From the IMG/VR virus record IMGVR_UViG_3300047462_000177: a stretch of DNA of 61,857 nucleotides; one strand, 5' to 3'. The notes under the pieces were generated by a model that saw only the letters and a program-made list of their open reading frames with translations, searched no databases and was not told where the DNA came from. How positions within the stretch are numbered: position 1 is the first letter of the stretch; every line of letters begins with the position of its first letter. This stretch comes from a virus. This document shows positions 1 through 61,857 of the stretch, piece by piece. The position numbers and the translations under genes were made by a program.

Positions 1-624
1 TGTTGCTGTTGTTGCTGTTGTTGCTGTTGCCGTGCCCCCGCTGGACACGTTACTTAGCGGGGGTTTGGTTGCAGGAGAATTGTTTTCCGACATTGTGGTC
101 CCACCCGAAGTTACCTCGGTAACAGTGGAACTTGTTGCAGCCCCACCAACCATAGGCGTTGGAGCTGGTACAGGTGCCACAGGAGTAGGTGCTGGCGCGA
201 AGGCAGGAGCCACGGACTGGTTGGCGCTTAGAGAGGCCTGGTTCTGCTTGACCGCAGTATCAATTGCTGTCAGCTCTGCTAGGAGATTCGGATCGATGCC
301 CTGATTGGCGAGATTGGCGAGAGCCTGTGAGAGCTGGGTCTGGAGACTATTTATGTAGTTCACCAGAGAGTTGACCTGCCCTGCACTCACGATGAGATCA
401 GTCTTGAGGTCATTCATCTCTGCTTGGAGCAGTTGTGCTGTTGATTGATTTGACTGTGACATCTCTTCTAGCCTTTCCATGATGATCTTCAACATTTGCC
501 ACGTCATCACAGTTTCGTCTTCACCGCGATTACGTCGCATATCTATTGCCCGCTGATAGATCTGATTAAACCTATTCATGCTTGACATATATGGCATATG
601 ACTTGTGAAGGTAAATGCTGCCAT
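1..624 (-). CDS. hypothetical coiled-coil protein, N-terminal 208 codons of a junction-spanning ORF
   Basis: ATG at 624-622 with GGAAGG about 10 nt upstream. The frame stays open to base 1. It is absent from the supplied track because its stop lies past the window edge. It continues in frame at 61828 once the 29-bp terminal overlap is collapsed. Confidence 0.6.
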   Translation of the reverse strand, partial: MAAFTFTSHMPYMSSMNRFNQIYQRAIDMRRNRGEDETVMTWQMLKIIMERLEEMSQSNQSTAQLLQAEMNDLKTDLIVSAGQVNSLVNYINSLQTQLSQALANLANQGIDPNLLAELTAIDTAVKQNQASLSANQSVAPAFAPAPTPVAPVPAPTPMVGGAATSSTVTEVTSGGTTMSENNSPATKPPLSNVSSGGTATATTATTAT

Positions 625-653
625 CGTTATGTCTCGCCTTCCTAACTTATTGA

Positions 654-788
654 TAGGCCCTGTGGGATTCGAACCCACCTCTATCCTCTTGCAGGATTCC
701 CTTAGTCTTCTCGTTGCCGCTAAACAACTACCTAACTAAAGTCCTATAGCCGCGTACTATAGAAAGCTCACCATCAAGCTTAGGGCCC
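654..788 (-). tRNA. tRNA-like element, 135 nt, non-canonical (interrupted or extended)
   Basis: On the minus strand: 7-bp acceptor stem GGGCCCT/AGGGCCT, D-arm GCTT-GATGGT-GAGC with GG in the loop, and a perfect T-arm GTGGG-TTCGAAT-CCCAC (662-678). About 84 nt lie between the D and T arms instead of about 22. No canonical U33 anticodon loop and no encoded CCA. Confidence 0.45.
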
Positions 789-789
789 T

Positions 790-971
790 CTACGTTAGAT
801 ACATGAAGAGGAGCAGCCTGGGGTCAACAGACTACTCCTCTCACGGATCCCGGAAGGGCTAGGACAGCTGCCGAACAGATCAGCTCTCAGCCACCTCCAG
901 GTTCTAGCCTCCAGTAGGCGTCCAAAGAGGAGCTACCCCTACTGGAGACATCTCAAAACCAAGTGTTAGTG
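790..971 (-). ncRNA. structured non-coding segment between gene 972..1505 and the tRNA-like element
   Basis: The minus strand contains a perfect 10-bp stem CTCCAGTAGG/CCTACTGGAG, a 6-bp GGCTAG/CTAGCC stem and an 8-bp GAGAGGAG/CTCCTCTT stem. No ORF is present. Confidence 0.35.
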
Positions 972-1505
972 TTACGCAGTTTCGGCAATGGCTTCGAGCG
1001 CCACCGGAGGAACTTCAGCCGCAGCCGGCGCCGCATCTTCAGCAGGAGCAGGCTTCGGCTTGGGTTTGGTCGCCCCGAAGATGATCTGGTAGGGGATCGG
1101 TGCGCTGCCGGGAGTACGGAGTTCGTTGACCTCCTTAGTGATCGCAGAGCGCGTGGCACCCTCAGCGTACCGCTTCTTGATGTAGTCGACACGTGCCACA
1201 CCGTTCGTCAGCATGACTTTCGCACCTTCCTTCGCAGCCGGAAGATACTCAGGCTTGGGAACTTCTAGCGCCGCAGCTTCGGCTGCAGCCGTGGTCTCGC
1301 TCGCGGTCTCGCTCGCGGTGACAGGAGCAGTTGCGGGAGTGGCTTCAGCGATGGGAGCTTCGACATGGATATGAGTCGGCGCTGCCGGGGTGATGTGCTC
1401 GACATGAGCAGTGACTGGAGCGACATGAGCCGGAGCCTGAGCCGCCGGTGGAGTTTCCTGAGCTACAGTCTCCACGTGAGAGGTATCCTTGGTGTGAGCC
1501 TTCAT
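972..1505 (-). CDS. hypothetical DNA-binding protein, Ala/Pro/Thr-rich, with a C-terminal HTH-like 'YQ' domain
   Basis: The domain RVDYIKKRYAEGATRSAITKEV..IPYQIIF is paralogous to 15473..15667 and to the C-terminus of 10317..10853. Promoter at 1557-1586. Confidence 0.6.
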   Translation of the reverse strand: MKAHTKDTSHVETVAQETPPAAQAPAHVAPVTAHVEHITPAAPTHIHVEAPIAEATPATAPVTASETASETTAAAEAAALEVPKPEYLPAAKEGAKVMLTNGVARVDYIKKRYAEGATRSAITKEVNELRTPGSAPIPYQIIFGATKPKPKPAPAEDAAPAAAEVPPVALEAIAETA

Positions 1506-1556
1506 CTGGTGTATCCTTCAAAAAGAGCGCTAAGCTGTATGCTTGCTAACTCCTAG

Positions 1557-1586
1557 ATTATAGCTTAGACAATATAGGACAATCAA
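1557..1586 (-). promoter_or_regulatory. sigma70-type promoter (TTGATT-N18-TATAAT)
   Basis: -10 complement attata at 1557-1562; -35 complement aatcaa at 1581-1586; GGTGACC box upstream. Confidence 0.6.
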
Positions 1587-1645
1587 GTGAAATCTGATGG
1601 TCACCAAAAATCTCTTTTTCGAGACGCCCGCTCGAACTGTGGCCA

Positions 1646-1672
1646 GGCAGACGCCTGCGATGCACCGCGAGA
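1646..1672. repeat. GC-rich dispersed repeat family 1, copy A
   Basis: ggcagacgcctgcgatgcaccgcgaga is identical over 27 nt to 58492-58518. Confidence 0.85.
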
Positions 1673-1676
1673 ACCA

Positions 1677-1769
1677 TTAGAACGGGTTCTTGTGGGTGAC
1701 GATGATGTAGATGTACAGAGCAGCGGCACCTAAGATTCCTCCGGTACTTATTAGCAGTAAGGCATACAT
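1677..1769 (-). CDS. possible 30-aa hydrophobic peptide
   Basis: Hand translation gives MYALLLISTGGILGAAALYIYIIVTHKNPF. It is below the track threshold and has no clear SD. Confidence 0.25.
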   Translation of the reverse strand: MYALLLISTGGILGAAALYIYIIVTHKNPF

Positions 1770-1812
1770 GGTGTGTAAGCTTTCAGGTGATTAGGTATTA
1801 TGTTAGGTTGAG

Positions 1813-4533
1813 CTATGTCGTATCTGCTTGATCGGGTTTGGGTGTGGGGAGCTCTGTGACGCGGTATGTTTGTTGGCCACTCTGTTCCCCAGCCATTCGG
1901 ACTCCGGCTGTGGACGCTATCAGACTGTAATGTGCCTTGAAATACCTGTCTAGGCGGCGAGCATTAGATAGGATAGGATTACTACGGAACTCACCCATCT
2001 CAACCCAAGCAACTATGTCTAGCATAGTGAAAAGATCCTGAGGACTGCCTTCTCGCCAATTAGTCGTGAACTCGATGATACCCTGAAGCACCCAATCGCT
2101 ATCCGTCGAGGCATTAAGCTGGATCTCCTTCACAGTCTTACGCACGAAGGATTTATCCATACCCACTACTCGAGCTGCAATACCTAAGGCTTGCTCTAGA
2201 TTGGCTAGGCGATGGATAGTATGGAAATTCTCATCCCAGCCACCTTCTTCGACAGGTTTGGCTGCCAACTTGAAGAACCTATGGAGGAATACCAATTGAT
2301 GGGCCATCCACATTTCTCGGCCACCAAACAATTCCATCTTCTTCCGCACCCAATCACTATCGGGGGCCTTGCCTAAGTTGCAAGTCTCGAATATGGTGGA
2401 TCTGGAGAAGAGGTCGGCATTCTGGAAGGGTTGTGTGACAGCTGTGAAACCGAACGTCACATCAACCGGGAATCGAATTAGATCGGCAGTAGTGTAGAGT
2501 TGTCGTACCTCAATCGTGGGATGCGGCTCTGTAGTGAGTCGACAGATCTCGTCTGACATCCTTTGCTTCAGGTCATTCTTGGTGAAGTGGACGTTATCAA
2601 TCACGTGTAGGCCGCCACTATTGGCAAGGGAAGCCTGCCAGTCCTTAATGTCATTAGGCAGATTACGCAGATGAGGACGACCTGTTAGGATATTTAGGCG
2701 CATCTCGTAGAGGCTAGACTTACCACTTCCAGGACCACCTATCATGATCTCCACAGGTAGTTGGATACCTTTCCAACGTTGGAGCCAAGGTGAGATGTAG
2801 TAAAGCAAGGTAGCTAACTCGCGCATACGATGCCCCTGAGGGCTTATCGGGATATCTAGTGAATCTACCTCATCAGGATTCTTATCAGGAAAGGCTGTCT
2901 GGAGGTCCTTCAAATTCCTGCCAATGTTAGTATCCTGGAGGATTTCCCACCACCAGGGTGCTAAAGGCCCTGGCTCCGCATTGATCTGCTCGAAAGCCTC
3001 TAAGACCGTATCTACGTCAAGGGGCTCGACATGATTCTGTTCGAAGAGCAAGCCTAGATCACCATTAGTGCAAAGCTTAATAGGCTCTTCTGTACTTGAT
3101 GAGACAGTGATGAAATTGCTGTCCCCTACTTGGATAGCTATACCATTTGGGTTAGTTGGATCTTCCTTCTCCGTTACTAATGCTCGTACGCGGCGAGGTG
3201 TCACATCCACGATGGGTTCTTCACCTGTAAACTGTGATGCCAACCATGTCAAGACTTTGATGTCACCAGCTCCTAGCCCAAATCTCTGGTACAGTAGGAC
3301 ACCAAAAGGAGTCTCATGCATGAACTGCCCACGACCATTGAGGATAGTAGCAGGCATTAACTTGTATGTCTCCCTGTTGTAGTAGTATGGCTGCCCTGAA
3401 TAAGTATCTCGGAATCGCATCCCATCAGAATCAAGCTCTGCCATGATAACATGGCCAATCTGCTGTGCTAGTTTTCGGTCTTGGAAGTTATTCAGTTGTG
3501 TCCCCAAGAACCCCTTTGAGTTAGGATGTCTAGGGAATTTAGTAGGATCATGGAAGATCTCATGCATCTCCCTGATTATCTGTGACGGCCCATGGATCAT
3601 CAAGTAGTCATCGAGGCCTGTCTTAGTATCCTCATCAGGATGCACTACAGCATCTGCAGGCCTATTGTGGATGTCTGGTAGGATCAACTGTCGGATGCGA
3701 GTTGCGGGCAAACCTAGGTATCGCAATTCATAGCCTAGCATAGTCAATGATCGTTGGATGTCTGCTTTCATTGTCCCGCCAATATCACTATCAAAGATTA
3801 GTACAGGCGTGATATTGAACTGGTTAATGACATCCATCATGTCTTGGAAGCCTTCAGCAAGTGTCATCATTTCAGGCAGTCTGGTATTGCTTCCAGGTAG
3901 CTTGGCTTTGATATCTTGCTTGTTGGAGGTAAGCTCTACTTCCTTTGGCAAGCTTATAGTCCGTGATTTCCAAGAGTCGACACCGCCAAGACCAACAGTA
4001 GGGATTCCCATCTTGGTAGCACAGGCAGCCTTCTTCTCTCCCTCGGTGATCACAAGCATGGCTTGTTGTGGCCACTTTTTCACCCAAGCAATCAGGGTGG
4101 CGTAGAACGCTGGAGGGAAATAGATATGGTTATTGGACTTAGTTGGCTGTCTGTACTTAGAGCCTGACACATTGCTGTTGAAGACCTTAACACGGTAGAA
4201 ATCAATTACAGCTCCTCTTATCGTGTAGTAGGGAATCTTATACCCATCAGCATTTAACGCACCAATAGACCTGCGCATATCAGCATTAAGGAACTGTACA
4301 TCTAGTTCCTCAGGTGTGAGACCACTCTTCGCTAAGTCCGCTATGACTCTTGGATCATATACCTGTTTTGGGTCCTTACCTGATTTTAGGTCAGTAAACA
4401 AGACAACGTTTCCTCCTAGGTCCTCCCCCGAGGGCCCAGAATTAACCGTATTAGGGTCCATTTTAGTTAGCCTCAGACTATAGACTCTTAGTTGCCTAGT
4501 TCCCCACAAAGCTAAGAGTCTGTCAACCCCCAA
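1813..4533 (-). CDS. bifunctional DNA primase / P-loop helicase (Toprim/DUF3854-like N-terminal half plus SF3/D5-like ATPase)
   Basis: ITEGEKKA..GLGGVDSW..IFDSD Toprim-like acidic motifs and a GGPGSGKS Walker A. The likely true start is the ATG at 4461 (MDPNTV) with GAGG upstream. Confidence 0.75.
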   Translation of the reverse strand: MGVDRLLALWGTRQLRVYSLRLTKMDPNTVNSGPSGEDLGGNVVLFTDLKSGKDPKQVYDPRVIADLAKSGLTPEELDVQFLNADMRRSIGALNADGYKIPYYTIRGAVIDFYRVKVFNSNVSGSKYRQPTKSNNHIYFPPAFYATLIAWVKKWPQQAMLVITEGEKKAACATKMGIPTVGLGGVDSWKSRTISLPKEVELTSNKQDIKAKLPGSNTRLPEMMTLAEGFQDMMDVINQFNITPVLIFDSDIGGTMKADIQRSLTMLGYELRYLGLPATRIRQLILPDIHNRPADAVVHPDEDTKTGLDDYLMIHGPSQIIREMHEIFHDPTKFPRHPNSKGFLGTQLNNFQDRKLAQQIGHVIMAELDSDGMRFRDTYSGQPYYYNRETYKLMPATILNGRGQFMHETPFGVLLYQRFGLGAGDIKVLTWLASQFTGEEPIVDVTPRRVRALVTEKEDPTNPNGIAIQVGDSNFITVSSSTEEPIKLCTNGDLGLLFEQNHVEPLDVDTVLEAFEQINAEPGPLAPWWWEILQDTNIGRNLKDLQTAFPDKNPDEVDSLDIPISPQGHRMRELATLLYYISPWLQRWKGIQLPVEIMIGGPGSGKSSLYEMRLNILTGRPHLRNLPNDIKDWQASLANSGGLHVIDNVHFTKNDLKQRMSDEICRLTTEPHPTIEVRQLYTTADLIRFPVDVTFGFTAVTQPFQNADLFSRSTIFETCNLGKAPDSDWVRKKMELFGGREMWMAHQLVFLHRFFKLAAKPVEEGGWDENFHTIHRLANLEQALGIAARVVGMDKSFVRKTVKEIQLNASTDSDWVLQGIIEFTTNWREGSPQDLFTMLDIVAWVEMGEFRSNPILSNARRLDRYFKAHYSLIASTAGVRMAGEQSGQQTYRVTELPTPKPDQADTT

Positions 4534-4573
4534 AGCCTGTCAGAGTAGAGTAATGCAGCTGCGGTTACGGGGC

Positions 4574-4909
4574 TTACCCGTACTGAGGACGCTGCTGGAT
4601 CTTGACCAGCTCATCAGCATTCGGCAGTCGAATGACTGTGTACGCTCTATTCTGACCAATAGGTGATACAGTTGTCCTCACCTCTCGGATGATCTTGCCT
4701 TCGCGGACGAGCTTCTCCAATACAGGACGCCACTCAACAGGCTTCACATGTGGTCCAATACCAGTGTGAAGCATGGTAGGCATCAGGATTGGGTACAGAG
4801 TCAGGACATGGATGATCCTCTTCTCCATTTCATCCATATCTTCGCCTGCCAGACGCTCGAACATCTGGTTTTTCTCGGCAGCCACTTTAACCGGATCCTG
4901 GTAGTTCAT
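4574..4909 (-). CDS. hypothetical protein, possible winged-helix
   Basis: 111-aa ORF. The C-terminal segment LEKLVREGKIIREVRTTVSPIGQNRAYTVIRL looks like a wHTH wing. Confidence 0.45.
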   Translation of the reverse strand: MNYQDPVKVAAEKNQMFERLAGEDMDEMEKRIIHVLTLYPILMPTMLHTGIGPHVKPVEWRPVLEKLVREGKIIREVRTTVSPIGQNRAYTVIRLPNADELVKIQQRPQYG

Positions 4910-4965
4910 TTGAGTATCCTCGTAAGGTAGGGTGTCAGAGTGTCAGAGTATGATGGTATCTGGTA

Positions 4966-4998
4966 GCTATTTGCGGCTATTTGCGGCTATTTACGGCT
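4966..4998. repeat. tandem repeat, 10-mer x3.3 (gctatttgcg)
   Basis: Sits between the stop of 4987..5367 and the start of 4574..4909. A second repeat, tgtcagag x2, lies at 4933-4948. Confidence 0.9.
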
Positions 4999-5367
4999 GA
5001 ACCGCATTTGCTCCATCTCGAGTTCGTATTCGACCTGAGACAGGAGCTCAGCACTGAGAACTTCTCGGCACTTCTCTGGGGAGATCCTCACCTGAGTGAC
5101 TTTCTCCCTTGTCATCTTGTAGACCTCGCCCGTAGCCTCCTTCTTGTCATCTAGACGTGCCTTCAAGGCTGTGCCTAGAAACTTGTCAGCCATTTCGAAG
5201 TGGGCTTTCCACTTTCGTATCCTCGCCACTTCATCGACCAAGGTCTCTGGCGTAGCATTTCCCAGTGAAGGGGGCACATACTTAGCTGGAGCCTCTGGTA
5301 GATCGATATTGGCAATCATGTAGGTAGCCACCTTCGCAGCTGTGGTCGTGCTCATTATGTTCTCCAC
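4987..5367 (-). CDS. hypothetical protein
   Basis: ORF with promoter 5378-5407. The likely start is the ATG at 5355 (MSTTTAAK) after GGAGAA. Confidence 0.6.
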   Translation of the reverse strand: MENIMSTTTAAKVATYMIANIDLPEAPAKYVPPSLGNATPETLVDEVARIRKWKAHFEMADKFLGTALKARLDDKKEATGEVYKMTREKVTQVRISPEKCREVLSAELLSQVEYELEMEQMRFSRK

Positions 5368-5377
5368 ACATTCTATG

Positions 5378-5407
5378 ATTATACTATAGGCATTCTAGGC
5401 TAATCAA
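5378..5407 (-). promoter_or_regulatory. sigma70-type promoter (TTGATT-N18-TATAAT)
   Basis: attata at 5378-5383 and aatcaa at 5402-5407. The upstream box ATAAAATTCCTC is shared with promoter 54955-54984. Confidence 0.6.
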
Positions 5408-5431
5408 GAGGAATTTTATAGTGCCTCTCGA

Positions 5432-5827
<396 letters not shown>

Positions 5828-6242
5828 ATGCGTTGTCCTCTGCTATGAACTTGATTGGGGGTTCTTCGTCCACATCCGCGTTAGGGTAATTGTGATTGTG
5901 ATCGTACTCTTCGCGGTATTTGTCTGCTAGTTCCTGAAGTAGATCTTTTCTCCTGTCTCCCTTCTCTCCTTTCGATGGGCGTAGCATCTCCACCAGCTGT
6001 TGGAGCTCAGTGAAGACATGAGCATATTGCAAGATCCTTTCCTGAATTAGGCTCATAGCTTGTACTAATTCATGATTGACCTCATGCGTGGACCAGCGCT
6101 TGCCGCAACTTGGGCACTCTTTACGCCTTCTTCGTCCGTATTCATCTGGTCTGGTATCCTTTACTATGGCTCCCATCTCCAGACAATATGGGCACATGTC
6201 TCCCTGAGACATTTTCTTGTGCTGCTCCTGTTGTTACTTCTC

Positions 6243-6521
6243 CTAGCGCTTCTTTAGGGCTAACGAGCCACGGGTGGCTTCATCTTGGTTGAAGTTCTGA
6301 TGTCGTTCGAAGTATTCCATTTTTCGCCTGGCAATGGTGAGTTCGTGTTCAGCACGTCGACGCATAGTGAAGTCCGTCTCATTCTTGGCGAAGAACTCCA
6401 GCATGAGCATGAGCATGTTATCATAATGCTTGAGCCAGAGCTGTGTCGCCCTAATCGAATGGTAAGACACTACTCTATTTGACCTTAATGGATTATCCTC
6501 GTACAAGATTAACGTTGCCAT
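6243..6521 (-). CDS. hypothetical protein
   Basis: 92-aa ORF downstream of promoter 6553-6582. Confidence 0.55.
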   Translation of the reverse strand: MATLILYEDNPLRSNRVVSYHSIRATQLWLKHYDNMLMLMLEFFAKNETDFTMRRRAEHELTIARRKMEYFERHQNFNQDEATRGSLALKKR

Positions 6522-6552
6522 AGAGTTGATCCCTTCATTTATCTACAACTAT

Positions 6553-6582
6553 ATTATAGAGATAGACTACAGTTGGTCTCAA
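6553..6582 (-). promoter_or_regulatory. sigma70-type promoter (TTGAGA-N18-TATAAT)
   Basis: attata at 6553-6558 and tctcaa at 6577-6582. The upstream CATTTTGACCA box is shared with 60144-60172. Confidence 0.55.
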
Positions 6583-6636
6583 TGGTCAAAATGAAGACCA
6601 GTCTTAGATTTCTTGTGGTCCAACACGCTGAGGTGA

Positions 6637-6661
6637 GGCAGACGCCTGCGCCGCGACGCGA
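6637..6661. repeat. GC-rich dispersed repeat family 1, copy B
   Basis: ggcagacgcctgcgccgcgacgcga is identical over 25 nt to 6890-6914. Confidence 0.85.
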
Positions 6662-6671
6662 ACATGGGTGG

Positions 6672-7427
6672 TTAGTTATTGTCCTCCTCTTCTGCTTTCA
6701 TGTCTTCTGGTGACATGTATTTGATGTAGGTCTCGCCAAAGGTTCCTTGACCAATGTCCAAGCAACCACCTGCAGCTAAGTCTGCGATCTCATGTGGATG
6801 GATTATGAGCACCTTTGTGGGTGTAGTCTTTTGTTCAGCCTGTCTTTTGGCAAGGATAGTTAAAAAACGGAGCTCTGGGGTGAATGTAGGGCAGACGCCT
6901 GCGCCGCGACGCGACAGGTCGACGCTACGGAGTTGAGTGCGAAGCAATTTAGCTGCATCACTGCCAATACCATCTTTTAGACCTATAGCATAGGCTTGAT
7001 TAACTAGATGCTGCAGCATTAACTGGATATCAAGTTCTGGTAAGGAGCAATTGGCTCCCCTCAGTTGCTGAGCGTAGACAGCTGCATGATCACGGACGTC
7101 GTCGACTTGAGGCGCCTCAGTGATTTTATAGTCCTCACGTTCAGCTACCTCTATGTAGAAGACTGAGTCGTCGTAGACTTGCTCACCATCATCGATCGCC
7201 TCCCAGATGTACTTGGGTTTGGACCCAAAGCCAAATGGCCACATAACCCTTGTTGGGTTCTGGATCTCGTACAGCTTGCAGATGTTATCAATACAATCCG
7301 CGATCTTTTGATGTGACTTGGCAGGCATTATCACAGGTACAGGGAAAGAGACCTCGATCTTGCTGATCTTCCTACGCTCCATTTTCCGTTCGCTGTCGTT
7401 GCTGTTGTCGTTCGAATTCGTGTTCAT
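6672..7427 (-). CDS. hypothetical protein (251 aa from the ATG at 7427)
   Basis: The track ORF extends to 7574, but the upstream gene stops at 7430-7432 and an ATG (MNTNSNDNS) follows 2 nt later. Repeat copy C lies in frame inside this gene. Confidence 0.6.
   Translation of the reverse strand: MNTNSNDNSNDSERKMERRKISKIEVSFPVPVIMPAKSHQKIADCIDNICKLYEIQNPTRVMWPFGFGSKPKYIWEAIDDGEQVYDDSVFYIEVAEREDYKITEAPQVDDVRDHAAVYAQQLRGANCSLPELDIQLMLQHLVNQAYAIGLKDGIGSDAAKLLRTQLRSVDLSRRGAGVCPTFTPELRFLTILAKRQAEQKTTPTKVLIIHPHEIADLAAGGCLDIGQGTFGETYIKYMSPEDMKAEEEDNN
6877..6914. repeat. GC-rich dispersed repeat family 1, copy C (inside coding sequence)
   Basis: 6877-6903 is identical to 58479-58505, and 6890-6914 is identical to 6637-6661. 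Confidence 0.85.
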
Positions 7428-7429
7428 GG

Positions 7430-7660
7430 TTACTTTGCCTTGTCGGTTATGGTGATAGTCACATCCCAGCCTAGACTTGTGCCTATACTGCGTATTCGCT
7501 CGTACCAGCCTGAAGCATTCCCTGTCGAGAGGATCTCTCCAGGGAACTGCTCCTGAGACAGGCACATAGCACACAGCAGATCAAATGCCTGAGCATCTGT
7601 GATCTGCTGCCCCGCCTTTGGCTGTGTTATTTTCTGCCTCTTTGGTTGCCAGAAGGCCAT
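7430..7660 (-). CDS. hypothetical protein
   Basis: 76-aa ORF tightly packed with its neighbours. Confidence 0.5.
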   Translation of the reverse strand: MAFWQPKRQKITQPKAGQQITDAQAFDLLCAMCLSQEQFPGEILSTGNASGWYERIRSIGTSLGWDVTITITDKAK

Positions 7661-7715
7661 GATTGTTATTACCTCTCCTGTTCCCTCTTCTTATCGTAGA
7701 CTTGCTCAATACCCA

Positions 7716-8282
7716 TTACACGTCTCCTTTCTGGTTAGGATGTATGAGGCTCTTGTCCATTTGATTGGTGGTGTTGTCTCCTTTTGAACGTACATGGAAG
7801 ACTTCACTTAGGAGCTTGTCAACAGTCTCATGCAACTCACTCCTAAGTTTGTCTTTTAGTGAACTGCCTATGTTGATGACGTGTTGCTTCATCTCCCCTT
7901 CGAAGTCTGCAGCAACAAGTTTAGTCATGATATATTCAGCTCGAGTTATGCTGCTGGAGTAAGAAGTGCATGGCTTACCTTGCTTATCTACCTTAGTATT
8001 CCAGTAGTCACCAATGAGGATTTCCAATTCCTTTCGGATGGTCGTAGTCTTACCGACTTGCTGACCAAAACTATCGACGCGGCAAAATTCGCGCTCGAAG
8101 CTCTGTTTGATTGCCTCCTCCACTGCTCTCGTGATCTGTGCGTTAGCGACAGTCTGGAATAGTTTGTCGATTCGTTCATCTACGGCATGCTGTATTCTCT
8201 TCCTCATATCAGCACTATGTATCATCTCGTCGGCGACTTTGCAGATGATGCCTTCTTCGATCGCCTCTTGGCTGAGTTCCAT
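7716..8282 (-). CDS. hypothetical protein
   Basis: 188-aa ORF predicted to be helical. Confidence 0.6.
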   Translation of the reverse strand: MELSQEAIEEGIICKVADEMIHSADMRKRIQHAVDERIDKLFQTVANAQITRAVEEAIKQSFEREFCRVDSFGQQVGKTTTIRKELEILIGDYWNTKVDKQGKPCTSYSSSITRAEYIMTKLVAADFEGEMKQHVINIGSSLKDKLRSELHETVDKLLSEVFHVRSKGDNTTNQMDKSLIHPNQKGDV

Positions 8283-8303
8283 GATAGACTCTTTCTGCTG
8301 TTG

Positions 8304-8648
8304 TTACTGTAGGTGTTGGAGGAGAAACTTACCTGGGAGCAGGTTCGCGTCCCAGATATTGAGAGCCTGGTAGATGCTGAATCCTGTGGAGAGGAACATT
8401 ACCAGCAATAGTGCCGATCGAAACGTGATTGGCGGGCGCCGAAAGCAGCGCGAAGCGCTTGGAACCCTTGGAATTGGAACCCTTGCTTTTGGACTTGGAA
8501 TTGCAACTTGCGCGCGTGTTATGCCTGCAAATACCGTAGTAGTGAGACAGGCTGCCTGGATCACTACTTGGCGACCAAGCATGTAGACCGCATGGAGATC
8601 ACCTGAGGACTTTGCCAGCAACGTTAGAGTAAGTTCATCAGGGCTCAT
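8304..8648 (-). CDS. hypothetical membrane protein
   Basis: ATGA start/stop overlap with 8645..9079 at 8645-8648. C-terminal hydrophobic segment ALLLVMFLSTGFSIY. Contains repeat family 2 copy E. Confidence 0.45.
   Translation of the reverse strand: MSPDELTLTLLAKSSGDLHAVYMLGRQVVIQAACLTTTVFAGITRAQVAIPSPKARVPIPRVPSASRCFRRPPITFRSALLLVMFLSTGFSIYQALNIWDANLLPGKFLLQHLQ
8447..8467. repeat. GC-rich dispersed repeat family 2, copy E (partial)
   Basis: agcgcgaagcgcttggaaccc matches the reverse complement of 42837-42857. Confidence 0.8.
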
Positions 8649-9079
8649 TTGAAGAGCCCTCCGTGAAAACTTGCCTGATGGTGTGATGACATCATCAGAG
8701 CCAAGAAGCCCAGAGTCAAGAAAGTACATGCCATGAACACGTAATAGCCTGCACCTTTCTTCCCTGCGCTTTTCTCCGCCTGTTTGATCACCATCCACGT
8801 TACGTCAGCTGCTGGCGTTTTCCACCCGTACTCGTTGGTTGAAAATAACGCCGCCAAGCGTTGTTTCTCCAGCTCTAGTAGTTCTTCCTTGGTATGCTGA
8901 ACATGCGTTCGTCGTACACCGCTAGACTTTGTATGTATCCGGCGTGCATATGTGTTGACGTTCTGTTGGACACTCTGAGCATCGAGCTGTGCCGCGATAG
9001 CCTGCTGCACATGTAAAGGCATCTTAGCTAAGTCAGCTGCTGTTAATGCATTCTTGCCCATGATCAGCTTAGACCCCAT
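8645..9079 (-). CDS. hypothetical protein with a C-terminal TM segment
   Basis: 144-aa ORF with a YYVFMACTFLTLGFLALMM hydrophobic tail. Confidence 0.55.
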   Translation of the reverse strand: MGSKLIMGKNALTAADLAKMPLHVQQAIAAQLDAQSVQQNVNTYARRIHTKSSGVRRTHVQHTKEELLELEKQRLAALFSTNEYGWKTPAADVTWMVIKQAEKSAGKKGAGYYVFMACTFLTLGFLALMMSSHHQASFHGGLFK

Positions 9080-9335
9080 CCTCTTCGATCGTCACTGTGA
9101 TCCTTATTGGCCATGTGCTATCACGCCGAGATAAGGGCATGTGACTCTTCTTGATAGCAAGTATACCTATGACTGCTTCCAGACCGCCTGCCAGCCCACC
9201 TGTCAGCATCATACCATCCCGAACCTCTTCGTACACTACTGAGTCTCTTCGTTCCTGACACAAGATGAACTCAACCTTCAATACATTTGACATCCTGCTA
9301 CTCTTTCTGTAGTTGCTGTGTGAGTTCATGCCCAA
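9069..9335 (-). CDS. hypothetical protein
   Basis: 88-aa ORF; the start is uncertain. Confidence 0.45.
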   Translation of the reverse strand: MGMNSHSNYRKSSRMSNVLKVEFILCQERRDSVVYEEVRDGMMLTGGLAGGLEAVIGILAIKKSHMPLSRRDSTWPIRITVTIEEDGV

Positions 9336-9402
9336 TGCATGTGTAAAGGCTACAAGCTACCATATGCAGCTTGAGCCCTTACAGATGTGTTGGTGGTTAG
9401 TG

Positions 9403-9603
9403 TTAGTCTTTCTTGAACCCTGGTAATCTGTAATACCCACGCAGACCTCGTCTTCGCCTGATACTTGTGCGTATGTAGTGCATGATGACGCTCGTTATGA
9501 ACGCGCTGATGATTATCGCAATCAGCATTGCGCATGCACCCCATAAGAACCAGCTTACTGGTGGATACATAGTGCAGTATGACAAAGATGCTTGTGATTG
9601 CAT
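9403..9603 (-). CDS. small membrane protein
   Basis: A single TM segment (WFLWGACAMLIAIIISAFITSVI) followed by a basic tail. Confidence 0.45.
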   Translation of the reverse strand: MQSQASLSYCTMYPPVSWFLWGACAMLIAIIISAFITSVIMHYIRTSIRRRRGLRGYYRLPGFKKD

Positions 9604-9615
9604 TGCTTTCTCCTT

Positions 9616-9990
9616 CTACCCCTCTAGCATCATCTTGACGAAATTCTGTGCCGTCTCCAGACTCCCAACGTAAATGCAGCCAAGTTGGAATCCGACGTAT
9701 GATGTCTGAATTGGAAATACTTCAGCTGGCCAGAGTATTTTGCCCAGTTTTCTGTGTCCGTAAGGTGCAAGCACTTCTTCACACTGTCTGAAATCCTCTT
9801 TGCCCGAAGGGCCGCGATCATATGAATGCCAGATCGCACCGTCGTTGTAGACTGTAAAGCACTCATCTTCGCATCTATACTGGTCTGACTTGTGATAGAC
9901 CTTCATAGCTGTATCCATAATGACTTTGTGCATTGTTGCCTTCAGATCAAAATCCGCACCGCGAGTGCGAAGGGTTGCTGAGTTCAGCAT
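9616..9990 (-). CDS. hypothetical protein
   Basis: 124-aa ORF. Confidence 0.55.
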   Translation of the reverse strand: MLNSATLRTRGADFDLKATMHKVIMDTAMKVYHKSDQYRCEDECFTVYNDGAIWHSYDRGPSGKEDFRQCEEVLAPYGHRKLGKILWPAEVFPIQTSYVGFQLGCIYVGSLETAQNFVKMMLEG

Positions 9991-9991
9991 G

Positions 9992-10189
9992 TTAGATATC
10001 CTCTTCCCTGTCCTCGTTGTGATCTATCCTGAGCATCTCGATGTGCTTGACGATTTGCTTCAACTTATCGTCTGGTAGCAGCTCCATGAGCTGTGCTGCC
10101 AAATCGTAGGGATCGTTGCCATCGACCAGATATTCTATGATCTTGTCATGTTGCTCATCTGTCAGTGTGTTGAAGTATTTATTCATCAC
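9992..10189 (-). CDS. small highly acidic protein
   Basis: 65 aa and rich in D/E. Promoter at 10222-10251. Confidence 0.5.
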   Translation of the reverse strand: MMNKYFNTLTDEQHDKIIEYLVDGNDPYDLAAQLMELLPDDKLKQIVKHIEMLRIDHNEDREEDI

Positions 10190-10221
10190 GAGCTCCTCTC
10201 CTCTCTGTTTCGTATGGTGTT

Positions 10222-10251
10222 ATTATAGCTGATGACAATCTATAGTCTCAA
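10222..10251 (-). promoter_or_regulatory. sigma70-type promoter (TTGAGA-N18-TATAAT)
   Basis: attata at 10222-10227 and tctcaa at 10246-10251. Confidence 0.55.
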
Positions 10252-10316
10252 TAGGCAAAATAAGGTAAAAAGATGAGCACTTAACTATAGGGGTTAGGTG
10301 CTCATCCCTTAGTTTG

Positions 10317-10853
10317 TTAGCCGTAGATACGCATCTGCGGCTCACACGAGCCTTCGTTGATCGCTATCTCCTCTGGCACCACATTCTGGCTTGTCGCCAT
10401 CTGCTGTACTGGCTGCATCTGCTTCTCTACAGAGTTGCGTGGACGCTTGACCTCCTGCGTGAGCACGTTGCGCACGTGCTGGTAGATGATGCCCAGATGA
10501 TTGGCGATCTGAGCGCGCCGAAAGCCGAGAGAGTTCATGTGACGAATCTTGGCGCTCTTCGTTGGCAGCGTATCGAGATAGGCCTGCAGCTCAGCACTGA
10601 CTGCCGACGCCTTTGGTGCGCTCGTTGTCTTGATTCCCTCGAGATTCGTGACTGCTGCCGCCTGCTGATCGCTTGTCGTGTCGATCTCGCCCCACCCTTC
10701 AGGTATCTTTGCGACGATGTCGCTGACGACGATGCCGTGCTCTTCTGCGTCCGCCATCATCTCGTCGACCAGCGCCTCCTGCTCGACCTCTTTCATGTCG
10801 ACTTTACGCAGATCAACGGTGAGGCCGTTGTCTTTGTGATTGTACTTACCCAC
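10317..10853 (-). CDS. hypothetical protein with a C-terminal HTH-like 'YQHVRNV' domain
   Basis: GTG start with AAGGAGA 7 nt upstream. The C-terminal SAKIRHMNSLGFRRAQIANHLGIIYQHVRNVL is paralogous to 15473..15667. Confidence 0.6.
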   Translation of the reverse strand: MGKYNHKDNGLTVDLRKVDMKEVEQEALVDEMMADAEEHGIVVSDIVAKIPEGWGEIDTTSDQQAAAVTNLEGIKTTSAPKASAVSAELQAYLDTLPTKSAKIRHMNSLGFRRAQIANHLGIIYQHVRNVLTQEVKRPRNSVEKQMQPVQQMATSQNVVPEEIAINEGSCEPQMRIYG

Positions 10854-10931
10854 GGTCTGTCTCCTTGGTTACTGTTAAGCCTATGAGTTATGTGCTCGAG
10901 AGACATCTGTGTTCTTCTCTCTTACATGAGT

Positions 10932-10961
10932 ATAATAGCGGATGACTCTAGAGGGTAGCAA
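10932..10961 (-). promoter_or_regulatory. sigma70-type promoter (TTGCTA-N18-TATTAT)
   Basis: ataata at 10932-10937 and tagcaa at 10956-10961, with a CATCATTTTACC box upstream. Confidence 0.5.
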
Positions 10962-10985
10962 GTGGTAAAATGATGGGCCGCGAAA

Positions 10986-11354
10986 TTAAATTTTGTCGAT
11001 ATTGTGATCTGGTGCGCTCGGGGGATCTTCAAATAGGCCTTTGTGTAATTTGGCTTTGAGCATCCGGAACTGAGTCTCCTTCAAGGACATGATCATATGG
11101 TCGATGTCATTGGTTAGGAGATTCATGATGCAGCCTATGGCATCTAATGCCTTCAGTTGCATATCGGGCGACATATCCTTCAGTTGTTGCTGGGGGTCTG
11201 AGGGAGCTGGTGCGAAGATCACTCTGATCGGCATTCCCAGTGTTCGGGAGTGCTGCTCAATAGCACTCCCGATCTTTTCCAGGAACTGATGTGACTCCTC
11301 ACCTACTCTCATGGCCTGTTGGAGCTCCTCGAACGCGTCACTGTTTGTGGGCAT
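10986..11354 (-). CDS. hypothetical protein
   Basis: The track start at 11381 is a TTG only 5 nt from the -10. The ATG at 11354 (MPTNSDAF) follows AAGGAA. Confidence 0.55.
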   Translation of the reverse strand: MPTNSDAFEELQQAMRVGEESHQFLEKIGSAIEQHSRTLGMPIRVIFAPAPSDPQQQLKDMSPDMQLKALDAIGCIMNLLTNDIDHMIMSLKETQFRMLKAKLHKGLFEDPPSAPDHNIDKI

Positions 11355-11385
11355 CTGTGTTCCTTTGTTTGAGTGCAACAAGATG

Positions 11386-11415
11386 ATTATATAATAGACA
11401 CTAGAAGGTAATCAA
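11386..11415 (-). promoter_or_regulatory. sigma70-type promoter (TTGATT-N18-TATAAT)
   Basis: attata at 11386-11391 and aatcaa at 11410-11415. Confidence 0.55.
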
Positions 11416-11464
11416 GTGTCCAAATGATGTGCGCTCAAGATTCTCTTTTTTGAGATTCGCCCCG

Positions 11465-11498
11465 TTGACGGGGGCACGAGTAAGCGCGAAGCGCTTGG
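11465..11498. repeat. GC-rich dispersed repeat family 2, copy F
   Basis: ttgacgggggcacgagtaagcgcgaagcgcttgg is close to the reverse complement of 42842-42876. Confidence 0.8.
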
Positions 11499-11540
11499 TC
11501 GGTTAAGACCTACCTGTTGTCACTTTGTCTTGGCCCTGCC

Positions 11541-12293
11541 TCAGTCAGCGCGCCCGGGCTTATCCTCTTTTGTTGGGCTTTGTGTGCCCTTTGGGCTTTG
11601 TGTGCCCTTTGGTTTATTTTCTATGCCTAGGATCTGTTCGTCGGTGAGGTCTGGCAAAGGGGCGAATGTGTCTGCGCTTTGCCTTTGCTGCTGGCGATAT
11701 GTGTTGATAAGGAGCAAATGGCTTGGAGACCATTTGCTCTCGTGACCAATGACCGTGCTAGGCTGATATATGGCGTTGTTCACTGTAGTGACTGGGATGT
11801 CTAAATCGTCGGCTATTTGGGAGGCTGGTGTTTTTTGTTTGCGACGACGTAGGATATCGTCAACCGCCTCTTTTTGGCGCTTGATTGGGATGTCCCAGTA
11901 AAGGTTGTCGATATGGCCGTTAGAGGGGTCATTGTCACGGTGCTTACAATACAGTTGGTTGGTTATGGCGTATTGGGTTTCGTCTTTGGGGCCGAACAGC
12001 ATGAGGATTGTACGGTCCCGCTGCATATTGTTTTGTCTGATGCCGTCTTTGTCTATGATGGGTATGACATAGTTCAATTTGCCTAATGGCGTTGTGCCTA
12101 AGAGCTCGTAGCCGCTTGGTAATGGGCGCATGTCCACGAACCAACCACCATCGCAAACAAGGTAGCAGCCCAACAGAGATGGGTCTGGGAGGTCTCTGTA
12201 GTTAAAGCCAAGACGCTTAAATGGCCAAGTGAGATGGGTCATAATCTCGCCGTTGTTGCTGCGGCGCTGTGAGTAGTCCCGTTTCTTTGTCAT
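11541..12293 (-). CDS. HNH-family homing-endonuclease-like protein with a C-terminal HTH
   Basis: CKHRDNDPSNGHIDNLYW is an HNH_3-type block, followed by TPASQIADDLDIPVTTVNNAIY. The C-terminal PKGTQSPKGTQSP is encoded by an 18-mer x2 repeat at 11575-11612. Confidence 0.6.
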   Translation of the reverse strand: MTKKRDYSQRRSNNGEIMTHLTWPFKRLGFNYRDLPDPSLLGCYLVCDGGWFVDMRPLPSGYELLGTTPLGKLNYVIPIIDKDGIRQNNMQRDRTILMLFGPKDETQYAITNQLYCKHRDNDPSNGHIDNLYWDIPIKRQKEAVDDILRRRKQKTPASQIADDLDIPVTTVNNAIYQPSTVIGHESKWSPSHLLLINTYRQQQRQSADTFAPLPDLTDEQILGIENKPKGTQSPKGTQSPTKEDKPGRAD

Positions 12294-12322
12294 GGTGTGT
12301 GGTGTGTGTGTGGTGTGTGTGC
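12291..12322. repeat. GT-rich microsatellite filling the whole 32-nt intergenic gap
   Basis: ggtgtgtggtgtgtgtgtggtgtgtgtgctgg. Confidence 0.85.
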
Positions 12323-12325
12323 TGG

Positions 12326-13504
12326 TCAGAGCATCTGCAGGTTGAAGTAATTGAAGGGTTTGTTAGGGATGTCGTTCCCGTTTTCGTCCCAAGGGATGGA
12401 GATACGTTCGTAGTAGTTGTCGCGAGGGCTTGGGTTGTCAATGTCTTGGAGCCTCTGTTTTTGGAGGAATTCATGGAAGGGCATTGTGCTTGTGTAGGCT
12501 TTGTACGCATTCTGGTAGAGCACTGTATCTGACTCGATCGTGATGTACAGCTCTAAGCGACGTCGGTGTGCTCTTTTCTGGTTTGGGTCTTGTTGTGCTT
12601 GATTGTCGTGCTGAGTTATTGGGAGAGCGCGATACGTGCTCATAAGCTGTTGGATCTTTGGATAGTTTTGCTGTAGATGGTCAAAAATGCGGTAGTAACC
12701 TAAGTGAGGTCTTGGCGAGATGCGGATGATGTCCATCATGATGCCAATGTTTACTTCGGAGTATGACATATTCGGGAATTCGTCGGAGCTTTCCAATTGG
12801 TTTGCACGTTGGTTGGTGTAGGGTTCGATCAATGAGCTCACTTTTGAGGGATCGTCGTAATTACCTTCTTGCCATGCCTCTGCAATGGATTTGTAGGGAG
12901 TCCTGTACTCTTCGCTGCTGTGAGGCTCGGTGTATAGACCACCTGGGATGATGTAGGTTTGGTTAAAGTAGTTGGTTAGATTGCCTGTTGTGGCGATGTA
13001 TATGATTTCCTTGCATATCTTACCAGGAATACCGAAGTGACGTGCGATTTGAGCTAACGGGACGCCATGTGTGGTGTGTGCCGTAGCAATCTCGAAGGCT
13101 GTATCGTGTTGGATACCCTGTAAAGGGTCGTTCCAGCTCAAATTTTCCAGGTTACAGAGTTTGAACCTGTCGCTTACCTTGTAGCTCACATGGCATTTTA
13201 CCATAGGTGGACCACGAAATGTGGTTAGGATGACACGCGCTAAGGGGACTTGTTTTGAGTCTATGGAAACTATCCGGTACCCACCGTGGTTTATTGTAGG
13301 TTTGACGCGTCGTGTCTGGTCGTCTCTGAATAGTTGGCTGTCTCGCAGGACCTCACCATCAGTTGAAGCCCAGTATGGCAAAGTGGTGTCAGGTATCTTG
13401 GCATACAGTAAGGGGTGTTTGGGATCTCGCTGCTTCTCCAGTTCTGCTCTGGTAGGGTAACCCGGTCCAACGGTGGGATCCGTATTGCTGTACATATAGG
13501 GCAT
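12326..13504 (-). CDS. NUMOD4/HNH-like homing-endonuclease-like protein
   Basis: YWASTDGEVLR..HGGYRIVSI (NUMOD4-like), CHVSYKVSDRFKLCNLENLSW (HNH_3-like) and VPLAQIARHFGIPGKICKEIIY (HTH). Confidence 0.55.
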   Translation of the reverse strand: MPYMYSNTDPTVGPGYPTRAELEKQRDPKHPLLYAKIPDTTLPYWASTDGEVLRDSQLFRDDQTRRVKPTINHGGYRIVSIDSKQVPLARVILTTFRGPPMVKCHVSYKVSDRFKLCNLENLSWNDPLQGIQHDTAFEIATAHTTHGVPLAQIARHFGIPGKICKEIIYIATTGNLTNYFNQTYIIPGGLYTEPHSSEEYRTPYKSIAEAWQEGNYDDPSKVSSLIEPYTNQRANQLESSDEFPNMSYSEVNIGIMMDIIRISPRPHLGYYRIFDHLQQNYPKIQQLMSTYRALPITQHDNQAQQDPNQKRAHRRRLELYITIESDTVLYQNAYKAYTSTMPFHEFLQKQRLQDIDNPSPRDNYYERISIPWDENGNDIPNKPFNYFNLQML

Positions 13505-13517
13505 TTGATTTAGGGCT

Positions 13518-13543
13518 CTGTTGCTGTTGCTGTTGCTGTTGCT
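13518..13543. repeat. tandem hexamer (ctgttg)x4 in the 5' leader of 12326..13504
   Basis: Read directly from the sequence. Confidence 0.9.
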
Positions 13544-13551
13544 ACAAGATG

Positions 13552-13580
13552 ATTATATAGGAGACTTTTGGGGCAATCAA
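13552..13580 (-). promoter_or_regulatory. sigma70-type promoter (TTGATT-N17-TATAAT)
   Basis: attata at 13552-13557 and aatcaa at 13575-13580, with a CATTTTGAC box upstream. Confidence 0.55.
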
Positions 13581-13798
13581 TAGTCAAAATGATAGTCGGG
13601 CCTAAAATTTTGTACATGATGAAGAAAAGAAATGTTTGTTTAGAACGGTTTGTGTGTTACTCTGCTTTGCGCTGCTATGCGCTGCTCTGCTCTGCTTTGC
13701 TATGCTTTGCTTTTAGTTTATACAAGTTTATGGATTGTTCTACTTTGTTCTACTTTGTTTGAGTAGAAAAAGGGTTACAAATTATGGTAAAACTGAGA

Positions 13799-14004
13799 CA
13801 ACAAGATGTTAAAATGAATAGCCTTTGCCTAAATTTGGCAATAATCAAAACTGTGATATCGCCCTCATTTTGGATGTAGTTCTTACCTCAATTTGGATGT
13901 AGGTTTTAAGTCCACATCCTCAATTTGGATTTAGTTCCTACCCTCAATTTTTTCGGCCAACAGTGCAGGGTAGGTAGTAGGATATAAATTTTAACATCTT
14001 GTTG
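13799..14004. repeat. perfect 17-bp inverted repeat (13799-13815 / 13988-14004) bracketing 3.5 iterons
   Basis: caacaagatgttaaaat pairs with attttaacatcttgttg. Iterons cctcaWtttggatKtag lie at 13863-13879, 13886-13902 and 13918-13934, with a partial copy at 13942-13950. The context is AT-rich. Confidence 0.85.
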
Positions 14005-14095
14005 AGCATGTTTGCTCAAAATCGATAACCCTTTTTTTTGACTACACATGTAATACAATGTAAAACAATGTGCTCACGGGCCTACACTTTGTATA

Positions 14096-14135
14096 CAAAC
14101 CGTTCCAAACCGTTCCAAACCGTTCCAAACAGTTC
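14096..14135. repeat. tandem 10-mer (caaaccgttc)x4
   Basis: Read directly. The last unit has one mismatch and abuts the first GGACTAGTCC. Confidence 0.9.
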
Positions 14136-14325
14136 GGACTAGTCCCCGACCGGCCCCTGTTCGGACTAGTCCAGACAGGTCCGAGCTGCGTTGGACCGAT
14201 TTAGTTTCACCGCAACCGGCCGCCCGCCAATAACAGTGTGGCAGGGCAGAGACCAGCCGGTTGGACCAGACGGACCAGACGGACCAGTCCAGACAGGGCC
14301 TTGGCCTTGGCCTTGGGACTAGTCC
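14136..14325. promoter_or_regulatory. GGACTAGTCC palindrome cluster I (3 perfect copies)
   Basis: Copies at 14136-14145, 14163-14172 and 14316-14325. Tandem arrays (ggaccagac)x3 at 14263-14289 and (ggcctt)x3 at 14297-14316 lie between them. Confidence 0.7.
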
Positions 14326-14411
14326 TAACATGGCACAGCCTATCAGACTCCTCTCATTGGACCAGTCGATCAGACTCTTTGGCATAATGGACCGGCCTAC
14401 CTCTTGCTCCA

Positions 14412-14474
14412 CAACAAAGGCGACAAAGTCAACAAAGTCAACAAAGGCGACAAAGTCAACAAAGTCAACAAAGT
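14412..14474. repeat. tandem 9-mer array x7 (caacaaagK / cgacaaagt) with 27-nt higher-order periodicity
   Basis: Read directly. An inverted partial copy cgcctttgttg lies at 14491-14501. Confidence 0.9.
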
Positions 14475-14728
14475 CAATTGCTGACCAAGTCGCCTTTGTT
14501 GTGCTCTGCCAGATGCATTGCAGTCTTACTCAACGAATCAGCTGCCCGACAGAGGAAGTATGGTAAATTGACCTCCGATGACACGAAGGTAGCCATTGCA
14601 CTGTAGTACCGTGACAGAACCGGATAGGCCCACACATCTGGCTCATTCGAAGTAACCTGATGTCTGTTCATAACTCCTGACCCCTGACCCCTGACCCCTG
14701 TTAAATGGTGCAGATCTCTCTTCTGCAT
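14474..14728 (-). CDS. questionable 84-aa ORF, possibly leaderless
   Basis: Its ATG at 14728 lies 6 nt after the -10 of promoter 14735-14764. The N-terminus is encoded by (ctgaccc)x3 at 14677-14700. No similarity was recognised. Confidence 0.3.
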   Translation of the reverse strand: MQKRDLHHLTGVRGQGSGVMNRHQVTSNEPDVWAYPVLSRYYSAMATFVSSEVNLPYFLCRAADSLSKTAMHLAEHNKGDLVSN

Positions 14729-14734
14729 ATCTAT

Positions 14735-14764
14735 ATTATATCATAGGACTATAGAGAAAATCAA
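14735..14764 (-). promoter_or_regulatory. sigma70-type promoter (TTGATT-N18-TATAAT) inside the coding-poor island
   Basis: attata at 14735-14740 and aatcaa at 14759-14764. Confidence 0.55.
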
Positions 14765-14807
14765 GATTCTTCTTGAGGTCAAATCATTAATAATTGTTAA
14801 TGTGAAC

Positions 14808-15026
14808 GGACTAGCCCAACGGACCGCTCCTCTCTCGGCTTCGCTCACCTACGACCGACCTCCCGCCAAAGGTGTTCAGGACCGACGGACTAGTCCTGCC
14901 TAGGCCAGACCTACTAGGCCAGACTGACTAGTCCGGACCTAATAGTTAGTACGGTCCGCCCGCAGGGACTAGTCCTGACAGGTCCGCGGCAATTGTCCTG
15001 CCTGGTCCCCGGTCCTGCCTGGTCCC
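14808..15026. promoter_or_regulatory. GGACTAGTCC palindrome cluster II (2 perfect and 2 one-mismatch copies) plus direct repeats
   Basis: Copies at 14808-14817 (1 mismatch), 14887-14896, 14925-14934 (1 mismatch) and 14966-14975. taggccagac x2 at 14901-14910 and 14915-14924. gtcctgcctggtccc x2 at 14995-15009 and 15012-15026. Confidence 0.7.
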
Positions 15027-15040
15027 TTAGGCGCATAAGA

Positions 15041-15062
15041 AAGGGCCCAGAAATGGACCCTT
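15041..15062 (-). terminator. intrinsic terminator candidate ending the HTH / small-TM transcript
   Basis: The minus strand reads AAGGGTCC-ATTTCT-GGGCCCTT (8 bp including one G.U), followed by TCTTAT. Confidence 0.5.
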
Positions 15063-15246
15063 CCTAGATGGACTAATCAATATACCCCGTGGTATAACCT
15101 ATTCTGACCTATTTTGTACCTGTGAGGTATTACCTCCCGACCTTCTACTTTAATGTGAACGTGAATGACCCGCGATAACGCACTGTTGATCATCCGTACG
15201 ACACATTCGTTGTCCTCATAGATGACCGCACCGTAAATAAGCTCAA

Positions 15247-15393
15247 TCACGACATCACCACAACCGCTATTGTTGCAACCAGAGCGATGACAACTGCGAG
15301 CACGACCGCCTGAGGCATCAGACCGACGTAATTGTCAATCGCGCTGACAAACGTATTGACCGGCGTTTCGAGTTGACCGTGTAAGCCATTCAT
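15247..15393 (-). CDS. 48-aa small membrane protein
   Basis: Hand translation gives MNGLHGQLETPVNTFVSAIDNYVGLMPQAVVLAVVIALVATIAVVVMS. GAGAG lies 7 nt upstream. It is below the track threshold. Confidence 0.4.
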   Translation of the reverse strand: MNGLHGQLETPVNTFVSAIDNYVGLMPQAVVLAVVIALVATIAVVVMS

Positions 15394-15420
15394 TGCTTTG
15401 CTCTCTGTCAGAGTTGATCT

Positions 15421-15470
15421 TTAGCTTAGCTTAGCTCAGCTTAGCTTAGCTGAGCTTAGCTTAGCTTAGC
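15421..15470. repeat. pentanucleotide array (ttagc)x10
   Basis: Lies directly after the stop of 15473..15667. Units 4 and 7 are tcagc and tgagc. Confidence 0.9.
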
Positions 15471-15472
15471 TG

Positions 15473-15667
15473 CTACGCCTTTTTCGTCGGCGTAATCTGC
15501 ACATTTCTCACGTGTTGATATCTGATATTCAGCTTCGCTGCGATTTGTGAGCGCGAGAGACCCTTCGATGTAAGCAGACGAATCTTTTCCGAAGTCGACT
15601 TACACGCATCGATCTCAGAATCGATCGTTGAAGCTACCGGCACATCATAGTTGAATTCGTTGATCAT
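15473..15667 (-). CDS. small HTH DNA-binding protein (first gene of the leftward arm)
   Basis: 64 aa. KIRLLTSKGLSRSQIAAKLNIRYQHVRNV is an HTH, with paralogous domains in 10317..10853 and 972..1505. Confidence 0.65.
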   Translation of the reverse strand: MINEFNYDVPVASTIDSEIDACKSTSEKIRLLTSKGLSRSQIAAKLNIRYQHVRNVQITPTKKA

Positions 15668-15689
15668 CTGTCTGACCCTTTTCGTTTCT

Positions 15690-15747
15690 CAAGAGCACTA
15701 TTGCTCTTGTATGAAGATATTATAGTTTGATCTTAAGATCTAAGCTA
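15690..15747 (-). promoter_or_regulatory. leftward promoter with a palindromic operator and a leader hairpin
   Basis: -10 TATAAT (complement at 15719-15724) and a weak -35 TAGCTT (15742-15747). The perfect 12-bp palindrome GATCTTAAGATC at 15729-15740 sits in the spacer. Leader hairpin caagagca-ctat-tgctcttg at 15690-15709. Confidence 0.5.
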
Positions 15748-16037
15748 CTAATCTTTTCGCTTAGCTCTTATTCGCTTTTCGCTTAGCTCTTCTTTTCTCC
15801 TTCTGTTCTCTTCAATAAAAATAATATAATGCGAATCAGAAAATTTCGCAACAGCGAAAAGTGAATAGCTGCTCCGCTATTATCGCTGATGTACGAATGT
15901 GTTAATTTCAACGTCAAATGGGTCCGAAAATGCAGCTCCCGGAAAGGACACCAAAAATTACCTATTCCCTAAAAAAAGCATTAGGCACATCAGCGGCAGC
16001 TTAGGTACACATTAACAAAGATTAATAATTGGACGTC

Positions 16038-16067
16038 TTGATTTTCCAAATATACATAGACTATAAT
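16038..16067 (+). promoter_or_regulatory. rightward sigma70-type promoter (TTGATT-N18-TATAAT)
   Basis: ttgatt at 16038-16043 and tataat at 16062-16067. It is the only family member on the plus strand. Confidence 0.6.
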
Positions 16068-16068
16068 T

Positions 16069-18105
16069 GTGGACAAAGGGACCCTAACAATTACCAATGT
16101 AGCTCCCATCTCTCAGCCCGTAATGCCTACAAGAGCCCAGGTGTTACGCGAAGCTGCCGAGCGCATTCCTAAGAACTCCTTGGGGCTGCCGGAGGGCTAC
16201 TATCGCTCAGATCTCCTTGACCCGCCAATGGTGGTAAAAGGGATCCTAGTCCCAACCGAGCTGTCAGCCCCCATCAACTACACCAGCCAGTCGAGCCAGT
16301 CGAGCCAGTCGAGCCAGTCGAGCCCACAAACAGCAAGCGCTGTCGCCGGCCCTGCTAGCAACAACTCAGGCTCACAAAAAGAGTGCGCGACGCTCGATCT
16401 ACCTGCCACCGAGCCCCCGTCAAATGCAGTGTGCTCAGGCACCACTGGCACCACTGGCACCACCACCACCACCAGCGAGGCATCCTATGTCGAGAGGCAG
16501 TCGGGGAGCCCGAACGCCGAAGGATCTCCGGTCCAGTCCGAGCTCGACGGCATCGGGCGAGGGAACCCAATCCAGATCAGGACGGGGCAGCCGAGCTCTG
16601 AAGGTAGTCAGGGGCAGCAGCAACCATCACACGGGCGGTCTGAAGCATCAGACAACCAGCACTCATGGCCATCACAAGTCGACAGCCGAGCTGGTCAAAC
16701 CGAGAGCCGGACAGGTTCACAAGCCCAAGGCCCCAACCCAGACGTAGGGGACCCTACATCTGCTCAGACACTGATCAGCGAGGATTACAGGCTTCCGGCA
16801 ATCGTATTCAATGAGCGTGTGCTACGCAATGCATATGTACCGTTGAACTACGATGAGGGATACCCTGTCCTACCTGATGGCAAGCCCTACTGGCAACAGT
16901 TGGACTTTGAGCCTCTGGATGCCTTCGTGGCATTCCAGGCTTATGTCGAGATGGGGTCCTACGGCTCCCGACAGCTCTTTCTCCTGCAGGACAAACAGTC
17001 CATGCAGCAGCGCATCCTTGTTGCGCGCAGCAGGATGAACCAGGAAGCCTCAAAGCTAGAGTCCAGAGGCGGCTACTACTACCCGGAGCCCAACGGCCCA
17101 GCAAGTGGCTATCCTAGCTCACACCAGAATAACACCCGTAACCGGCCGCCTGCTCTCTCCCAGGAAGAGCAGGACCGCCGAGATGAGGAAGATCTCCGTG
17201 AAGCAGAACGGGCGAAACAGTCTGCCTTGGATGGCAGTGGCTTCGTCCCTAACGTTACAGGTGGTGATGCACTAGAGCTCTCCGACCAGAAGAGGTCTAA
17301 GCTGTACGGGATGCTCCAAGCGGGAGCTGACCATGACACCTTGATTGAGTGGTACTACCTGTATCACTGGTCAACGCGTGCCTTAGCTCACGATCTCTTC
17401 TACGTGGATAGTATCCGCCGTGGGCGCGAGGCAATGGCCTTGCAGCTGGAGAACGGCCATCTGCAAGACAGCACGCAGATGTATCGCAGGCTCCAGGAAA
17501 TCTTCGACCCTGACAACCCGAAGTACCATGACACCAACGGTGAGAGCCGTTTCTGGCAGAAACTAGCAGGTAGCCCGAAGACAGCTACCGAGTTCTTCAA
17601 GACACTGATCCAGATGCAGCGCCTGAGCGTAGGCCTGTCCCAAGACAGTCCAAGTGTTGCTCTAGGCCGCTTTGCAGACCAGTCCGACGCCGAGCCATCC
17701 AGGGGTAGAGGCCGCCCGAAATCCAACGGCTCGGGCACCCACAGTAACAGTAACAGTAACAGTCTGCCCTCTAGCGCGCGGGGTCAGGCACATGACAACT
17801 TCAGCAGAGGAGCTATCAACCACGGTAACCAGTTGCGCCCTGACGAGCATGGCCGGATCAACCCGGAAGCCCATGCCCAGATAGGCGCCCAGACCAACAC
17901 GGCTAATGCGAATGTGAGTAGGCCACCTATGCGGGGGCTAGGTGGCTTCCAACCTGAGACGGCTACTACTAACACAGCATCGGGGGGTGCTGGGTCTCAG
18001 GTTGGACCGACTGGCGATGAGCGTGCAAGACGAATTGCTCAACTCCTAGATCTTGCACGTGCTCGACAAGCGGGCAGCACCCCACAGAGTCGGGGCTCTA
18101 CATAG
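16069..18105 (+). CDS. large low-complexity protein in the small-terminase position; function unknown
   Basis: It ends 1 nt before TerL. The GTG at 16069 lies 2 nt after the -10, so the ATG at 16123 is the more likely start. In-frame repeats (SQS)x4, (TTG)x3 and (SN)x3. GC-rich. Confidence 0.6.
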   Translation: MDKGTLTITNVAPISQPVMPTRAQVLREAAERIPKNSLGLPEGYYRSDLLDPPMVVKGILVPTELSAPINYTSQSSQSSQSSQSSPQTASAVAGPASNNSGSQKECATLDLPATEPPSNAVCSGTTGTTGTTTTTSEASYVERQSGSPNAEGSPVQSELDGIGRGNPIQIRTGQPSSEGSQGQQQPSHGRSEASDNQHSWPSQVDSRAGQTESRTGSQAQGPNPDVGDPTSAQTLISEDYRLPAIVFNERVLRNAYVPLNYDEGYPVLPDGKPYWQQLDFEPLDAFVAFQAYVEMGSYGSRQLFLLQDKQSMQQRILVARSRMNQEASKLESRGGYYYPEPNGPASGYPSSHQNNTRNRPPALSQEEQDRRDEEDLREAERAKQSALDGSGFVPNVTGGDALELSDQKRSKLYGMLQAGADHDTLIEWYYLYHWSTRALAHDLFYVDSIRRGREAMALQLENGHLQDSTQMYRRLQEIFDPDNPKYHDTNGESRFWQKLAGSPKTATEFFKTLIQMQRLSVGLSQDSPSVALGRFADQSDAEPSRGRGRPKSNGSGTHSNSNSNSLPSSARGQAHDNFSRGAINHGNQLRPDEHGRINPEAHAQIGAQTNTANANVSRPPMRGLGGFQPETATTNTASGGAGSQVGPTGDERARRIAQLLDLARARQAGSTPQSRGST

Positions 18106-20112
18106 TTGCAACTCTTCGGAGGGCCATACGGAACACACACAGACGGCACTAACAGTGAGGTAAGCGTAGAAGAGCTTATCCCGTTCATGACAGAGTCTGA
18201 ACTGGATGAGCTTGAGTATCTCCTGAGTGACATCTTCATCCCACCGTGGATGCCTCTGCCTGGCCCACAGACGATGGCTATTGAGAGCCAGGCCGACGAG
18301 ACCTTCTATGGCGGTGCTGCAGGTGGCGGGAAAACCGATCTCCTGATCGGTACCGCGATGATGAACCACCATGACAGCATTATCTTCCGCCGTGAGTTCG
18401 CCCAGCTCAAAGGGATCCGCAAACGTTGTGCGGAGATCTACAACGGCTTTGCCAAGTACAACGGCAGTGACTATGTCTGGCGCTTTCATCAGCCGCCTTA
18501 CCTAGGCAAATCTGTCGAGCTCGGTGCTTGCCAATTTGATGGGGATGAACAAAAGTACCAAGGTCGCCCACATGACCTTAAAGCCTTTGATGAGGTCACC
18601 CATTTCACCGAAGCACAATTTAGGTTCCTCAAGGGCTGGAACCGCACCACTCGCCGTGATCCCAACACAGGCCTCCCTCAGCGGACTAGGGTAATTGCTG
18701 CTGGCAACCCCCCTGTCAATGCAGAGGGTCAGTGGGTCATCAGGTATTGGGCCCCCTGGCTAGACAGTGAGCACCAGAATCCTGCCGAACCAGGTGAGCT
18801 CCGCTGGTTTGTAACTGATGAAGTAGGCAACGACCGAGAGGTCCCAGACAATACACCTGTCTGGTTGACCCTTGACGGCGTCCCTCAGTGGGTCCAACCT
18901 ACATCCCGTACATTTATCCGTGCTAAGGTTCAGGACAACACGTTCCTGATCCAGAGTGGTTACTTGTCGGTCTTGCAGGCATTGCCGGAACCGCTCCGCT
19001 CAAGGATGCTCGGAGGCAATTTTGGAGTCCTCCAGGAGGATGATGAGTGGCAAGTGATCCCAAGTGGTTGGATCACCGAAGCACAGGCTCGTTGGGCTCC
19101 TAGCTACGAGGAGTACCTGCACAAGCTCCATGCGCGTCATCGTGCTGCTGGTACGCAGATTGCTGACCATGAGAAAGCACTTGACGACACTACAATTGAT
19201 GCCGTCAATCTGTTCAGCATTGAACAATCGCGCGCGAGCCAGGCTTCGCCTGGGCTACGTCGAACCCCCGTTATCGGGAATGCACGTGGTGATAGCGACG
19301 AGCTGCGCTCAGCTAATGAGCGTGATGCATTGCTCAATAATATACCCCAAAAGGTAGGTGTTGACCTGAGTGAGTTCCTGACACAGAGGCAGCAAAAAGT
19401 CAACAGCAATGCTGCCGAAATGGTGGAGGGACGGTCAATTGATCTACCTGGTGCTCGGGATGTGGGTGTCGATGTTGCTCGGGGCGGTCGTGATAAGACT
19501 GTCGTCAGCGAAAGGATCGGATCATGGTTCGCACCCCTCAAAGCCGTCCCCGGAATCCGCACACCTACCGGACAAGCAGTCATCAACATCCTCAAAGAAC
19601 TGGGGTATGAGGAATGGCGTTGTAAGATTGATGTTGTTGGGGCGGGGTCGTCACCGGTAGATGCTGGCCGTCTTGAGGGCATGAACGTCGTTGCCATGAA
19701 CGGTAGCGAGTCCTCACATGCGACTGACCGCTCAGGTACCATAGGTTTTGCCAACAAACGTGCAGAATGGTGGTGGTTATTCCGCGAAGCACTCGATCCT
19801 GACCTCGGTTTGAACATCGCTTTGCCTCCAGATGCTGAGTTGGCGGCTGATTTAGCTGCACCAAGGTGGTCTTTGACTGTTCGAGGCATCATTCTTGAGG
19901 ATAAAAAGCTCATCAAGAAGCGCATTATGCGCTCACCTGACCGTGCTGAGGCCTTGATCAATGCGTTTGCACAGCCAAATATCATCGGTCATGGCTTCAT
20001 TTCGTACTACCGCGAGCAGGTTAAGCTGGCAGCAGAGCAAGGAACACTAAAATTCAGCCAAAATGCCAAGGCAAAATCACAGGTTAGCGCCTTCATGCAG
20101 GCAAATCAGTGA
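18106..20112 (+). CDS. terL: terminase large subunit
   Basis: Walker A GGAAGGGKT, Walker B-like KAFDEVTHF and the nuclease-domain block VGVDVARGGRDKTVV. Start is the TTG at 18106 or the ATG at 18187. Confidence 0.85.
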   Translation: MQLFGGPYGTHTDGTNSEVSVEELIPFMTESELDELEYLLSDIFIPPWMPLPGPQTMAIESQADETFYGGAAGGGKTDLLIGTAMMNHHDSIIFRREFAQLKGIRKRCAEIYNGFAKYNGSDYVWRFHQPPYLGKSVELGACQFDGDEQKYQGRPHDLKAFDEVTHFTEAQFRFLKGWNRTTRRDPNTGLPQRTRVIAAGNPPVNAEGQWVIRYWAPWLDSEHQNPAEPGELRWFVTDEVGNDREVPDNTPVWLTLDGVPQWVQPTSRTFIRAKVQDNTFLIQSGYLSVLQALPEPLRSRMLGGNFGVLQEDDEWQVIPSGWITEAQARWAPSYEEYLHKLHARHRAAGTQIADHEKALDDTTIDAVNLFSIEQSRASQASPGLRRTPVIGNARGDSDELRSANERDALLNNIPQKVGVDLSEFLTQRQQKVNSNAAEMVEGRSIDLPGARDVGVDVARGGRDKTVVSERIGSWFAPLKAVPGIRTPTGQAVINILKELGYEEWRCKIDVVGAGSSPVDAGRLEGMNVVAMNGSESSHATDRSGTIGFANKRAEWWWLFREALDPDLGLNIALPPDAELAADLAAPRWSLTVRGIILEDKKLIKKRIMRSPDRAEALINAFAQPNIIGHGFISYYREQVKLAAEQGTLKFSQNAKAKSQVSAFMQANQ

Positions 20113-20345
20113 TGAGTATCATGCCGGAACACCTCGTGAGCGCTGTTGACCGGGCCATAAAAGGCAATCCACATGCTATCAAGGCATGGAATGTTGTCCG
20201 AAAGGCCGTGATGTATGATAGGGAAGTCACACTTTCTGAGGCTCAGGACTTCTATGAGGCATTGGAATGTGCAGAAGCGCTCCCAAATAGGGCTATGACA
20301 GAGCTAGATGATGACCTTGTCATCGATTTAGCTCAGGTGGATTGA
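20109..20345 (+). CDS. hypothetical acidic protein
   Basis: 78-aa ORF with an ATGA-type overlap with TerL. Confidence 0.5.
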   Translation: MMSIMPEHLVSAVDRAIKGNPHAIKAWNVVRKAVMYDREVTLSEAQDFYEALECAEALPNRAMTELDDDLVIDLAQVD

Positions 20346-22069
20346 TAGAATACATGCCAACACTCCCTACAGGCTTCGGAGGTAAGGTAACTCCCGTGAT
20401 ACCCAACTGGGTAACGCGGACTAGCCAAGCTGTACGTTATGCTATCACAGGCGTAACCAACGCAACTTGGTTCGGGCCTATGCAGCCTTTGGCGCCTTTT
20501 GCGCCTCAGGATATAGAATCAGGAGTAAAAGGGCGCAGATACGACTACCAAGTTGGCAGAAACCTCAACTATACTCCGCGCGGAGACGCAGCTGTCCAGT
20601 TTGCAGATCTCCGAGCGCTAAGCTACAACTGTGAAGTACTTCGCGGTGTAATTGAGGCGCGGTGTGATCAGATAGCTGCCATGGATTGGGTTATCCGTCC
20701 AAGGCTGGCAACGACACAGGACGACGCTGATGCTGATATCGGAGACTCACAGGGAAGCAGTATAGGAGAAGGATTCGATGACCCGCAAGACAGTAGCGGC
20801 CTTAGCAAGGCAAACACAGGAGCTGCAGGCTCGGCGACGGGTAACGGTAAAGGAGGCCCGCATATTGGTGGCAGTAGCCGCGGTAAGCTGGTTACTGGTT
20901 CTTCTGTCAATTCGGGGAATCCATCACCTTCTGTAACACGGAAACAGCTCAACTCCCTTCGCATGACGAAGGATCAAGCAGCTGTTGTATCCAGGCTCAC
21001 GGATTTCTTCACGTATCCGGATAAGGTGCATACCTGGGATCAGTGGACACGGGCAATCAACGAGGATATGTTTGTCTGTGATGCAGCGACTATCTGGAAG
21101 CGGCCTACGCGTGGCGGACAACTCTACTCATTGGAGTTCATCGATGGCGCAACCATCTTCCCACTCATCGACGCTAACGGACGTCGTCCAACGCTTCCAG
21201 GCGATCCGGCATTCCAGCAAATCCTTCATGGAATTCCTGCTGCAGACTATACTGCTTCAGAGCTACTATACCTTCCGCGTAACGTCAAAACCAACAGGCT
21301 ATATGGCGTCAGCCCTGTGGAGCAGGTGGTACTTACGGCCAACACGGCCATTCGCCGCGCGGTGTTTCAGTTAGAATACTACCTGAGTGGTTCCAACCCA
21401 GATGCCTTCGTAGGTCTCCCTGCGAGTTGGAACCTCAGCAACATCAAGGATTTCCAGCAGTGGTTTGATGGTCTGATGGAGGGCAACCTAGCAAACCGTC
21501 GTAAGACACGGTTCATGCCCGGAGAATTCAAATACGTCGAGACCAAAGAACCACCGCTGAAAGATGAATACGACGAATGGCTTGCACGTGTAATATGCTT
21601 TGTATTCGACGTTGACCCAGAACCCTTTATTAGCAAAGGGTCGAAAGCAGCGGGCGGATCAGGACGTGCACGTGCACTGGAAGAGGGTAAGCTCCCACTA
21701 CAGCGTTGGTGGAAATCCACCATCGACCAGATCATCCGATTTGACTTGAAGGAACCTGGCTACGAGTTCGTCTTTCTCGAGGATAGAGAACAAGATCCAA
21801 AAGCCCAGATGGAGATCGATACTGGCTACGTGAAAGCAGGCATCTACGCGATTGATGAGGTACGTGGCGATCGTGGACGTAAACCTCTAGGAGGCGTCGC
21901 AGAGACACCAATGCTTGCTACGACTGCTGGCTATGTACCTCTGGGGGCTTTGACTGGTGCTAATGCTGTAGCTGCTATGGCTTCTGGAGGAAGCCCTGCT
22001 GCTAATGCTATCCACGGTACACCTACCGGAGACTCCGGTGGGGTGAACGTAGCTAACCTCGACAACTAA
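20342..22069 (+). CDS. portal protein
   Basis: Size and position directly after TerL. Contains a D/G/S-rich low-complexity insertion. The likely start is the ATG at 20354. Confidence 0.75.
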   Translation: MIEYMPTLPTGFGGKVTPVIPNWVTRTSQAVRYAITGVTNATWFGPMQPLAPFAPQDIESGVKGRRYDYQVGRNLNYTPRGDAAVQFADLRALSYNCEVLRGVIEARCDQIAAMDWVIRPRLATTQDDADADIGDSQGSSIGEGFDDPQDSSGLSKANTGAAGSATGNGKGGPHIGGSSRGKLVTGSSVNSGNPSPSVTRKQLNSLRMTKDQAAVVSRLTDFFTYPDKVHTWDQWTRAINEDMFVCDAATIWKRPTRGGQLYSLEFIDGATIFPLIDANGRRPTLPGDPAFQQILHGIPAADYTASELLYLPRNVKTNRLYGVSPVEQVVLTANTAIRRAVFQLEYYLSGSNPDAFVGLPASWNLSNIKDFQQWFDGLMEGNLANRRKTRFMPGEFKYVETKEPPLKDEYDEWLARVICFVFDVDPEPFISKGSKAAGGSGRARALEEGKLPLQRWWKSTIDQIIRFDLKEPGYEFVFLEDREQDPKAQMEIDTGYVKAGIYAIDEVRGDRGRKPLGGVAETPMLATTAGYVPLGALTGANAVAAMASGGSPAANAIHGTPTGDSGGVNVANLDN

Positions 22070-22114
22070 CCCACTAACCCACTCACGCTCACTTCCCACC
22101 CATAGGAGAATACC

Positions 22115-22768
22115 ATGGCTATCCAGATGTTGGCTCCCGGACCTTACGTCTCGATCACTACACGTCAGGGCACTACCTACACCGCTGACGGCAACTCCAT
22201 GATCTACGCTACTATCCAGCAGTGGGACATCGCAGATCTCCTGAACGCCGGGTGTGACTTCGCTATGCAGGTCCCTGACTTCCAGTTTGACAGTGAGACT
22301 GCTCACCCTGCTTCGACAGCTTCTGACGTCGTCATGGCTGTCGGTACCTTGCCAGCAAATTTCTTCACCCGAGATGGCGTCGGCGTCGACCTGACGATGA
22401 TCGGTACCTTCGCGAACAACACCAATACCAAGACCGCGAAGATCATCGTCGGTCCTGCAACTGCCGTCATCGGCTCTACTGTGGGTACGGGTGGCACGAC
22501 TCTCGCAACCACCGGCGCCTACAGCACTACAGGCCAAGTCGGCTTCCAGTTGAACGCCCAGATCACCAAGATCGGTATCCTCGGCGCCAACACGCAGGTC
22601 GGCTTCGAGACAGCAGTCATCATCGGTGCCACGCACGGCGGTATGGGCGTCCCTCAGGCTCTAACACTAACGGAGACGTCGCCTATCCTCGTCGCGTTCA
22701 CGTTGAATTCGGCTACCACGGCGAGCGACACCACTCTCGACTACGCCAGCATCCAGCCTCTCGACTAA
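22115..22768 (+). CDS. hypothetical head-module protein
   Basis: 217-aa ORF between the portal and the protease. AGGAGA precedes the ATG. Confidence 0.55.
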   Translation: MAIQMLAPGPYVSITTRQGTTYTADGNSMIYATIQQWDIADLLNAGCDFAMQVPDFQFDSETAHPASTASDVVMAVGTLPANFFTRDGVGVDLTMIGTFANNTNTKTAKIIVGPATAVIGSTVGTGGTTLATTGAYSTTGQVGFQLNAQITKIGILGANTQVGFETAVIIGATHGGMGVPQALTLTETSPILVAFTLNSATTASDTTLDYASIQPLD

Positions 22769-22810
22769 CAGAGCCACGAGATGGTACGGTAACACGGGAG
22801 GAGCGCATCT

Positions 22811-24640
22811 ATGTCTGCTAGGATTTACATCCCCATAACGAAGGTAGATGCTGCTCAGCGCATCGTGTATGGGACCTTCACTGAGGAAGCCGTTGATCGC
22901 AGCAATGAGATCATGGACTACCAGACCTCGAAGCCCAACTTCGAGCACTGGTCCAATGAGGTCTACAAGTCCTCAGGCGGTAAGAGCTACGGCAATGTGC
23001 GCGCGATGCACAAGCCTATCGGAGCTGGAGTGATCACCCAGCCCATCGAGTTCGATGACAACGCCCGAGTCATGAAAGCCATGACCCGTATCATCGACAA
23101 TGATGAGTGGGAGAAGGTGGAGGCAGGCGTCTACACAGGCTTCTCTGTTGGTGGGATCTACTCCAAGCGCTGGCAAGACCCATCTGATCCTACCAAGGTG
23201 CGGTACACAGCTACGCCGACGGAGATCTCTCTGGTCGATCTCCCTTGTGCCAAAGGAGCTACCTTTGAGTATGTCAAGGACAACACCTCAGCAGCACCTC
23301 CGGAGCAGCGGCTCTTCAAGTCCGTCGTCGCCGACGGTATCGCGATCGACTACTCAGTCCTACCTGAACTCACTCCTCCTGTCACGCCTCCAAGTCTCCT
23401 CGATAAGGCGGCATCAACAAGTACCCCAGCTGATACGGGCGCTGGCTCTCAGACGCCTCCAAAGACGGATGCAGAGCTCGTTGATGAGCTCAAGAAGCGG
23501 ATCGCAGCACTAGAGGCAGCCGCTACCACCGGCGCAATTAGCACCCCGAAGCCCGTTACGGAGCCTCTGGTGGTGTACAAGGCAACAGACGGCACTTACT
23601 TCGAGAAGCGGGAGCTGTGTGAAGCACACAATGCTACTCTGGAGATGAATGCAGCTGTCGCGGGCATCACGTCAGGCGCCGATGAAGCTCTGCAGAAGCT
23701 CAACTCTCTGCTCAACAAGGATCTCAATGCCTCTTCTGGAACGGAGCCCGGAGTCCAACAGACCTCGTCGACGGCGGTGCCTTCTAGTCCGACTACTCAG
23801 GTACCTGAGAAGCCTAAGGCACCTGTCTACGGCAAGGCTCACCTAGCAGGTCTGTCTAAGGATGCCTCGAAGGAACAGAAGCAGGATGCCCTCAACAAGG
23901 GCATGTACGACATCAGTCGTATTGCGAGTCTGCTCTGCGAACTGAAGTGGTGCTACGAGTGCATGGCTACGGAGGCTGCCGTCGAGAACGACAACTCAGC
24001 CAATCCAGGAAAAGCGGCAGCCATCATCTCGGCGATGGTCGATCTGCTGAGCAGCGTAGTAGCCGAGGAGACATCAGAGCTTCTGGCAACTGTGCAGGGC
24101 GATGGTGGTGAAGCACAGGGACCCTCTGATACGATCATCATCATGGCAGCTGCCATGCCAGAGACCCTCTTGAAGGGTACACTCAACTGCGGTGTGCCTG
24201 TCGACGAGAAGCTCACGAAAGCCTACAAGGATGCCTTGCAGAACCTCGAGAAGAGCCAGCAGCTGAACAAGACCTTCGGCCTGACTTTCACCGAAGCAGA
24301 CTTGCGTCCGGATAACAGCGACCTGCCTCAGGCTGTACGCCTAGTGCTGGTCAAGAATGCAGGCTTGGAAAACAAAGTCACCCAGTACGGTGATCAGCTT
24401 GCCAAGCTTGCCAAACGTGTCGAGGAGCTTGCAGCTGAGCCTGTACCCTTCAAAGGGGTTCAGTATCAGGCTGTATCCAAAGCTCAGGACACAGCCCAAG
24501 CTACCGGTGGTCAGACGCAGAGAGCGTCTGACAACCCCCAGGAGAACCTTGAGAAGGCTCTTGCAGCCATCCCACCTGAGCACAGGGCAATGGCAATGAT
24601 GAAATATGCCTTAGCTAACCCAACGCTGAACGTCCCGTAA
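22811..24640 (+). CDS. prohead serine protease (HK97/S78-like) fused to a scaffold-like C-terminal region
   Basis: The N-terminus has VRAMHKPIGAGV..DD..GVYTGFSVGG, the His and Ser blocks of the HK97-type protease. About 430 aa of Ala/Glu/Lys-rich helical sequence follow. Confidence 0.65.
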   Translation: MSARIYIPITKVDAAQRIVYGTFTEEAVDRSNEIMDYQTSKPNFEHWSNEVYKSSGGKSYGNVRAMHKPIGAGVITQPIEFDDNARVMKAMTRIIDNDEWEKVEAGVYTGFSVGGIYSKRWQDPSDPTKVRYTATPTEISLVDLPCAKGATFEYVKDNTSAAPPEQRLFKSVVADGIAIDYSVLPELTPPVTPPSLLDKAASTSTPADTGAGSQTPPKTDAELVDELKKRIAALEAAATTGAISTPKPVTEPLVVYKATDGTYFEKRELCEAHNATLEMNAAVAGITSGADEALQKLNSLLNKDLNASSGTEPGVQQTSSTAVPSSPTTQVPEKPKAPVYGKAHLAGLSKDASKEQKQDALNKGMYDISRIASLLCELKWCYECMATEAAVENDNSANPGKAAAIISAMVDLLSSVVAEETSELLATVQGDGGEAQGPSDTIIIMAAAMPETLLKGTLNCGVPVDEKLTKAYKDALQNLEKSQQLNKTFGLTFTEADLRPDNSDLPQAVRLVLVKNAGLENKVTQYGDQLAKLAKRVEELAAEPVPFKGVQYQAVSKAQDTAQATGGQTQRASDNPQENLEKALAAIPPEHRAMAMMKYALANPTLNVP

Positions 24641-24704
24641 GGGCAAACAAGGCCGCGGATCAGTCTACCCTTTCTTCACGACTATCACAACGAGGAATAA
24701 TGTA

Positions 24705-26261
24705 ATGCCTGGATACGACCCGGTCGCTGGCTTGTCTCTTACCCAGCAGACCATGGACATGATGAAGGGATCCCTAGGGGCTCCTACTGACCGCTTCGGG
24801 AATCAGCTCCAGAAGGGGGTGACTCTCTCCACGGGACTTACGTGGTACGACCTTGCTGCTCCGGCGAAGATGCTCTACCCGATCATCACGCCGCTGCGCA
24901 ATGCCATTCCCAGGAACCTGAAGAAGACTCCTGGTAATGCTGCTCACTGGAAGCAGATCATGACCCTCGTGGGGTCGGGCTACGATGCCATGGGCTGGGT
25001 GCCAGAAGGTCAGCGCTCTGGGACGATGAGCTACCAGTCGAATGACATGGCTGCGACCTATATCACACTGGGTGAGGAAGACTACCTGACATTCGAAGCC
25101 GAGGCCGCTGCGACGGGCCTCGAGGATGAGAATGCTATGGTGACATTCCGACTCCTACAGAAGATGATGCGCAAAGAGGAGCTCGGTATCCTCGGCGGCA
25201 ATGCATCCATGTCGCTCTCTCCTCCAAGTGCTCCAACGCTGAGCGTTGCGGGTAGCACGGGGACTCTGCCTTCCGCAACCTACAGCGTCTACTGTGTCGC
25301 ACTGACTCTCGAGGGGTGGAAGAACTCGTCGCTCACCTACGGTGTGGCTACGACCAAGGTCATCACAGGCGCCGACGGCAAGAACTTCACGCTCTACGGT
25401 GGCAGCAGCAATAAGAGTTCCAATACCACCCAAGCTGTCACCCTCGGGCAGATCCTCACGGCTACTGTCCCGCCGATCCAGGGCGCCATGGCATATGCCT
25501 GGTTCGTAGGCACCGTCGGCAATGAGACGCTGCAAGCGATCACCAACATCTCTGCAGCCAACTTCTCACTGCCTCTGACTGCCGGCACACAAGCTGCAAC
25601 TGCTATCACTGGCAACTGCAGCCGCAATCCCGGACTGGCTTTCGACGGGCTACTGACCTGCGCTCTGAACCCAAATGCTCCGTTCTTCGTCAATGCGACA
25701 GCGGCTCAGGCCTATGTCAGCATCTTGCCGAATAATGGCTCGACGGGTACTGGCCTCACTGCAAGCGGCCGCGGCTCGGTCAACGAGATCGACCAGATGC
25801 TGCAGACCATGTGGAACACGTACAACATCGGCCCCGATGTCATCTACGTGAACTCCCAAGAGCAGAAGAACATCACCAACAAGGTGCTCAGCAACACCGC
25901 TGGTCCCTTGCTCCGGTATGACACTCCTGCCTCGGGCGGCCAGGCCTACGGCATCGTCGCTGGCGGTGTGGTGGAGTACTACTACAACCCGTTCACGATG
26001 GGTGGCGGTGTGAAGATCCCCATCTTGCTGCACCCAGATGTCCCACCTGGCACGATCATCGCCTGGTGCTCCAAACTTCCGGCCTGGTACCAATCCAACG
26101 AAGTCCCTAACGTCGCCGAGATGCTTCTCCGCCGCGACTACTATCGGGTGGATTGGCCTCTGCGTACTCGCCAGAAGGAGTATGGTGTGTACTGCGAAGA
26201 GGTACTAGCCGTGTACGCCACTTTTGCCATGGGGGTGATTACGAACATCGCGAATATCTAA
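24705..26261 (+). CDS. major capsid protein (large, 518 aa)
   Basis: Position after the protease-scaffold, strong GAGGAA SD, and a strong hairpin downstream. The fold was not verifiable by eye. Confidence 0.65.
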   Translation: MPGYDPVAGLSLTQQTMDMMKGSLGAPTDRFGNQLQKGVTLSTGLTWYDLAAPAKMLYPIITPLRNAIPRNLKKTPGNAAHWKQIMTLVGSGYDAMGWVPEGQRSGTMSYQSNDMAATYITLGEEDYLTFEAEAAATGLEDENAMVTFRLLQKMMRKEELGILGGNASMSLSPPSAPTLSVAGSTGTLPSATYSVYCVALTLEGWKNSSLTYGVATTKVITGADGKNFTLYGGSSNKSSNTTQAVTLGQILTATVPPIQGAMAYAWFVGTVGNETLQAITNISAANFSLPLTAGTQAATAITGNCSRNPGLAFDGLLTCALNPNAPFFVNATAAQAYVSILPNNGSTGTGLTASGRGSVNEIDQMLQTMWNTYNIGPDVIYVNSQEQKNITNKVLSNTAGPLLRYDTPASGGQAYGIVAGGVVEYYYNPFTMGGGVKIPILLHPDVPPGTIIAWCSKLPAWYQSNEVPNVAEMLLRRDYYRVDWPLRTRQKEYGVYCEEVLAVYATFAMGVITNIANI

Positions 26262-26336
26262 CCTGTAGGTCGGGGGACCTAAATACTGCAGGTTAGAGTA
26301 CTGACCGGAGAGCGGCTCACCGGTCGGGGATGGGGT

Positions 26337-26372
26337 GGCAGTACGGTATTATTGGTGTGGTATCGTACTGCC
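26337..26372 (+). terminator. 9-bp perfect hairpin after the capsid gene (attenuator or stabiliser candidate)
   Basis: ggcagtacg-N18-cgtactgcc with no U tract. Two smaller hairpins lie at 26265-26280 and about 26303-26327. Confidence 0.35.
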
Positions 26373-26418
26373 ATCTCAGACCAGACCATAGACCACAGAG
26401 AGATAGGCTAGTGTAGTC

Positions 26419-27264
26419 ATGACTGTCAGCTACAAGCCTGAGTTGCTTAGCAATCTGACCAATGTCAAGACCTGGTTGTCGCAAACCGGCTCGACAGCAG
26501 GCGATGCTGTGCTCTCCTCTTTGCTGATGCGTATTTCCTCTCAAGTGCTAAGCTACCTGGAACGCTCATCCTTGCTTATGCGTACCTACACTGATACTGT
26601 GGATGGGCAGAACAATCAGAACCAATTCCTTGAGAATTGGCCCGTATTAAGCGTGTCTAGTGTCTCGGTGAACGGCAACAGTATCTCTGCTGCAGCTTAC
26701 TCTACGACTAACAACAACCCTACCTCAGGCTACTTCTACGAAGACTGGACAGGTATCCCTCCCGGCTCTCCTCAACAGGTAGAGCTTGTTGGCTATCAGT
26801 TCTACCGTGGCAAGCAGAATGTCAGCATCACCTATACTGCTGGCTACGGCATCCTGAATGAATCACAGACCGTCTCAAATGCAAGTGCCTTGACCAATCA
26901 ACAGTATGGTATCTGGAATTACGACAACGGGGTAACCTACACCTCTTCAGGCATCCCTCTGACCCAAGTCTCTAGCAACCCAGCTCAAGGTCAGTATGCA
27001 ATAGACCCAACTACCTGCGGCAACTACTTGTTCAATGTGGCTGATGATAACGCTGCAGTCAGTATTTCTTATTCCTATGTGCCTGCTGCACTAGAACAAG
27101 CAATACTAGACATGATCAATGAGACCATGCAGCGCCGTAATCGCCCTGGTCTGAAATCCCACAATCTTGCAACGATGGAGTCCGGCAGCTTCGAGACAGC
27201 CTATGGGATCCCTCCTTGGGCTATGACTATCTTGCAGCCCTACAAGTCGGTGCTCCCACTATGA
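26419..27264 (+). CDS. head-tail connector (gp6-like N-terminus) with a long C-terminal extension
   Basis: LTNVKTWLSQTGSTAGDAVLSSLLMRISSQVLSYLERS resembles the phage gp6-like adaptor motif. Confidence 0.55.
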   Translation: MTVSYKPELLSNLTNVKTWLSQTGSTAGDAVLSSLLMRISSQVLSYLERSSLLMRTYTDTVDGQNNQNQFLENWPVLSVSSVSVNGNSISAAAYSTTNNNPTSGYFYEDWTGIPPGSPQQVELVGYQFYRGKQNVSITYTAGYGILNESQTVSNASALTNQQYGIWNYDNGVTYTSSGIPLTQVSSNPAQGQYAIDPTTCGNYLFNVADDNAAVSISYSYVPAALEQAILDMINETMQRRNRPGLKSHNLATMESGSFETAYGIPPWAMTILQPYKSVLPL

Positions 27265-27776
27265 GCGGTAGCAGCAACAAGGGTATCGAGGTCAAGATTG
27301 TCCTGACAGGGCAAGAGGCTCTGATTGCTCGGTTCAAGAGGGCGCCTGAAGCACTTCTGAGCAACCTGAAGCAGGAACTGCTGAACTTAGCCTTTGACAT
27401 GAGGGATGAAGCTGCTGCAGCCACTAACCCAAAGAGTGGGAAGCTAGGCGACAGTATCTCTGCGAGGATCACTCAGGGAGGTAGTAGTGTTGGTATCTCC
27501 CTGGAGTCGGATAACGTCGACTATGCTAGGATCCAAGAGCAAGGAGGAGAGCTTCCAGGCCGTGTAATCTTGCCTAACAGTGCTAAGACTCTGGCATTCA
27601 TGTGGGCTGGCGGAGGTAATGGCGGCCTAGCGGGAGACATGAGTTTCTTTGCTGCTGTGGCTTGGCCCGGTGCTAGCATCCCAGCTAAGCATTTCATCCT
27701 CAACACTTTGAAGCGGAATCGCTATAACTTCACTGCTGCTGTTCAGCATGCGGTAGACAAGGCTATCAAACCATGA
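27261..27776 (+). CDS. HK97 gp10-like head-tail joining protein
   Basis: ATGA overlap with the upstream stop. SGKLGDSISARI..YARIQEQGG fits the gp10-family pattern. Confidence 0.6.
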   Translation: MSGSSNKGIEVKIVLTGQEALIARFKRAPEALLSNLKQELLNLAFDMRDEAAAATNPKSGKLGDSISARITQGGSSVGISLESDNVDYARIQEQGGELPGRVILPNSAKTLAFMWAGGGNGGLAGDMSFFAAVAWPGASIPAKHFILNTLKRNRYNFTAAVQHAVDKAIKP

Positions 27777-28246
27777 CCTTGTACACACAACCCACTAGGG
27801 AGAATATTTCGACAGCCTTCTTGGCCTTACTGCAGCCTTTACTAAGCACTAACACACCTACGCCGGGTCCCTTCGTGACTATCTCTCGCCGCATGCAACT
27901 GTGGTACAATGTCCCTTCTGAGCTGAAGCCCATACTCTACATGCAAGAGCCAGAAGAGATTGGTCTACCTACGCCACGATTTACTCCCCGTAAAGCAGAG
28001 TGGGTGATCCATCTCATCATGTATGCAGAAGTTCCCTTAGACCAAACGGCAATAGGCTCTGTAGTGATCAACAACCTCCTGGACGCTATAGAAGTCGTTC
28101 TAGGTTTGAATGCTGGTAACGGTACCCCCCTGACCTTCAATAATCAGGTCTACCGTGTGTGGCAGGAAGGTACGATCAGGAAAGACCCAGGTGATATCGG
28201 CGGTCATGCGGTTGCTGTTTACCCTCTACGTATCCGTCCTCCTTAA
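27773..28246 (+). CDS. tail completion / terminator-like protein (assigned by position)
   Basis: 157-aa ORF with a 4-nt overlap with the upstream gene. Confidence 0.4.
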   Translation: MTLYTQPTRENISTAFLALLQPLLSTNTPTPGPFVTISRRMQLWYNVPSELKPILYMQEPEEIGLPTPRFTPRKAEWVIHLIMYAEVPLDQTAIGSVVINNLLDAIEVVLGLNAGNGTPLTFNNQVYRVWQEGTIRKDPGDIGGHAVAVYPLRIRPP

Positions 28247-28289
28247 CACTGCCAATGATAGTATCAATCCAAAAGCAGGAGCCGCAGCT

Positions 28290-28544
28290 ATGTCTGACGT
28301 GACCAACAGCACAACTACAGACACGGTGACCGAGGTAGTCCAAGTGGCTACGGAGGTAGCTGAGGCTGCACCTCTAGTTGCGGAGGTCGTTGCCTCGCCA
28401 CAGACTACGATTGAGTCAATCCTCGGGGACTGGCTCAACAATCACGTGCGTAACTCGCCCATTGCTCAGAACACTGCCGCCTGGAATCATCTGACTTCAA
28501 CCGCCCTCCCTGCTCTGGTGGGCATGCTAGTGAAAGGACTGTAA
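28290..28544 (+). CDS. small hypothetical structural-module protein
   Basis: The ATG at 28290 follows AGGAG. The longer track ORF overlaps the previous gene. Confidence 0.35.
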   Translation: MSDVTNSTTTDTVTEVVQVATEVAEAAPLVAEVVASPQTTIESILGDWLNNHVRNSPIAQNTAAWNHLTSTALPALVGMLVKGL

Positions 28545-28548
28545 GGCT

Positions 28549-29286
28549 ATGGAATTTGCATTTGGTTCGGGTGTTCTCTGGGCCAGCCGCTCGGATATCG
28601 CCAACGCTACGCCTGTCCGCTTCGGAGCGCTGCAGGACGTCACTATTGACTTCGATGGTGAGATGAAGGAGCTCTTCGGGCAGTACAAGTACCCGATCGA
28701 CGTCGCTGCTGGCAAAGCCAAGATCACGGGCAAGGCCAAGGCTGCCCGTATCTCCACGGTACAGTTCAACAGCATCTTCTTCGGCCAGACGACCACTGCA
28801 GGGCAGAAGCTCGTCAGCTACGATGAGACGGGGACTGTAGCTTCCGGCGGTACTATCGCAGTTGCCAACGCAGGTACCAATTTCTTCGCAGACCTCGGCG
28901 CCAGAAACGGCCTGACGGGCGAACCTCTGGTTCTGTCTGGAGGAACCGTAGGGACCACAGGCACCTATGTCGTGAACAACACTGGTACCTACAACTTCGG
29001 TACTGGTGCTGCCGGCAACACGATGATCCTCGACTACATCTACTCTACCGTTGCCACAGGCACCACCATGTTGATGACCAACCAGCCTATGGGCTACGCC
29101 CCGAGGTTCGGTTGCACCTTCACCAACCAGTATGAAGGGAATACCGTCACGCTTCGGTTGTTTGCCTGCCTATGCTCCAAGCTCAACATGGCTGGGAAGA
29201 TCGACGACTACATCATCCCAGAGTTCGACTTCAGTGCCTACGCCAACGCTGCCAACCAAGTCTTTGAGTTCAGCTCGACTACCTAA
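28549..29286 (+). CDS. major tail tube protein
   Basis: 245 aa, immediately upstream of the chaperone/TMP genes, and followed by GC-rich hairpins. Confidence 0.65.
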   Translation: MEFAFGSGVLWASRSDIANATPVRFGALQDVTIDFDGEMKELFGQYKYPIDVAAGKAKITGKAKAARISTVQFNSIFFGQTTTAGQKLVSYDETGTVASGGTIAVANAGTNFFADLGARNGLTGEPLVLSGGTVGTTGTYVVNNTGTYNFGTGAAGNTMILDYIYSTVATGTTMLMTNQPMGYAPRFGCTFTNQYEGNTVTLRLFACLCSKLNMAGKIDDYIIPEFDFSAYANAANQVFEFSSTT

Positions 29287-29364
29287 TGTTGCCGCATAAA
29301 GAGGCACACCTCGCGCGTCAGAACCCACTGAGCTGCGGGAAACGCGCGCGAGCAATCCAACTGC

Positions 29365-29395
29365 GGCGCTTCGCGCTCTTTCGTACCCCCGTCAA
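29365..29395. repeat. GC-rich dispersed repeat family 2, copy H
   Basis: ggcgcttcgcgct..acccccgtcaa, preceded by an 8-bp stem ctcgcgcg (29310-29317) / cgcgcgag (29345-29352). Confidence 0.75.
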
Positions 29396-29452
29396 AGGCG
29401 CGTCTCCAGGCACGGTAGGATGGGGTAGGATAACAGATAAGGTACACACCAA

Positions 29453-29950
29453 ATGTCAACGTCAATGCTACGCGATGAGATGGCCTTCACTGCAGGAGGT
29501 CAGGAATTCAAGATACAGCGTATGAGGTTCAAGCAGCTTAAGGTTGCTTGGCCTGCGATCACTCGGATTGCAGAACTGGGCAAGCTTCAGTTTCCACAGA
29601 GAGCTGACGGCACCTTTGTCGACGTCTCGTCAGATCCTAACTTCATGGTCTGGCATGCTGAGAAGCTGGAACTCATGTTGAAGGTCATTACCTCGGCAAT
29701 GCAGCGTACGCAACCGCAGATGACCCAAGACAAGCTGGAGGATATGCTGGACTTGTACGAAACCAAGATGATCCCCGACAAGTTCAACGAGTTACTTGGA
29801 ATCTCTGGATTTGAGCTGGGAAACGGTCAGGGGGAGATGATGGCGGAGATGAGCCCCCAGAGTTCCACGGAGACTGGGACCTTATCATCGCCGAGCTCGT
29901 CACAAATGGTGTCTGTGGCGGCGACTGGGAACGAATCGAAAGCAGCTTAG
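29453..29950 (+). CDS. tail assembly chaperone (G-like)
   Basis: Position before the TMP; contains the slippery heptamer. Confidence 0.7.
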   Translation: MSTSMLRDEMAFTAGGQEFKIQRMRFKQLKVAWPAITRIAELGKLQFPQRADGTFVDVSSDPNFMVWHAEKLELMLKVITSAMQRTQPQMTQDKLEDMLDLYETKMIPDKFNELLGISGFELGNGQGEMMAEMSPQSSTETGTLSSPSSSQMVSVAATGNESKAA

Positions 29951-30147
29951 GCTTAGCTGAGCTCAACAAACTCAGGAAGGTCTGGGAGACGCATCCACCT
30001 TGGCCTGCTCTGGCTTGCATGGTCTATCTGAAGCCTAAAAAGAAGCACCGAGATAGCAAAGGTGCTGGATTGATGGGCGACGGTAGGATGGAAGCTAAAG
30101 ATATGGTACAGTGGGTTAAGGCTATGGGCGGCAAAGTGAAAGGCTAG
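29453..30147 (+). CDS. tail assembly chaperone GT-like fusion made by a -1 frameshift
   Basis: The -1 frame is open from 29815 to the TAG at 30145-30147. It encodes DWDLIIAELVTNGV..LNKLRKVWETHPPWPALACMVYL. Confidence 0.6.
29818..29824 (+). other. -1 programmed frameshift slippery heptamer G_GGA_AAC
   Basis: It is in the X_XXY_YYZ register relative to the zero frame (codons GGA at 29819 and AAC at 29822). Confidence 0.6.
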
Positions 30148-30154
30148 AGATTCG

Positions 30155-33100
30155 ATGTCTGGCTCGAATATCAATGCCAATATCAATGTTGATGCCGCCC
30201 AATTTCAGGCTGCGATGGCTGCTGCTGCTGCTTCTACACAGCAGTTCGCCCAGCAAGCTCAGGCTGCATTTCAACAAGCCTCTGCTTCTATGGCACAGTC
30301 AAGTGCTGCTATGGCTGCAGCCGCTGCCCAGGCTGCTGCAGCTGCAGCTACCTTGCAGAATCGCATTACGCAGGTAGGTACCTCTGCTGGGTATACTGCT
30401 CGCAAGCTATCTGCTATGCTTGATGAAGCGATTGCAGGCCGCTGGCGTCAGTTTGATGGTACATTAGCCAGCGTCGTGACAACATTTGGCAGACTGAACA
30501 TTGCTATGACAGCAGCTGCAGCTGGTGTAGCAGGTTTGGCAATAGGTGTTGGCTACCTAGCGGTGCAATGGATCAAAGCAGAGAATGCTGCCAAAGAGGC
30601 AGCAGGTGCGATGACCATTGCTGGTCAGAATACCGGTGCTAGTATTGACGGGCTCTCAAAGGAGATCGCCAGCAATGCTGCTCACTGGCATGAGTGGCAA
30701 TCGACATCAGGTGATGTCACCAAGACAATGGCGGGCTTGTCAGGAGATGCAGCTCAGTTTAGACAGCAACTCACGCAGTTAGCTTATAGCCAGGCAGCTC
30801 TGACCCAAGGTGATGTTGCTAAGTATGCTCAGGATCTGTTTGAGGCCTTCAACAAAGGCGGCTCAGGAGCTGTAGGCTTTGCTGATAAGATCCATCTGCT
30901 TGACCCTGCATTGCGTTCGCAGGTTGAAGCTATGGTGGGGGCGAAACAAGAATCCCAGGCTATGGGAGTTATCATTGATCAGCTGAATAAGCGATACGGT
31001 GCTTCAGGCGAAGCTGTCAATAAGCTCAATATCGGCATAGCTGAGAAGATGCGTCTCAGCGTGATGGCTGCTGACGGTGATATGGATGCAGCTGCCAAAC
31101 TCAATGAATGGGATGAGGCTCACAAGAAAGCCTATGAAGAGGCTACCACTAATCAGATTCCTCCTATTGCTCCTCAAGCCAGAGATGACGCTGCAGCGGT
31201 AGCACAGCTAGATATGGCTACGCAGAAGAGGACGCAAGCAACCTTGGAGCTTGCTGCCGCTCAGAGAGCACAGAAGGCAGCACAAGATTCAGGTGATGTG
31301 GCTGCGCAGCAATCAGCTATCAACGCTATCATTGAAGCCCAGAAGAAGATCAGCGAGACACATACGGCGTCTGAAGAGCAGCAGCACCAAGCTACTCTGC
31401 GGTCGCTTGATGAGCAAATTGCAGCAGAGCATGATCATGCTAACCGTGTAGCAGCACTCAAACAACAGGTAGCAGCCGAAGATGCCAAGTATTACGGAGA
31501 TTCTAGCAACCAAGCTAGGACATCTGCTACTCAGGCTACTGCTGCTCAACGCGAAGCAGCTGATGCGCAGCTTAGGTTGAATCTGGCTAAGCTTGATGGG
31601 CAGATCAACCAAGAGAAGAATAGCCTCGGTGCTACGTTGGCTATCTATGACCAGAAGCTTGCCTTGTTGCGGGCTGCCGACAAAGCAGATACCCTGGAAT
31701 ATCAGGAAGTCCTAAATCAGAAAGCCAATGCAGCCAGAGGTGCAGGCAATCAGGATGTCCGTTCTGAGGAAGAGGCTCTTCGTGCCAAGCAGGAATTATA
31801 CGGTAAAGACTATGCAGCCAAGTTGGCCATTGAGGACCAGATCCTCTCGATAGTCAAAGCACATTACGGAGCTCAGAGCACCCAATACCAGACTGAGATG
31901 ATCCGCCGCTCAAGGCTGATGGAAGAAGAAAAGGAGCAGGCAGCCTCTGTTGAGCAACAGAAGATTGCTTCTGCCTCTCGCACCAACCAGATCATGTACA
32001 ATGATCTGAAGAAGAACCTTGACCAGGAAGTAGCGCAATACCAGATTACGAAGAAGGAAGAGCTGGCTCAGCTTGATGCTTTCCAGCAATCGCACGACCA
32101 GAAATTGGTCGCGATGCTAGATGCCGAAATAAAGAGCCTGACACAGGGTACGGTAGCTTGGCAAGAAGCAACTAACAAACGTGAAGAGCTTCTGCAGAGG
32201 ATGAAGGAGCAGCATGATGCTATAGCTGATGAGATTGCTCAAGCTGATCGTAAGGCTGCTGAGAAATCAACACAGGAGTGGGAGCAGGCTTTCGATAAGA
32301 TTAGTGAAGCCTCAGAATCTGCTATCTCTGGTATGATCTCTGGTCAGGATTCATTTCAGAAAGCTGCTCTGAAAGTAGGACAGGCAGTAGTCCAGGATGC
32401 GGTAAAGACAGGTCTACAGATGTTAGGCTCTTGGGTAGCTACTGAGCTAGCTAAGACTGCTTCTACCACCACTCAGAATGCTGTTCGTGAGGCTCAAGAT
32501 AAAAGCGGCCAAACAGGTCTTGTGACATTGTTGTTACGTTCATTAGGAATTCATACAGCTACGGAGACAGAGAAGACTGCGGCAACTACAACGGGTACAG
32601 GTGCTAGAGAAGGAATCCAGACAGCAGCAGATTCTAAAGACAATCTATCATTTATAGCTCGGGCAGCCAAGTGGGTTGCATCTGAGCTAGGTATGACAAG
32701 CGCAACAGCAACCGGAACTACTACGCGTGTAGGAGTTCAAACAGGTGCGGATACAGAAGCTGCTGGCACAGCTGTGACATCCAATGTCACACAAGCACTT
32801 TCTTATGCTGCTGTTGGTGGAGCTGCTGCAGGTGCTAGTACTGCAGCAATCCCTGTTGTAGGTCCTGAAATGGCTCCAGAAGCAGCTGCTACTGTCTACG
32901 GTGATCTAGCTAGCTATGCTGGTATGGCTAGCATGGCTACCGGTACGATGAATGTCCCTAAAGATATGTTGGCTAATATCCATGCTGGTGAGATGGTGGT
33001 TCCAAGAACATTTGCTGACGGTATCCGTAGTCAAATGAGTGGAGGAGGCAGAGGAGGTGATACTACACATATGAACTCTTCCATTAACTACTCACCTAGC

Positions 33101-33214
33101 TTCCACGGAGGCAGTAGCGATATCAAAGCTGTGGCACGCAATAACTTCAAGGAATTCAAGTCCTACATGAATAATGTTACCCGCAACGGTAATCTCATGG
33201 TTCCGGGGAGGTAA
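30155..33214 (+). CDS. tape measure protein
   Basis: 1019 aa, Ala/Gln-rich helical sequence with TM-like segments, directly downstream of the chaperone. Confidence 0.85.
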   Translation: MSGSNINANINVDAAQFQAAMAAAAASTQQFAQQAQAAFQQASASMAQSSAAMAAAAAQAAAAAATLQNRITQVGTSAGYTARKLSAMLDEAIAGRWRQFDGTLASVVTTFGRLNIAMTAAAAGVAGLAIGVGYLAVQWIKAENAAKEAAGAMTIAGQNTGASIDGLSKEIASNAAHWHEWQSTSGDVTKTMAGLSGDAAQFRQQLTQLAYSQAALTQGDVAKYAQDLFEAFNKGGSGAVGFADKIHLLDPALRSQVEAMVGAKQESQAMGVIIDQLNKRYGASGEAVNKLNIGIAEKMRLSVMAADGDMDAAAKLNEWDEAHKKAYEEATTNQIPPIAPQARDDAAAVAQLDMATQKRTQATLELAAAQRAQKAAQDSGDVAAQQSAINAIIEAQKKISETHTASEEQQHQATLRSLDEQIAAEHDHANRVAALKQQVAAEDAKYYGDSSNQARTSATQATAAQREAADAQLRLNLAKLDGQINQEKNSLGATLAIYDQKLALLRAADKADTLEYQEVLNQKANAARGAGNQDVRSEEEALRAKQELYGKDYAAKLAIEDQILSIVKAHYGAQSTQYQTEMIRRSRLMEEEKEQAASVEQQKIASASRTNQIMYNDLKKNLDQEVAQYQITKKEELAQLDAFQQSHDQKLVAMLDAEIKSLTQGTVAWQEATNKREELLQRMKEQHDAIADEIAQADRKAAEKSTQEWEQAFDKISEASESAISGMISGQDSFQKAALKVGQAVVQDAVKTGLQMLGSWVATELAKTASTTTQNAVREAQDKSGQTGLVTLLLRSLGIHTATETEKTAATTTGTGAREGIQTAADSKDNLSFIARAAKWVASELGMTSATATGTTTRVGVQTGADTEAAGTAVTSNVTQALSYAAVGGAAAGASTAAIPVVGPEMAPEAAATVYGDLASYAGMASMATGTMNVPKDMLANIHAGEMVVPRTFADGIRSQMSGGGRGGDTTHMNSSINYSPSFHGGSSDIKAVARNNFKEFKSYMNNVTRNGNLMVPGR

Positions 33215-33222
33215 CAGATACT

Positions 33223-34239
33223 ATGGCTTGGCTTTGGGCAGAGGGCTTCGACAATTTATACCAGCCAGCAGACTTAACTAATAATACTGGCTTTGCGCAG
33301 TGGTCTACTGTCAATTTCTGCACTCTGCCTACTGGTAGAGGTGGAATAGGCAAAGCATTGTCTTTTGGCAACGCTATAGTTTCATTTGGAGTTAATCAGA
33401 CAGAGTGCTATCTGGGATTTGCCATCAAAGCAGCAGCTAATCCTACGTTCAACTTTATAGATGCCACTACTAACACCTATCAGGCTACCCTAACATTGGA
33501 CACTATCTACGGCATTACAAAGCTATATGGAGGTAATAGCTCAGCGTTACTTTATGCTACAGGCAATAATTCAACCAACCTAGGTACTTATGGCTTTCTT
33601 GAGATCCACTTAAAAACCCATGCAACTGCAGGCATCTTTGAGGTACAGTACAACGGGAATACAATAGCATCTATTTCGGGTGTCAAGACCGCATATTCAG
33701 CTAACAATTATTTCAATGCTGTGTTCTTTGGAGCAGGTAATGGAAGTGCTGTTGTTGATGATATGCGTCTTTTTGATACCACTACGGGAGCAGGAACATA
33801 TCCATGCAACTCTTGGGGCGGAGATCTTCGCGTTGCATCGATATATCCCTCTAGCAACAGTTCTGTTACTTGGACACCTAGCGGCAGTAATAACTGGTCG
33901 GATATCAACAATCAGGGTACACAGTCTCTAGGGACAACCTACAACACCACGTCTACTGTAGGCAATGAAGATCTGTTCAATCTCCAGACCTTAAGTAGTG
34001 TCATCTCGGAGATCATAGGAGTACAGATCAAAGGAGCTTATCAGGAGACAGATGCGGCAGCCCATACGTTAGAACAATTGTTGCATATCTCTGGAACTGA
34101 CTATCCAGGTGCAGCTAAGACACTATCTCAAGGCTGGCAATACTTCACAGACATCTACCCAATCAATCCTGCTACAGGTGTGAGCTGGGTCCTAACTGAC
34201 GTAAACTCCTTGATAGCCGGCTATAAGGCTCTGTCGTGA
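33223..34239 (+). CDS. tail-tip associated protein (assigned by position)
   Basis: 338-aa ORF between the TMP and the DUF2460-like gene. Confidence 0.45.
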   Translation: MAWLWAEGFDNLYQPADLTNNTGFAQWSTVNFCTLPTGRGGIGKALSFGNAIVSFGVNQTECYLGFAIKAAANPTFNFIDATTNTYQATLTLDTIYGITKLYGGNSSALLYATGNNSTNLGTYGFLEIHLKTHATAGIFEVQYNGNTIASISGVKTAYSANNYFNAVFFGAGNGSAVVDDMRLFDTTTGAGTYPCNSWGGDLRVASIYPSSNSSVTWTPSGSNNWSDINNQGTQSLGTTYNTTSTVGNEDLFNLQTLSSVISEIIGVQIKGAYQETDAAAHTLEQLLHISGTDYPGAAKTLSQGWQYFTDIYPINPATGVSWVLTDVNSLIAGYKALS

Positions 34240-34242
34240 TAC

Positions 34243-35085
34243 ATGACAGCTCAAGTTAGCCAGTTATCAGTACAATGCTTAGTAAAGATTTCAGGTACAA
34301 CTGCTCAAGCCTCACAGCTGATTGTTCAGGCTCTTGCTAAGAATGGTGGTACTACTGCTCAGGTAACACAGCTAATACTTCAGGCTTTGGTTAAGAATGG
34401 CGGGACTACAGCTCAAGTTGCACAGCTTCTACTCAACATCCTTGTCTGGAATGGTAGTCCGGTGACATATCCTGTTTTTCCTGTTACCTTAGGTTTAGGA
34501 TACAGTGTCATTAAGAGACCTGTATTCTACAATTCTCAGGCCAAGAGTGGTAGCGGTTGGACTACTCGTGTTGCATACAGTGCAACTCCTACATGGGAAT
34601 GGGATCTTACATATGAACGGCAAGAGGACTACAGTTCCTCTAGCGAGCTCAAGACTGTTCTTGGTTTTTACCTTGCTATGCAGGGTAGCTTCAAACCTTT
34701 CCTGTATCAAGATCAAGATGACAATGCCGTAGTAGGCCAAGCCCTAGGCACATCGGACGGCACGACAACCTCTTGGACCTTTGTAAGGACCTATGGCTAC
34801 AGCCAGACTGAGACAGAGAATGTAGGCTACGTTAATACTGGCAGTACTTTGAATGTGTATGTAGGTGGTACTCTACAGAGTCCATCAACCTACAGTGTTG
34901 TCACCACTACACCTATGTCTCAACTATTGACCTTCAACACAGCTCCAGCCACGGGATATGCTATCACAGCAGACTTTTCCTATTACTTTTATGTCCATTT
35001 CAAGGAAGACACCGAAGAGTGGGAGAAGTTCCTATACCAGCTTTGGTCCCTGAAGAAGATCACCATTGAAAGCCTAAAGGGCTAA
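34243..35085 (+). CDS. DUF2460 / GTA g12-like distal tail protein with a repeated N-terminal extension
   Basis: FPVTLGLGYSVIKRPVFYNSQAKSGSG..WEWDLTYE is the core. The N-terminus has four repeats of about 17-18 aa (GGTTAQVxQLxxQALxKN), encoded at 34246-34458. Confidence 0.6.
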   Translation: MTAQVSQLSVQCLVKISGTTAQASQLIVQALAKNGGTTAQVTQLILQALVKNGGTTAQVAQLLLNILVWNGSPVTYPVFPVTLGLGYSVIKRPVFYNSQAKSGSGWTTRVAYSATPTWEWDLTYERQEDYSSSSELKTVLGFYLAMQGSFKPFLYQDQDDNAVVGQALGTSDGTTTSWTFVRTYGYSQTETENVGYVNTGSTLNVYVGGTLQSPSTYSVVTTTPMSQLLTFNTAPATGYAITADFSYYFYVHFKEDTEEWEKFLYQLWSLKKITIESLKG

Positions 35086-35090
35086 ATATC

Positions 35091-35981
35091 ATGCGCCCAG
35101 CGTCAACTGCTCTTGTTTCATTCCTGCTTAGTAAGCAGCCCTGGTGGTCAGCTGACCTATTCACCTTCAGCCTGCCTAATGGTACAACTCTCCGCTACAC
35201 CAGCGCTGATGCGAACATCACCTACAGCGGCCATACTTGGTACTGTGCATCATCTAGCATCGTAGCACTGACTCGTAAGAGCTGGTCTGTCAAGAATACG
35301 ATGGACGTCCCTGAGATGGAGATCGAGCTTAACTCCTCAGGAACGGATTACACAGGAGGGGTCAATATCAAGCTCCTGTTACACAATGGCTTCTTTGATG
35401 GTGCCTGGCTTGAGATGGATAGGGCATTCATGCCCGCTTCTGGTACTTACGGGACTACCTCGCTGGGGACAGTCCCGATCTTTGCTGGGCCTGTAGGTCA
35501 GATCCAGATCACCTCCATAGGGGCTAAGATTACTGTTCGCGGTGCTAATGTCAAGCACCAGCAGTATATGCCTCGCAATCGATTCCTGACTTCCTGCATT
35601 CATGCTCTGTATGATACCGGATGTACTGTCTCAAAGTCAAGCTACACCTTTACAGGTACTGTTAGTACTGCCAATAAGATCCAGCTGAATTGGGTTTCTG
35701 ACCCTACAAGCGGCAACTACAATTACCTGGCTTATGGTGCTGTGACCATGACCTCAGGTGCTGCAACTGGTATCACACGCACCATAAGCCAAGTAGGTGC
35801 CTCTGGAATTGCTTATCCCTACCCTATGTATGAGGTTCCTGCAGCGGGCGACACCTTCAGCGTAGTGTATGGCTGCAACAAGACACTATCTAATGGTCCC
35901 AATGCTAACTGCGGGACCTTCAGCAACTCACAGCACTTCAGAGCCTTTCCTTATGTACCCCCTGCAGAGACGGGGGTATGA
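35091..35981 (+). CDS. DUF2163 + BR0599-like tail protein (GTA g13-like)
   Basis: The N-terminus has ADLFTFSLPNGTTLRYTSAD and the C-terminus has CNKTLSNGPNANCGTFSNSQHFRAFPYVP. Confidence 0.6.
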   Translation: MRPASTALVSFLLSKQPWWSADLFTFSLPNGTTLRYTSADANITYSGHTWYCASSSIVALTRKSWSVKNTMDVPEMEIELNSSGTDYTGGVNIKLLLHNGFFDGAWLEMDRAFMPASGTYGTTSLGTVPIFAGPVGQIQITSIGAKITVRGANVKHQQYMPRNRFLTSCIHALYDTGCTVSKSSYTFTGTVSTANKIQLNWVSDPTSGNYNYLAYGAVTMTSGAATGITRTISQVGASGIAYPYPMYEVPAAGDTFSVVYGCNKTLSNGPNANCGTFSNSQHFRAFPYVPPAETGV

Positions 35982-36586
35982 TGTCCCAAACAGAGACAGA
36001 TGAATCGCCGATCCCAATCACCTTGGTACCTACCCAAAAAGCCTTGGCTCTGATGCAGGGTGAAGCTGAAGCTGAAGCTGAAGCACGTGCGTTGGTCGTA
36101 GCTGAAGCCTTGACTTGGGATCAAACGCCTTATAGGCAGCAGGGATATGAGAAAGGGCCCAACGGTGCTGTTGATTGCTCTATGCTTCTTGTGGCTGCTT
36201 ACGTTGGCAGTGGTCTGGTGGAGGAATTCGATCCGAGACCGTACCCGCCTACTTGGTACCTACATCATTCAGAAGAGCGGTACCTTGCCTGGATGCAAAC
36301 CTTGGCAATCGAGGTTCAAACGGCTCAACCAGGAGACATCGCCCTCTTCAAGTTTGGGCGCTGCTTCTCCCATAGCGGGATCTTCACGCATAAACCAAAT
36401 CAGATTGTCCATGCGGCAGCTATAACAGGAAAGTGTACCTTAGGCGATCTCTCTGATCCTGAACTAAGGTATTTCGATAGGCGAGGCACTCAGTTAAGAC
36501 CTATGAAGATCTTCGACGTGTGGGCACACATCAAACAGATTGCCAACGGCAATAGCAATAGCATCAGCAACCAAGGTAATGTGTAA
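35978..36586 (+). CDS. NlpC/P60 cell-wall peptidase (GTA g14-like)
   Basis: Nucleophile block AVDCSMLLVAAY and His block FSHSGIF. The in-frame (gaagct)x4 repeat gives EAEAEAEA. Confidence 0.65.
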   Translation: MMSQTETDESPIPITLVPTQKALALMQGEAEAEAEARALVVAEALTWDQTPYRQQGYEKGPNGAVDCSMLLVAAYVGSGLVEEFDPRPYPPTWYLHHSEERYLAWMQTLAIEVQTAQPGDIALFKFGRCFSHSGIFTHKPNQIVHAAAITGKCTLGDLSDPELRYFDRRGTQLRPMKIFDVWAHIKQIANGNSNSISNQGNV

Positions 36587-39500
36587 TGGGTCTGTTTGGC
36601 AATGGTGGATCTGCTGCCCAAAAGATCACGCGATACACATCACTGGACATCCAGACATCTGCCTTAGGTGTATGCATCCCCTTGCTATGGGGCCGCAACC
36701 GAATTGGCTGCAACCTGATTTGGACTGGCAACTTCATATCGAAGCCCGTCTCTGGTAAAGGTGGCGGTAAGGGTGGCGGAGGTAAAGGTGGCGGCACATA
36801 TGACTACTGGTGTGCCTTAATTGCTGCCCTATGTGAGGGTACGATCCAGGATGTCCTACAATGCTGGCAAGACCAGCAATCGGAAAGCCTTAGCTACTGG
36901 AATCTAGGTCTAGTAACGGGCACTCAGAGCCAGGCCATACCTAGCTGGTTCACGTCAAACTTCCCCAGCCAGAGCCTGAGCTACGCAGGCACAGCGTATG
37001 TCTGGTCGCAGAAGTACTCACTAGGTGAGAGTGCTACGTTACCCAACCTTACTTTTGAGGTAGATGGCTATCTCTCTGGTACCTGCAGCATAGCAGGCAT
37101 CCCAGATGCTAACCCAGCAGACATTATCAATGACTACCTGACTAATTCTCTCTATGGCCTTGATCCAGGCGCTACTTACATTGACAGCACCTCTCTGAGC
37201 ACTTACAGGACCTACTGCCTAGCTCAAGCTCTCTTGCTGTCACCGTACCTCCGCACACAGGAACAGGCTACCCAAACGTTACAGAGATGGGCGCAGCTCA
37301 CCAATTCTTGGATCTTCTGGAATGGTGTGGAGATGAAATTTGTCCCTTTGGGGGACGCGACAATCACCAGCAACGGGGTGACCTATACTCCTAACCTAAC
37401 GCCCATCTACGCTCTGGATGAGAGTGACTTCATCCCCGATTCCAAAGATGGTCCCCTTGTAACAGTCACGCGTATTGACCCTGCTGATGGCTACAATCGC
37501 GTAGAGATCGACAACCGCAACCGGAACGATCTTTACAATACCGACCCCACATACTGGGAAGACTCTACCTCTGTCTCAACCTTTGGCCAGCTGCAGTCGC
37601 AGACTGTCACAGCAGACGAGGTGTGTGATCCTAATGTAGCTGCTATCATGGCCTCCTTGATAGGGCAGCGAAGCGTCTACATCAGGAACACCTATGAGTT
37701 CACGCTTGACTATTCCTACATCCTTCTTGAGCCAGGTGACATTGTTACCTTAACAGATTCCAATATCGGCATCATTACAACTCCTGTCAGGATTACTGAT
37801 GTTAGCGAGGATGACAAAGGCTATCTGAAATTCGGAGCTGAAGAATGCCCTGGAAGTGTCGGCATATCTAGTGCCCATCCAAAGCAATCAGTTACGAATA
37901 ATATCGTCAATACCCAAGTAGATCCTGGAGTAGTGAACCCTCCACTGATTATTGAGCCTCCTGTAAGCTTAACAGGTGGTGTACCTGAACTGTGGATTGG
38001 TGCTTCAGGAGGAGCTAATTGGGGCGGAGCACAGATCTGGGTATCGGCTGATGGTACCAACTATGCTTCTGTAGGACAGGTCACAAGCCCAATTATTCAA
38101 GGCACGCTATCAGCTTCTCTTGCTTTGCATGTCGACCCTGACAACTCCAACACGATATCCGTCAACCTAACGGAGAGTGATACTACCCTCCCAACCAGCT
38201 TCACCAGCGCTGACGCCAATGCCTATCGCACAGCATCTTTGATCGACAACGAGATCATATCCTTTGGCACCTCTACATCTACAGGTGCATTCACATACAA
38301 CCTTACAGGTTTACGTCGAGGGGTCTACAATACTACGCCTGCATCACATTCTACAGGAGCACAGTTCTACTGGATTAGCTCTGCTGATACGTTTACCTAT
38401 TCTCTGCCTCAGGCTTACGTAGGCACAACTCTCTACTTCAAGTTCCTGAGCTTCAACCAATTCGGCAATGCCCTTGAACAGCTGTCCGGCGTTAGCGCTT
38501 ACACTTATACGCCTACAGGTGTAGGTTATACCATAGCTCCTCCTACGTCGGCCTCTACTGCTGTCACTCGGACGACTCAGGCTGACGGTACTACTCTGCT
38601 GAACATGACTGTATCATGGACAGCCTCAACAGGTCCGAATCTGGCAGGCTACAATGTTAGCTGGTCAACAAATGGAGGCTCTACATATAGCACTCCTATC
38701 CAAGTAGGTTCAGCAGCTACATCTTACACATTGACACCAGCTGTAGCTTCAACCAATTACATCTTCCGTGTACAGGCTTATAGTCAGAACGGCCTTGCAC
38801 TATCTACCTACGCCACCGCCGCATCTGTATCCAGCGGGACTCTAGTTGCAAGTGTACCATCAGCACCAAGTGGCGTTACAGCTACAGCTGTGGGCACCCA
38901 AGCGCAGATTGCCTGGACATCAGGACCTCAGACCAATCTCTTCTACACTATCAGCCGAGCATCAGGTACTGGTGCTTCCTTCTCAAGTGCCTCCATCGTA
39001 GGCTATGGTGCTCAAGGATCCACCACGTTCCTCGACACTTCTACAAGTGCTTCTACTGCTTACACCTACTTTGTTCAAGCTTCCAATGCTGCGGGTACCT
39101 CAAGTGCCTCATCAGGGGTAAACTGCACTACAGGGACTGTAGCCACCTCGATAGTTGTTGAGGTTAACAACACCGTCGATGCTGTAGGCACCATCTCTTT
39201 CAACGCTGGGCTCCTTGGTACAGTGAGCTCGGGGACCTTGGAGCTGTCTGTCCCTACACAGCTAACACTGGAATCTCAAGGGACTACAGAGACCGCAAGC
39301 TTCCTCAACTTCGGGTCAAATCTCACTGCCACCTTGGCTAGTGGTACCCTGACTATTCAAGGTGCTCCACAGACCTACTTCGAGTCATCTGGCACCGTTG
39401 TCTCTGCTAACACACTCAACGTCTCATCGGGGCTCACAGCCTCAGTAGCCTCTGGTACTCTCACTCTGACCTCGGGCGGTGGAGGAGGTGGTGCGGGGAC

Positions 39501-40749
39501 ACTCGAACTATACCAGGGAGGCAGCTACACCCCATTCGGCACGCTCGTGGCGACCAACGGTGTGACGGCTGCCGTGTCGTCGGGGACCGCCACTCTCCAG
39601 GGACTATCCTACGCCAACCAGGGAACTTTGATCGGAGGCAGCACGGTCGCGGGCTCGACGTGGAACCCTTCCTACGTCGGGGGGTCGTCTACGCTCAGCG
39701 GAGGCAACCTGACGTTCAACGGCTCCAACACGGGCTCCTACAACTGGACAATGTGCATCGCCCAGTCCACGAACACTACAGGGGTCACAAAGTTCTATTG
39801 GGAAATCACCACAGGCTCCCAAACCGGCTCCAATACCATGATCGGCCTCGCCACCTACGGCGCGGCGCTGGGCGCCTGGATGGGCAGCAGCGACAGCAGC
39901 GGTATAGGATTCGAGGGCCAGGGGAGTGTGTGGTATGCCGGCAATGGGTCCTACGAGACTGGCATCACCTATGGCGCCAGCACCACCATCGGCATCGCCT
40001 GGGACGTCAATGCAGGCAAACTGTGGTTCAACATCGGGGGCTCCTGGGTCAGCGGCAACCCCGCGACAGGGACTGGGGGCAGTACGATGCCTGTGGTGGG
40101 AACCCCCCACCCTGCTGTGGCTGTCCTCGGGTCTGGGTCGAGTGCGACGGCCAACTTCGGCAGCTCGACCTTCGCCTACAGCGTCCCGACAGGCTTCACG
40201 GCCTACGGAGCAGCCAGCATCGCAGCAGTGAACCTATCGGAGATCAACTTCTCCACCAACCTGAGCGCTGTGCTCAGTGGCAGTACGCTCACCGTCACGG
40301 CTCCCCAGCAGCTGACGCTGGAGTCGGCTGGAACAGTCGTATCGGCTAGCACACTCAATGCGGGCACCGGAATCGCGATGAACTCGGGCGGCACGATCAC
40401 GACCGTTGGTCAACAACCCTTCGACCTTCTCGTGTTCAATCCGGGAACCCTCGCGTCCTCTCAGAAACTCGTGCGCGCCGTCATGGCTCGCCAAGTGGTG
40501 TTCCCCACGAACTTCTCAGGCTCCTACGTCGGCGCGGGCACGGCGGCAACCGCCTCCAACACGTTGACGATCTCGAACGGTGTCACTCAGGTCGGAAGCA
40601 TCGTCATCCCCGCATCTTCCTCGACAGGAACGATCTCCGTCGCGAGCGCCACCACGATCACGGCAGGCGGCACGCTTAACATCGTCAATCAGGCCACTGC
40701 GGACGTGACGCTTGCCGATCTCAGCTTGACCCTCACCGGAGTTCGTTAA
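36586..40749 (+). CDS. host-specificity / central tail fibre protein (J-like, GTA g15-like) with FN3 repeats and a C-terminal SPRY-like domain
   Basis: The N-terminus has SALGVCIPLLWGRNRIGCNLIW. Two FN3-like units are encoded at about 38520-39120. An SPRY-like block (FYWEI..IGIAWDVNAGKLWF..ANFGSSTFAYSVPTGF) is encoded at about 39700-40210. Confidence 0.8.
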   Translation: MGLFGNGGSAAQKITRYTSLDIQTSALGVCIPLLWGRNRIGCNLIWTGNFISKPVSGKGGGKGGGGKGGGTYDYWCALIAALCEGTIQDVLQCWQDQQSESLSYWNLGLVTGTQSQAIPSWFTSNFPSQSLSYAGTAYVWSQKYSLGESATLPNLTFEVDGYLSGTCSIAGIPDANPADIINDYLTNSLYGLDPGATYIDSTSLSTYRTYCLAQALLLSPYLRTQEQATQTLQRWAQLTNSWIFWNGVEMKFVPLGDATITSNGVTYTPNLTPIYALDESDFIPDSKDGPLVTVTRIDPADGYNRVEIDNRNRNDLYNTDPTYWEDSTSVSTFGQLQSQTVTADEVCDPNVAAIMASLIGQRSVYIRNTYEFTLDYSYILLEPGDIVTLTDSNIGIITTPVRITDVSEDDKGYLKFGAEECPGSVGISSAHPKQSVTNNIVNTQVDPGVVNPPLIIEPPVSLTGGVPELWIGASGGANWGGAQIWVSADGTNYASVGQVTSPIIQGTLSASLALHVDPDNSNTISVNLTESDTTLPTSFTSADANAYRTASLIDNEIISFGTSTSTGAFTYNLTGLRRGVYNTTPASHSTGAQFYWISSADTFTYSLPQAYVGTTLYFKFLSFNQFGNALEQLSGVSAYTYTPTGVGYTIAPPTSASTAVTRTTQADGTTLLNMTVSWTASTGPNLAGYNVSWSTNGGSTYSTPIQVGSAATSYTLTPAVASTNYIFRVQAYSQNGLALSTYATAASVSSGTLVASVPSAPSGVTATAVGTQAQIAWTSGPQTNLFYTISRASGTGASFSSASIVGYGAQGSTTFLDTSTSASTAYTYFVQASNAAGTSSASSGVNCTTGTVATSIVVEVNNTVDAVGTISFNAGLLGTVSSGTLELSVPTQLTLESQGTTETASFLNFGSNLTATLASGTLTIQGAPQTYFESSGTVVSANTLNVSSGLTASVASGTLTLTSGGGGGGAGTLELYQGGSYTPFGTLVATNGVTAAVSSGTATLQGLSYANQGTLIGGSTVAGSTWNPSYVGGSSTLSGGNLTFNGSNTGSYNWTMCIAQSTNTTGVTKFYWEITTGSQTGSNTMIGLATYGAALGAWMGSSDSSGIGFEGQGSVWYAGNGSYETGITYGASTTIGIAWDVNAGKLWFNIGGSWVSGNPATGTGGSTMPVVGTPHPAVAVLGSGSSATANFGSSTFAYSVPTGFTAYGAASIAAVNLSEINFSTNLSAVLSGSTLTVTAPQQLTLESAGTVVSASTLNAGTGIAMNSGGTITTVGQQPFDLLVFNPGTLASSQKLVRAVMARQVVFPTNFSGSYVGAGTAATASNTLTISNGVTQVGSIVIPASSSTGTISVASATTITAGGTLNIVNQATADVTLADLSLTLTGVR

Positions 40750-40830
40750 ATGACCGCGACCATTCAGGCCCTTGAGGGCTTCGACAACTGGCGTGCGCCG
40801 GGATAGCGTTCGCCACGGTGGCTAACCAGC
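39470..40830 (+). other. high-GC mosaic segment (C-terminal third of the tail fibre plus downstream remnant)
   Basis: An abrupt rise in G/C at third codon positions begins at the GGGGGG linker. The supplied track shows several long overlapping ORFs in other frames only within this stretch. Confidence 0.6.
40750..40806 (+). pseudogene. 18-codon remnant ORF (MTATIQALEGFDNWRAPG)
   Basis: It starts 1 nt after the fibre stop, is GC-rich, and shares the EGFDN motif with the N-terminus of 33223..34239. Confidence 0.25.
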
Positions 40831-40917
40831 CCGCGTGCTGGCGGCAGCTACAGTTCTATACGTGACACAGTGTGTTAGGACACTGTCAACTCGTCCTGGG
40901 CTATCTAATAAGGTGAG

Positions 40918-41769
40918 ATGAAAATGGAAGATGGTTCAAAGACACAAGGCGCTACATCTGATGAGATACGTGACTGGTTTGCTTCGATGATGGATGGACA
41001 TAACCCATCTTCCTCACTTGATCGACGCCTACAAACACAGCGTGAGGAATTCATTGTCCTGAAGAAGGATCAGGAAGATATTAAGGGGCAACTGAATGAT
41101 CTAGGTGCTGCTGTTCAAGCACTCATCGTGGAGTTCAAGGAGAGTCGCAAGGTCAATTACCCTATGCTAGTGCTCCTCTTCTCTCTGATTCCCTTTGCAG
41201 GAGGCGGTAGCCTATACTTCATCTCAGGGCAGATCGATAAGGCTGTAGCTCCTATCACAAGCAACATCTCACAGCTGCAGACTAACCAGACTGCTCACGA
41301 TAAGCAGATCACAGATATAAACATCAAGGACAATACCCAAGACAGGTTGATCTCCAACCAGGAGACCCAGCTAGCCTCTCTGATCGCAGAGCAGAAGACA
41401 TCAGCTGATACACTACAGCGGCTATCCGAAGCTACGTCACATTCAAGTGCTTCAGAAGCTGCTAGCCAAGCCGACCGTGTACAGATCAACATGCGTATTC
41501 AATCCTTGGAGCAGCAGGAAGCCAAAGTCGTGGCTGATCGAGCCTCAGCGCGAGCTGAAGTATCTGCTAGACTTGTGGAGATCGAACAGCAGTTCCATGC
41601 CATGTCGAATATCTCCAACATCCAGATGGCCAACCAGAATCGTATCAACTCCATGCTCTGGGAGAAGACACATCCTGGTGAGCGCTACCCTGAACGTGAT
41701 TTCTTCCCGAGTACCATCTACCAAACAAGCCCTGCTCCCTTAGGAGCATCAGGCAGGCAAGGGAGCTAG
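40918..41769 (+). CDS. membrane-anchored coiled-coil protein preceding the endolysin
   Basis: One TM segment (YPMLVLLFSLIPFAGGGSLYFISG) followed by a long Gln-rich coiled coil. Confidence 0.55.
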   Translation: MKMEDGSKTQGATSDEIRDWFASMMDGHNPSSSLDRRLQTQREEFIVLKKDQEDIKGQLNDLGAAVQALIVEFKESRKVNYPMLVLLFSLIPFAGGGSLYFISGQIDKAVAPITSNISQLQTNQTAHDKQITDINIKDNTQDRLISNQETQLASLIAEQKTSADTLQRLSEATSHSSASEAASQADRVQINMRIQSLEQQEAKVVADRASARAEVSARLVEIEQQFHAMSNISNIQMANQNRINSMLWEKTHPGERYPERDFFPSTIYQTSPAPLGASGRQGS

Positions 41770-41771
41770 TC

Positions 41772-42524
41772 ATGGCTATTGATATCACCCCAGCTTTGGT
41801 TGCTTCATGCCCACACATGTCCTCATACAACATCAACGTGTGGTCTACTGCCTTCCGTGGCCCCTTAGAGCGGTACAAGATCACCTCTGTGCATCAACTA
41901 GCTGCCTTCATAGGGCAGGTAGTTGTTGAGTCAGGCGGTTTCACCGAGCTAGTGGAGAACATGAACTACAGCGCTCAGGGTCTCCGCAATACCTGGCCTC
42001 AGCGCTTTCCATCATTAGCTTTGGCAATGCAGTATGCTAGGCAGCCTGAGAAGATAGGCAACTTTGTTTATGCCAACAGAATGGGTAACGGTCCTCCAGA
42101 ATCAGGTGACGGCTATCTATTCAGAGGCCGTGGAGCATTACAGACTACTGGTCGAGAAGCCTACACCAAGCTAGCCAACGCCTACGGCCGCACTCCAGCT
42201 GACATGGCCAGCTGGATGGAAACGCCAAGCGGCGCAGCTGAGGCAGGGTGTTGGGATTGGATTAACCTGGATTGTGGTGCCTTAGCAGATGCTTGGGCTC
42301 TGACAAAGCTCTCTATAAGGATCAACGGAGGGACCATAGGCCTTGATGACCGTATTGCAATGTGCAACATTGCCCTAAAGGCATTAGGAGCTTCTGTTCC
42401 CTCTAATGCTGTACCTGAAAAGATTCCAGTTGCAGTTGTAGGCGACCAAACATCTACGTCATCTGATTCACTAAATCAGATGCAACTAAGTCTGCTAGAC
42501 ACCACCCAACCCAACGGAGGCTAA
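41772..42524 (+). CDS. endolysin, glycoside hydrolase family 19 (chitinase-like)
   Basis: AAFIGQVVVESGGF..YLFRGRGALQTTGREAYT is the GH19 phage lysozyme signature. Confidence 0.8.
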   Translation: MAIDITPALVASCPHMSSYNINVWSTAFRGPLERYKITSVHQLAAFIGQVVVESGGFTELVENMNYSAQGLRNTWPQRFPSLALAMQYARQPEKIGNFVYANRMGNGPPESGDGYLFRGRGALQTTGREAYTKLANAYGRTPADMASWMETPSGAAEAGCWDWINLDCGALADAWALTKLSIRINGGTIGLDDRIAMCNIALKALGASVPSNAVPEKIPVAVVGDQTSTSSDSLNQMQLSLLDTTQPNGG

Positions 42525-42525
42525 G

Positions 42526-42816
42526 ATGACTGCTGATGAACTTACTGCCTTGTTGACCACCATCGGGATGCCGGCTAGCTACATTCCGATTACCGTCTTA
42601 CTGTTCGTAGCACTGTGCGGTATATGTGCACAGCTAGCTGCCTGGCTGCCGCAATCTACCCCTACATCCAGCAAGTGGTATTTCTACTTCCGGATGATCC
42701 TCAACTGGCTAGGTGGCAACTATGCCAACGCAAAGAATGAACTCAATGCCGACAAACTCAAAGCGGCAATAACCCTCGCGGAAGCAAAGCCCGTTTCAGG
42801 ACCACAAAAATCGTGA
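42526..42816 (+). CDS. holin-like small membrane protein
   Basis: 96 aa with the TM segment IPITVLLFVALCGICAQLAAWL, adjacent to the endolysin. Confidence 0.5.
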   Translation: MTADELTALLTTIGMPASYIPITVLLFVALCGICAQLAAWLPQSTPTSSKWYFYFRMILNWLGGNYANAKNELNADKLKAAITLAEAKPVSGPQKS

Positions 42817-42836
42817 CGTAGTAGGTCCAAGACCAA

Positions 42837-42876
42837 GGGTTCCAAGCGCTTCGCGCTGTACTCGAGCCCCCGTCAA
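42837..42876. repeat. GC-rich dispersed repeat family 2, copy G
   Basis: gggttccaagcgcttcgcgctgtactcgagcccccgtcaa, plus a 7-bp inverted repeat ctcgagc/gctcgag. Confidence 0.8.
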
Positions 42877-42908
42877 TAGCGTTGCTCGAGGCACACTTGC
42901 CTAAGACT

Positions 42909-42934
42909 AGGAAAGCCCCGTGAGGGGCTTTCCT
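42909..42934. terminator. bidirectional hairpin at the convergence of the two arms
   Basis: aggaaagcccc-gtga-ggggctttcct, an 11-bp perfect stem. Confidence 0.65.
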
Positions 42935-42979
42935 TATCCAGCTTATAGTGCAGCAACAAACAGGCAAAACTAGGTGCTT

Positions 42980-43180
42980 TTAGTAGTCGAAGTCGTACCA
43001 GTAGTCGTGAGGTGCTGGATCATTGTAGTGTTTACAGTGATACCAAGCCACGTCATGCTGGTATTCGTACTCGTGGTCCTCACAGTGTTCAGGGCATATA
43101 GCACCAGAACCATCTGTGGGTGATATGTCACATTCCTTGCCACATACCTTGCACTTGAAATCTATTGGTGTTTCTGTCAT
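42980..43180 (-). CDS. small Cys/His-rich zinc-ribbon-like protein
   Basis: CKVCGKEC..CPEHCEDH. Confidence 0.45.
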   Translation of the reverse strand: MTETPIDFKCKVCGKECDISPTDGSGAICPEHCEDHEYEYQHDVAWYHCKHYNDPAPHDYWYDFDY

Positions 43181-43190
43181 CTAGTCTCCT

Positions 43191-43646
43191 CTAATATCCG
43201 GCTCGTACGGAGAGGCAGAGAATCTCTTGGTGTTCTTCTATCTTGGTGCCGTTGATGTCTTGCCACCTTGACACCCAAGCTTCGGTAAACCTCCATGGCT
43301 GGTAATCGAAGGTGAGCTTCCCAGGTATCACCTCCAACCACACGTCGTCCTTCTCTGTAGTTGCTGGCGCCTGGCTTACGGTTCCGGAATCCCACCTAGC
43401 CTTATTGTACCTTACCTCGTAGTGCTGAGTAGTAGTATTGAACCGTATCCCGTTATCGTTCAGTGGTCGTCCATCTGCGTAGCCACAGCAATGGTCACTA
43501 CTCTTATTGTAGGTATCCTGTATTGCTTGCTTGTCATCCTGTGTGATGATCCAATCAGGACTTCCTTCTGGTGGTGCTGCTGCTATCCCCCTCAATGGCA
43601 ACAGCCCCAGCATCAGTGTAGTTGCTAGCAGATTCCTTTCCATCAT
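43191..43646 (-). CDS. secreted protein of unknown function
   Basis: The N-terminus MMERNLLATTLMLGLLPLRGIAAAP looks like a signal peptide. Confidence 0.5.
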   Translation of the reverse strand: MMERNLLATTLMLGLLPLRGIAAAPPEGSPDWIITQDDKQAIQDTYNKSSDHCCGYADGRPLNDNGIRFNTTTQHYEVRYNKARWDSGTVSQAPATTEKDDVWLEVIPGKLTFDYQPWRFTEAWVSRWQDINGTKIEEHQEILCLSVRAGY

Positions 43647-43686
43647 TCGTAACTCCCCCGAGTTATGTGTGCGAGCCTGTGTTAAT

Positions 43687-43968
43687 CTAGTAGTCAGGTG
43701 GGTCTTGGGACTCCATGCTTAATTCCCACCTACTCCAAGGCATAGAGAACTGTTCCAGAGACATACCTTCACAGCCTATGATGCTGTAGATGATAGTAGG
43801 CGGGTAGTTATGTGCTCGTTCTTCCTCCTCTTCATTGTTGGGAGGAACAAAGCTTCTGATGTTTGTCCATCCCGTGACGACATAGGTGACGCCATTTCCT
43901 TTGTGGCGCCACCTGCTTCCCTTAGCAGGAACAATAGCATTCAAACCTGGTAGGCGGAAATACCTCAT
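43687..43968 (-). CDS. hypothetical protein
   Basis: The track ORF overlaps MazG. The ATG at 43968 (MRYFRLPG) directly follows the MazG stop; an alternative ATG lies at 43986. Confidence 0.4.
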   Translation of the reverse strand: MRYFRLPGLNAIVPAKGSRWRHKGNGVTYVVTGWTNIRSFVPPNNEEEEERAHNYPPTIIYSIIGCEGMSLEQFSMPWSRWELSMESQDPPDY

Positions 43969-43969
43969 C

Positions 43970-44539
43970 TCAAAACTGCTTTCCATGCTTCTGGGCTCGA
44001 GCTTCGAGGGTGTGGTCTTTACGCGATTGATTGTAGGCAAACTTAGCGGCATAAGCTTCACCAAGGCGTAGCTTGGCCGCTCTGGCAGTATCGAATAATC
44101 TGATGAGAACATCTGCGAGCTCCTCCTCCATAGCCGTGAACTCTGGAATCTTGTCGGACATCTGGTTGGTACGATGTCCTTCAAAGGCTTCGCTCAGTTC
44201 AGTGGTAATGAGCATCAGAAGTTCACCCACATTTCGTTCGACAGGCTTATGCTCTCCTGTCTCCTTGAAATGTTCGAGGTCTGACCACCAGCCCATAGCC
44301 ACGTTAGACACATGACACATCGCCATATGCTGGTCGATAGAATAGGCTGCTCCTCTGATGCTCATGTCATAGGCTAGATTGAGCTTGTAAGCCAGAGCAT
44401 CTTCACGTGTATACGCTGGACTAACTGTGTTAGGCATGGCTGATATTCCTTGGTGTACGTTAAACGGGAGGTCCGTGCAAGGGCGAAGCCTAGCGTTCCG
44501 CTGTTTTTTAGTTAGCCTGAATTGGTCGCCAGCGGCCAC
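43970..44539 (-). CDS. mazG: MazG-like nucleoside triphosphate pyrophosphohydrolase
   Basis: ELLMLITTELSEAFEGHR..EELADVLIRLFD contains the EExxE/D motifs. Confidence 0.75.
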   Translation of the reverse strand: MAAGDQFRLTKKQRNARLRPCTDLPFNVHQGISAMPNTVSPAYTREDALAYKLNLAYDMSIRGAAYSIDQHMAMCHVSNVAMGWWSDLEHFKETGEHKPVERNVGELLMLITTELSEAFEGHRTNQMSDKIPEFTAMEEELADVLIRLFDTARAAKLRLGEAYAAKFAYNQSRKDHTLEARAQKHGKQF

Positions 44540-44828
44540 AAGTGAAGCTGGAGTGAACCTTAGGCCAGCCAGAGTGCTCCATCACAGCGGGACCTTGACT
44601 AGGACGTTGAGGAGGTAGTAGGAAGAACGCTACTGTGGGTGAGCTCTCACGACACTCTCGCATGTTGATGTCGGCAGGAAAGCCAGGAAATCCTTTGACT
44701 GCATAGGCATTAGCACACAAGCCACAGGACTTCTGTGGAATGAGTTCAGGTTCATCAGCCAGGTCAGACTGCCTCTTGCTGAAGAAGTCCGGAGGGATGA
44801 TATTGCTAAGGTCATCATTCGAAGCCAT
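44508..44828 (-). CDS. hypothetical protein
   Basis: 106-aa ORF that overlaps the MazG start by 32 nt. Confidence 0.4.
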   Translation of the reverse strand: MASNDDLSNIIPPDFFSKRQSDLADEPELIPQKSCGLCANAYAVKGFPGFPADINMRECRESSPTVAFFLLPPQRPSQGPAVMEHSGWPKVHSSFTCGRWRPIQAN

Positions 44829-44876
44829 GGTGTGTTCCGATCAAGGTTGGTTTAGTTTAGGTGGTATGTTTAGGGG

Positions 44877-47546
44877 TTATTCACTATCCGCATCTGCAAG
44901 CGGTACAAAACCAAACGCAGTGAGGCCGTCGGAGGGATCCCAGTCATTGTCAAGATCCTCCGTATCTCCTTCGTTGCTTGTTCCACCGTCACTGGGGAAG
45001 ATGATGGGTGGTTGTTGCAGCGTAGGCTTAGACGCCAGTAGGCTAGTGTTGCGTCGTAAATCGTTGAGTAGGTCAACAACCCTTTGTGAGGGCCTGAACC
45101 TGGTATCAGGGTCATTAGATTCTGGCTCATAGTTGTATGGCTCCTTGCGATAGATTCCCCAACGCTTACCTACGTCACCCTCAGCCTTGAATGGGACAGC
45201 TTTGAGACCCCATTCAGGAGCTATGGATTCCATGCATTGCTCTATGACCCACTTAGCCCACGCTATTACTTCTGGGATATCCGGACACTCGAACATAGCC
45301 TCATCGTGGACTGCATTCACCGGATAGATACCCCAGAAGTCTAGTATCTCTGCCGCCTTGGCTGCTCCTAGACCGCAGATCTCAGATGCAATGGATTGAT
45401 GAGGGAAATTGGATGCCTCATTCTGCAACGCGCTGAGATTCTCCCTTGTGACGATCATATGCCTTTTCTTGCGGCCAAAAGGTGTGACTAATGTAGTCCC
45501 TGTAATAGGAGCGGCTCGGCACCTATCGATGAATGCCTTTGCCTTAGGTGATCGCTTGAACCACCTGTCAATCCACTTCTGAGCTTCCTGCACTGGGAGC
45601 TTATACTCGTCCGCAAGGCTCTCCGCCGTACGGCCATACACGACGCCGAAGTTAACGGCTTTTGCACGGATAAGCTCCTCACCACCTTGATGGCTTTTCT
45701 TGCCCCCGCGTGCTTTCCAACCGGGATAGAATTCTTCAGCTGTTTCAGAATGCAGTGAGCGGGTGTTTGAACAATATACCTCGAGGAGATAGTCATCAAG
45801 GCTGGTACAAGCGAGAGATCTCAGCTCTGCCTGATTTAAGTCTACCTTGATAAACACATACCCAGGGGAGGCACAATACATTCCACGCAGTGCAGTATCT
45901 CGTGGGATGTTTTGCATATTCGGACCACGGCTACTGAGCCTACCCGTCCTGGTTCCGTGAATGAGATAGGTACTATGAACACGTCCGTCAACGTTGACAT
46001 TCTTCTTGAGAGAGTCGACATATGTGCTCTTTGCTTTCTGTGCTCTTCTGTAATCCTGCAATGCTGTCAGTACAGGGTGTTTGGGAAGGCTAGCCAGAAC
46101 TTCTTTACCAGTGCTGCGACTCCCAGCTCTGGGAGGTACGAACTTGAGGACGTCCCACAGGAGGTGTGCAAGCTGCTTAGGCGATCCTGGGTTAATATCA
46201 GTTCCACCAACTCTTCGAACAATTTCCTGGAGGCGTTTGTTAGCGTCCTCGATTCGTGCTTGTAGGACTCTTGCTTGCCGCTCAACTCTATTGGGACAGA
46301 CTGTGATGCCCCGCTTCTCGATCTTGTACAGGTACTCTGATGCTGTGAGGAGAACACGGGTGTAAAGGGTATCCAGTCGGCTATCAGATCGCACCTGTTC
46401 TCTAAGCGGATTAAATATCTGCCTGGTGTTAGATGTATCAAGGGCGAGGTAGTGGTAAAGAATGTGTCGAGGAATGACTCGATAAGAGGTGCTCCTCCTG
46501 GGTAGATACGGCTTAAGCATGTGCTTGTAATCAGGTGCCCCAATAAGGTCTCCTGATACCTGCTCCAAGTCATGGATACCTCCTACCTCATCTAAGGTAT
46601 AGCTGAGCAGCATCGTGTCTTCATCAACCCTACTGTGAGGGGTAATATGATGGCGCATGAAGCGCATATCAAATTTGCCATTATGCCAAATGAATTGGGG
46701 ACCTTTATTGATGAAGATCTCCGCTGTCGTAGTAGGATATCTACTGGCAACCTCACCAGGTATGATGTACACCTCTTCGGGGTCTGCACATAAACCTATG
46801 GCAAGGACTTCATCTGTCAGGTGATTGAAACCTGCAGTCTCCGTATCAGCTGCAATGTATGGCTTATCTTTGAGCGTGTTGTAGATCTCCCAGAGGTCAT
46901 CTTCTGTGTCTGCAATGTACCAAGTAGGGACTATTGGCTTCTTGGGAGGTGTACCACGTAGGAGATCAAAAGCATAGGTGAGATCATTTCGGAATTGTCT
47001 GTAGTTTCCCGTACCCCTTAAGAGTGCAGCTGGATGGACGATGGGGAGTACCCCAATACTTGCATGTGGCGATTGTACGAGCATACCACGTACCTGGGTG
47101 ATCTTCAGGTTTGAGTTACCTAACACCACACGTGATGCATGGTTCCCCATAGTCACGATCACTTTCCGAGGATGTCGTGTCAACTGAGAGAATAACCTTG
47201 AGCGGCATACATCTGCTCCTGTTGACACTAAGGCTGTGTTCTTCTTGGCATCCTTAGTGGATGGTGGGCGGCACTGCAAAGTGTTTAGCACTAAGATGTC
47301 GTTCTCAGGGGAGATCCCCCAAGACCTTAACTCAGTTGGGAGTGATCGCCAGAACAGGTCACCAGATGGGCCCGTTAAAGCCCACCTACTGTTCAGCTCT
47401 TGGATACCAGGGGCCTCACCTACAAAGACAATCGGAGCCTCAGGATTCCCTCTGCTGCCGCATTTAGGTCCCCCGTACGGACAAGATGGGCATGCTCCTA
47501 GGTTGCTGGGGTGGTTCGGTTTCGGCCCTGCTAACAATCCACCCAT
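44877..47546 (-). CDS. DNA polymerase I family A with 3'-5' exonuclease and an N-terminal family-4 UDG-like domain
   Basis: UDG block: CPSCPYGGPKCGS..FVGEAPG..LNTLQCRPP. Exo I: ADTETAGF. Pol motif A: DLNQAELR. Motif B: RAKAVNFGVVYG. Motif C: VHDEAMFE. Confidence 0.85.
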   Translation of the reverse strand: MGGLLAGPKPNHPSNLGACPSCPYGGPKCGSRGNPEAPIVFVGEAPGIQELNSRWALTGPSGDLFWRSLPTELRSWGISPENDILVLNTLQCRPPSTKDAKKNTALVSTGADVCRSRLFSQLTRHPRKVIVTMGNHASRVVLGNSNLKITQVRGMLVQSPHASIGVLPIVHPAALLRGTGNYRQFRNDLTYAFDLLRGTPPKKPIVPTWYIADTEDDLWEIYNTLKDKPYIAADTETAGFNHLTDEVLAIGLCADPEEVYIIPGEVASRYPTTTAEIFINKGPQFIWHNGKFDMRFMRHHITPHSRVDEDTMLLSYTLDEVGGIHDLEQVSGDLIGAPDYKHMLKPYLPRRSTSYRVIPRHILYHYLALDTSNTRQIFNPLREQVRSDSRLDTLYTRVLLTASEYLYKIEKRGITVCPNRVERQARVLQARIEDANKRLQEIVRRVGGTDINPGSPKQLAHLLWDVLKFVPPRAGSRSTGKEVLASLPKHPVLTALQDYRRAQKAKSTYVDSLKKNVNVDGRVHSTYLIHGTRTGRLSSRGPNMQNIPRDTALRGMYCASPGYVFIKVDLNQAELRSLACTSLDDYLLEVYCSNTRSLHSETAEEFYPGWKARGGKKSHQGGEELIRAKAVNFGVVYGRTAESLADEYKLPVQEAQKWIDRWFKRSPKAKAFIDRCRAAPITGTTLVTPFGRKKRHMIVTRENLSALQNEASNFPHQSIASEICGLGAAKAAEILDFWGIYPVNAVHDEAMFECPDIPEVIAWAKWVIEQCMESIAPEWGLKAVPFKAEGDVGKRWGIYRKEPYNYEPESNDPDTRFRPSQRVVDLLNDLRRNTSLLASKPTLQQPPIIFPSDGGTSNEGDTEDLDNDWDPSDGLTAFGFVPLADADSE

Positions 47547-47571
47547 ATTTCGTCTGCCTCACTTGCCTCAC

Positions 47572-47823
47572 TTACCTATCGAACTTAGCTTGCTTCAGGC
47601 TTTGGATGCTGTTGGAGACCTCACCCATTCGGGCTTCCTGTCGATGTACCTCTTCATGGGATAGGGTTCCCATGGCAATGAACTTGTTGATCATCGCACC
47701 GAGTACCTGCTCCATGGTCTCGAGGATACCTGTCATCTGCAGTATGAGTATTTCCTGTTGAGCTAGGTCTTTCTTGACCTTATTCAGTTCATCCAACGTA
47801 GCGTAGCCGATGACTTCGATCAT
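47572..47823 (-). CDS. hypothetical coiled-coil protein
   Basis: 83-aa ORF between the DpdA-like gene and PolA. Confidence 0.5.
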   Translation of the reverse strand: MIEVIGYATLDELNKVKKDLAQQEILILQMTGILETMEQVLGAMINKFIAMGTLSHEEVHRQEARMGEVSNSIQSLKQAKFDR

Positions 47824-47824
47824 G

Positions 47825-48622
47825 TTAGATCTCCAGGATCCAATTACGGATCAGTGAAAGGTTGGCAATAGTTTCAGACGTGATGACACTTGGGACATCT
47901 TCCCACCAGGTCTTACCCCTCTTGCTGTGCGGCCCTAGAGGGTGCCTGTACATAAGTCTCCTTTCTTGTCCTTCTCTGATAGGTGCGGCACTGTCGATAC
48001 CCATCACACCGAGCTTCTTGGCACAGGTGATATCATCCTGGAAGTTGTCTGAGAACCCCAAGAGGTGAATGAATCTTTCATGTGCCCCGAACTCTTTACG
48101 CATGGTAACGTAAAGCCAGTTCAGGAAATCTTTTCGAGTTCCCAGCATGTCGGTGACGAAGCGACCGACGCCCCAGTACTCCACACCGGGCATGTGTGAG
48201 AGCTCCCAGGCACACTCCCTTAACTCTGCCAAGGTGTTGCCTTGAGGTACAGCCATGAACTTTTGACCCCGAGCTAGATAGGGTTCATAGGTGTTGGCAT
48301 ACTCGCAAGCCAGTTCGATTGTCTTGTCCTTGTTACGTATGACGTCAGGTAGGACAATAATCTGAGCCTCTACAATGTTGAGAGCCTTATGCATGACGTC
48401 AGGCTCGACAGGATACCCAAGTTCAATGATCGAGTTATCCATGATGACCAGAGAGTTAGGTGGAAGCAAACCCCTGTAGCTTGTTGGATTCGCTGCCACA
48501 TCATGTGCCAGAAGCAGATGATATGATCCCGCGATACCTACACCCCAAGACTTGAGGGCGCCTAGAACATGGGGAGGGCATACAGGAGCATACCTCGGAA
48601 AGTTAGGAATCTGTATGGACAT
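47825..48622 (-). CDS. dpdA: DpdA-like DNA-guanine transglycosylase (TGT superfamily)
   Basis: Blocks VIMDNSIIELG, AVPQG, IHLLGF and GIDSAAPI, plus synteny with folE-queE-queD-queC. Confidence 0.65.
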   Translation of the reverse strand: MSIQIPNFPRYAPVCPPHVLGALKSWGVGIAGSYHLLLAHDVAANPTSYRGLLPPNSLVIMDNSIIELGYPVEPDVMHKALNIVEAQIIVLPDVIRNKDKTIELACEYANTYEPYLARGQKFMAVPQGNTLAELRECAWELSHMPGVEYWGVGRFVTDMLGTRKDFLNWLYVTMRKEFGAHERFIHLLGFSDNFQDDITCAKKLGVMGIDSAAPIREGQERRLMYRHPLGPHSKRGKTWWEDVPSVITSETIANLSLIRNWILEI

Positions 48623-48896
48623 GCCCTTGTGCCGCCTTCTCTTCTTTACGCATTTCAGGTTTGGTCATGGTCTGGGTCTGGGTCTCATGCTTGTCGGCTA
48701 TGTCGAGCATCTCCAGATGCTTCTTGTCGACGATGGAGAACCTGGCATTGATGGCGAGGTCGGAATTATCCATTGCAATCTGGTGGTGATGCAATGTGAC
48801 AACGCCTGCCTCTAGAAGGTCGGCTACATGCCTAAGCCAACCTTGGACATTGAAGACAGGCAGTGCTCTGAGAGCACTCCTCTGGTTTGGAGTCAT
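48603..48896 (-). CDS. hypothetical protein embedded in the deazaguanine cluster
   Basis: 97-aa ORF that overlaps the dpdA-like start by 20 nt. Confidence 0.45.
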   Translation of the reverse strand: MTPNQRSALRALPVFNVQGWLRHVADLLEAGVVTLHHHQIAMDNSDLAINARFSIVDKKHLEMLDIADKHETQTQTMTKPEMRKEEKAAQGHVHTDS

Positions 48897-48920
48897 AGAG
48901 TCTTGCCTTTATTGTGTCTT

Positions 48921-49658
48921 CTACTTGATGCCGGCTACGGCAAAGAATTCCGATCGTGCTGATGGCACATCTCGGAAGAGTCCTCGCACGCAAGATGTGG
49001 AGGTCAGGGTGTCAGGAGTATACACACCTCGACAGGCCATACAGGTATGTAGGCTCTTGATCACTGTTATAGTTCCGTTGGCATCTGTGTAGTCATGTAG
49101 TACGTCTGTTATCTCTTCGCAGAAGATTTCCTGCATGCCTGGACGTGATGTACCAACTGCTTGTACAAGGCGGGCAATCTTGGAGAGGCCGACAACTTTG
49201 CCCCTAGGTATATAACCAACGCAAGCGTGACCCACAGCAGGAAGAAGGTGATGTTCACAGATCATCCTAAAAGGTATGTTGCTTTGTACGATGACGCCTC
49301 CGATGTTCTCAGCCTTAGTTCCCTCGAAGAGGTCTCCTAAGACATCCTTCGGAGTGTAAGGCTTGTTGAACTCAGCTAGGTACTTGAGGAACCTCAGAGG
49401 TGTCTTAGCTTGCGCATCATCAGATTCCCAACCATACATGATGTTCAGCACATGAGCCATGGCATCTACAGCTATCTGCTTCACGCCAGGTACAGGCTCG
49501 TAGTCCGGATTGAGCCCGTCGGCTTCGGCTTCGGCTTCGGCTTCGGCTTCGAGTTCAGTTGGAATGGGAGCTACAGGTGTTGGCTTTCCTTTTTTCCTGT
49601 ATCTGTGGTGACTATTGAAAGCCTGTGCAGGTGTTATCTTACTTGAGGATTTACGCAT
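48921..49658 (-). CDS. folE: GTP cyclohydrolase I
   Basis: ICEHHLLPAVGHACVGYIP..VVGLSKIARLV. The N-terminal extension contains (EA)x5, encoded by (cggctt)x5 at 49520-49549. Confidence 0.85.
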   Translation of the reverse strand: MRKSSSKITPAQAFNSHHRYRKKGKPTPVAPIPTELEAEAEAEAEADGLNPDYEPVPGVKQIAVDAMAHVLNIMYGWESDDAQAKTPLRFLKYLAEFNKPYTPKDVLGDLFEGTKAENIGGVIVQSNIPFRMICEHHLLPAVGHACVGYIPRGKVVGLSKIARLVQAVGTSRPGMQEIFCEEITDVLHDYTDANGTITVIKSLHTCMACRGVYTPDTLTSTSCVRGLFRDVPSARSEFFAVAGIK

Positions 49659-49663
49659 ATCTG

Positions 49664-50431
49664 TTAGACTCCCAACTTGTGACCATACAGCATGGCGTGC
49701 ATTTGCGGAAGGATGGAGACATTAGCAAGGCCATACTTCTGAGCCTCTTCGATCAGCCAGCGATACCTGGTAAGGATCTTGCTAGCTAACACATCACTGT
49801 CAGTCTCGCCGTTATTCTGTGTACCTACTGACAGGAAGAAGTTGACCCTAGGATAGTCAGCATGTAGTTGAGTTGCCCACTCAAGATCTTCAAGATCCAT
49901 TATCACCACCTTGAGGCTAATGCGAGGGGGTGCAATGAGAGATGAGTAGGCTGAGAGCATGTCGCGGTCAAGTTTCTCAGCCATGCCACTGCTTGGTGGC
50001 TTGGGAGAGACTGTGACACTATCGCAGTTGATAAGCCACTGCTTGAAGAACTGCCCCTGTGTCTCGATGGCTACCCGAAAGCCCTCATAGTGAAGTCTAT
50101 CGATCAGCGGTGAGAGCTCATACATCACAGGATCACCACCAGAGATAGTTACCCACTTGGCTCCAGTGTGGGGGCTTCCAAGTTGCAAGAGGGCATCCGT
50201 GATCTGAGTAACTGCTAGGCGCTTGGCGTTCTTCTTCACCTCTTCAGGGAGGACTGCGTGGAGGCTGTCACACCAGTCACACCTGTACCCGCATCCTCCC
50301 AGACGTAGGAAATGGGTAACACGGCCTATCATTGCTCCCTCACCCTGAATAACAGGACCAAATATCTCAATGACAGGCAGCCGTTTGTCTTCGGCTATGT
50401 ACTCGTAAGATACTTTAGCATCGGTAGTCAT
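49664..50431 (-). CDS. queE: 7-carboxy-7-deazaguanine synthase (radical SAM)
   Basis: VIQGEGAMIGRVTHFLRLGGCGYRCDWCDS. Confidence 0.85.
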   Translation of the reverse strand: MTTDAKVSYEYIAEDKRLPVIEIFGPVIQGEGAMIGRVTHFLRLGGCGYRCDWCDSLHAVLPEEVKKNAKRLAVTQITDALLQLGSPHTGAKWVTISGGDPVMYELSPLIDRLHYEGFRVAIETQGQFFKQWLINCDSVTVSPKPPSSGMAEKLDRDMLSAYSSLIAPPRISLKVVIMDLEDLEWATQLHADYPRVNFFLSVGTQNNGETDSDVLASKILTRYRWLIEEAQKYGLANVSILPQMHAMLYGHKLGV

Positions 50432-50952
50432 TGTGGGTACCTCGCAGAGCAGTTAGGTGTCTCGAAGACCTCGACCTCACTCAGCTCTGCAAGGCCTTGA
50501 CTCAGCTCATGGACTCTATCTACCATCAGCTTAAACCAGAACTCTGCAAGGCGTTCAGCTGTAGGAATGAAAGGCACAACGAGAACCTTTGTCTGATTTC
50601 TGTCGCGGTTTTCGTTTACTAGGCAGTAGATCATGGGTTCCCGCTTCACTGTGTGGATAACCATGTCACGGTACTGTTTAGCTGGTATCATGACATGCAG
50701 TAGTGGATCATCAACCCATACCACAGTTCCATGATCACATAGGTCATCACAGTACTCCATCATGACATGCTTGAGGAAGCCGAAGTCTAGAACCATATCA
50801 GTCTGGAATCCTTCTCTGTGTAGTTCTGATGACTTGCACGTGGCATTGATCGTGTATCGATGTCCATGCCAGTTCCAGCACTTCGAGCCATGTGTAGGCA
50901 CACGATGACCAACATCGATGCCTATTTGTCTCGTAATCGAAAAGCCTCCCAT
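50428..50952 (-). CDS. queD: 6-carboxy-5,6,7,8-tetrahydropterin synthase
   Basis: GHRVPTHGSKCWNWHGHRY (H..C..HGH). Confidence 0.8.
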   Translation of the reverse strand: MGGFSITRQIGIDVGHRVPTHGSKCWNWHGHRYTINATCKSSELHREGFQTDMVLDFGFLKHVMMEYCDDLCDHGTVVWVDDPLLHVMIPAKQYRDMVIHTVKREPMIYCLVNENRDRNQTKVLVVPFIPTAERLAEFWFKLMVDRVHELSQGLAELSEVEVFETPNCSARYPQ

Positions 50953-50979
50953 CGTATCAACCTTTCTCCTCGAATTTGA

Positions 50980-51837
50980 TTAGAATGGTATGGTATCATT
51001 TCCCATGTCTGTGCCGTGATCTGGTTTGAGCCCTCGCTGGACAAAGGCTTTTGGCTCATCAACCATGTAATCTGGGGCTGGTGTTGTATAAGTACCGTGA
51101 AGTGATCCGTGAGACACTAGGAGACCATCTTCATATGTGGTAGGATCCGGTAGTTGCGCTAGCTGGAAGGCTTCTTTGCGAGCACGGCATGTAGGGCAAG
51201 TGCCGCAGTGTTTCTCTTTCCCGTCATAGCAGCTCCACGTTAGATCGTAAGGCAGTCCCAACTTGGAGCCAATCTCGACGATAGACTTCTTCTCCATATG
51301 GGTGAATGGGGTGATGAGCCTCACGCGACGATAGGTGCCGAGGTGGATAGCAGACGCCATGACACCTATGAACTCGGGGGTACAGTCTGGATAGGCATCT
51401 CGAGCTGCATCATCAGCATGGGCGCCGAACCAGATAGAGGCTTTTGCGTTGATCCCCAGCTTATCTTGTTCCATGATCCAGCCCTGTGCAATGCCTGCGA
51501 TTCGTGACAGAAGCTGTCCATTCCTGAAGGGAACGTACGTAGGCGAGATGCCTTCTGGCAACTCAGCATAAGTCGAACTTGGAAGCTTGATACTTGGATC
51601 TGTGAGCATGCTCTTCGGTGGATATGCCATCGAGACTGTCTCATGGCTGACACCGAAGAAGTCACAGAGTTTCTGTGCGAACTCCGTTTCTTTCTTGTGT
51701 CTTTGTCCGTAGTCGACAGAGATGCTCACGACATCATGCCAGATACCCTCTGAATAAGCTTCAGCTCTCGCCATAGCAAGGGCTGTCGAACTATCAACAC
51801 CCCCACTATGTAAAACGAATGACCGGTGCAAATCCAT
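50980..51837 (-). CDS. queC: 7-cyano-7-deazaguanine synthase with a C-terminal extension of about 55 aa
   Basis: VLHSGGVDSSTAL PP-loop and the zinc site CYDGKEKHCGTCPTCRARKEAF. Confidence 0.85.
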   Translation of the reverse strand: MDLHRSFVLHSGGVDSSTALAMARAEAYSEGIWHDVVSISVDYGQRHKKETEFAQKLCDFFGVSHETVSMAYPPKSMLTDPSIKLPSSTYAELPEGISPTYVPFRNGQLLSRIAGIAQGWIMEQDKLGINAKASIWFGAHADDAARDAYPDCTPEFIGVMASAIHLGTYRRVRLITPFTHMEKKSIVEIGSKLGLPYDLTWSCYDGKEKHCGTCPTCRARKEAFQLAQLPDPTTYEDGLLVSHGSLHGTYTTPAPDYMVDEPKAFVQRGLKPDHGTDMGNDTIPF

Positions 51838-51881
51838 TACCTTCTCCTTTTCCTTCTCTGGGTGTGAAGCCTGAAGTCGAA

Positions 51882-51931
51882 CCTAACCTAACCTAACCTA
51901 ACCTAACCTAACCTAAGCTAACCTAACCTAG
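51882..51931. repeat. pentanucleotide array (cctaa)x10, which reads (TTAGG)n on the coding strand
   Basis: Lies in the 222-nt gap between the DUF669 SSB stop and the queC start. Unit 8 is gctaa and unit 10 is cctag. Confidence 0.9.
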
Positions 51932-52059
51932 ATGTGCAGGGCATTGTGCTATAGCCCACAGTTGGCTTGCTGTCCTTGGTTCCTGCCGCGGGAATTGTGT
52001 CTTTCCTCAGAATGCCTCACTGAGCCGCGATAAACACCTAAGTTCTACTGCTGGGTTGG

Positions 52060-52593
52060 TTAGACGCCTGCGAAGGCGCCACCGCCACCAGCTGCAGCTC
52101 CTGCAGGACCAGGAGGCAGGACATCTTTGACATCGTTGCCTTTCTTGCCCTGGTAGACACGGATATCCAGTCGCACCTTGGCTCGTGCCCCGAGTAGGCG
52201 CCCTTCGTCGGCGACTGTCTGGGGATTGAACTTCTGGTTCAGCAACGCCTGTGGGTAGCCGTCGTCAGTCTGAATCCGAGCAAGAGTACGCTTGACACGA
52301 GGCAGACCGCCTTCATTGAAGACGGTATGGTAGAACAGCTTGCGGCCGTTGAACTCACCTCCATCAACTTCGAATACCCATGTCCACATGGGGTTGTTCG
52401 ACCTCTGACTCTTGCCGAAGTCCAGTTGGACCACGGTGACGTCATACAGGCCACGAGGCATGGCAACAAAGTTACCCTCCTCGTTGACGCCACCGAGGTC
52501 TACGACAATGCCATTGCCGTCTTCAGTCTCGACGTTGGCATCATCAGCTTCGGCAGTACCCGCAGCTTCAGCAAATGCGTTAGACATAGTCAT
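52060..52593 (-). CDS. DUF669-type single-stranded DNA-binding protein
   Basis: MPRGLYDVTVVQLDFGKSQRSNNPMWTWVFEV..GRKLFYH, plus synteny with the AAA_24 and Cas4-like genes. Confidence 0.6.
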   Translation of the reverse strand: MTMSNAFAEAAGTAEADDANVETEDGNGIVVDLGGVNEEGNFVAMPRGLYDVTVVQLDFGKSQRSNNPMWTWVFEVDGGEFNGRKLFYHTVFNEGGLPRVKRTLARIQTDDGYPQALLNQKFNPQTVADEGRLLGARAKVRLDIRVYQGKKGNDVKDVLPPGPAGAAAGGGGAFAGV

Positions 52594-52670
52594 CCTCCTT
52601 ATTGCAGTACCAGTACAGTGTCGTACTTGTTAACGGTCTGCATTAGGTTGCACAACCTTAGAAGGCTACA

Positions 52671-53759
52671 TCAGGTGGCCGGTGCTAATGTAGACTTTGC
52701 CACAGTCACTGGTGTGGCTCCTGACTTAGGCACTTCGCCCAACAACCCGACTTGCTTCAGGATTGACCCCATTGTCGGATTGTCGAAATAGTGGGGCTTG
52801 TACACGCTGAACCTCGACTTGGCTGCGTAGCGTGGCCCTTGTTGGATGTACATCCTCCTGGGAGGCGTTGTCTGATCATCAGCTGCCTGACCAATGATGA
52901 GATAGCCTACCATATCCATGAAGCCTTGAACTTGACTTCCAAGTTTGCCGGTCATCATAGGAGAATAGATCTGCCTCTTCAGCTCGTCCTGAACATACGC
53001 TCTCGCGGCGGTGAAGAGCACATGCATCGGGAGATCTCTAAAGTTGCGGATGAGGCGCTGCACCATCATGTGCTGCTGCCTGTATTGAGCCCACTCGGCG
53101 GCAGAACTCTCCTCGTCAATCTTCGTGGCGTCATTGACGCCGAGAAGCTGATTCATGCAATAGACTTCTACTTCGGTGAGAGAGTCTATGATGACCGTCT
53201 TGTATCTCCGCAGACGCTCTTCAGGTGCGTTAGGCATGATCACGTTCTGTAGGTTGCGAAGCTTCTGTTCTGCCTCTGGCGATGGGTCATCTCTGAACTG
53301 GCAATGGAGTTTCAGGTAGTCATAGACTCGGGCAACTGTAGCATAGTTACTTACGCGCACAGGATCGATGAGATGGAACTGATGATCAGGATCATAGAGT
53401 GTCAGTTCGCCACCTTCCGCGCTGATCATAATGACATCCCGCATCTCAGCGACATCTGCTGATGTACCGAAGAGCCAGGTCTTGCCTGCACCATACTCGC
53501 CATAGACCAAAGCCTTCAAGTAAGGCAGCCTAGGTCGATTGACGGGTACAATGAAGGGTGCCTTCCCTGCAACAGGTGACATAGGCGTAGCAGTGGACCC
53601 AGATGGGCTCCCTGGCTGGATCCCTCCAGCACCAGCACTAGCTGTGTGTGTGGTGCCTGTAGTTACCGACGGCGTCTTAGGTGGCGTGTCGGGGGTAGGA
53701 AGAGTTGTGTTGCTGGTTGTATATAGTCTTGTAGCGGTACTTGTAGGTGTCGTCGCCAT
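52671..53759 (-). CDS. AAA_24 / Sak4-like RecA-fold ATPase with a Thr/Pro-rich N-terminal extension
   Basis: Walker A YGEYGAGKT. The alternative ATG at 53582 would remove the 97-nt overlap with the upstream gene. Confidence 0.7.
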   Translation of the reverse strand: MATTPTSTATRLYTTSNTTLPTPDTPPKTPSVTTGTTHTASAGAGGIQPGSPSGSTATPMSPVAGKAPFIVPVNRPRLPYLKALVYGEYGAGKTWLFGTSADVAEMRDVIMISAEGGELTLYDPDHQFHLIDPVRVSNYATVARVYDYLKLHCQFRDDPSPEAEQKLRNLQNVIMPNAPEERLRRYKTVIIDSLTEVEVYCMNQLLGVNDATKIDEESSAAEWAQYRQQHMMVQRLIRNFRDLPMHVLFTAARAYVQDELKRQIYSPMMTGKLGSQVQGFMDMVGYLIIGQAADDQTTPPRRMYIQQGPRYAAKSRFSVYKPHYFDNPTMGSILKQVGLLGEVPKSGATPVTVAKSTLAPAT

Positions 53760-54931
53760 GATAGATCTTCCTCTCCACGGTCTATGGTACTATTCTCAAG
53801 CTCAAATTCCCAATCCGCACCATCATCCAAGTTGATACATGCGGCTTTCATATCACAGTCCCAGCTGCAATCTCTGGTGGGATTGGGAAACAATGCAAGA
53901 TTGGGGTTCAGCATCTCAGCTGACTCAGCCAAGATCTTCCAGCTCTCGTTGACTATCTGGTATTCATTCCGCTCAATGAAGTCCCTGCGAATGACTTTGT
54001 CAGCACACTTGGTCTCTTCAGAGGCTAAGTTGTTTAGGTATTGAACATTGATCCTAGGTGCTTTCTCAGCTGACCCATACATATTCACCAGAGCTTTCTT
54101 GTACAGAGCATGGGTGGTGTTCAGTGTCTTGGCGACACTAAACATCCCTGTGCTCTTGACAAATTCAGGTTCTCTGGGAACAGATTTCTTATGCTGCTGG
54201 TAGACGAAGCCAGCTACAGGCTGCTCGTAGATCTGTGTAGCTGCCCAGCAATAGGCTGTGATCTGGGGATCGGTATCCAAATGTGCTGTAATGATGTTCT
54301 TAGCTGTCTTATAGTCACAGAGCCATATACGGCCATATTCATCGAGGATGACACGATCAATGGTTCCGGTATAATAGCATTTGTCATAGCCATAGCTACG
54401 TAGTAGATCAGGATCAAGAGGGACTTCGATCTGGAAACGTACCTCAACTTGGGGTACTCCGTTGACAACGAGTGTTGTACCTGGATCTCTTGAGGAGAGC
54501 CACTCCTCGTAATAGTCGCACATCCCTTGACCAAGCTGTGTAAGCTCAGCTAAGTTAGGCGGCAACTCTAGTCCTTGGACTCGCTTAGAGGCATCTACAT
54601 ACCCCTCGAAGGCCATCCGAGCTGTAGGGAATCTCTTGTACCCGTGGTAGTCTTCAAAGGCATAATGAATGCCCGTACCAAACCACAAAGGGGCTTTGGC
54701 AAATCTACTAGTTCGATTTCCACGGTGGATGTATGACCAGCCAAACTTCCTTCGGCAACGCCGAAAGGTTGACCTATCACTCGTGCGAATATAAGCTACA
54801 CGAAGAGGCAGAGTCGATGTGCCCTGATCCTCCTCAATAGGAAGAGATATGAAATCGCCTATAGGTTCGCTATCGAAGCTTGACTCATGACTCTGACTCT
54901 CGGACACTGGCGATCCTATACATACACCCAA
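53663..54931 (-). CDS. PD-(D/E)XK nuclease, Cas4/AddB-like, with an Fe-S cysteine cluster
   Basis: IDRVILDEYGRIWLCDYKT (D..D/ExK), an N-terminal Cys in FRRCRRKFGW and the C-terminal CSWDCDMKAAC. Confidence 0.75.
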   Translation of the reverse strand: MGVCIGSPVSESQSHESSFDSEPIGDFISLPIEEDQGTSTLPLRVAYIRTSDRSTFRRCRRKFGWSYIHRGNRTSRFAKAPLWFGTGIHYAFEDYHGYKRFPTARMAFEGYVDASKRVQGLELPPNLAELTQLGQGMCDYYEEWLSSRDPGTTLVVNGVPQVEVRFQIEVPLDPDLLRSYGYDKCYYTGTIDRVILDEYGRIWLCDYKTAKNIITAHLDTDPQITAYCWAATQIYEQPVAGFVYQQHKKSVPREPEFVKSTGMFSVAKTLNTTHALYKKALVNMYGSAEKAPRINVQYLNNLASEETKCADKVIRRDFIERNEYQIVNESWKILAESAEMLNPNLALFPNPTRDCSWDCDMKAACINLDDGADWEFELENSTIDRGEEDLSWRRHLQVPLQDYIQPATQLFLPPTRHLRRRR

Positions 54932-54954
54932 AGGGTGGCTCTCACTATCTATAG

Positions 54955-54984
54955 ATTATACTATAGGTATTAGAGGTCAATCAA
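54955..54984 (-). promoter_or_regulatory. sigma70-type promoter (TTGATT-N18-TATAAT)
   Basis: attata at 54955-54960 and aatcaa at 54979-54984. A 20-bp AT-rich palindrome acctaaaaatatttttaggt lies at 55001-55020, flanked by GGTCACC direct repeats. Confidence 0.6.
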
Positions 54985-55036
54985 GAGGAATTTTATGGTC
55001 ACCTAAAAATATTTTTAGGTCACCATTACTTCACCG

Positions 55037-56482
55037 TCACCGTTCAGGTTTGACTGTCTTCAGCATCTGCCGTACTTGATCAATATCTCGTAGGATAGCC
55101 ATCACGTTGTTCACCTTAGTGTCCAAGGCATTCAACACCAGCTCGCTGTCAATCCCATCCTTGTAGCGGATGTAGTAGATATTGACTGGGTTGGAGATCT
55201 CACCTCTGTGTAGCCGATCTTCGGCTTGGAGATTGTCCCAAGCGTCCCACTCAAAGCCTAGGAAGACGCCCCACGTTGCAGGTTGCAAGTCGAAGCTCTC
55301 TGCATAGCGGATGGAACATAGAGCTATTCCTCTGACTCGTTTGAAGTAGGCAATTCGCTCTGAGAGCTCTTCGACTGTGAGCCCACCCCGAAGTATAGTG
55401 ATCTTTTCTGAATCAATTCCCGAAGCCAGTAGACGCTCACGAATAAAGGGCAGAGCACTAGCAAAAGGAGTAAATACTGCCATATGCTGGTCATCTGCAT
55501 CCTCCAAGAGTTCACTAAGCCTATCGAGCCCTGCACCCCAACTCGCTTCGGAGCTGAGTAGTTTAGGTGTCACCAATACTTGCCGCAATCTCTGAATCTT
55601 TGCCAGAATACTAGGTATAGTTATGACGCCTCCTGATGGCAGTTCTACAAGTTGCTCCTCAATGATACTATTATACATCTTGCGTTGGTCATCAGACATC
55701 TCCATGACATTGCTATCGAGGTCACGGACTTTAGGTGGCATCTGAGGTCTAACTTCAGCATTGGTACGTCGGATCATTACCTTGCTCAAGGACCTCTTCA
55801 GCTCCTCTTCATTCTGCGTTCCGTGAATCTCCACGCCATACTCGCCACGAGTCACAATGCAATAGCGTTCAAGGAAACGCCAATAGGACGTGTAGAGCTT
55901 TGGCCTGACGATGTTCAACGGGGCCCACATACTTTGTGGACCTCTACGAGCAATGCTACCCGAGGTGAGAGCTATGAAGCTTGCGTGCCGTGTCACAGCC
56001 TTCAGTGACTCGAAATTGCCGGACTTTCGGTTGGAGTCTTTGTGGCACTCATCCACAATCACAGCTTTGAACATATTCGGGTTCACGAAGCCAGATCGAA
56101 TATCCAGCTTCAATGACTCACGTGTTATGGCAACAAAGCCCAACCCATGTTTAGCCCACATCTCCTTGCGGATCTCTCGTGTCTTCCCTCGTATGATGAC
56201 AGGAGCAGGAGAACCCCAATCATCAGCTTGGTTCAACCAAGCTATCTGGGCATTGCGACCAGCAATCAGCAAGCAAGGCAAAGGGTAACCAGCAGCTCTC
56301 CAAGCCAGGTAGACTTCACCAGTCTTGCCTAGACCCATACCATCTGCGATGATCCCTTTGCAATTGGCCTCATTGATGAACCAGTTAACAGCCTCCAACT
56401 GGTAAGGCCTAGGTGTGACCTTAATGGGGAAACGGGTATTGTAGTTTGTGTTCCCGTACAAGAGCTCATGTATGTTTGCCAT
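55037..56482 (-). CDS. SNF2-family helicase
   Basis: Motif I DGMGLGKT and motif II VIVDECH, with C-terminal helicase motifs. Confidence 0.85.
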   Translation of the reverse strand: MANIHELLYGNTNYNTRFPIKVTPRPYQLEAVNWFINEANCKGIIADGMGLGKTGEVYLAWRAAGYPLPCLLIAGRNAQIAWLNQADDWGSPAPVIIRGKTREIRKEMWAKHGLGFVAITRESLKLDIRSGFVNPNMFKAVIVDECHKDSNRKSGNFESLKAVTRHASFIALTSGSIARRGPQSMWAPLNIVRPKLYTSYWRFLERYCIVTRGEYGVEIHGTQNEEELKRSLSKVMIRRTNAEVRPQMPPKVRDLDSNVMEMSDDQRKMYNSIIEEQLVELPSGGVITIPSILAKIQRLRQVLVTPKLLSSEASWGAGLDRLSELLEDADDQHMAVFTPFASALPFIRERLLASGIDSEKITILRGGLTVEELSERIAYFKRVRGIALCSIRYAESFDLQPATWGVFLGFEWDAWDNLQAEDRLHRGEISNPVNIYYIRYKDGIDSELVLNALDTKVNNVMAILRDIDQVRQMLKTVKPER

Positions 56483-56577
56483 TAGAACCTCCAGCCTAAG
56501 CCAATGTGCAAGTAGTGTGGGTGGAAAAGAAATACAGCCAGAAGCAGCAAGATGAGCACGACAAATAGCTTGTCCAT
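56482..56577 (-). CDS. 31-aa hydrophobic peptide
   Basis: Hand translation gives MDKLFVVLILLLLAVFLFHPHYLHIGLGWRF. AAGGAGG lies 9 nt upstream. Its TAATG overlaps the SNF2 start. It is below the track threshold. Confidence 0.45.
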   Translation of the reverse strand: MDKLFVVLILLLLAVFLFHPHYLHIGLGWRF

Positions 56578-56578
56578 A

Positions 56579-57520
56579 TCACATGTCCTCCTTGTGACGC
56601 CAGCCTACGAAGACTGGATGTCTTGCAACCTTATCTGTGCCATGTGGTAGGAACTTATACTTGAGGATCCTCCCCATGTAGTTCTGGGGGTTCATCCAGA
56701 TCTCTCGGCGCTCATCATGATTAAAGCCGCTGCCTACTCTGACTTCCCACCCATACTTAAGATCATTGATGATGACCCTACCCATCATGGCTAAGCCACT
56801 CTTGTTCTCCTTATGCGACGAACGCACCTGATAGCCTCTAGCATCAACCGTCGCTGGGTTGTCGTTATGTAGCATCTCCTCGAAGCCAGTGACAACACCT
56901 TCAGCGTCCTCCCAACGCTTGAGTTTACCCATCCCCCCTTCTTTTTCCGTTGAGCGGCCAAACTTGTAGTTGCTAGTGGGGGATCTAACAATAAGACCCT
57001 CATAGCCTTTCTCAACAGCAGCCTGCTCTAAGCTGATGAGGTCAGGCAGGCATTCGATCCTGAACTGTTCAACAGGCACTAATCTAAAACTTGTATGGTA
57101 CAGTACCTTTGCATCTCGGGCTTTGTCATAGAGGAACTTCTGACGCTCCTCGAATGTCATCTCATTCCTGACGATGTCGAAGGCATGGAACCAAGGGATA
57201 ACCGAGGCATCCGTTGTCATGATGCCTGACACAGTTCTCTTGAAGACATCATTGCCTGTTGGTAGGCCAATGATGAGTTCGCCATCAACCCCCTCTAATT
57301 GTGGGATGGCAAACAGTTCTTGTGCTCGTTGGCTCCTGATGAGCTTGCCCGACCGAGAGATCAGCTGCCCATTCATAACCGTAGCCCGGATACCATCTAG
57401 CTTGTAGCTAGCATAGATCCTCTTATGGAACTGTAGGAGTCTCTCAAAGATCCTGAGATCCCCATCATACGCCAACATAGGCCGAAAAGGTTTAATGTTC
57501 ACGTTCACGTTCTCATGCAT
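56579..57520 (-). CDS. ATP-dependent DNA ligase
   Basis: Adenylation motif SYKLDGIR (KxDG), EGLIVR, and an OB-fold region of appropriate size. Confidence 0.85.
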   Translation of the reverse strand: MHENVNVNIKPFRPMLAYDGDLRIFERLLQFHKRIYASYKLDGIRATVMNGQLISRSGKLIRSQRAQELFAIPQLEGVDGELIIGLPTGNDVFKRTVSGIMTTDASVIPWFHAFDIVRNEMTFEERQKFLYDKARDAKVLYHTSFRLVPVEQFRIECLPDLISLEQAAVEKGYEGLIVRSPTSNYKFGRSTEKEGGMGKLKRWEDAEGVVTGFEEMLHNDNPATVDARGYQVRSSHKENKSGLAMMGRVIINDLKYGWEVRVGSGFNHDERREIWMNPQNYMGRILKYKFLPHGTDKVARHPVFVGWRHKEDM

Positions 57521-58121
57521 CTTTTAGGTCTTTCACCTTTGTGCCGTCATTGTCTTTGTCGTTTTTGTTGAGCATCAGGCTATACCAAGTACCTGCTTTC
57601 ATTAGCCTGGCACGAAGGCTTTGGTACGACATACCTAACTCACGTGCTAGAGTAGCAGCCGGGATCCTCTTGCCTGTCTTGGGGTGCAGTACGTAGTGTG
57701 TGCATCGCTTGTTGCTACCCTGCTCTTCATAGGTTGCCCATCTGACATTACCAGGGACATAATGGCCATTAGGATCAATTCTGTCAAGAGTATGATTCCT
57801 ACTAGGACGTAAGCCGACATCTTTCAGGAACCACTCAAAAGCCTGTAGCTTCGTAGGACCTAGATCACTATGAGGATCATCTGCGTGGGTAGGCTGCCAG
57901 CGATCAAACACATGTATGCCTCGCCCACCATACTCGGCATAGCCCACGTGTTTAGGATTGTTGCACCGCTCAAGCATCATGGAGAAGGAATTGTAAGATA
58001 GCCTACGCAAGAAGCATCCACGATCGGCTTCCTTTTTCTTCCGGTTAGGTCTTTTGTGTATCTTCCTCTTGCGAGGCTTGCCCTTCACCAGATGCTCGTT
58101 GGTGGTCTTGTCGTCATCCAT
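57513..58121 (-). CDS. HNH homing-endonuclease-like protein
   Basis: SFSMMLERCNNPKHVGYAEYGGRGIHVFDRW, then LDRIDPNGHYVPGNVRWATYEEQGSNKR, then a C-terminal HTH IPAATLARELGMSYQSL. Confidence 0.7.
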   Translation of the reverse strand: MDDDKTTNEHLVKGKPRKRKIHKRPNRKKKEADRGCFLRRLSYNSFSMMLERCNNPKHVGYAEYGGRGIHVFDRWQPTHADDPHSDLGPTKLQAFEWFLKDVGLRPSRNHTLDRIDPNGHYVPGNVRWATYEEQGSNKRCTHYVLHPKTGKRIPAATLARELGMSYQSLRARLMKAGTWYSLMLNKNDKDNDGTKVKDLKDA

Positions 58122-58133
58122 GGTCGTGCTACC

Positions 58134-58469
58134 TTAGAGTGGTAGATAGCCCTGAGGGTGGGTGATCAGGGTCTGGGTTTGGGTCTGTTGTTGTTGTCGG
58201 CGCTGTTGCTTGTTCAGACGGTGGTCTTTGCAGCGTGAGATGTCTTTGTGGCCATACATCTCCACCAGGAGCTTCCGTACATACACACCCGGGCGTAAGC
58301 CCTTGTTGTGGGCTTCTTTCCTGAGAATGGCTTCCAGCCAAACAGGGACTCTCAAGGAGATAATGGTCCCTACGACCTGATCTGGCGGAAGCCTCCGCTC
58401 AGGGCGGGGATCTGTTCTAAGTCCACGGGTTCGATTTTTGTTAGTCACAGCCGTAATCTTCATGCTCAT
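58134..58469 (-). CDS. ribbon-helix-helix (CopG/Arc-like) DNA-binding protein
   Basis: IISLRVPVWLEAILRKEAHNKGLRPGVYVRKLLVEMYG. The start is set at the ATG at 58469 because the longer ORF begins inside repeat copy D. Confidence 0.55.
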   Translation of the reverse strand: MSMKITAVTNKNRTRGLRTDPRPERRLPPDQVVGTIISLRVPVWLEAILRKEAHNKGLRPGVYVRKLLVEMYGHKDISRCKDHRLNKQQRRQQQQTQTQTLITHPQGYLPL

Positions 58470-58629
58470 TCCCGCATCGGGGTGAATGTAGGGCAGACGC
58501 CTGCGATGCACCGCGAGACTTGTGGTAGCCATAGTAGGTACCTACTCCAAAGCCCCAGGCAAAGAATATGAGGAAGAGAGTTGTCTGTGCCCAGAACTTA
58601 GGCGTGTTGATGTCAGCGAAGATGCTCAT
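58441..58629 (-). CDS. small membrane protein whose C-terminal tail is encoded by repeat copy D
   Basis: TM segment TTLFLIFFAWGFGVGTYYGY. Confidence 0.4.
   Translation of the reverse strand: MSIFADINTPKFWAQTTLFLIFFAWGFGVGTYYGYHKSRGASQASALHSPRCGNEHEDYGCD
58479..58518. repeat. GC-rich dispersed repeat family 1, copy D
   Basis: 58492-58518 is identical to 1646-1672, and 58479-58505 is identical to 6877-6903. Confidence 0.85.
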
Positions 58630-58635
58630 GTTGTG

Positions 58636-59109
58636 TCATACCTCTTTCAGGAATTGACGGACTTCAAGGTCTCGTTCTTCACGTGGAATATCCGCGTAAA
58701 GGATGTTGGCTACCTGCCGATACGTTCGATAGGCAGCATACTCTAAAGGCTGTGTAGGCCAATTGAGATGTTGTGGAAACTGCCAAGCACAGTGGAAGAT
58801 ACTGCCTGCATGATAGTTCCCGATCCAGCATAGCAAGAAGAGCTGATCGCCATCCACCTTGTGGAGGTGTTCGAAGAACACAGCCCTCTCCAAGGATGGT
58901 TTCTTGTCGTAGTTCAGCCGTGTGTTGTAATTCCCCTCAAGGAATATCACACCGAAGGCAATCTTACGCAGCTCAAGGATGGACTTGTCTATCAGGTAGG
59001 CACCTCGTAGAGTAGGCCATTTGACAGCCTCGCCGCGTATAGCAAAGACAGGAGAGTTTAACAGAGGGATGCGATTCCTCTTTGGACCGGCCTTTCTGTC
59101 ACTCGGCAT
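58636..59109 (-). CDS. hypothetical protein
   Basis: 157-aa ORF. Confidence 0.55.
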   Translation of the reverse strand: MPSDRKAGPKRNRIPLLNSPVFAIRGEAVKWPTLRGAYLIDKSILELRKIAFGVIFLEGNYNTRLNYDKKPSLERAVFFEHLHKVDGDQLFLLCWIGNYHAGSIFHCAWQFPQHLNWPTQPLEYAAYRTYRQVANILYADIPREERDLEVRQFLKEV

Positions 59110-59133
59110 AGGATAGTCTCCACTCCTGGATGC

Positions 59134-59394
59134 TCATGAATTCTGACCCTCTCTTGGAGTCGCTACGCAAAGGAACTTCAAGTCAGCAGCATTTGTCACC
59201 AACACATAGCCTGACTTATGCATTGGTGCACTAGTGAATTCCTTCTTCCCGTCGCCACAATCGACACAAGATCTGTAGCCTAGAGCCCAACGCTTTGGAT
59301 TGACTTCTCCATCACACTTAGGCGATGTCTGCCTCTCACAGGCTGGCCATTTTTCACTTCCACTCCCACTTTCGCCTACATTCATACTCACCAA
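59134..59394 (-). CDS. C4 zinc-finger protein (TraR/DksA-like)
   Basis: CERQTSPKCDG..x17..CVDCGD. Confidence 0.45.
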   Translation of the reverse strand: MVSMNVGESGSGSEKWPACERQTSPKCDGEVNPKRWALGYRSCVDCGDGKKEFTSAPMHKSGYVLVTNAADLKFLCVATPREGQNS

Positions 59395-59738
59395 TCCCTA
59401 TCTAACACACGTGAGCCAACCAGCAGCTTGTACTTGTTAGGCCCTGCTGGATCTTTCACGTAGGTGATGGTGAGAAACATCTTCATGCTGCCTCTGAAGA
59501 GCTTCAGCATGTCTGCTTCTGCCTTGATCTCAGACATGACGCTCTTCTTCTTATTGTAGAGCAAGACAGTCTGGTATGGTAAGCCATTGCTGATCGACAG
59601 CTGAGCCTTGAAAATATCTCTCTTGCCAGCCATCGGCCAATCAGGATCAACACTTGCACCTGCTTTGGCTGTGACTGTGACTGTGATCTTAGGTAACCTT
59701 GCTCTGCATTTGAAATGCTTCTCACGAACCTGACTCAT
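59388..59738 (-). CDS. hypothetical protein
   Basis: 116-aa ORF in tight operon packing. Confidence 0.55.
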   Translation of the reverse strand: MSQVREKHFKCRARLPKITVTVTAKAGASVDPDWPMAGKRDIFKAQLSISNGLPYQTVLLYNKKKSVMSEIKAEADMLKLFRGSMKMFLTITYVKDPAGPNKYKLLVGSRVLDRDW

Positions 59739-60124
59739 TACCTCCTCACTTCCAAATTGTCGCCGAGCTGTCCGCCACGCTTTAATGCGTACAAGTAGTT
59801 TGTCACTTGACAGCGAACACGCTCTTGCTGCTCAGCCGTCGAAGCAACCTGCATCTTATTACGCCACCACCACTCCAGCCGCATCAGTTTCACCTGCGTC
59901 GAGACACCTTTCAGCGAAAGCCGAAATGTCTGCCAGACAGCATCTCGCACGCACCATACTCTGACTTGATCATGATTATATGACCCTAGCTGATACTTCT
60001 GTGCATCCCACTTCATTGGCATTCCACCATTGCGAGATTGCACCCGATCCTCAGCCTTGATCCAACCCTCTCCATTCAAAGCACTGATTGCCTGAGACAT
60101 CTTCTGTACCCCTTTCAGATACAT
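59738..60124 (-). CDS. hypothetical protein
   Basis: 128-aa ORF downstream of promoter 60144-60172. Confidence 0.55.
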   Translation of the reverse strand: MYLKGVQKMSQAISALNGEGWIKAEDRVQSRNGGMPMKWDAQKYQLGSYNHDQVRVWCVRDAVWQTFRLSLKGVSTQVKLMRLEWWWRNKMQVASTAEQQERVRCQVTNYLYALKRGGQLGDNLEVRR

Positions 60125-60143
60125 TATTTCCTCTTAACAACCT

Positions 60144-60172
60144 TATTATATATCAATTCTAAAAGGGTCTCA
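60144..60172 (-). promoter_or_regulatory. sigma70-type promoter (TTGAGA-N17-TATAAT)
   Basis: attata at 60144-60149 and tctcaa at 60167-60172, with a CATTTTGACCA box upstream. Confidence 0.55.
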
Positions 60173-60222
60173 ATGGTCAAAATGATTGTCTGTCCAAATT
60201 ATTTTTAGGTTTAGGCTCAGGC

Positions 60223-60939
60223 TCAGCCATTGTAGCCCCCCACTTGAGGGCTAATTAAGTTGAACATCTCCTGATCAAGTTTACATGGGTCAATGAAGCC
60301 GCGTTGAGCCATTACCTTGAGGATAAGAGCACAACGTGAGGTAGTATCAGTAGCAGGTACAACATAATAGCTGCGGCCGAGGTCTGTAAGAACACCCTGA
60401 AGTAGGAAGTCGAACATGACACGAGGACCAGGCAATGGTGTACGCATCCCGTCATCTGTATCTGGCCATGTACATAAGGGGAAATAGAAAATCATGTCAA
60501 AGCGGCTCATGGCATCGCTAGTCAGATCCAGTAGCCAATTAATCTTACTCTCATCCAGATATGTTGAGCAATACTGTAGAGCATAACAGAATTGATCCAA
60601 TTGTGTGCGGTCACAGATGAGGTTCTTGCCCCTACTCTCAAGTATCTTTCGATTATGGGCAAGTTGGATATTCTTCTGTAATGCCCATCGTTTAGTATCT
60701 GATAGACTATGTTGATCAGCTTCTGAAGAGATACCCATAGCAGCGAACACACTCCTACTGCTGCTGGGTAGGAACCCATAGCCATAGGGCTTCAAGTAAG
60801 TCGTGAGCATCAAAGCTGTAGTAGTCTTGCCTACACCTCCAGCCCCGCAGAAGCCAATGACTTTTGGATTGCTTTTTCCGGGTTCATCCGGGTAATCATA
60901 GTTATGGTTGTGGTTGTTATGGTTACGATTATCCGACAT
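60223..60939 (-). CDS. P-loop NTPase (AAA_28 / nucleotide-kinase-like)
   Basis: Walker A GFCGAGGVGKTT. The N-terminus is His/Asn-rich. Confidence 0.55.
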   Translation of the reverse strand: MSDNRNHNNHNHNYDYPDEPGKSNPKVIGFCGAGGVGKTTTALMLTTYLKPYGYGFLPSSSRSVFAAMGISSEADQHSLSDTKRWALQKNIQLAHNRKILESRGKNLICDRTQLDQFCYALQYCSTYLDESKINWLLDLTSDAMSRFDMIFYFPLCTWPDTDDGMRTPLPGPRVMFDFLLQGVLTDLGRSYYVVPATDTTSRCALILKVMAQRGFIDPCKLDQEMFNLISPQVGGYNG

Positions 60940-61489
60940 GGCGACCTCCTCCTCTCAAGGTTTTGTTTGGGACAGCTATCTTGACTATGTTCTCACTCGT
61001 CCGAGTCTTGGGTGGGAACAGAATGTAGTATGCTGCATGTCTGACAGCATCACGTGCATGACGCTGTCCTGTTGCATACATGCCCCACTCTCTGAGCTTG
61101 TCATCAGTACAGAAATACTTTGCAGTACCTGCAGGCTGTTTATGGAATGGGATCTTACGCTGCATGCATAAGGTCTCAATCATCCCTATCAGTCGGGGAG
61201 TCTGCAAGGATGATCCAGCATGCTGCTCAACTCGATTGGCGTATACACGGTAGTCTTCAAGGACTACCTCTGTAGGACGCTGCTGATCGAAGAACAGTGT
61301 GAGTTGCTCTAAGGCAACATCAGGCATGCTTGTGTTGAGTTGTGCAGCCATATGTAGGCTGAGCCTACGAAAGACAGCCACACCTGTGGTGGCTCCTGGA
61401 TCAAGACTGACTAATCTTTCCGGTGGTGGCCTAATCTTTAAGGCATTCAAGGCATTATTATAGATATGCTCAAAGCTTGGCATAACCAA
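60929..61489 (-). CDS. RuvC-like Holliday junction resolvase
   Basis: VSLDPGATTGVAVF, LEDYRVY and RHARDAVRHAAYY are RuvC-fold catalytic blocks. Confidence 0.7.
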   Translation of the reverse strand: MVMPSFEHIYNNALNALKIRPPPERLVSLDPGATTGVAVFRRLSLHMAAQLNTSMPDVALEQLTLFFDQQRPTEVVLEDYRVYANRVEQHAGSSLQTPRLIGMIETLCMQRKIPFHKQPAGTAKYFCTDDKLREWGMYATGQRHARDAVRHAAYYILFPPKTRTSENIVKIAVPNKTLRGGGRHVG

Positions 61490-61540
61490 CCTCCACCTTA
61501 GCTACAGTCTAGTGTAGTCTGCTAGCCCTATCTAGTCTAG

Positions 61541-61566
61541 TTCCTATTACCCCCGTAATAGGAACC
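61541..61566. other. perfect 11-bp hairpin (gttcctattac-cccc-gtaataggaac) in a 285-nt non-coding gap
   Basis: Read directly. A tatcaggt x2.7 tandem repeat lies at 61689-61710 in the same gap. Confidence 0.5.
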
Positions 61567-61774
61567 GTTCGCACACGTAGTCGCTATCGGAGTCAACGCT
61601 ACATGACTTAAGTCTACAAACACCACGGCCCTACAGTGCTGTCCCTTGGTACCCACGACTCCGTGCAGATATCCAAGGTAATGCAGACTATCAGGTTATC
61701 AGGTTATCACCTCGCGGAGTAACACACCTGTCAGTATGCCCTCAGCTGCGCCAGTAACCCGATTCGTGAAACTG

Positions 61775-61828
61775 CTAGGTAGCTGTTGAGGCTCCGCCCG
61801 ATGTTGTCGGAGCTGCAACTGTTGCTAC
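61775..61828 (-). CDS. C-terminal 17 codons plus TAG stop of the junction-spanning ORF
   Basis: Hand translation from 61828 downward gives VATVAAPTTSGGASTAT then TAG (complement of cta at 61775-61777), in frame with 1..624. Confidence 0.5.
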   Translation of the reverse strand, partial: VATVAAPTTSGGASTAT

Positions 61829-61857
61829 TGTTGCTGTTGTTGCTGTTGTTGCTGTTG
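61829..61857. repeat. 29-nt terminal overlap identical to bases 1-29 (circular closure or assembly redundancy)
   Basis: tgttgctgttgttgctgttgttgctgttg is present at both ends. It is itself a 9-mer x3 tandem repeat. Confidence 0.8.

Follow-up and report, generated by a model that had tools for sequence, protein, structure and literature searches.

A conserved gene-free DNA module with covarying inverted arms in a clade of uncultured phages, a candidate replication origin

Positions 13505-15076 of an uncultured 62-kb phage form a gene-free stretch of ~1.57 kb that separates two gene blocks, and sequence comparison identifies this island as a conserved cis-acting DNA module in a clade of uncultured phages. 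The window analyzed is the whole 61,857-nt IMG/VR record (IMGVR_UViG_3300047462_000177). Read leftward, the module runs from a terminator through a GC-rich block (GGACC and GGACTAGTCC motifs) and an AT-rich segment with inverted arms to a promoter. The locus comparison across related phages proposed in the initial annotation recovered this core layout in at least 10 distant relatives, which indicates a real DNA-level control site. Of the roles considered, we tentatively favor that of the lytic replication origin.

The initial annotation described a 2-kb coding-poor island at 13505-15472. That description holds for 13505-15076, where tblastn against five relatives found no homologue for any ORF of 25 aa or more, but not for the right ~400 nt, where 15077-15393 is coding. 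The ORF at 15247-15393 (48 aa) differs from its counterpart in L024, the closest relative, at 9, 1 and 33 first, second and third codon positions, and 28 of its codon changes are synonymous against 10 non-synonymous; the last 31 codons (C-terminal) of the ORF at 15077-15250 (57 aa) are also kept in L024. We read 15077-15393 as two small genes with third-position-biased change. Conserved coding sequence, which the initial annotation had set against its own reading, occurs in 15077-15393 only and is absent from 13505-15076. The ORFs at 14074-14412, 14261-14566 and 13568-13762 overlap tandem arrays and encode repetitive peptides, in agreement with their earlier description as translations of repeats. 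The island had no blastn match among 50,697 phage records. On its right, an HTH gene (15473-15667, - strand) belongs, with the 48-aa and 57-aa ORFs, to a leftward early mini-operon; on its left lies an HNH-like gene (12326-13504, - strand).

Repeats are concentrated here. Tandem arrays cover 22% of 13505-15472 versus 2.2% of the remaining genome, and 12 of the genome's 59 arrays lie inside it, the most for any window of such size genome-wide. To call it almost entirely built from repeats was an overstatement: to the 22% in tandem arrays are added dispersed palindromes and an inverted repeat. The division into two halves was borne out. GC content is 0.32-0.36 in the AT-rich half, where the genome's lowest-GC 200-nt window begins (13711) and where both the 23-nt copies and the inverted repeat are present. 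The GC-rich half, with its palindromes and arrays, reaches a GC content of 0.62 and contains all six GACTAGTC sites of the 61.9-kb genome (1.0 expected; six reached in 0 of 100 shuffles). Block A of this half (14800-15029), upstream of an internal promoter at 14764-14735, carries GGACC/GGTCC motifs, GGACTAGTCC at 14887 and 14966, GACTAGTC at 14926 and arrays at 14900-14945 and 14995-15025. Block B (14090-14409) has GGACTAGTCC at 14136, 14163 and 14316, and arrays of CAAACCGTTC (four copies, 14096-14135), GGACCAGAC (2.8 copies, 14263-14287) and GGCCTT (3.3 copies, 14297-14316). Further left, an AT-rich spacer (13600-13798) holds arrays of CTCTGCTTTG (five copies, 13660-13713) and TTGTTCTACT (2.5 copies, 13735-13759), neither of which was seen in the relatives' islands, and the HNH-like gene has a (CTGTTG)4.3 array (13518-13543, - strand) in its 5' leader.

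Scanning metagenome contigs by TerL yielded distant relatives only. The layout is syntenic in L001, L016/17, L018, L020/21, L022, L025, L030 and L032, and L040/65 and L072 likewise carry the inverted pair. In those relatives the neighboring 678-aa protein and TerL have just 30-65% identity; the module, judged on the same comparison, is kept more faithfully than the neighboring proteins. GGACC is enriched 6.6-fold in the GC blocks (seven of eight phages). GAC(TA|CG)GTC sites fall inside the island in 6 of 6 cases in this phage, 3 of 3 in L001, 1 of 1 in L018, 3 of 5 in L020 and 3 of 6 in L022, and L025 has one GGACTAGTCC at the corresponding place. We rejected the possibility of a MITE-like insertion because the element is single-copy and keeps one syntenic position across at least 10 divergent phages.

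The module of this phage is ~1.57 kb long versus ~0.6-0.9 kb in relatives, apparently inflated by a second GC block, a cassette of extra promoter and ORFan, core direct repeats and many microsatellite-like arrays. Elsewhere, the second GC block and internal promoter occur in L001 only (promoter at 4990-4961). The comparison places the iterons, microsatellite arrays, second GC block, internal promoter and ORFan outside the module common to relatives, and with them much of what had caught the eye in the initial annotation.

Transcription signals mark both edges. At the right edge, an intrinsic terminator (15030-15065, - strand; GC stem, tetraloop and U-rich tail; fold -20.5 kcal/mol, z -2.7) closes the early mini-operon, and a hairpin with a U-tail stands at the matching place in nine relatives (10/10 loci tested). 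At the left edge, a family promoter (13580-13552, - strand; TTGATT-17-TATAAT) drives the HNH-like gene and adjoins an upstream element, TATCATTTTGACT (13594-13582, - strand; together 13552-13594); relatives have the same promoter and a GTCAAAATGATGG-like element at this position. There are seven exact TTGATT-N17/18-TATAAT sites genome-wide (0.03 expected), all seven oriented as the local genes. The internal promoter reported at 14735-14764 (- strand) proved, at the sequence level, an exact member of the family: TTGATT-18-TATAAT with a TG extension (TTGATT-18-TGnTATAAT). Seven nucleotides past its -10 is the ATG of a putative 84-aa ORFan (14474-14728, - strand) that the initial annotation had passed over; it has an alternative 65-aa start after AGGAG and a CCTGACC array within (3.6 copies, 14676-14700). 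Its product matched only itself among 5.8 billion proteins, and tblastn found none in five relatives. At the ORFan stop codon, a strong hairpin (14410-14503, - strand; fold -50.1 kcal/mol, z -4.7) with 26-nt inverted-repeat arms, built from a CAACAAAGT array of 7.3 copies, is a possible terminator or stabilizer. The inverted arms of this phage's AT-rich segment resemble the -10/+1 region of two family promoters (TATAATCATCTTGT versus TTTTAACATCTTGT); we set this resemblance aside as not significant on the given statistics (7 matches versus 4.6 expected).

The AT-rich core (13825-13978) is bounded by a left arm (13799-13824) and a right arm (13979-14004), complementary at 23 of 26 positions and sharing a 17-nt perfect core. 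The segment between the arms measures ~150-250 bp across the clade. In 9/9 loci tested, either no 200-nt window or only one is lower in GC than the AT-rich element, and the element holds the genome minimum here. The iterons of the initial annotation do exist, as a 23-nt unit present 3-4 times at 13863-13955 (three full copies of CCTCAATTTGGATGTAG... at 13863-13942 and a partial fourth at ~13941-13955, read by eye), but they are specific to this phage rather than a conserved feature, with no equivalent found in relatives. The cores of six phages show no similarity above shuffles (Smith-Waterman), and a MAFFT alignment of whole elements was poor. Arm cells are paired in 75.7% of cases versus 63% in shuffles, and the observed value was reached in 0 of 500 shuffles. 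Among relatives, 23 of 35 arm pairs differ on both sides (compensatory), and sliding the partner lowers the arm covariation score from 0.398 to no more than 0.163. Complementarity is also kept in the outer, non-conserved parts of the arms.

Such a closing stem, maintained via compensatory changes, would suit a structured non-coding RNA gene of ~220-310 nt. So would the folding energies: five of six loci fold more stably than their shuffles (z -2.5 to -6.3), and L018 is at background (z -1.1 and +0.7). A strong - strand promoter upstream in this phage and L001 fits the same reading or a long non-coding RNA from the 14764 promoter. We nevertheless hold an RNA gene to be improbable. The terminator lies directly upstream of the island in all 10 loci; L016, L020, L022, L030 and L032 lack any promoter-like site feeding the element; and Rfam searches (gathering and E-value thresholds) gave chance-level matches only. 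The five relatives lacking a feeding promoter, together with the missing Rfam match, argue against a dedicated RNA. Neither strand is consistently preferred by G-U pairs (26 on the + strand, 14 on the - strand) or by energy, and the interior lacks sequence conservation. The arm motif also recurs in extra copies (five direct and two inverted in L055; two and one in L040), and direct copies are behavior typical of protein-binding sites. A tRNA/tmRNA search found none.

Inverted repeats flanking a short AT-rich segment beside a promoter could also act as recombination sites that flip the 150-190-bp core, and a 250-aa protein (11541-12293) has a weak resolvase-type HTH_7 match (E 0.004, below the Pfam cut-off). 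An invertible switch of this kind seems very improbable: the arms are only 71-88% complementary in most phages, independent assemblies have the same orientation (L016 versus L017, L020 versus L021), and there is no serine/tyrosine recombinase domain among the part of the ORFs scanned with Pfam or NCBIfam.

Relatives' arms match the IHF consensus WATCAANNNNTTR (PMC10380432) or WWTCAANNNNTTR. Of 33 relaxed matches in 252 kb, 24 fall within the elements, against 0.5 expected there. This phage's own arms depart from the consensus at two positions, and arm conservation reaches well past it (TAATGATTTCAACGAGTTAAC). In bacterial genomes, the arm 18-mer occurs immediately 3' of the CCA end of seven tRNA genes, the same position as IHF sites in att arms, and in at least two of those cases a tyrosine-integrase C-terminus comes next (read by eye). 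About 20 of the 54 genome matches to the 18-mer are ribosomal protein L36 coding sequence (MKVRNSLKSL) and were discarded as coincidence. On these matches the relatives' arms are predicted IHF-type sites, which would point to Proteobacteria and aid host inference.

The main rival to an origin is a transcription-control region for an early-to-middle switch, which we consider unlikely. The terminator would insulate the early operon, HTH proteins would occupy the palindromes, bending at the arms would bring them to the strong promoter at 13580-13552, where they would act as repressors or activators, and the AT-rich DNA would be an extended upstream element. The module always ends with a strong promoter and a conserved upstream element, and an arrangement in which IHF-type sites separate a promoter from its upstream activator sites is known. 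Each genome has 2-4 copies of small HTH proteins whose recognition helix is invariant (LNIRYQHVRNV), and most relatives encode one in the operon directly upstream of the island. The HTH model is like sigma region 4/LuxR-type domains, at a level short of significance (Foldseek gave sigma-4/LuxR/ParB-like matches only, all E > 0.2); this resemblance leans to transcription control over initiation. Less easily explained on this reading are the other six family promoters in the genome, none of which has such an island, the distance of 450-1400 bp from the palindromes to the promoter at 13580-13552, and the complementarity of the outer arms, which is superfluous for protein binding or bending.

The island could instead be a genome-end, packaging or DNA-entry site, such as cos/pac, a terminal-repeat boundary or a T5-like injection-stop. 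Lambda cosB includes IHF sites, and several relatives have contigs that terminate within the island or close to it (L024 begins within it; L022 ends 500 nt off). We give this reading little likelihood, since the island is mid-contig in other large contigs, terS/terL are 2.5 kb away with a divergent operon between, and six copies of a candidate cleavage palindrome fit poorly with a unique cos site. Caulobacter phage SR18 (Rauchvirus), a cultured relative by TerL, carries its terminal repeat (2,078 bp) across terL and the greater part of terS. DnaA boxes (at most one mismatch) are found in none of the islands, unlike the T5 injection-stop. The contig ends of this phage have only one tandem array in common, and a terminal repeat is not evident.

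Four roles had been offered for the island in the initial annotation. Because the relatives' data back a conserved cis-acting DNA element, the origin and regulatory roles fit, whereas the long non-coding RNA and packaging roles are weakened. From the conservation, anatomy, motif statistics and arm covariation that we observe, we infer protein binding, melting and origin function along the following lines. The terminator would shut off the early HTH mini-operon at the right edge. Palindromes in the GC block (GGACTAGTCC, GGACC) appear to be the type of site used by dimeric DNA-binding proteins, and proteins on these palindromes and on the arms would bend the AT-rich core, predicted to be the genome's easiest DNA to melt, and open it. 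Once the core is single-stranded, the arms could pair and keep the bubble open for PolA and a primase-like protein of the phage. Transcription from the flanks may help, here from the extra promoter at 14764, and the left edge would be a strong sigma-70-type promoter with its upstream element.

The primase-like candidate is a 906-aa DUF3854 protein encoded 9 kb from the island; its domain match is short, and PDB and NCBIfam searches returned nothing. No recognized initiator gene adjoins the island. Points against an origin are that DnaA boxes are absent from the islands, that genome-wide GC skew is uninformative, with no usable origin or terminus signal, that relatives do not share the core's direct repeats, and that this phage's own arms lie two positions off the IHF consensus. 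AT skew, unlike GC skew, tracks gene direction across the genome.

Arm pairing over ~150-250 nt needs a single-stranded stage, which an RNA would supply as readily as an opened origin. The AT-rich element with covarying arms might be a new phage cis element that acts single-stranded, either a snap-back origin or an undescribed structured RNA, a proposal that we regard as quite unlikely. In the former, arm pairing after melting would hold the 150-250-nt bubble for a DUF3854-type primase; in the latter, the RNA would be produced by terminator read-through. If true, such an element would be common to a whole clade of uncultured phages.

The clade is known from metagenomes only, and the best relative in culture is 37% identical in DNA polymerase. 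This phage also encodes a pathway for preQ0, a 7-deazaguanine precursor. For such phages, GGACTAGTCC, the inverted arms and the AT-rich core offer a handle for locating the clade's origin or master control site, and the module anatomy offers a means to spot the same module in other uncultured genomes.

Several known systems resemble the island in part. The T5 injection-stop region lies within a 10-kb terminal repeat and has eight ordered DnaA boxes (bioRxiv 10.1101/866236). Like that region, the island keeps its order among relatives despite poorly conserved neighboring genes and adjoins an HNH endonuclease gene; unlike it, the island has no DnaA boxes, evident terminal repeat or sequence similarity. 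Compared with the IHF sites of att arms, lambda cosB and oriC, the relatives' arms fit the consensus and the 18-mer lies beside tRNA/integrase genes, but this phage's own arms are two positions off, conservation is wider than the consensus, and binding here is a prediction. The origin of lactococcal phage c2 is non-coding, lies where early and late genes diverge and is transcribed into structured RNA. The island is likewise non-coding, rich in repeats and AT, and near the divergence of the transcription arms, with a promoter reading in (this phage and L001), but most relatives lack this feeding promoter. In lambda ori and R6K gamma ori, IHF sites flank iterons. The Vibrio satellite PLE has its origin in a 2.7-kb non-coding repeat region between operons (PMC7145576). 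Unlike these three origins, the island, a putative origin, has no adjacent recognizable initiator gene or DnaA boxes and its direct iterons are found in this phage only; what is conserved is a pair of inverted arms 150-250 bp apart with complementarity maintained. Like them, it is gene-free, separates transcription units and sets repeated binding-type sites beside an AT-rich, readily melted segment, with IHF-like sites on both sides of the core (in relatives) and a promoter alongside.

At 13505–15076 lies a genuine cis-acting module, non-coding and conserved, which we tentatively regard as a putative lytic origin. The initial annotation had extended the gene-free interval to 15472, between two leftward transcription units. 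Its last part does not hold: 15077–15393 is coding and conserved in L024, the closest relative (TerL 77% and portal 86% identical), so the gene-free stretch is 13505–15076. Differences between a 48-aa ORF and its L024 counterpart fall 9/1/33 across the three codon positions; 28 codon changes are synonymous and 10 non-synonymous. L024 also conserves the C-terminal 31 codons of a 57-aa ORF, whose 3′ part (15085–15165) shares ~71% DNA identity with L024 611–700. Since the N-terminal 26 codons are absent from L024, the gene proper may span only some 31 codons. Inside the module, a putative 84-aa ORF (14474–14728, minus strand) starts 7 nt past the −10 element of an internal promoter, terminates at a hairpin of −50 kcal/mol and matched only itself among 5.8 billion proteins. 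The window's island ORFs had homologues in none of the five relatives searched.

The repeat features claimed for this island hold up. Tandem arrays take up 22% of 13505–15472 versus 2.2% of the remaining genome (12 of 59 arrays), and the three ORFs suspected of being translated repeats are indeed translated tandem arrays. The proposed AT-rich and GC-rich halves are borne out by GC content, which falls to 0.32 at 13.7–13.9 kb and rises to 0.62 at 14.1–14.3 kb; the genome's most AT-rich 200 nt begin at 13711. Three to four copies of a 23-nt unit (13863–13955) are flanked on both sides by the inverted repeat, 13799–13824/13979–14004, with a 17-nt perfect core. Palindromes are present in the GC-rich half as described: all six genomic GACTAGTC sites lie at 14137–14974, five of them as the 10-bp palindrome GGACTAGTCC (1.0 expected). 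The internal family promoter at 14764–14735 reads TTGATT-18-TATAAT with a TG extension. Exact TTGATT-N17/18-TATAAT sites number seven genome-wide, against 0.03 expected, and all are co-oriented with local genes.

Microsatellite arrays recur throughout this phage's genome. Short tandem arrays, (CTGTTG)4, (TTAGC)10, (AACCT)10 and (GCTATTTGCG)3, also occupy 5′ leaders immediately upstream of leftward-gene start codons (13518–13543, 15421–15471, 51880–51930 and 4966–4998). Such leader arrays are an unusual trait found across the genome and could affect translation or vary through slippage.

Relatives were collected through homologues of the 678-aa protein and TerL (L001, L016/17, L018/19, L020/21, L022, L024, L025, L030, L032) and by a conserved 17-mer scan (L040/65, L055, L072). 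The nine loci with a complete region (L001, L016, L018, L020, L022, L025, L030, L032, L040/65) have a syntenic gene-poor stretch, 0.56–0.88 kb long in the eight measured. Along leftward transcription, the module begins with a GC-rich hairpin and U-rich tail, the intrinsic terminator of a small early operon (10 of 10 loci). Next is a GC-rich block in which GGACC/CGGTCC is enriched 6.6-fold (seven of eight phages). In the window, L001, L018, L020 and L022, its palindrome GAC(TA|CG)GTC is largely or wholly restricted to the island; the L025 island has a single GGACTAGTCC. The third part is an AT-rich element between inverted arms of 17–64 nt, with a spacer of 154–186 nt (244–252 nt if taken from outer arms), which ranks lowest or second-lowest in GC among the windows of each locus. 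A sigma-70-type promoter with a conserved, GTCAAAATGATGG-like upstream element comes last. The window island has twice the length of its counterparts because of a second GC block with three additional palindromes, the internal promoter (with an equivalent in L001 only), the 84-aa ORF and its hairpin, and many short arrays. Direct repeats of the window core were not found in relatives. The window module has grown through lineage-specific repeats and through a duplicate of the GC block that has its own promoter.

That a strong promoter always ends the module fits the main rival to an origin, a transcription-control region, which we consider possible if rather doubtful. This reading also draws on a family of small HTH proteins with the invariant recognition helix LNIRYQHVRNV, present in 2–4 copies per genome (window 15473–15667 and 10317–10853; L001, L016, L018, L020, L022, L025, L040). 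Most relatives encode one paralogue in the operon directly upstream of the island. A structure predicted by AlphaFold (pLDDT 81) has four helices and weakly resembles sigma-4, LuxR and ParB-like folds, with no significant match. Three related phages repeat the motif CGCTTAGC(T) in the region of divergent promoters that separates the HTH operon from the 678-aa gene (window 15745–15790 and 15421–15471; L001 6280–6400 and ~6770; L024 1185–1380); this motif is probably another operator family.

The left arms of L016, L020, L022, L030, L032, L040 and L072 share the core GTTAAC-NNN-TTGAAATCATTA, and their right arms share TAATGATTTCAA-NNN-GTTAAC. When eight phages are aligned over 70 anchored columns, pairing reaches 75.7% of cells versus 63% in shuffles, a level reached by 0 of 500 shuffles. 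Both sides have changed in 23 of 35 pairs, and the covariation score is 0.398 versus at most 0.163 with a slid partner. Between phages the outer twelve positions show no sequence resemblance, but within several phages they are complementary. Together, these results indicate that complementarity itself is maintained. Across a 150–250-nt spacer, this suggests a single-stranded stage and not a cruciform. The element is unlikely to be an invertible switch, as no recombinase was found among the ORFs scanned and independent assemblies have no orientation variants.

The covarying stem could also mean that the element acts as RNA, and folds are more stable than shuffles at five of six loci (z −2.5 to −6.3), the exception being L018 at background level (z −1.1 and +0.7). 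However, a terminator lies directly upstream at every locus, five relatives have no promoter-like site feeding the element, neither strand is favoured, the interior is not conserved and no Rfam family matches. We therefore favour an element working at the DNA level.

The arm core also has the behaviour of a protein-binding site. In relatives it matches the IHF consensus WATCAANNNNTTR (PMC10380432); of the matches in 252 kb, 7 of 12 strict and 24 of 33 relaxed lie inside elements, with 0.5 relaxed expected. The arm motif is present in additional direct copies in L055 (five direct plus two inverted) and L040 (two plus one). The window arms (CAAGATGTTAAAA) are homologous by position and partly by sequence, two positions off the IHF consensus. 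An identical 18-mer, AATGATTTCAACGAGTTA, lies directly 3′ of the CCA end in seven tRNA genes of bacterial genomes (L120, L128, L130, L138, L154, L160, L164; Alpha- and Deltaproteobacteria-type MAGs). A tyrosine-integrase C-terminus, read by eye, comes next on the opposite strand at least twice (L128, L154). IHF sites of att arms occupy this position, and AATGATTTCAACGAGTTA may be an att-arm motif conserved among integrative elements. About 20 other genome matches are coincidental, in ribosomal protein L36 coding sequence.

The window, ~61.9 kb, represents a phage genome that is complete or nearly so. The same TGTTGCTGT array at both contig ends (1–29 and 61820–61857) indicates an assembly that is circular or cut within a tandem repeat. 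No cultured phage is close (DNA polymerase 37% identical to the best cultured-phage match), and blastn of the island against 50,697 phage records gave no match. Leftward genes (1–15667 and 43191–61489) include a UDG-PolA fusion, SNF2 helicase, PD-(D/E)XK nuclease, ligase and a DUF3854 primase-like protein (906 aa). They also encode the preQ0 pathway (48921–51837): FolE (48921–49658), a QueE-like radical-SAM protein (49664–50431), QueD (50428–50952) and QueC (50980–51837). 7-Deazaguanine modifications are therefore probable in the phage DNA; a DpdA-type transglycosylase was not identified. Two HNH-endonuclease-like genes (250 and 392 aa; 11541–13504; weak PHROG matches) adjoin the island on the left; their GC skew is positive and unusually strong (up to +0.46), and they have syntenic counterparts in L001. 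Rightward structural genes (16069–42524) include TerL, portal and, upstream of TerL, the 678-aa protein of unknown function. In-frame arrays in the latter (16285–16474; AGCCAGTCG x4.4 and GGCACCACT x2.9) encode low-complexity inserts that shorter homologues (437–589 aa) lack. A packaging or terminus site is less likely, as the terminase genes are far from the island and a cultured TerL relative's 2,078-bp terminal repeat spans terL and most of terS. In appearance the island strikingly resembles the T5 injection-stop region (bioRxiv 10.1101/866236), but it lacks the DnaA boxes by which that region is marked.

The putative origin is suggested by clustered palindromic sites, architectural-protein-type sites flanking the genome's most easily melted DNA, and an adjoining promoter. 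The PLE origin is a precedent for an origin in a non-coding repeat region (PMC7145576). Against it, the island has no DnaA boxes and no recognised initiator gene adjoining it; GC skew gives no usable signal.

Follow-up and report, generated by a model that had tools for sequence, protein, structure and literature searches.

An AT-rich, mirror-symmetric element in the divergent control region of an uncultured phage is a possible replication origin

The window that we analyzed (61,857 nucleotides; IMG/VR record IMGVR_UViG_3300047462_000177) is a complete, circularly assembled phage genome of 61.9 kb. Both of its ends lie within one TGTTGCTGT tandem repeat, which is unrelated to the element that we describe here. 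Two blocks of genes run leftward, from 13504 to 972 and from 61489 to 43191. The leftward genes encode a family-A DNA polymerase (PolA), a SNF2-type helicase, a ligase, an exonuclease, and a Sak4-like protein, as well as FolE, QueE, and QueC, which are for 7-deazaguanine synthesis. They also encode a 906-amino-acid protein (1813-4533) with a Toprim DUF3854 domain and a Walker A motif. The structural genes run rightward from 16069 to 42524: the first encodes a 678-amino-acid protein, and the large terminase subunit (TerL) and the portal protein follow. The element is at the left-hand edge of a divergent control region (13505-16069) that separates the leftward replication and early genes from the rightward structural genes. 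Its neighbors encode HNH endonucleases and small helix-turn-helix (HTH) proteins. The gene blocks converge at about 42.5-43.2 kb, which is roughly opposite the control region on the circle. Because the strand of transcription and the putative replichore coincide, GC skew and gene orientation are confounded in this genome, and the skew is uninformative about the origin.

Across the whole genome, we found no tRNA genes, no Rfam families (at the gathering score), and no DNA-level matches to isolated phages. The nearest isolates are the Brevundimonas phages MaInes and StAshley, with ~37-47% identity in PolA and TerL. These phages have the HTH-to-TerL neighborhood in common with ours, but the gene order beyond it differs.

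The element has two 17-bp arms, at 13799-13815 (CAACAAGATGTTAAAAT, which reads ATTTTAACATCTTGTTG on the minus strand) and at 13988-14004 (ATTTTAACATCTTGTTG). These form a perfect inverted repeat around a non-palindromic, AT-rich spacer of 172 bp (13816-13987). A sequence-only reading of this DNA had reported the pair, and all of its coordinates were correct. (The pair was missing from our general repeat listing and was confirmed directly by script.) Among inverted repeats with a spacing of 20-500 nt, it is the longest perfect one in the genome; in 60 dinucleotide shuffles, the longest spaced inverted repeat was at most 11-14 bp. Elsewhere in the genome the arm has just two look-alikes, with 3-4 mismatches, and both are at promoters.

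The dyad symmetry runs in register past the 17-bp core. The sequences at 13734-13824 and 13979-14069 form an extended, imperfect dyad; for instance, AGTAGAAAAAGGGTTA (13762-13777) lies opposite TAACCCTTTTTTTTGACTAC (14026-14045). The extended dyad has a score of 21, versus a mean of 9.3 and a maximum of 16.5 for shuffled sequences, and none of 200 shuffles was equally good. Farther out there is a looser pair, in which TGTTTAGAACGGTTTGT (13637-13653) pairs with a tandem array of four copies of CAAACCGTTC (14095-14135; 16 nt, 94% complementary).

The cassette has a GC content of 0.36, versus ~0.51 genome-wide. No other 300-bp window is as AT-rich as 13701-14000, which also holds the most AT-rich 200-bp window. 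The flanks of the arms (13721-13820 and 13975-14074) rank second and fourth for AT content among all 100-bp windows.

Between the arms, on the plus strand, is an imperfect head-to-tail array of direct repeats, or iterons (13863-13950). As previously noted, copies of the 17-mer core CCTCAWTTTGGATKTAG start at 13863, 13886, and 13918 and a partial copy (CCTCAATT) starts at 13942, and the units are 23, 32, and 24 nt apart. The 25-nt copies are 80-88% identical to each other. With up to 3 mismatches allowed, the core is found at those three positions alone. There is also a degenerate fifth iteron-like copy on the plus strand at 13825-13838 (TTGCCTAAATTTGG, 86% identical to TTACCTCAATTTGG) and an inverted partial core on the minus strand at 13910-13919 (GTCCACATCC, the reverse complement of GGATGTGGAC), which the predicted fold pairs with iteron 2. 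The iterons show little internal symmetry. Iteron-type origins have at least three direct repeats of ~17-22 bp, spaced two to three helical turns apart, with AT-rich and easily melted DNA adjacent. The three 17-mers and the partial copy are such an array, and the AT-rich DNA is present as well, both here and in the relatives that we describe next.

Tandem Repeats Finder gave the iteron array no score, and it reported 75 rows of tandem repeats across the genome, which are crowded into the control region. This genome makes short tandem repeats everywhere, and the iterons could be incidental.

We recovered relatives of this phage with the 678-amino-acid protein as the marker; the markers are 33-66% identical to the protein from this phage. 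As a syntenic anchor, we used the strong sigma-70-type early promoter of the first leftward gene (TTGATT-17-TATAAT, minus strand, 13552-13580). This promoter and the block upstream of it are kept in six relatives (among them L067, L200, L202, L066, and L076), where they align with 13550-13620. Directly to the right of the promoter block, the six relatives have an AT-rich inverted-repeat element. The arms are at 4537-4596 and 4783-4842 in L066 (from IMG/VR; 186 nt between the arms), at 714-746 and 922-954 in L067 (IMG/VR; 175 nt), at 7544-7592 and 7763-7811 in L076 (64 kb, from a metagenome; 170 nt), and at 7112-7150 and 7327-7365 in L202 (67 kb, from JGI; 176 nt; L203 is identical). L204 (98 kb, from Logan) has a perfect 17-bp inverted repeat at 4453-4469 and 4722-4738, with 252 nt between the arms and with nested repeats on the same axis. 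The arms are thus 170-252 nt apart in five relatives, and a weak element in L200 (58 kb, from Logan; 4929-4956 and 5128-5155) has a separation of 171 nt. Of the other sequences, L065 (from IMG/VR) is cut before the site, L205 and L206 are too short upstream, and L253 is the same phage as L204. Exact-protein look-ups for closer relatives or polymorphic copies gave ~2-kb contigs that end before the cassette, or nothing.

In this phage and five relatives (L066, L067, L076, L200, and L202), we compared the best inverted repeat of each region to 200 dinucleotide shuffles. It beat all of the shuffles in 5 of the 6 regions (this phage and four relatives); L200 was the exception. For AT content, the equivalent element ranks first or second among the 200-bp windows of its locus (10-21 kb) in each of the six relatives. 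The spacing of the arms shows no helical phasing across the phages. The interiors of the elements cannot be aligned across phages, and a k-mer search for a motif shared by all of the elements found nothing above the level of shuffles. We found no counterpart of the iterons in any of the relatives examined. (A 10-mer core, CTCRWTTTGG, is common to the iterons and to a different repeated motif in L202, which is outside of its element.) By this comparison, the iterons are specific to this phage, and what the clade conserves is an AT-rich spacer between paired inverted arms, to the exclusion of the iterons.

The arms of several relatives have a sequence in common. The box ATTTCAAYRAGTTAAC is found in L067, L076, L200, L202, and L204: it is in both arms in four of these and in one arm in L200. 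The box has CGA, TAA, and TAG variants, and the types in this phage and in L066 are distinct from these. Away from the arms, the loci of these five relatives contain no comparably strong match. A box that is confined to the arms at a unique locus is what the cognate binding site of a protein is expected to look like. Also, a scan of IMG/VR with the relatives' arm box identified one paired locus, which was L253. The arms of L066 match the clade's box weakly. In this phage, the right arm, as aligned by MAFFT with the boxes of L076 and L202, matches at 10 of 17 positions. When positions are scored with a weight matrix derived from the arms of the relatives, the left arm of this phage ranks 11th of ~124,000 positions (9.3 bits), in flipped orientation. 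Because the match is 10/17 and the matrix hit is flipped, homology of this phage's arms to those of the relatives is likely but not secure. We rejected the idea that the iterons are the homologs of the relatives' arm box, as the same matrix ranks them in the thousands.

We also looked for sites for host factors. The element of this phage contains no DnaA box (with up to 2 mismatches), and the relatives' elements have no clear excess of DnaA boxes over the rest of the locus. The sole match to the IHF consensus in this genome is at 643-655, with none near the element. For a phage without an assigned host, both of these negative results have little weight. In L200 and L202, the arm box fits WATCAANNNNTTR, but there is no such site near this phage's element, so we rejected an IHF site as the general explanation for the arms.

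Inverted boxes that are ~170-250 bp apart and that surround AT-rich DNA are arranged as in an origin at which an initiator binds to inverted sites and the DNA melts between or beside them. The sequence-only reading had proposed an initiator-dependent origin, and this remains the best fit, as the element is unique, AT-rich, in the region of divergence, and syntenic across relatives. Against it, the iterons are not conserved, there are no DnaA or IHF sites next to the element, and no recognizable initiator gene adjoins it. The emphasis on the iterons was probably misplaced. We consider it possible, at somewhat less than an even chance, that the element is a replication origin in which inverted recognition boxes flank a meltable spacer.

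This arrangement can be compared to several known origins. The closest match to the features that are conserved in the clade, which are boxes that bracket a meltable AT-rich spacer, is to the inverted ORB boxes of archaeal oriC and to the core origins of SV40 and papillomaviruses (which are recognized by large-T and E1). In those origins, the geometry loads two helicases in opposite orientations. Those origins belong to other domains of life and use entirely different proteins, so the likeness is in how the site might work and not in family membership. In phage lambda, the origin has several direct repeats of 17-19 bp that are ~23-25 bp apart, beside AT-rich DNA and an inverted repeat. Our element is similar in having spaced direct repeats, AT-rich DNA, and an inverted repeat. 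But gene O, which encodes the initiator, contains the lambda origin, and the lambda iterons are palindromic. Our element is intergenic, there is no O-like gene, and the relatives lack the iterons, which have little internal symmetry.

The origins of the SaPIs and the ori and crr sites of P4 are recognized by initiators of the primase-helicase type (SaPI Rep and P4 alpha). As in those systems, the AT-rich stretch has short repeats of both orientations on either side of it, and there is a gene for a primase-helicase-like protein with Toprim and P-loop domains. The SaPI origin abuts the rep gene, whereas the candidate gene in this phage is 9 kb away and its binding to the element is putative. We found no sequence similarity to the proteins or sites of SaPIs or P4. 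Another point of comparison is PLE, the satellite of phage ICP1. The PLE origin lies in a 2.7-kb non-coding region between divergent operons, among several families of repeats, and just one of these families is the true iteron (PMC7145576). The long non-coding region between divergent gene blocks and the presence of several repeat families are alike. On the other hand, PLE uses an adjacent RepA_N initiator and semi-palindromic iterons, and we found no RepA_N in this phage; also, unlike in PLE, what is conserved here is a pair of distant inverted boxes.

Most of the properties that we listed in support of an origin would be the same for a platform for a regulator or for a terminase site. For a regulatory platform, the arms, and perhaps the iterons, would be operator-like sites for a phage regulator of the neighboring early promoters. 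The regulator might come from the set of small, paralogous HTH proteins whose genes lie immediately to the right of the element, and it might act by DNA looping or by protein titration. Two HTH proteins of this phage are encoded at 15473-15667 and 10317-10853. Two to four small HTH genes lie beside the element in every relative, which fits this explanation, and so does the resemblance of the element to promoters. Four leftward promoters (6558, 11391, 13557, and 60150) share the sequence ATCATTTTGACyATTGAkw-N17/18-TATAAT-N4-TTGT. Two of these early promoters have a -10/+1 zone, ATATAATCATCTTGT(TG), that is similar to the arm (14/17 matches at 11392-11376 and 13/17 matches at 13558-13542); by chance, 0.12 arm matches would be expected when up to 3 mismatches are allowed. 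Furthermore, the left third of the cassette appears to be a diverged paralog of the adjacent early-promoter module (13800-13872, minus strand; ACAAGATG ... CAATAATCAAAA ... TGATA; z = 3.9): the left 75 bp is colinear with the module at 13557, and just 2 of 300 shuffles were as good (p ~0.007).

Several observations argue against a regulatory platform. Both of the key -10 positions are changed in the arms (TATAAT to TTTTAA), and the arms are 220-450 bp from the promoter. The recognition helix of the HTH proteins (IRYQHVRNVL) is nearly invariant, while the sequence of the arms varies between phages. Finally, the elements of the relatives have no significant similarity to their own promoters (z < 2.1). 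Since the similarity is significant in this phage only, we rejected the duplication of a promoter module as a general description of the element, and we treat the resemblance as a probable lineage-specific duplication. We consider a regulatory platform to be unlikely.

If the element were instead a terminase site (pac or cos), then the small terminase subunit would bind the repeated or inverted sites, and a cut nearby would start packaging. Known sites of this kind include the three R sites of lambda cosB, the hexamers on both sides of the cut in the pac site of P1, and the pacL and pacR sites of SPP1. By analogy, these layouts resemble a site that is unique in each genome and that has repeated and inverted boxes around a central region. 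The element also shares the intergenic control region with the start of the operon that contains TerL. Yet it does not lie within or next to the terminase genes, as pac and cos sites do: the first late gene is 2.1 kb away, and TerL is 4.1 kb away. In the relatives, 2.1-3.3 kb and several leftward genes separate the element from the late operon or the marker gene, and in L204, the presumed TerL is ~8.4 kb away. We did not identify a small terminase subunit, and such extreme AT-richness would be unusual for pac or cos. A terminase site therefore seems quite unlikely.

The element could also be a neutral by-product of how the control region evolves, that is, by slippage, duplication, and inversion of promoter modules, with the palindrome and the tandem units as recent products. 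The crowding of tandem repeats into this region, the duplicated promoter module in the left third of the cassette, and the lack of alignable interiors are all consistent with this. So is L202, in which the promoter-upstream block is inverted on the far side of the element. But similar arm spacings are found at the same place in lineages whose marker proteins have just 33-66% identity, one arm box is common to five lineages, and perfect 17-bp arms are kept in two (this phage and L204). The retention of the place, the arm box, and the perfect arms is hard to explain without selection, and we consider a neutral origin for the element to be decidedly improbable.

Another explanation is that the element encodes a structured non-coding RNA, with the arms as the long closing stem around ~170 nt of RNA. 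Both strands fold better than shuffled sequences (z = -4.1 and -5.9), as do most of the relatives, but any inverted repeat gives z-scores of this kind on both strands. A leftward promoter at 14764-14735 is strong and could read through into this phage's element; a weak promoter-like site (TTAACA-17-TACCAT) points outward. Against an RNA, the region 13500-16100 had no match in Rfam, with chance-level hits only at E values of up to 10. The mismatches between the arms are mostly of the transversion type (30 are G.T on the plus strand, 19 are G.T on the minus strand, and 145 are non-wobble) and have no strand bias. The minimum free energy has no consistent preference for either strand, and the GC content is merely 30-42%. 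In the three relatives that we scanned (L067, L202, and L204), no sigma-70-like promoter points into the element, and to the right of it there is a leftward terminator-like hairpin, which is clear in L202 and L067 and weak in L204. In L202 and L067, transcripts running leftward out of the modules of small genes would reach this hairpin ahead of the element. These features suggest that the element is probably not transcribed in the relatives. Given the lack of an Rfam family, of wobble enrichment, and of strand bias, we rejected both a known RNA family and an RNA stem. The evidence points to a site that acts as DNA, and an RNA is very unlikely.

The sequence-only reading had also suggested a MITE-like insertion, which would make the 17-bp arms the terminal inverted repeats of a non-autonomous transposable element. 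The perfect repeats around a short (206-bp), non-coding, AT-rich body do look like a MITE, but the other features that we examined do not. There is no target-site duplication: the sequences that border the arms share no direct repeat of 2-12 bp (the flanks are GA/AG, AGA/AGC, and so on, and they differ at all lengths of up to 12 nt). The genome contains no second copy and, among the open reading frames scanned, no transposase, and the symmetry continues past the supposed ends. For a MITE, copies of the 17-mer and of the inverted repeat would be expected in other genomes. With exact matching, and with the host not identified, scans of IMG/VR gave single hits (34 for the arm and 30 for the iteron, or about as many as expected by chance), none of which was paired or extended. 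In a scan for the arm across 185,579 species, each represented by one genome, we found over 120 chance-level single hits in unrelated taxa, and none were paired among the matches listed. No hit from IMG/VR, or among those listed from the genome collection, extended past ~20-30 nt. There is also no empty site, as all six of the relatives with sequence at that place carry an equivalent, partly homologous element. An equivalent element at the same syntenic place implies vertical inheritance and not insertion, so a MITE is extremely unlikely. An integron attC site, a protelomerase site, and a retron were considered and were dropped, as their sizes, core motifs, or partner genes do not fit.

Returning to the origin, we can propose how it might work. 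A phage-encoded initiator would recognize both of the inverted arm boxes and, in this phage, perhaps the 3.6 direct repeats between the arms as well. There is no recognizable gene for Rep, O, or a DnaA-like initiator beside the element. The sole candidate that we saw is the 906-amino-acid primase-helicase-like protein, with Toprim and P-loop domains, that is encoded at 1813-4533, and it is only a putative binder. By analogy with P4 alpha and SaPI Rep, it is plausible that this protein is the initiator. The flanking DNA at 13721-13820 and 13975-14074, which should melt about as readily as any in the genome, would then open. Because the boxes are inverted, two helicase complexes could load head-to-head and leave in opposite directions, and replication would then be co-directional with transcription on both gene blocks. 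We infer protein binding, melting, and origin activity from the layout of the site and from its conservation.

A more speculative version of the origin, which we think is improbable, is that these phages have a kind of phage origin that has not been described. It would comprise two inverted boxes of the ATTTCAAYRAGTTAAC type, 170-250 bp apart, in the most meltable DNA of the genome, where a primase-helicase with DUF3854-Toprim and P-loop domains would load itself head-to-head. Such an origin would follow the logic of the archaeal ORB origins or of the viral origins that use large-T or E1, and it would need neither an initiator of the lambda-O or Rep type nor the host's DnaA.

More broadly, the element is plausibly a unique, non-coding, mirror-symmetric, AT-rich site that acts in cis in a small clade of uncultured phages. 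The comparison across relatives shows that the sequence of the site changes quickly while its geometry stays. It also provides a caution: the repeats that stand out the most, which in this case are the iterons, may not be the part that is conserved and functional. The anatomy of the site is defined and testable, with an arm box, a spacer, and lineage-specific repeats. If the element is an origin, then it would be a concrete cis-acting site for a clade of uncultured phages that have PolA and 7-deazaguanine genes and that have no close cultured relative. It could also be of modest practical use, as a candidate site for building replicons or for studies of marker frequency in this group of phages.

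The 10-mer CTCRWTTTGG, which lies at the core of the 17-mer direct repeats (iterons) of the AT-rich element, occurs in the window solely at the three iterons (13863-13934). In L202, a related phage contig from JGI, the same 10-mer is found solely in three copies of CAGTCTGCTCGATTTGG (at 7573, 8565, and 8729), which are located outside that contig's element. The shared 10-mer may reflect distant homology or coincidence. We also compared the window to the arm box, which is the sequence that is common to the element arms of five relatives. The top match was AGTTCAACGAGTTACTT (29781-29797; 18.1 bits), which falls within a structural-gene ORF. Since about 0.5 matches of this kind are expected by chance, this hit is probably not meaningful. 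In the related metagenomic contig L076, a 23-nt direct repeat (87% identical) lies on either side of the large palindrome, at 7476-7498 and 7858-7880, and there are more short inverted repeats outside the palindrome.

Another motif of the control region is the 8-bp palindrome GACTAGTC. Six copies are present in the window (14137-14974), versus about one expected genome-wide, and all of them are confined to a pair of GC-rich arrays within this region. GACTAGTC is also present in the equivalent GC-rich arrays of the related IMG/VR contigs L066 and L067. This palindrome may be where a conserved protein binds.

The window also encodes paralogous small HTH proteins on the minus strand (15473-15667 and 10317-10853). 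These are found in L065, L066, L067, and L076 as well, with 2-4 paralogs per genome, and they share a nearly invariant motif (...PTKSAKIR...QIAK.LxIRYQHVRNVL...). Every small HTH gene has its own promoter, and downstream of each gene lie a GC-rich repeat array and a terminator. Distant matches to these proteins are found in the Brevundimonas phages MaInes and StAshley.

Four leftward promoters (minus strand; 6545-6600, 11378-11435, 13544-13600, and 60137-60195) have an extended architecture in common: ATCATTTTGACyATTGAkw-N17/18-TATAAT-N4-TTGT. The block upstream of these promoters is kept in relatives. Two copies of one early promoter, with the -10/+1 box ATATAATCATCTTGT at 11392 and 13558, bracket two HNH-endonuclease-like genes (minus strand; 11541-12293 and 12326-13504). 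This arrangement suggests a homing-endonuclease insertion along with a promoter duplication. Judging by translated sequence only, L066 has an apparent HNH-like gene at the equivalent position.

On the other strand, a strong rightward promoter (TTGATT-18-TATAAT; 16038-16069) ends just 2 nt upstream of the earliest start codon that could be used by the gene for the 678-amino-acid protein, which was our marker for recovering relatives. So, the real start codon is probably downstream, or else translation is from a leaderless mRNA. In the collection's own entry, this protein has a length of only 428 amino acids.

Short perfect tandem repeats are found throughout the genome (75 TRF rows, with units of 5-18 nt), and many of them are intergenic. 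Both ends of the contig (1-29 and 61814-61857) lie inside the same TGTTGCTGT array, which indicates that a circular assembly was cut within a repeat.

Elsewhere on the minus strand, a 906-amino-acid protein (1813-4533) combines a Toprim DUF3854 domain, at residues ~150-190, with the Walker A motif GGPGSGKS at residue 599. The protein resembles a primase-helicase, and it had no match in PDB, NCBIfam, or PHROG. Finally, the minus strand encodes FolE-, QueE-, and QueC-like proteins (48921-51837), which implies that the phage's DNA carries a 7-deazaguanine modification.

What the first reader, a model, noticed from the sequence alone, without database searches (positions are those of the whole stretch)
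14136..14975. Seven copies of the 10-bp palindrome GGACTAGTCC in two clusters flanking a promoter
Seen: perfect copies lie at 14136, 14163, 14316, 14887 and 14966. One-mismatch copies lie at 14808 and 14925. I found none elsewhere in the window by eye. A given 10-mer is expected about 0.06 times in 61.9 kb under uniform composition. Three copies share the extension GGACTAGTCCTR and two share GTTCGGACTAGTCC. The two clusters bracket promoter 14735-14764 and the questionable ORF 14474..14728.

Inference: this looks like an operator array for a dimeric DNA-binding protein, with looping between clusters. The phage HTH or RHH proteins are candidates, as is a partition or packaging recognition array.
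Basis: partly seen in the sequence, partly recalled or inferred. Interest (0 to 1): 0.7.

Follow-up and report, generated by a model that had tools for sequence, protein, structure and literature searches.

The report
Conserved palindromic boxes after phage terminators
A 10-bp palindrome repeated about a dozen times in one non-coding stretch of this phage genome is a real, conserved DNA box that sits just behind transcription terminators next to a tiny regulator gene, so it probably marks the boundaries of the phage's early transcription units, but its binding protein and function are untested.

Summary
GGACTAGTCC occurs exactly five times, at the stated coordinates. There are none elsewhere in 61.9 kb.

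The underlying unit is GGAC-NN-GTCC, with a free centre. About 12 boxes plus many GGAC half-sites fill two GC-rich islands in a 1.5-kb stretch with no conserved ORF.

The box is conserved. In 57 non-redundant related viral contigs it is about 60 times denser downstream of a small GerE/sigma-region-4-type HTH gene (here 15473-15667) than upstream. The first box typically starts 12-28 nt past an intrinsic-terminator hairpin. The cultured Brevundimonas phages StAshley and MaInes show the same layout.

My best reading (confidence about 0.4) is that the boxes bind dimers of that HTH protein and act as boundary or roadblock elements between early transcription units. The idea of two clusters looping around promoter 14735-14764 is not a conserved feature.

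An iteron origin is the main rival. Unrelated phages use the same 10-mer as iterons inside initiator genes. Packaging and partition sites have little support. Nothing here has been tested experimentally.

The parts
14136..14145 (.). Box, exact GGACTAGTCC. Directly follows the (CAAACCGTTC)x4 tandem repeat.
14163..14182 (.). Exact box GGACTAGTCC plus an abutting degenerate box AGACAGGTCC, giving a 10-bp tandem pair.
14263..14300 (.).
14316..14325 (.). Box, exact GGACTAGTCC.
14359..14368 (.). Degenerate box GGACCAGTCG.
14808..14817 (.). One-mismatch box GGACTAGCCC. It abuts the 33-nt element upstream of promoter 14764.
14887..14896 (.). Box, exact GGACTAGTCC.
14925..14934 (.). One-mismatch box TGACTAGTCC. 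This is the commonest variant in relatives when read on this strand.
14966..14985 (.). Exact box GGACTAGTCC plus an abutting degenerate box TGACAGGTCC.
14995..15026 (-). Two copies of GTCCTGCCTGGTCCC, 17 nt apart. Read on the minus strand they form a run of GGAC half-sites that starts 15 nt after the terminator stem.
   Evidence: (D12)
15039..15062 (-). Intrinsic-terminator-like hairpin ending the HTH operon: GAAGGGUCCAUUUCUGGGCCCUUUC followed by UUAUG. The 61-nt stretch that was folded (15025-15085) gives -22.4 kcal/mol, z = -3.2.
15077..15393 (-). Two small ORFs (48 aa with a predicted membrane helix; 57 aa) downstream of the HTH gene. Both are conserved in L033.
15473..15667 (-). Gene for a 64-aa stand-alone four-helix GerE/sigma-region-4-type HTH protein with recognition helix IRYQHVRNV. 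It is the candidate box-binding protein.
10317..10853 (-). 178-aa paralogue carrying the same HTH (IIYQHVRNVL). It has no boxes downstream.
14735..14807 (-). Leftward sigma-70-type promoter (TTGATT-18-TATAAT) plus a 33-nt upstream element. The module is an inverted copy of 16005-16067.
   Evidence: I1, I2
16005..16067 (+). Rightward promoter of the structural/terminase operon. It has the same module as 14735-14807 but no boxes.
13505..15076 (.). A 1.57-kb stretch without any conserved ORF. It contains the two GC-rich box islands (14100-14400 and 14800-15060, 60-65% GC), AT-rich flanks and many short tandem repeats.

Best explanation
The copies of GGACTAGTCC are instances of a conserved 10-bp dyad box, GGAC-NN-GTCC, in which the centre is free. 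On the early-transcribed strand the box is often GGACNNGTCA.

A clade of phages carries this box in the non-coding gaps of the early region. The clade includes this one, dozens of uncultivated relatives, and the Brevundimonas siphoviruses StAshley and MaInes. All that could be checked encode 7-deazaguanine synthesis genes. The box is always in cis with a gene for a 60-70-aa stand-alone GerE/sigma-region-4-type HTH protein.

I propose that dimers of this early HTH protein (here 15473-15667) bind the boxes, and that the boxes act as boundary elements of early transcription units. The first box lies about one and a half helical turns beyond an intrinsic-terminator hairpin. A bound protein there would stall RNA polymerase at or just past the U-tract. 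That would stop read-through into the next unit and shield the next promoter. Stacked boxes may also allow cooperative binding.

In this window the element is unusually amplified, with about 12 boxes in two GC-rich islands, and the DNA between and around them has lost recognisable genes.

Shown: the clustering, conservation, dyad structure, linkage to the HTH gene, position after terminators, and the HTH fold class.

Inferred: that the HTH is the binder, and that the effect is a roadblock or insulation.
For: (1) Clustering in the window is far beyond chance.

(2) The box is conserved in syntenic gaps of relatives with 50-65% TerL identity. L012 has GACTAGTC x3. L027/L028 have GGACTAGTCC, TGACTAGTCC and three TGACNNGTCC. 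L029 has GGACTAGTCC. L025 has GACCGGTC x5.

(3) In 57 non-redundant IMG/VR loci recovered with the HTH alone, GGACNNGTCC occurs 31 times in 122 kb downstream of the HTH gene and once in 222 kb upstream. GACNNGTC without the flanking G/C is not enriched.

(4) In an alignment of inter-operon spacers from 8 phages, G.C..GTC is invariant while the centre varies (CG, CT, AT, TG, TA).

(5) 28 of 123 boxes start 12-28 nt after a terminator-like stem, with a mode of 14-17 nt. Random placement gives a mean of 1.1 and a maximum of 8 in 1000 trials. In this window the run of GGAC half-sites starts 15 nt after the terminator of the HTH operon.

(6) Cultured phages show the same layout. StAshley's only GGACNNGTCC in 69.9 kb lies 15 nt after the terminator stem of its HTH operon. 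A GGACCTGTCA lies 15 nt after another hairpin inside that operon. MaInes is the same, with compensatory changes in the hairpin.

(7) The HTH model (pLDDT 81) is a four-helix bundle. Its best, though weak, structural neighbours are sigma region 4 and LuxR/NarL-type domains, including DosR-C. A JGI source names the L012 homologue a NarL/FixJ family regulator. The LuxR-family regulator DosR binds the palindrome TTSGGGACTWWAGTCCCSAA, which has the same GGGAC half-site (PMC2275270).

(8) The centre of the box co-varies with a recognition-helix residue. YQW proteins are followed by CG centres in 10 of 12 boxes, and YQH proteins in 12 of 70 (Fisher p = 1.4e-5, not corrected for phylogeny).
Against: - No binding or transcription data exist.
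- Many HTH-bearing loci have no box: 39 of the 82 distinct HTH genes with 500 nt or more of downstream sequence. These include L033, the closest relative of this window's HTH, which has only scattered GGACC/GGTCC half-sites.
- The recognition helix is almost invariant while boxes come and go.
- The W/CG covariation may reflect a single clade.
- The half-site centres are only 6 bp apart. That is tighter than classical LuxR-type boxes (DosR: GGAC-N4-GTCC).
- A second repeated element, AGCTAAGC, lies next to the HTH promoter in the window, L033 and L012. It could be the true HTH operator.
- The left cluster (14136-14368) is not preceded by a convincing terminator.
- GC-rich DNA just downstream of a U-tract could influence termination without any protein.
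- All Foldseek matches have E > 0.1.
Confidence: 0.4

Rival explanations
1. Replication origin. The boxes are iterons bound by an origin-recognition protein. That protein could be the small HTH or the C-terminal domain of the P4-alpha-like primase-helicase 1813-4533. The two islands would act like P4 ori/crr, or like the paired iteron sets of SaPI origins, next to the AT-rich stretch 13550-14100.
For: - The same 10-mer forms arrays inside replication-initiator genes of unrelated phages. L006 and L009 carry them in Phage_rep_O genes (E about 1e-25). L001 carries them in an HTH_36 protein gene next to ORFs that, on my reading of the translations, are DnaC-like and DnaB-like. These are lambda-type ori iterons.
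- An AT-rich region (30-40% GC) abuts the left island, and local GC skew changes sign near 13.9-14.05 kb.
- The 906-aa protein has a Toprim-like DUF3854 domain and a Walker A motif (GGPGSGKS), with a further C-terminal region of about 300 aa (the architecture is my own reading).
- Strong promoters nearby could give transcriptional activation.
- Box and HTH gene are inherited together, as rep genes and iterons are.
Against: - No Rep_O, RepA or DnaA-type initiator was detected in any ORF scanned.
- There are no DnaA boxes in the region.
- Box spacing is irregular: 27, 10, 108, 10, 25, 43, then 79, 38, 41, 10.
- In relatives the boxes are spread singly or in small groups over several inter-operon gaps 1 kb apart, each tied to a terminator. 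They do not form one compact array.
- StAshley has only two or three boxes.
- The skew change coincides with the switch in gene orientation.
Confidence: 0.17
2. Classical operator array. The two clusters would be operators through which a dimeric repressor or activator controls promoter 14764->14735, and perhaps its inverted twin at 16038, by looping.
For: - The right cluster lies 44-220 bp upstream of the -35 of a strong promoter. The nearest one-mismatch box abuts that promoter's upstream element.
- The sites are palindromic and an HTH gene lies close by.
- LuxR/GerE-type proteins usually act at promoters.
Against: - No box overlaps the -35/-10 of any promoter, here or in relatives.
- Distances from box to the next promoter are not conserved. 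They are about -100 to -250 here and in L047.
- The twin promoter at 16038 has no boxes.
- The StAshley and MaInes boxes lie between convergent genes.
- The transcript from 14764 has no conserved ORF.
- Distance to the preceding terminator is the conserved variable.
Confidence: 0.12
3. Packaging signal. The clusters would be a pac or cos recognition array for the terminase, comparable to the two hexamer clusters of P1 pac or to SPP1 pacL/pacR. They lie upstream of the large conserved protein (16069-18105) and TerL (18106-20112).
For: - The region lies 1.1-1.9 kb upstream of the terminase operon. The 678-aa protein directly precedes TerL in the window, L012, L023, L025 and L032 and is conserved in all TerL relatives examined. 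It has a conserved C-terminal tail and could be a small-terminase equivalent.
- HNH endonuclease genes lie on the other side.
- 41 of 63 related contigs end within 4 kb downstream of the HTH gene.
Against: - The contig ends fall in poly-T or tandem repeats at heterogeneous positions, so they are assembly breaks rather than a defined terminus.
- Boxes are dispersed over several gaps in relatives and are tied to terminators.
- An oppositely oriented operon separates them from the terminase genes.
- The HNH genes are not conserved in relatives.
- The 678-aa protein has no detectable terminase or DNA-binding domain.
Confidence: 0.06
4. The boxes are not bound by the HTH. They might be sites for a host protein of the probably alphaproteobacterial host. 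Or they might be protein-free features: GC-rich DNA downstream that aids termination, hot spots for cassette shuffling, or a side-effect of the restricted set of GC-rich words in a genome depleted in GGNCC, CCGG and GCGC.
For: - Terminator stems themselves are often built from GGACC/GGTCC words.
- GGNCC occurs at 0.54 of expectation genome-wide, yet 21 of the 139 copies lie in 14100-15060.
- L032 keeps a GC-rich island after the terminator without the box.
- The number of HTH cassettes varies from 1 to 3 between relatives, which is consistent with recombination at repeated spacers.
Against: - Precise dyad symmetry with invariant GAC/GTC, a free centre, and an added G/C at the outer positions is what sequence-specific dimer binding predicts. 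Base composition does not predict it.
- The exact 10-mer recurs five times here.
- Linkage to the HTH gene holds down to 51% identity over the aligned part of the protein, in cultured phages.
Confidence: 0.2

Closest known systems
LuxR/NarL/GerE-type regulators and their palindromic boxes, in particular the DosR box TTSGGGACTWWAGTCCCSAA of Mycobacterium tuberculosis and the stand-alone 74-aa GerE of Bacillus subtilis
   Same: - The HTH is a four-helix domain with an H-x-x-N-[VI] recognition-helix signature.
- It is a stand-alone mini-regulator, as GerE is (from my own knowledge).
- The DNA site is a dyad with GGGAC/GTCCC half-sites, as for DosR.
   Different: - Half-sites are 2 bp apart here and 4 bp apart in the DosR box.
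- Sequence and fold similarity to the family is weak. No Pfam GerE hit was found, and all Foldseek E-values exceed 0.1.
- The boxes lie after terminators, not at -40 to -60 of promoters.
- Binding is untested.
Lambda-type origin iterons inside or next to the initiator gene (lambda O/ori), and P4 ori/crr bound by the alpha primase-helicase
   Same: - Short dyad repeats occur in arrays.
- The identical 10-mer is used as an iteron in the Rep_O genes of L006 and L009.
- There are two separated clusters and a primase-helicase with spare C-terminal domains.
   Different: - No O-type initiator is present.
- Spacing is irregular.
- Boxes in relatives are dispersed and coupled to terminators.
- The primase-helicase gene is 10 kb away.
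Roadblock-assisted transcription termination. Examples from my own knowledge: Reb1/TTF-I sites downstream of a T-rich release element in RNA polymerase I terminators, and bacterial repressor roadblocks such as LacI or CodY
   Same: The geometry matches. A sequence-specific protein site lies about 10-20 bp downstream of the point where the polymerase should stop, just beyond a T-rich tract.
   Different: Here a complete intrinsic terminator hairpin precedes the box. The comparison is an analogy only. No homology, binding or termination effect has been shown.
P1 pac site (two clusters of the hexamer TGATCA/G) and SPP1 pacL/pacR (from my own knowledge)
   Same: Two clusters of a short palindromic repeat lie near the terminase genes.
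   Different: - The clusters are not within or adjacent to a recognised small-terminase gene.
- The sites are scattered in relatives.
- No evidence of a terminus was found.
REP/BIME extragenic palindromes of enterobacteria (from my own knowledge)
   Same: Repeated palindromic elements are placed just after the 3' ends of transcription units.
   Different: REPs are imperfect hairpin-forming palindromes of 30-40 nt and are mobilised by RAYT transposases. Here the element is a 10-bp box without a loop, and no RAYT was found.

Membership tests
Phage repressor/Cro-type operator array | Sites overlap or abut the -35/-10 of the regulated promoter(s). | tested here: not met
   The nearest box (14808-14817) is 44 bp upstream of the -35 of P14764, and the others are 120-220 bp upstream. 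P16038 and P13580 have none. The same holds in L047.
Phage repressor/Cro-type operator array | A cognate DNA-binding protein gene lies in cis with the sites. | tested here: met
   An HTH gene lies 0.5-1.3 kb from the boxes. The linkage is conserved in 57 loci and two cultured phages.
Iteron-type replication origin (lambda ori, P4 ori/crr, plasmid Rep-iteron) | An initiator protein (Rep_O, RepA or P4-alpha type) is encoded in the genome, usually in cis. | tested here: inconclusive
   No Rep_O or Rep_3 was found in about 60 ORFs scanned. A Toprim plus Walker A primase-helicase exists at 1813-4533, but its origin binding cannot be tested.
Iteron-type replication origin (lambda ori, P4 ori/crr, plasmid Rep-iteron) | Three or more iterons are regularly phased in one compact array beside an AT-rich unwinding element. 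| tested here: not met
   An AT-rich flank is present. However, spacing is irregular, and in relatives the boxes are split between several terminator-proximal gaps.
pac/cos terminase recognition site | A genome terminus or pac cleavage maps at or next to the repeats, and a small terminase binds them. | not testable with these tools
   No reads or virion-end data are available. Contig ends near the region fall in low-complexity repeats at varied positions. The protein upstream of TerL has no recognisable domain.
Partition centromere (parS / ParR-type repeats) | ParA-type ATPase and ParB/ParR centromere-binding genes are present. | tested here: not met
   No such domain was found in any ORF scanned with Pfam, PHROGs or NCBIfam. 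No integrase or lysogeny module was seen either.
LuxR/GerE-type HTH regulator with a palindromic box | A four-helix GerE-type HTH fold. | tested here: inconclusive
   The AF2 model has four helices and pLDDT 81. The top Foldseek neighbours are sigma-4 and LuxR/NarL domains, but with E of 0.4-1 and TM about 0.5. There was no Pfam GerE hit. NCBIfam gave only weak sigma and Cbp1 HTH hits.
LuxR/GerE-type HTH regulator with a palindromic box | A dimer binds an inverted repeat whose half-sites are about one helical turn apart. | not testable with these tools
   The box is a perfect dyad, but the GGAC and GTCC centres are 6 bp apart (8-10 bp if the outer G's are the contacts). The DosR box has 4 bp between half-sites. 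No binding data exist.
Known RNA families, tRNA, or a coding gene | A match to an Rfam model, a tRNA, or a conserved ORF. | tested here: not met
   There are no Rfam hits at gathering thresholds and no tRNAs in the window. The ORFs overlapping the clusters have no homologues.

The most novel reading that the evidence does not exclude
The boxes together with the mini-HTH would form a previously undescribed, protein-assisted terminator or insulator module. A GerE-like early protein would bind a dyad box placed about 15 nt beyond each intrinsic terminator hairpin and so seal off successive early transcription units. The unit of promoter, HTH or small genes, terminator and box would be a duplicable cassette in a widespread clade of phages that carry 7-deazaguanine synthesis genes. 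This would be a bacterial-virus counterpart of the Reb1/TTF-I roadblock terminators.
Probability: 0.25. Interest if true: 0.7.

Novelty: new variant of a known kind. Interest (0 to 1): 0.55.

Why it matters
If the boxes are bound by the mini-HTH at terminators, they would define a compact and portable way for phages to insulate tandem early operons. Such a terminator-plus-roadblock part could also be useful to engineers.

It would also assign a function to a large family of uncharacterised 60-70-aa phage HTH proteins. That family turned up in at least 63 IMG/VR contigs and in cultured Brevundimonas phages.

If the boxes instead mark the origin, they would locate the replication start of a phage group that probably has 7-deazaguanine-modified DNA and for which nothing is known.

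Either way there is a tractable system. StAshley and MaInes grow on Brevundimonas pondensis LVF1 and have only two or three boxes each, so mutating them should be straightforward.

Tried and rejected
- **Nucleotide similarity.** blastn of 13500-16100 against 50,697 phage records found no match.
- **RNA genes.** There were no Rfam hits at gathering thresholds and no tRNAs, so the region holds no known RNA gene.
- **Literature.** A search for the 10-mer returned only SpeI cloning primers. The paper on the Brevundimonas phages has nothing on termini or regulation.
- **Small ORFs.** The ORFs overlapping the clusters (14474-14728, 14074-14412, 14261-14566, 13568-13762, 13906-14058) have no homologue in about 100 related loci, so I treat them as non-coding.
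- **DnaA boxes.** None lie in the region, and there is no genome-wide excess.
- **Partition, lysogeny and Rep_O proteins.** None were found.
- **Genome terminus.** 41 of 63 related contigs end just downstream of the HTH gene, including eight contigs of 50-70 kb. However, the ends fall in poly-T or tandem repeats at unrelated positions, so they are assembly breaks.
- **Box as a -35 element.** I considered the box as a -35-like element for a sigma-4-like appropriator. No -10 lies at a fixed distance, and the StAshley boxes have none.
- **Other known sites (from my own knowledge).** I considered the TrpR-type GNACTAGTNC site, C-protein boxes (GACT-N3-AGTC) and CcrM or CtrA sites. The conserved part is only GGAC/GTCC, the spacings differ, and the box contains no GANTC.
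- **Solved structures.** Sequence searches with the HTH profile, the 906-aa protein and the 678-aa protein found nothing informative.
- **Wider scans.** Scans of metagenome and genome collections with TerL found almost no further relatives.
- **Covariation caveat.** The H/W versus TA/CG covariation is suggestive, but it may reflect a single clade, so I do not count it as independent evidence.
Full report
**Observation.** The 10-mer GGACTAGTCC occurs exactly five times in the 61,857-bp window, at 14136, 14163, 14316, 14887 and 14966. Dinucleotide-preserving shuffles give 0.02 copies on average. Allowing one mismatch gives eight matches, all inside 14136-14975.

The underlying unit is broader than the exact 10-mer. 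GACNNGTCC occurs ten times in the window, nine of them here. Degenerate boxes lie directly abutting perfect ones: GGACTAGTCC-AGACAGGTCC at 14163, GGACCAGTCC-AGACAGGGCC at 14281, and GGACTAGTCC-TGACAGGTCC at 14966. The half-site GGAC/GTCC is the most enriched 4-mer in the region, with 31 copies against 5.5 expected. The boxes fill two GC-rich islands (60-65% GC) flanked by DNA of 30-40% GC.

**Setting.** The window looks like a complete phage genome whose assembly broke in a tandem repeat, because (TGTTGCTGT)n lies at both ends.

- Genes from 42.8 kb, through the ends, to 13.5 kb run leftward. They include a PolA fused to a UDG-like domain, an SNF2 helicase, a PD-(D/E)XK nuclease, a ligase and a Toprim/Walker-A primase-helicase. 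They also include FolE, QueE, QueD and QueC, the 7-deazaguanine pathway.
- Genes from 16.07 to 42.8 kb run rightward. They start with a conserved 678-aa protein, then TerL and the portal.
- Between the two arms lies 13505-16068. This stretch contains only a three-gene leftward operon: a 64-aa HTH at 15473-15667 and two small ORFs. The operon ends in a terminator-like hairpin at 15039-15062; the 61-nt stretch that was folded gives -22.4 kcal/mol, z = -3.2.
- Next comes 1.57 kb with no conserved ORF.
- The leftward promoter 14764->14735 is real as a consensus match. With its 33-nt upstream element it is an inverted copy of the rightward promoter module at 16005-16067.

On the leftward-transcribed strand the order is: HTH operon, terminator, right box island, promoter 14764, a highly structured repeat (-47 kcal/mol), left box island, AT-rich DNA, promoter 13580, HNH gene.

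**Relatives.** No nucleotide-level relative exists among sequenced phages. TerL-based searches recovered relatives at 50-65% identity: L012, L023-L032. All share the architecture: a large gap with one to three copies of the small HTH gene, diverging from the large protein and TerL.

The box is present in the syntenic gap in several of them:
- L012 has GACTAGTC three times.
- L027/L028 have GGACTAGTCC, TGACTAGTCC and three TGACNNGTCC.
- L029 has GGACTAGTCC.
- L025 has five GACCGGTC.
- L030 and L032 have divergent recognition helices (FQHVYNT and YQFVRNV) and lack the box.

A search with the HTH alone found 63 IMG/VR loci. In 57 non-redundant ones, GGACNNGTCC occurs 31 times in 122 kb downstream of the HTH gene and once in 222 kb upstream. 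GACNNGTC without the outer G/C shows no enrichment. On the early strand there is a modest orientation bias: 39 boxes are intact only on the 5' side (GGACNNGTC followed by A, G or T, of which 24 are A) against 19 in the mirror form, p = 0.012. In an alignment of eight diverged spacers, G.C..GTC is invariant while the centre varies.

**Position.** The most informative regularity is not the distance to promoters, which varies. It is the distance to the preceding intrinsic-terminator hairpin. Of 44 terminator-like hairpins with a box within 300 nt, 28 have it 12-28 nt after the stem, with a mode of 14-17 nt. Random placement of the 123 boxes gives 1.1 such cases on average and at most 8 in 1000 trials. 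Some loci are close relatives, so these counts are not fully independent. The hairpin sequences differ widely, however.

In the window, the array of GGAC half-sites begins 15 nt after the terminator stem of the HTH operon.

The closest cultured phages are the Brevundimonas siphoviruses StAshley and MaInes. Their PolA is 37% identical to the window's, and their HTH is 51% identical over the aligned two-thirds of the protein. StAshley also encodes QueC, QueD, QueE and FolE. They show the same design. In StAshley's 69.9-kb genome the only GGACNNGTCC lies 15 nt after the terminator stem of the HTH operon, between convergent genes. A GGACCTGTCA lies 15 nt after another hairpin between the HTH gene and the next ORF. 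MaInes is the same, with compensatory changes in that hairpin.

**Candidate binder.** The 64-aa protein and its 178-aa paralogue (10317-10853) share the motif SAKIR-L...IAK-L-IRYQHVRNVL. An AlphaFold model built on 28 homologues has pLDDT 81 and four helices. Its nearest solved folds are sigma region 4 and LuxR/NarL-type domains, including the DosR C-terminal domain. These matches have E of 0.4-1 and are therefore weak. Pfam does not recognise the protein. NCBIfam gives only weak sigma and Cbp1-HTH hits.

LuxR-family proteins bind palindromes as dimers. DosR binds TTSGGGACTWWAGTCCCSAA (PMC2275270). That site has the same GGGAC half-site, but with 4 bp rather than 2 bp between the halves.

The box centre correlates with one recognition-helix residue. 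YQW proteins are followed by CG centres in 10 of 12 boxes, and YQH proteins in 12 of 70, p = 1.4e-5. This may be a single phylogenetic event.

Against the link, about half of the HTH genes with enough downstream sequence have no box. These include L033, the nearest relative of the window's HTH. A second repeat, AGCTAAGC, flanks the HTH promoter in the window, L033 and L012.

**Rivals.**

- *Origin of replication.* A collection-wide scan for two nearby copies of the 10-mer found 11 viral contigs. In L006 and L009 the arrays lie inside Phage_rep_O genes. In L001 they lie inside an HTH_36 initiator-like gene next to ORFs that I read as DnaC-like and DnaB-like. These are lambda-type iterons. This shows that the sequence can serve as an iteron, and this phage has a P4-alpha-like primase-helicase. 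However, there is no O-type initiator and no regular phasing. The boxes of relatives are scattered over several gaps, each tied to a terminator.
- *Packaging.* Contig ends cluster downstream of the HTH gene in 41 of 63 loci. They fall in poly-T or tandem repeats at unrelated positions, so they are assembly breaks.
- *Partition.* No ParA/ParB was found, nor any integrase.
- *Classical operator with looping.* No box overlaps a core promoter. The twin promoter at 16038 has no boxes.
- *Host factor or protein-free role.* This cannot be excluded. Terminator stems are themselves rich in GGACC/GGTCC. GGNCC is depleted genome-wide (139 against 258 expected) but concentrated here, with 21 copies.

**Verdict.** The motif is a conserved, dyad-symmetric cis-element that is almost certainly protein-bound.

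My best mechanistic reading (confidence about 0.4) is that the boxes bind the GerE-like mini-HTH and function as terminator-proximal boundary or roadblock elements of early transcription units. In this window the element is unusually amplified. An iteron origin is the main alternative (about 0.17).

A dimeric-protein array and the two HTH candidates are plausible. Promoter bracketing with looping, partition and packaging are not supported.

The element appears undescribed. I rate it a new variant of a known kind (a regulatory protein-binding array) and of moderate interest. It is directly testable in the cultured Brevundimonas phages.

Noticed in passing
window 47825-51837 (- strand): A 7-deazaguanine (preQ0-type) gene cluster: FolE 48921-49658, radical-SAM QueE 49664-50431, QueD/PTPS 50428-50952 and QueC 50980-51837. 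The adjacent 265-aa ORF 47825-48622 gives only a very weak DpdA hit, E = 0.048. The phage DNA is probably modified at guanines. StAshley carries the same genes.
   Followed up: partly
window 44877-47546 (- strand): A DNA polymerase A with an N-terminal uracil-DNA-glycosylase-superfamily domain and a 3'-5' exonuclease domain in a single 889-aa protein. The closest cultured homologues are in the Brevundimonas phages, at 37% identity.
   Followed up: partly
window, many sites, e.g. 15421-15471 (TTAGC)x10, 14412-14477 (CAACAAAGT)x7, 13518-13543 (CTGTTG)x4, 51880-51930 (AACCT)x10, 5449-5488 (GTTCTG)x6.7, and 1-29 with 61820-61857 (TGTTGCTGT)n: The genome has unusually many perfect short tandem repeats with 5-10-nt units, mostly in intergenic leaders between a promoter and a start codon. 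Several leaders lack a Shine-Dalgarno sequence. One example is the CAGCAA-repeat leader of the gene starting at 13504. Both window ends lie in the same repeat, so the assembly probably broke there. Relatives show the same habit.
   Followed up: no
window 14735-14807 and 16005-16067: The leftward promoter and the rightward structural-operon promoter are inverted copies of one 73-nt module, 72-82% complementary. The module includes an upstream element with a near-palindrome TTAAYAATTRTTAA. Similar elements lie upstream of promoters in L025 and L030 (TAACAATTGTTA). This may be a second regulatory site shared by co-regulated promoters.
   Followed up: partly
window 15753-15794; L033 3880-3935; L012 6288-6395 and 6777-6804: Repeats of AGCTAAGC/GCTTAGC flank the promoter of the small HTH gene in the window and in two relatives. 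They are an alternative candidate operator for that protein.
   Followed up: no
window 14400-14510 (- strand): The (CAACAAAGT)n array pairs with an inverted partial copy to give a very stable hairpin in the transcript expected from promoter 14764: -47.1 kcal/mol, z = -6.1 (I3/I4, 97). No U-tract follows it and no Rfam family matches. Its function is unknown.
   Followed up: partly
window 11541-13504 (- strand) and 57513-58121 (- strand): There are three HNH-type endonuclease genes: 250 aa, 392 aa and 202 aa (PHROG hits). The two beside the non-coding region have no counterpart in any related locus fetched. L032 has a NUMOD4/HNH_3 gene at a different spot. They look like mobile homing endonucleases.
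   Followed up: partly
window 16069-18105 (+): A 678-aa protein upstream of TerL (directly adjacent in five of the eight relatives examined; small lysis-like genes intervene in L027, L029 and L030) is conserved in all of them. It has long low-complexity inserts (SQS, TGT and NS repeats) and a conserved C-terminal DDRARRIA.LLD.ARARQAG. It has no domain hit in any library. By alignment with L012 its start corresponds to an ATT codon at 16090. It may be a small-terminase equivalent.
   Followed up: partly
L033-L095 (IMG/VR contigs): 41 of 63 related contigs, including eight of 50-70 kb, end within 4 kb downstream of the HTH gene. Only about 6 end within 4 kb upstream. The ends lie in poly-T or tandem repeats. 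This repeat-rich early region systematically breaks metagenome assemblies.
   Followed up: yes
window, genome-wide: GC-rich 4-bp palindromes are under-represented: CCGG 110 against 258 expected, GCGC 155 against 258, GGCC 166 against 258, and GGNCC 139 against 258. GATC is over-represented, at 351 against 241. This may reflect restriction avoidance. The box islands hold 15% of all GGNCC sites.
   Followed up: no
L006 13584-13697, L009 7239-7287, L001 4541-4641: Unrelated phages carry arrays of the identical 10-mer inside replication-initiator genes, where it is read as Gly-Thr-Ser-Pro/Gly-Leu-Val repeats. This is an example of the same palindrome being used as a lambda-type ori iteron.
   Followed up: yes
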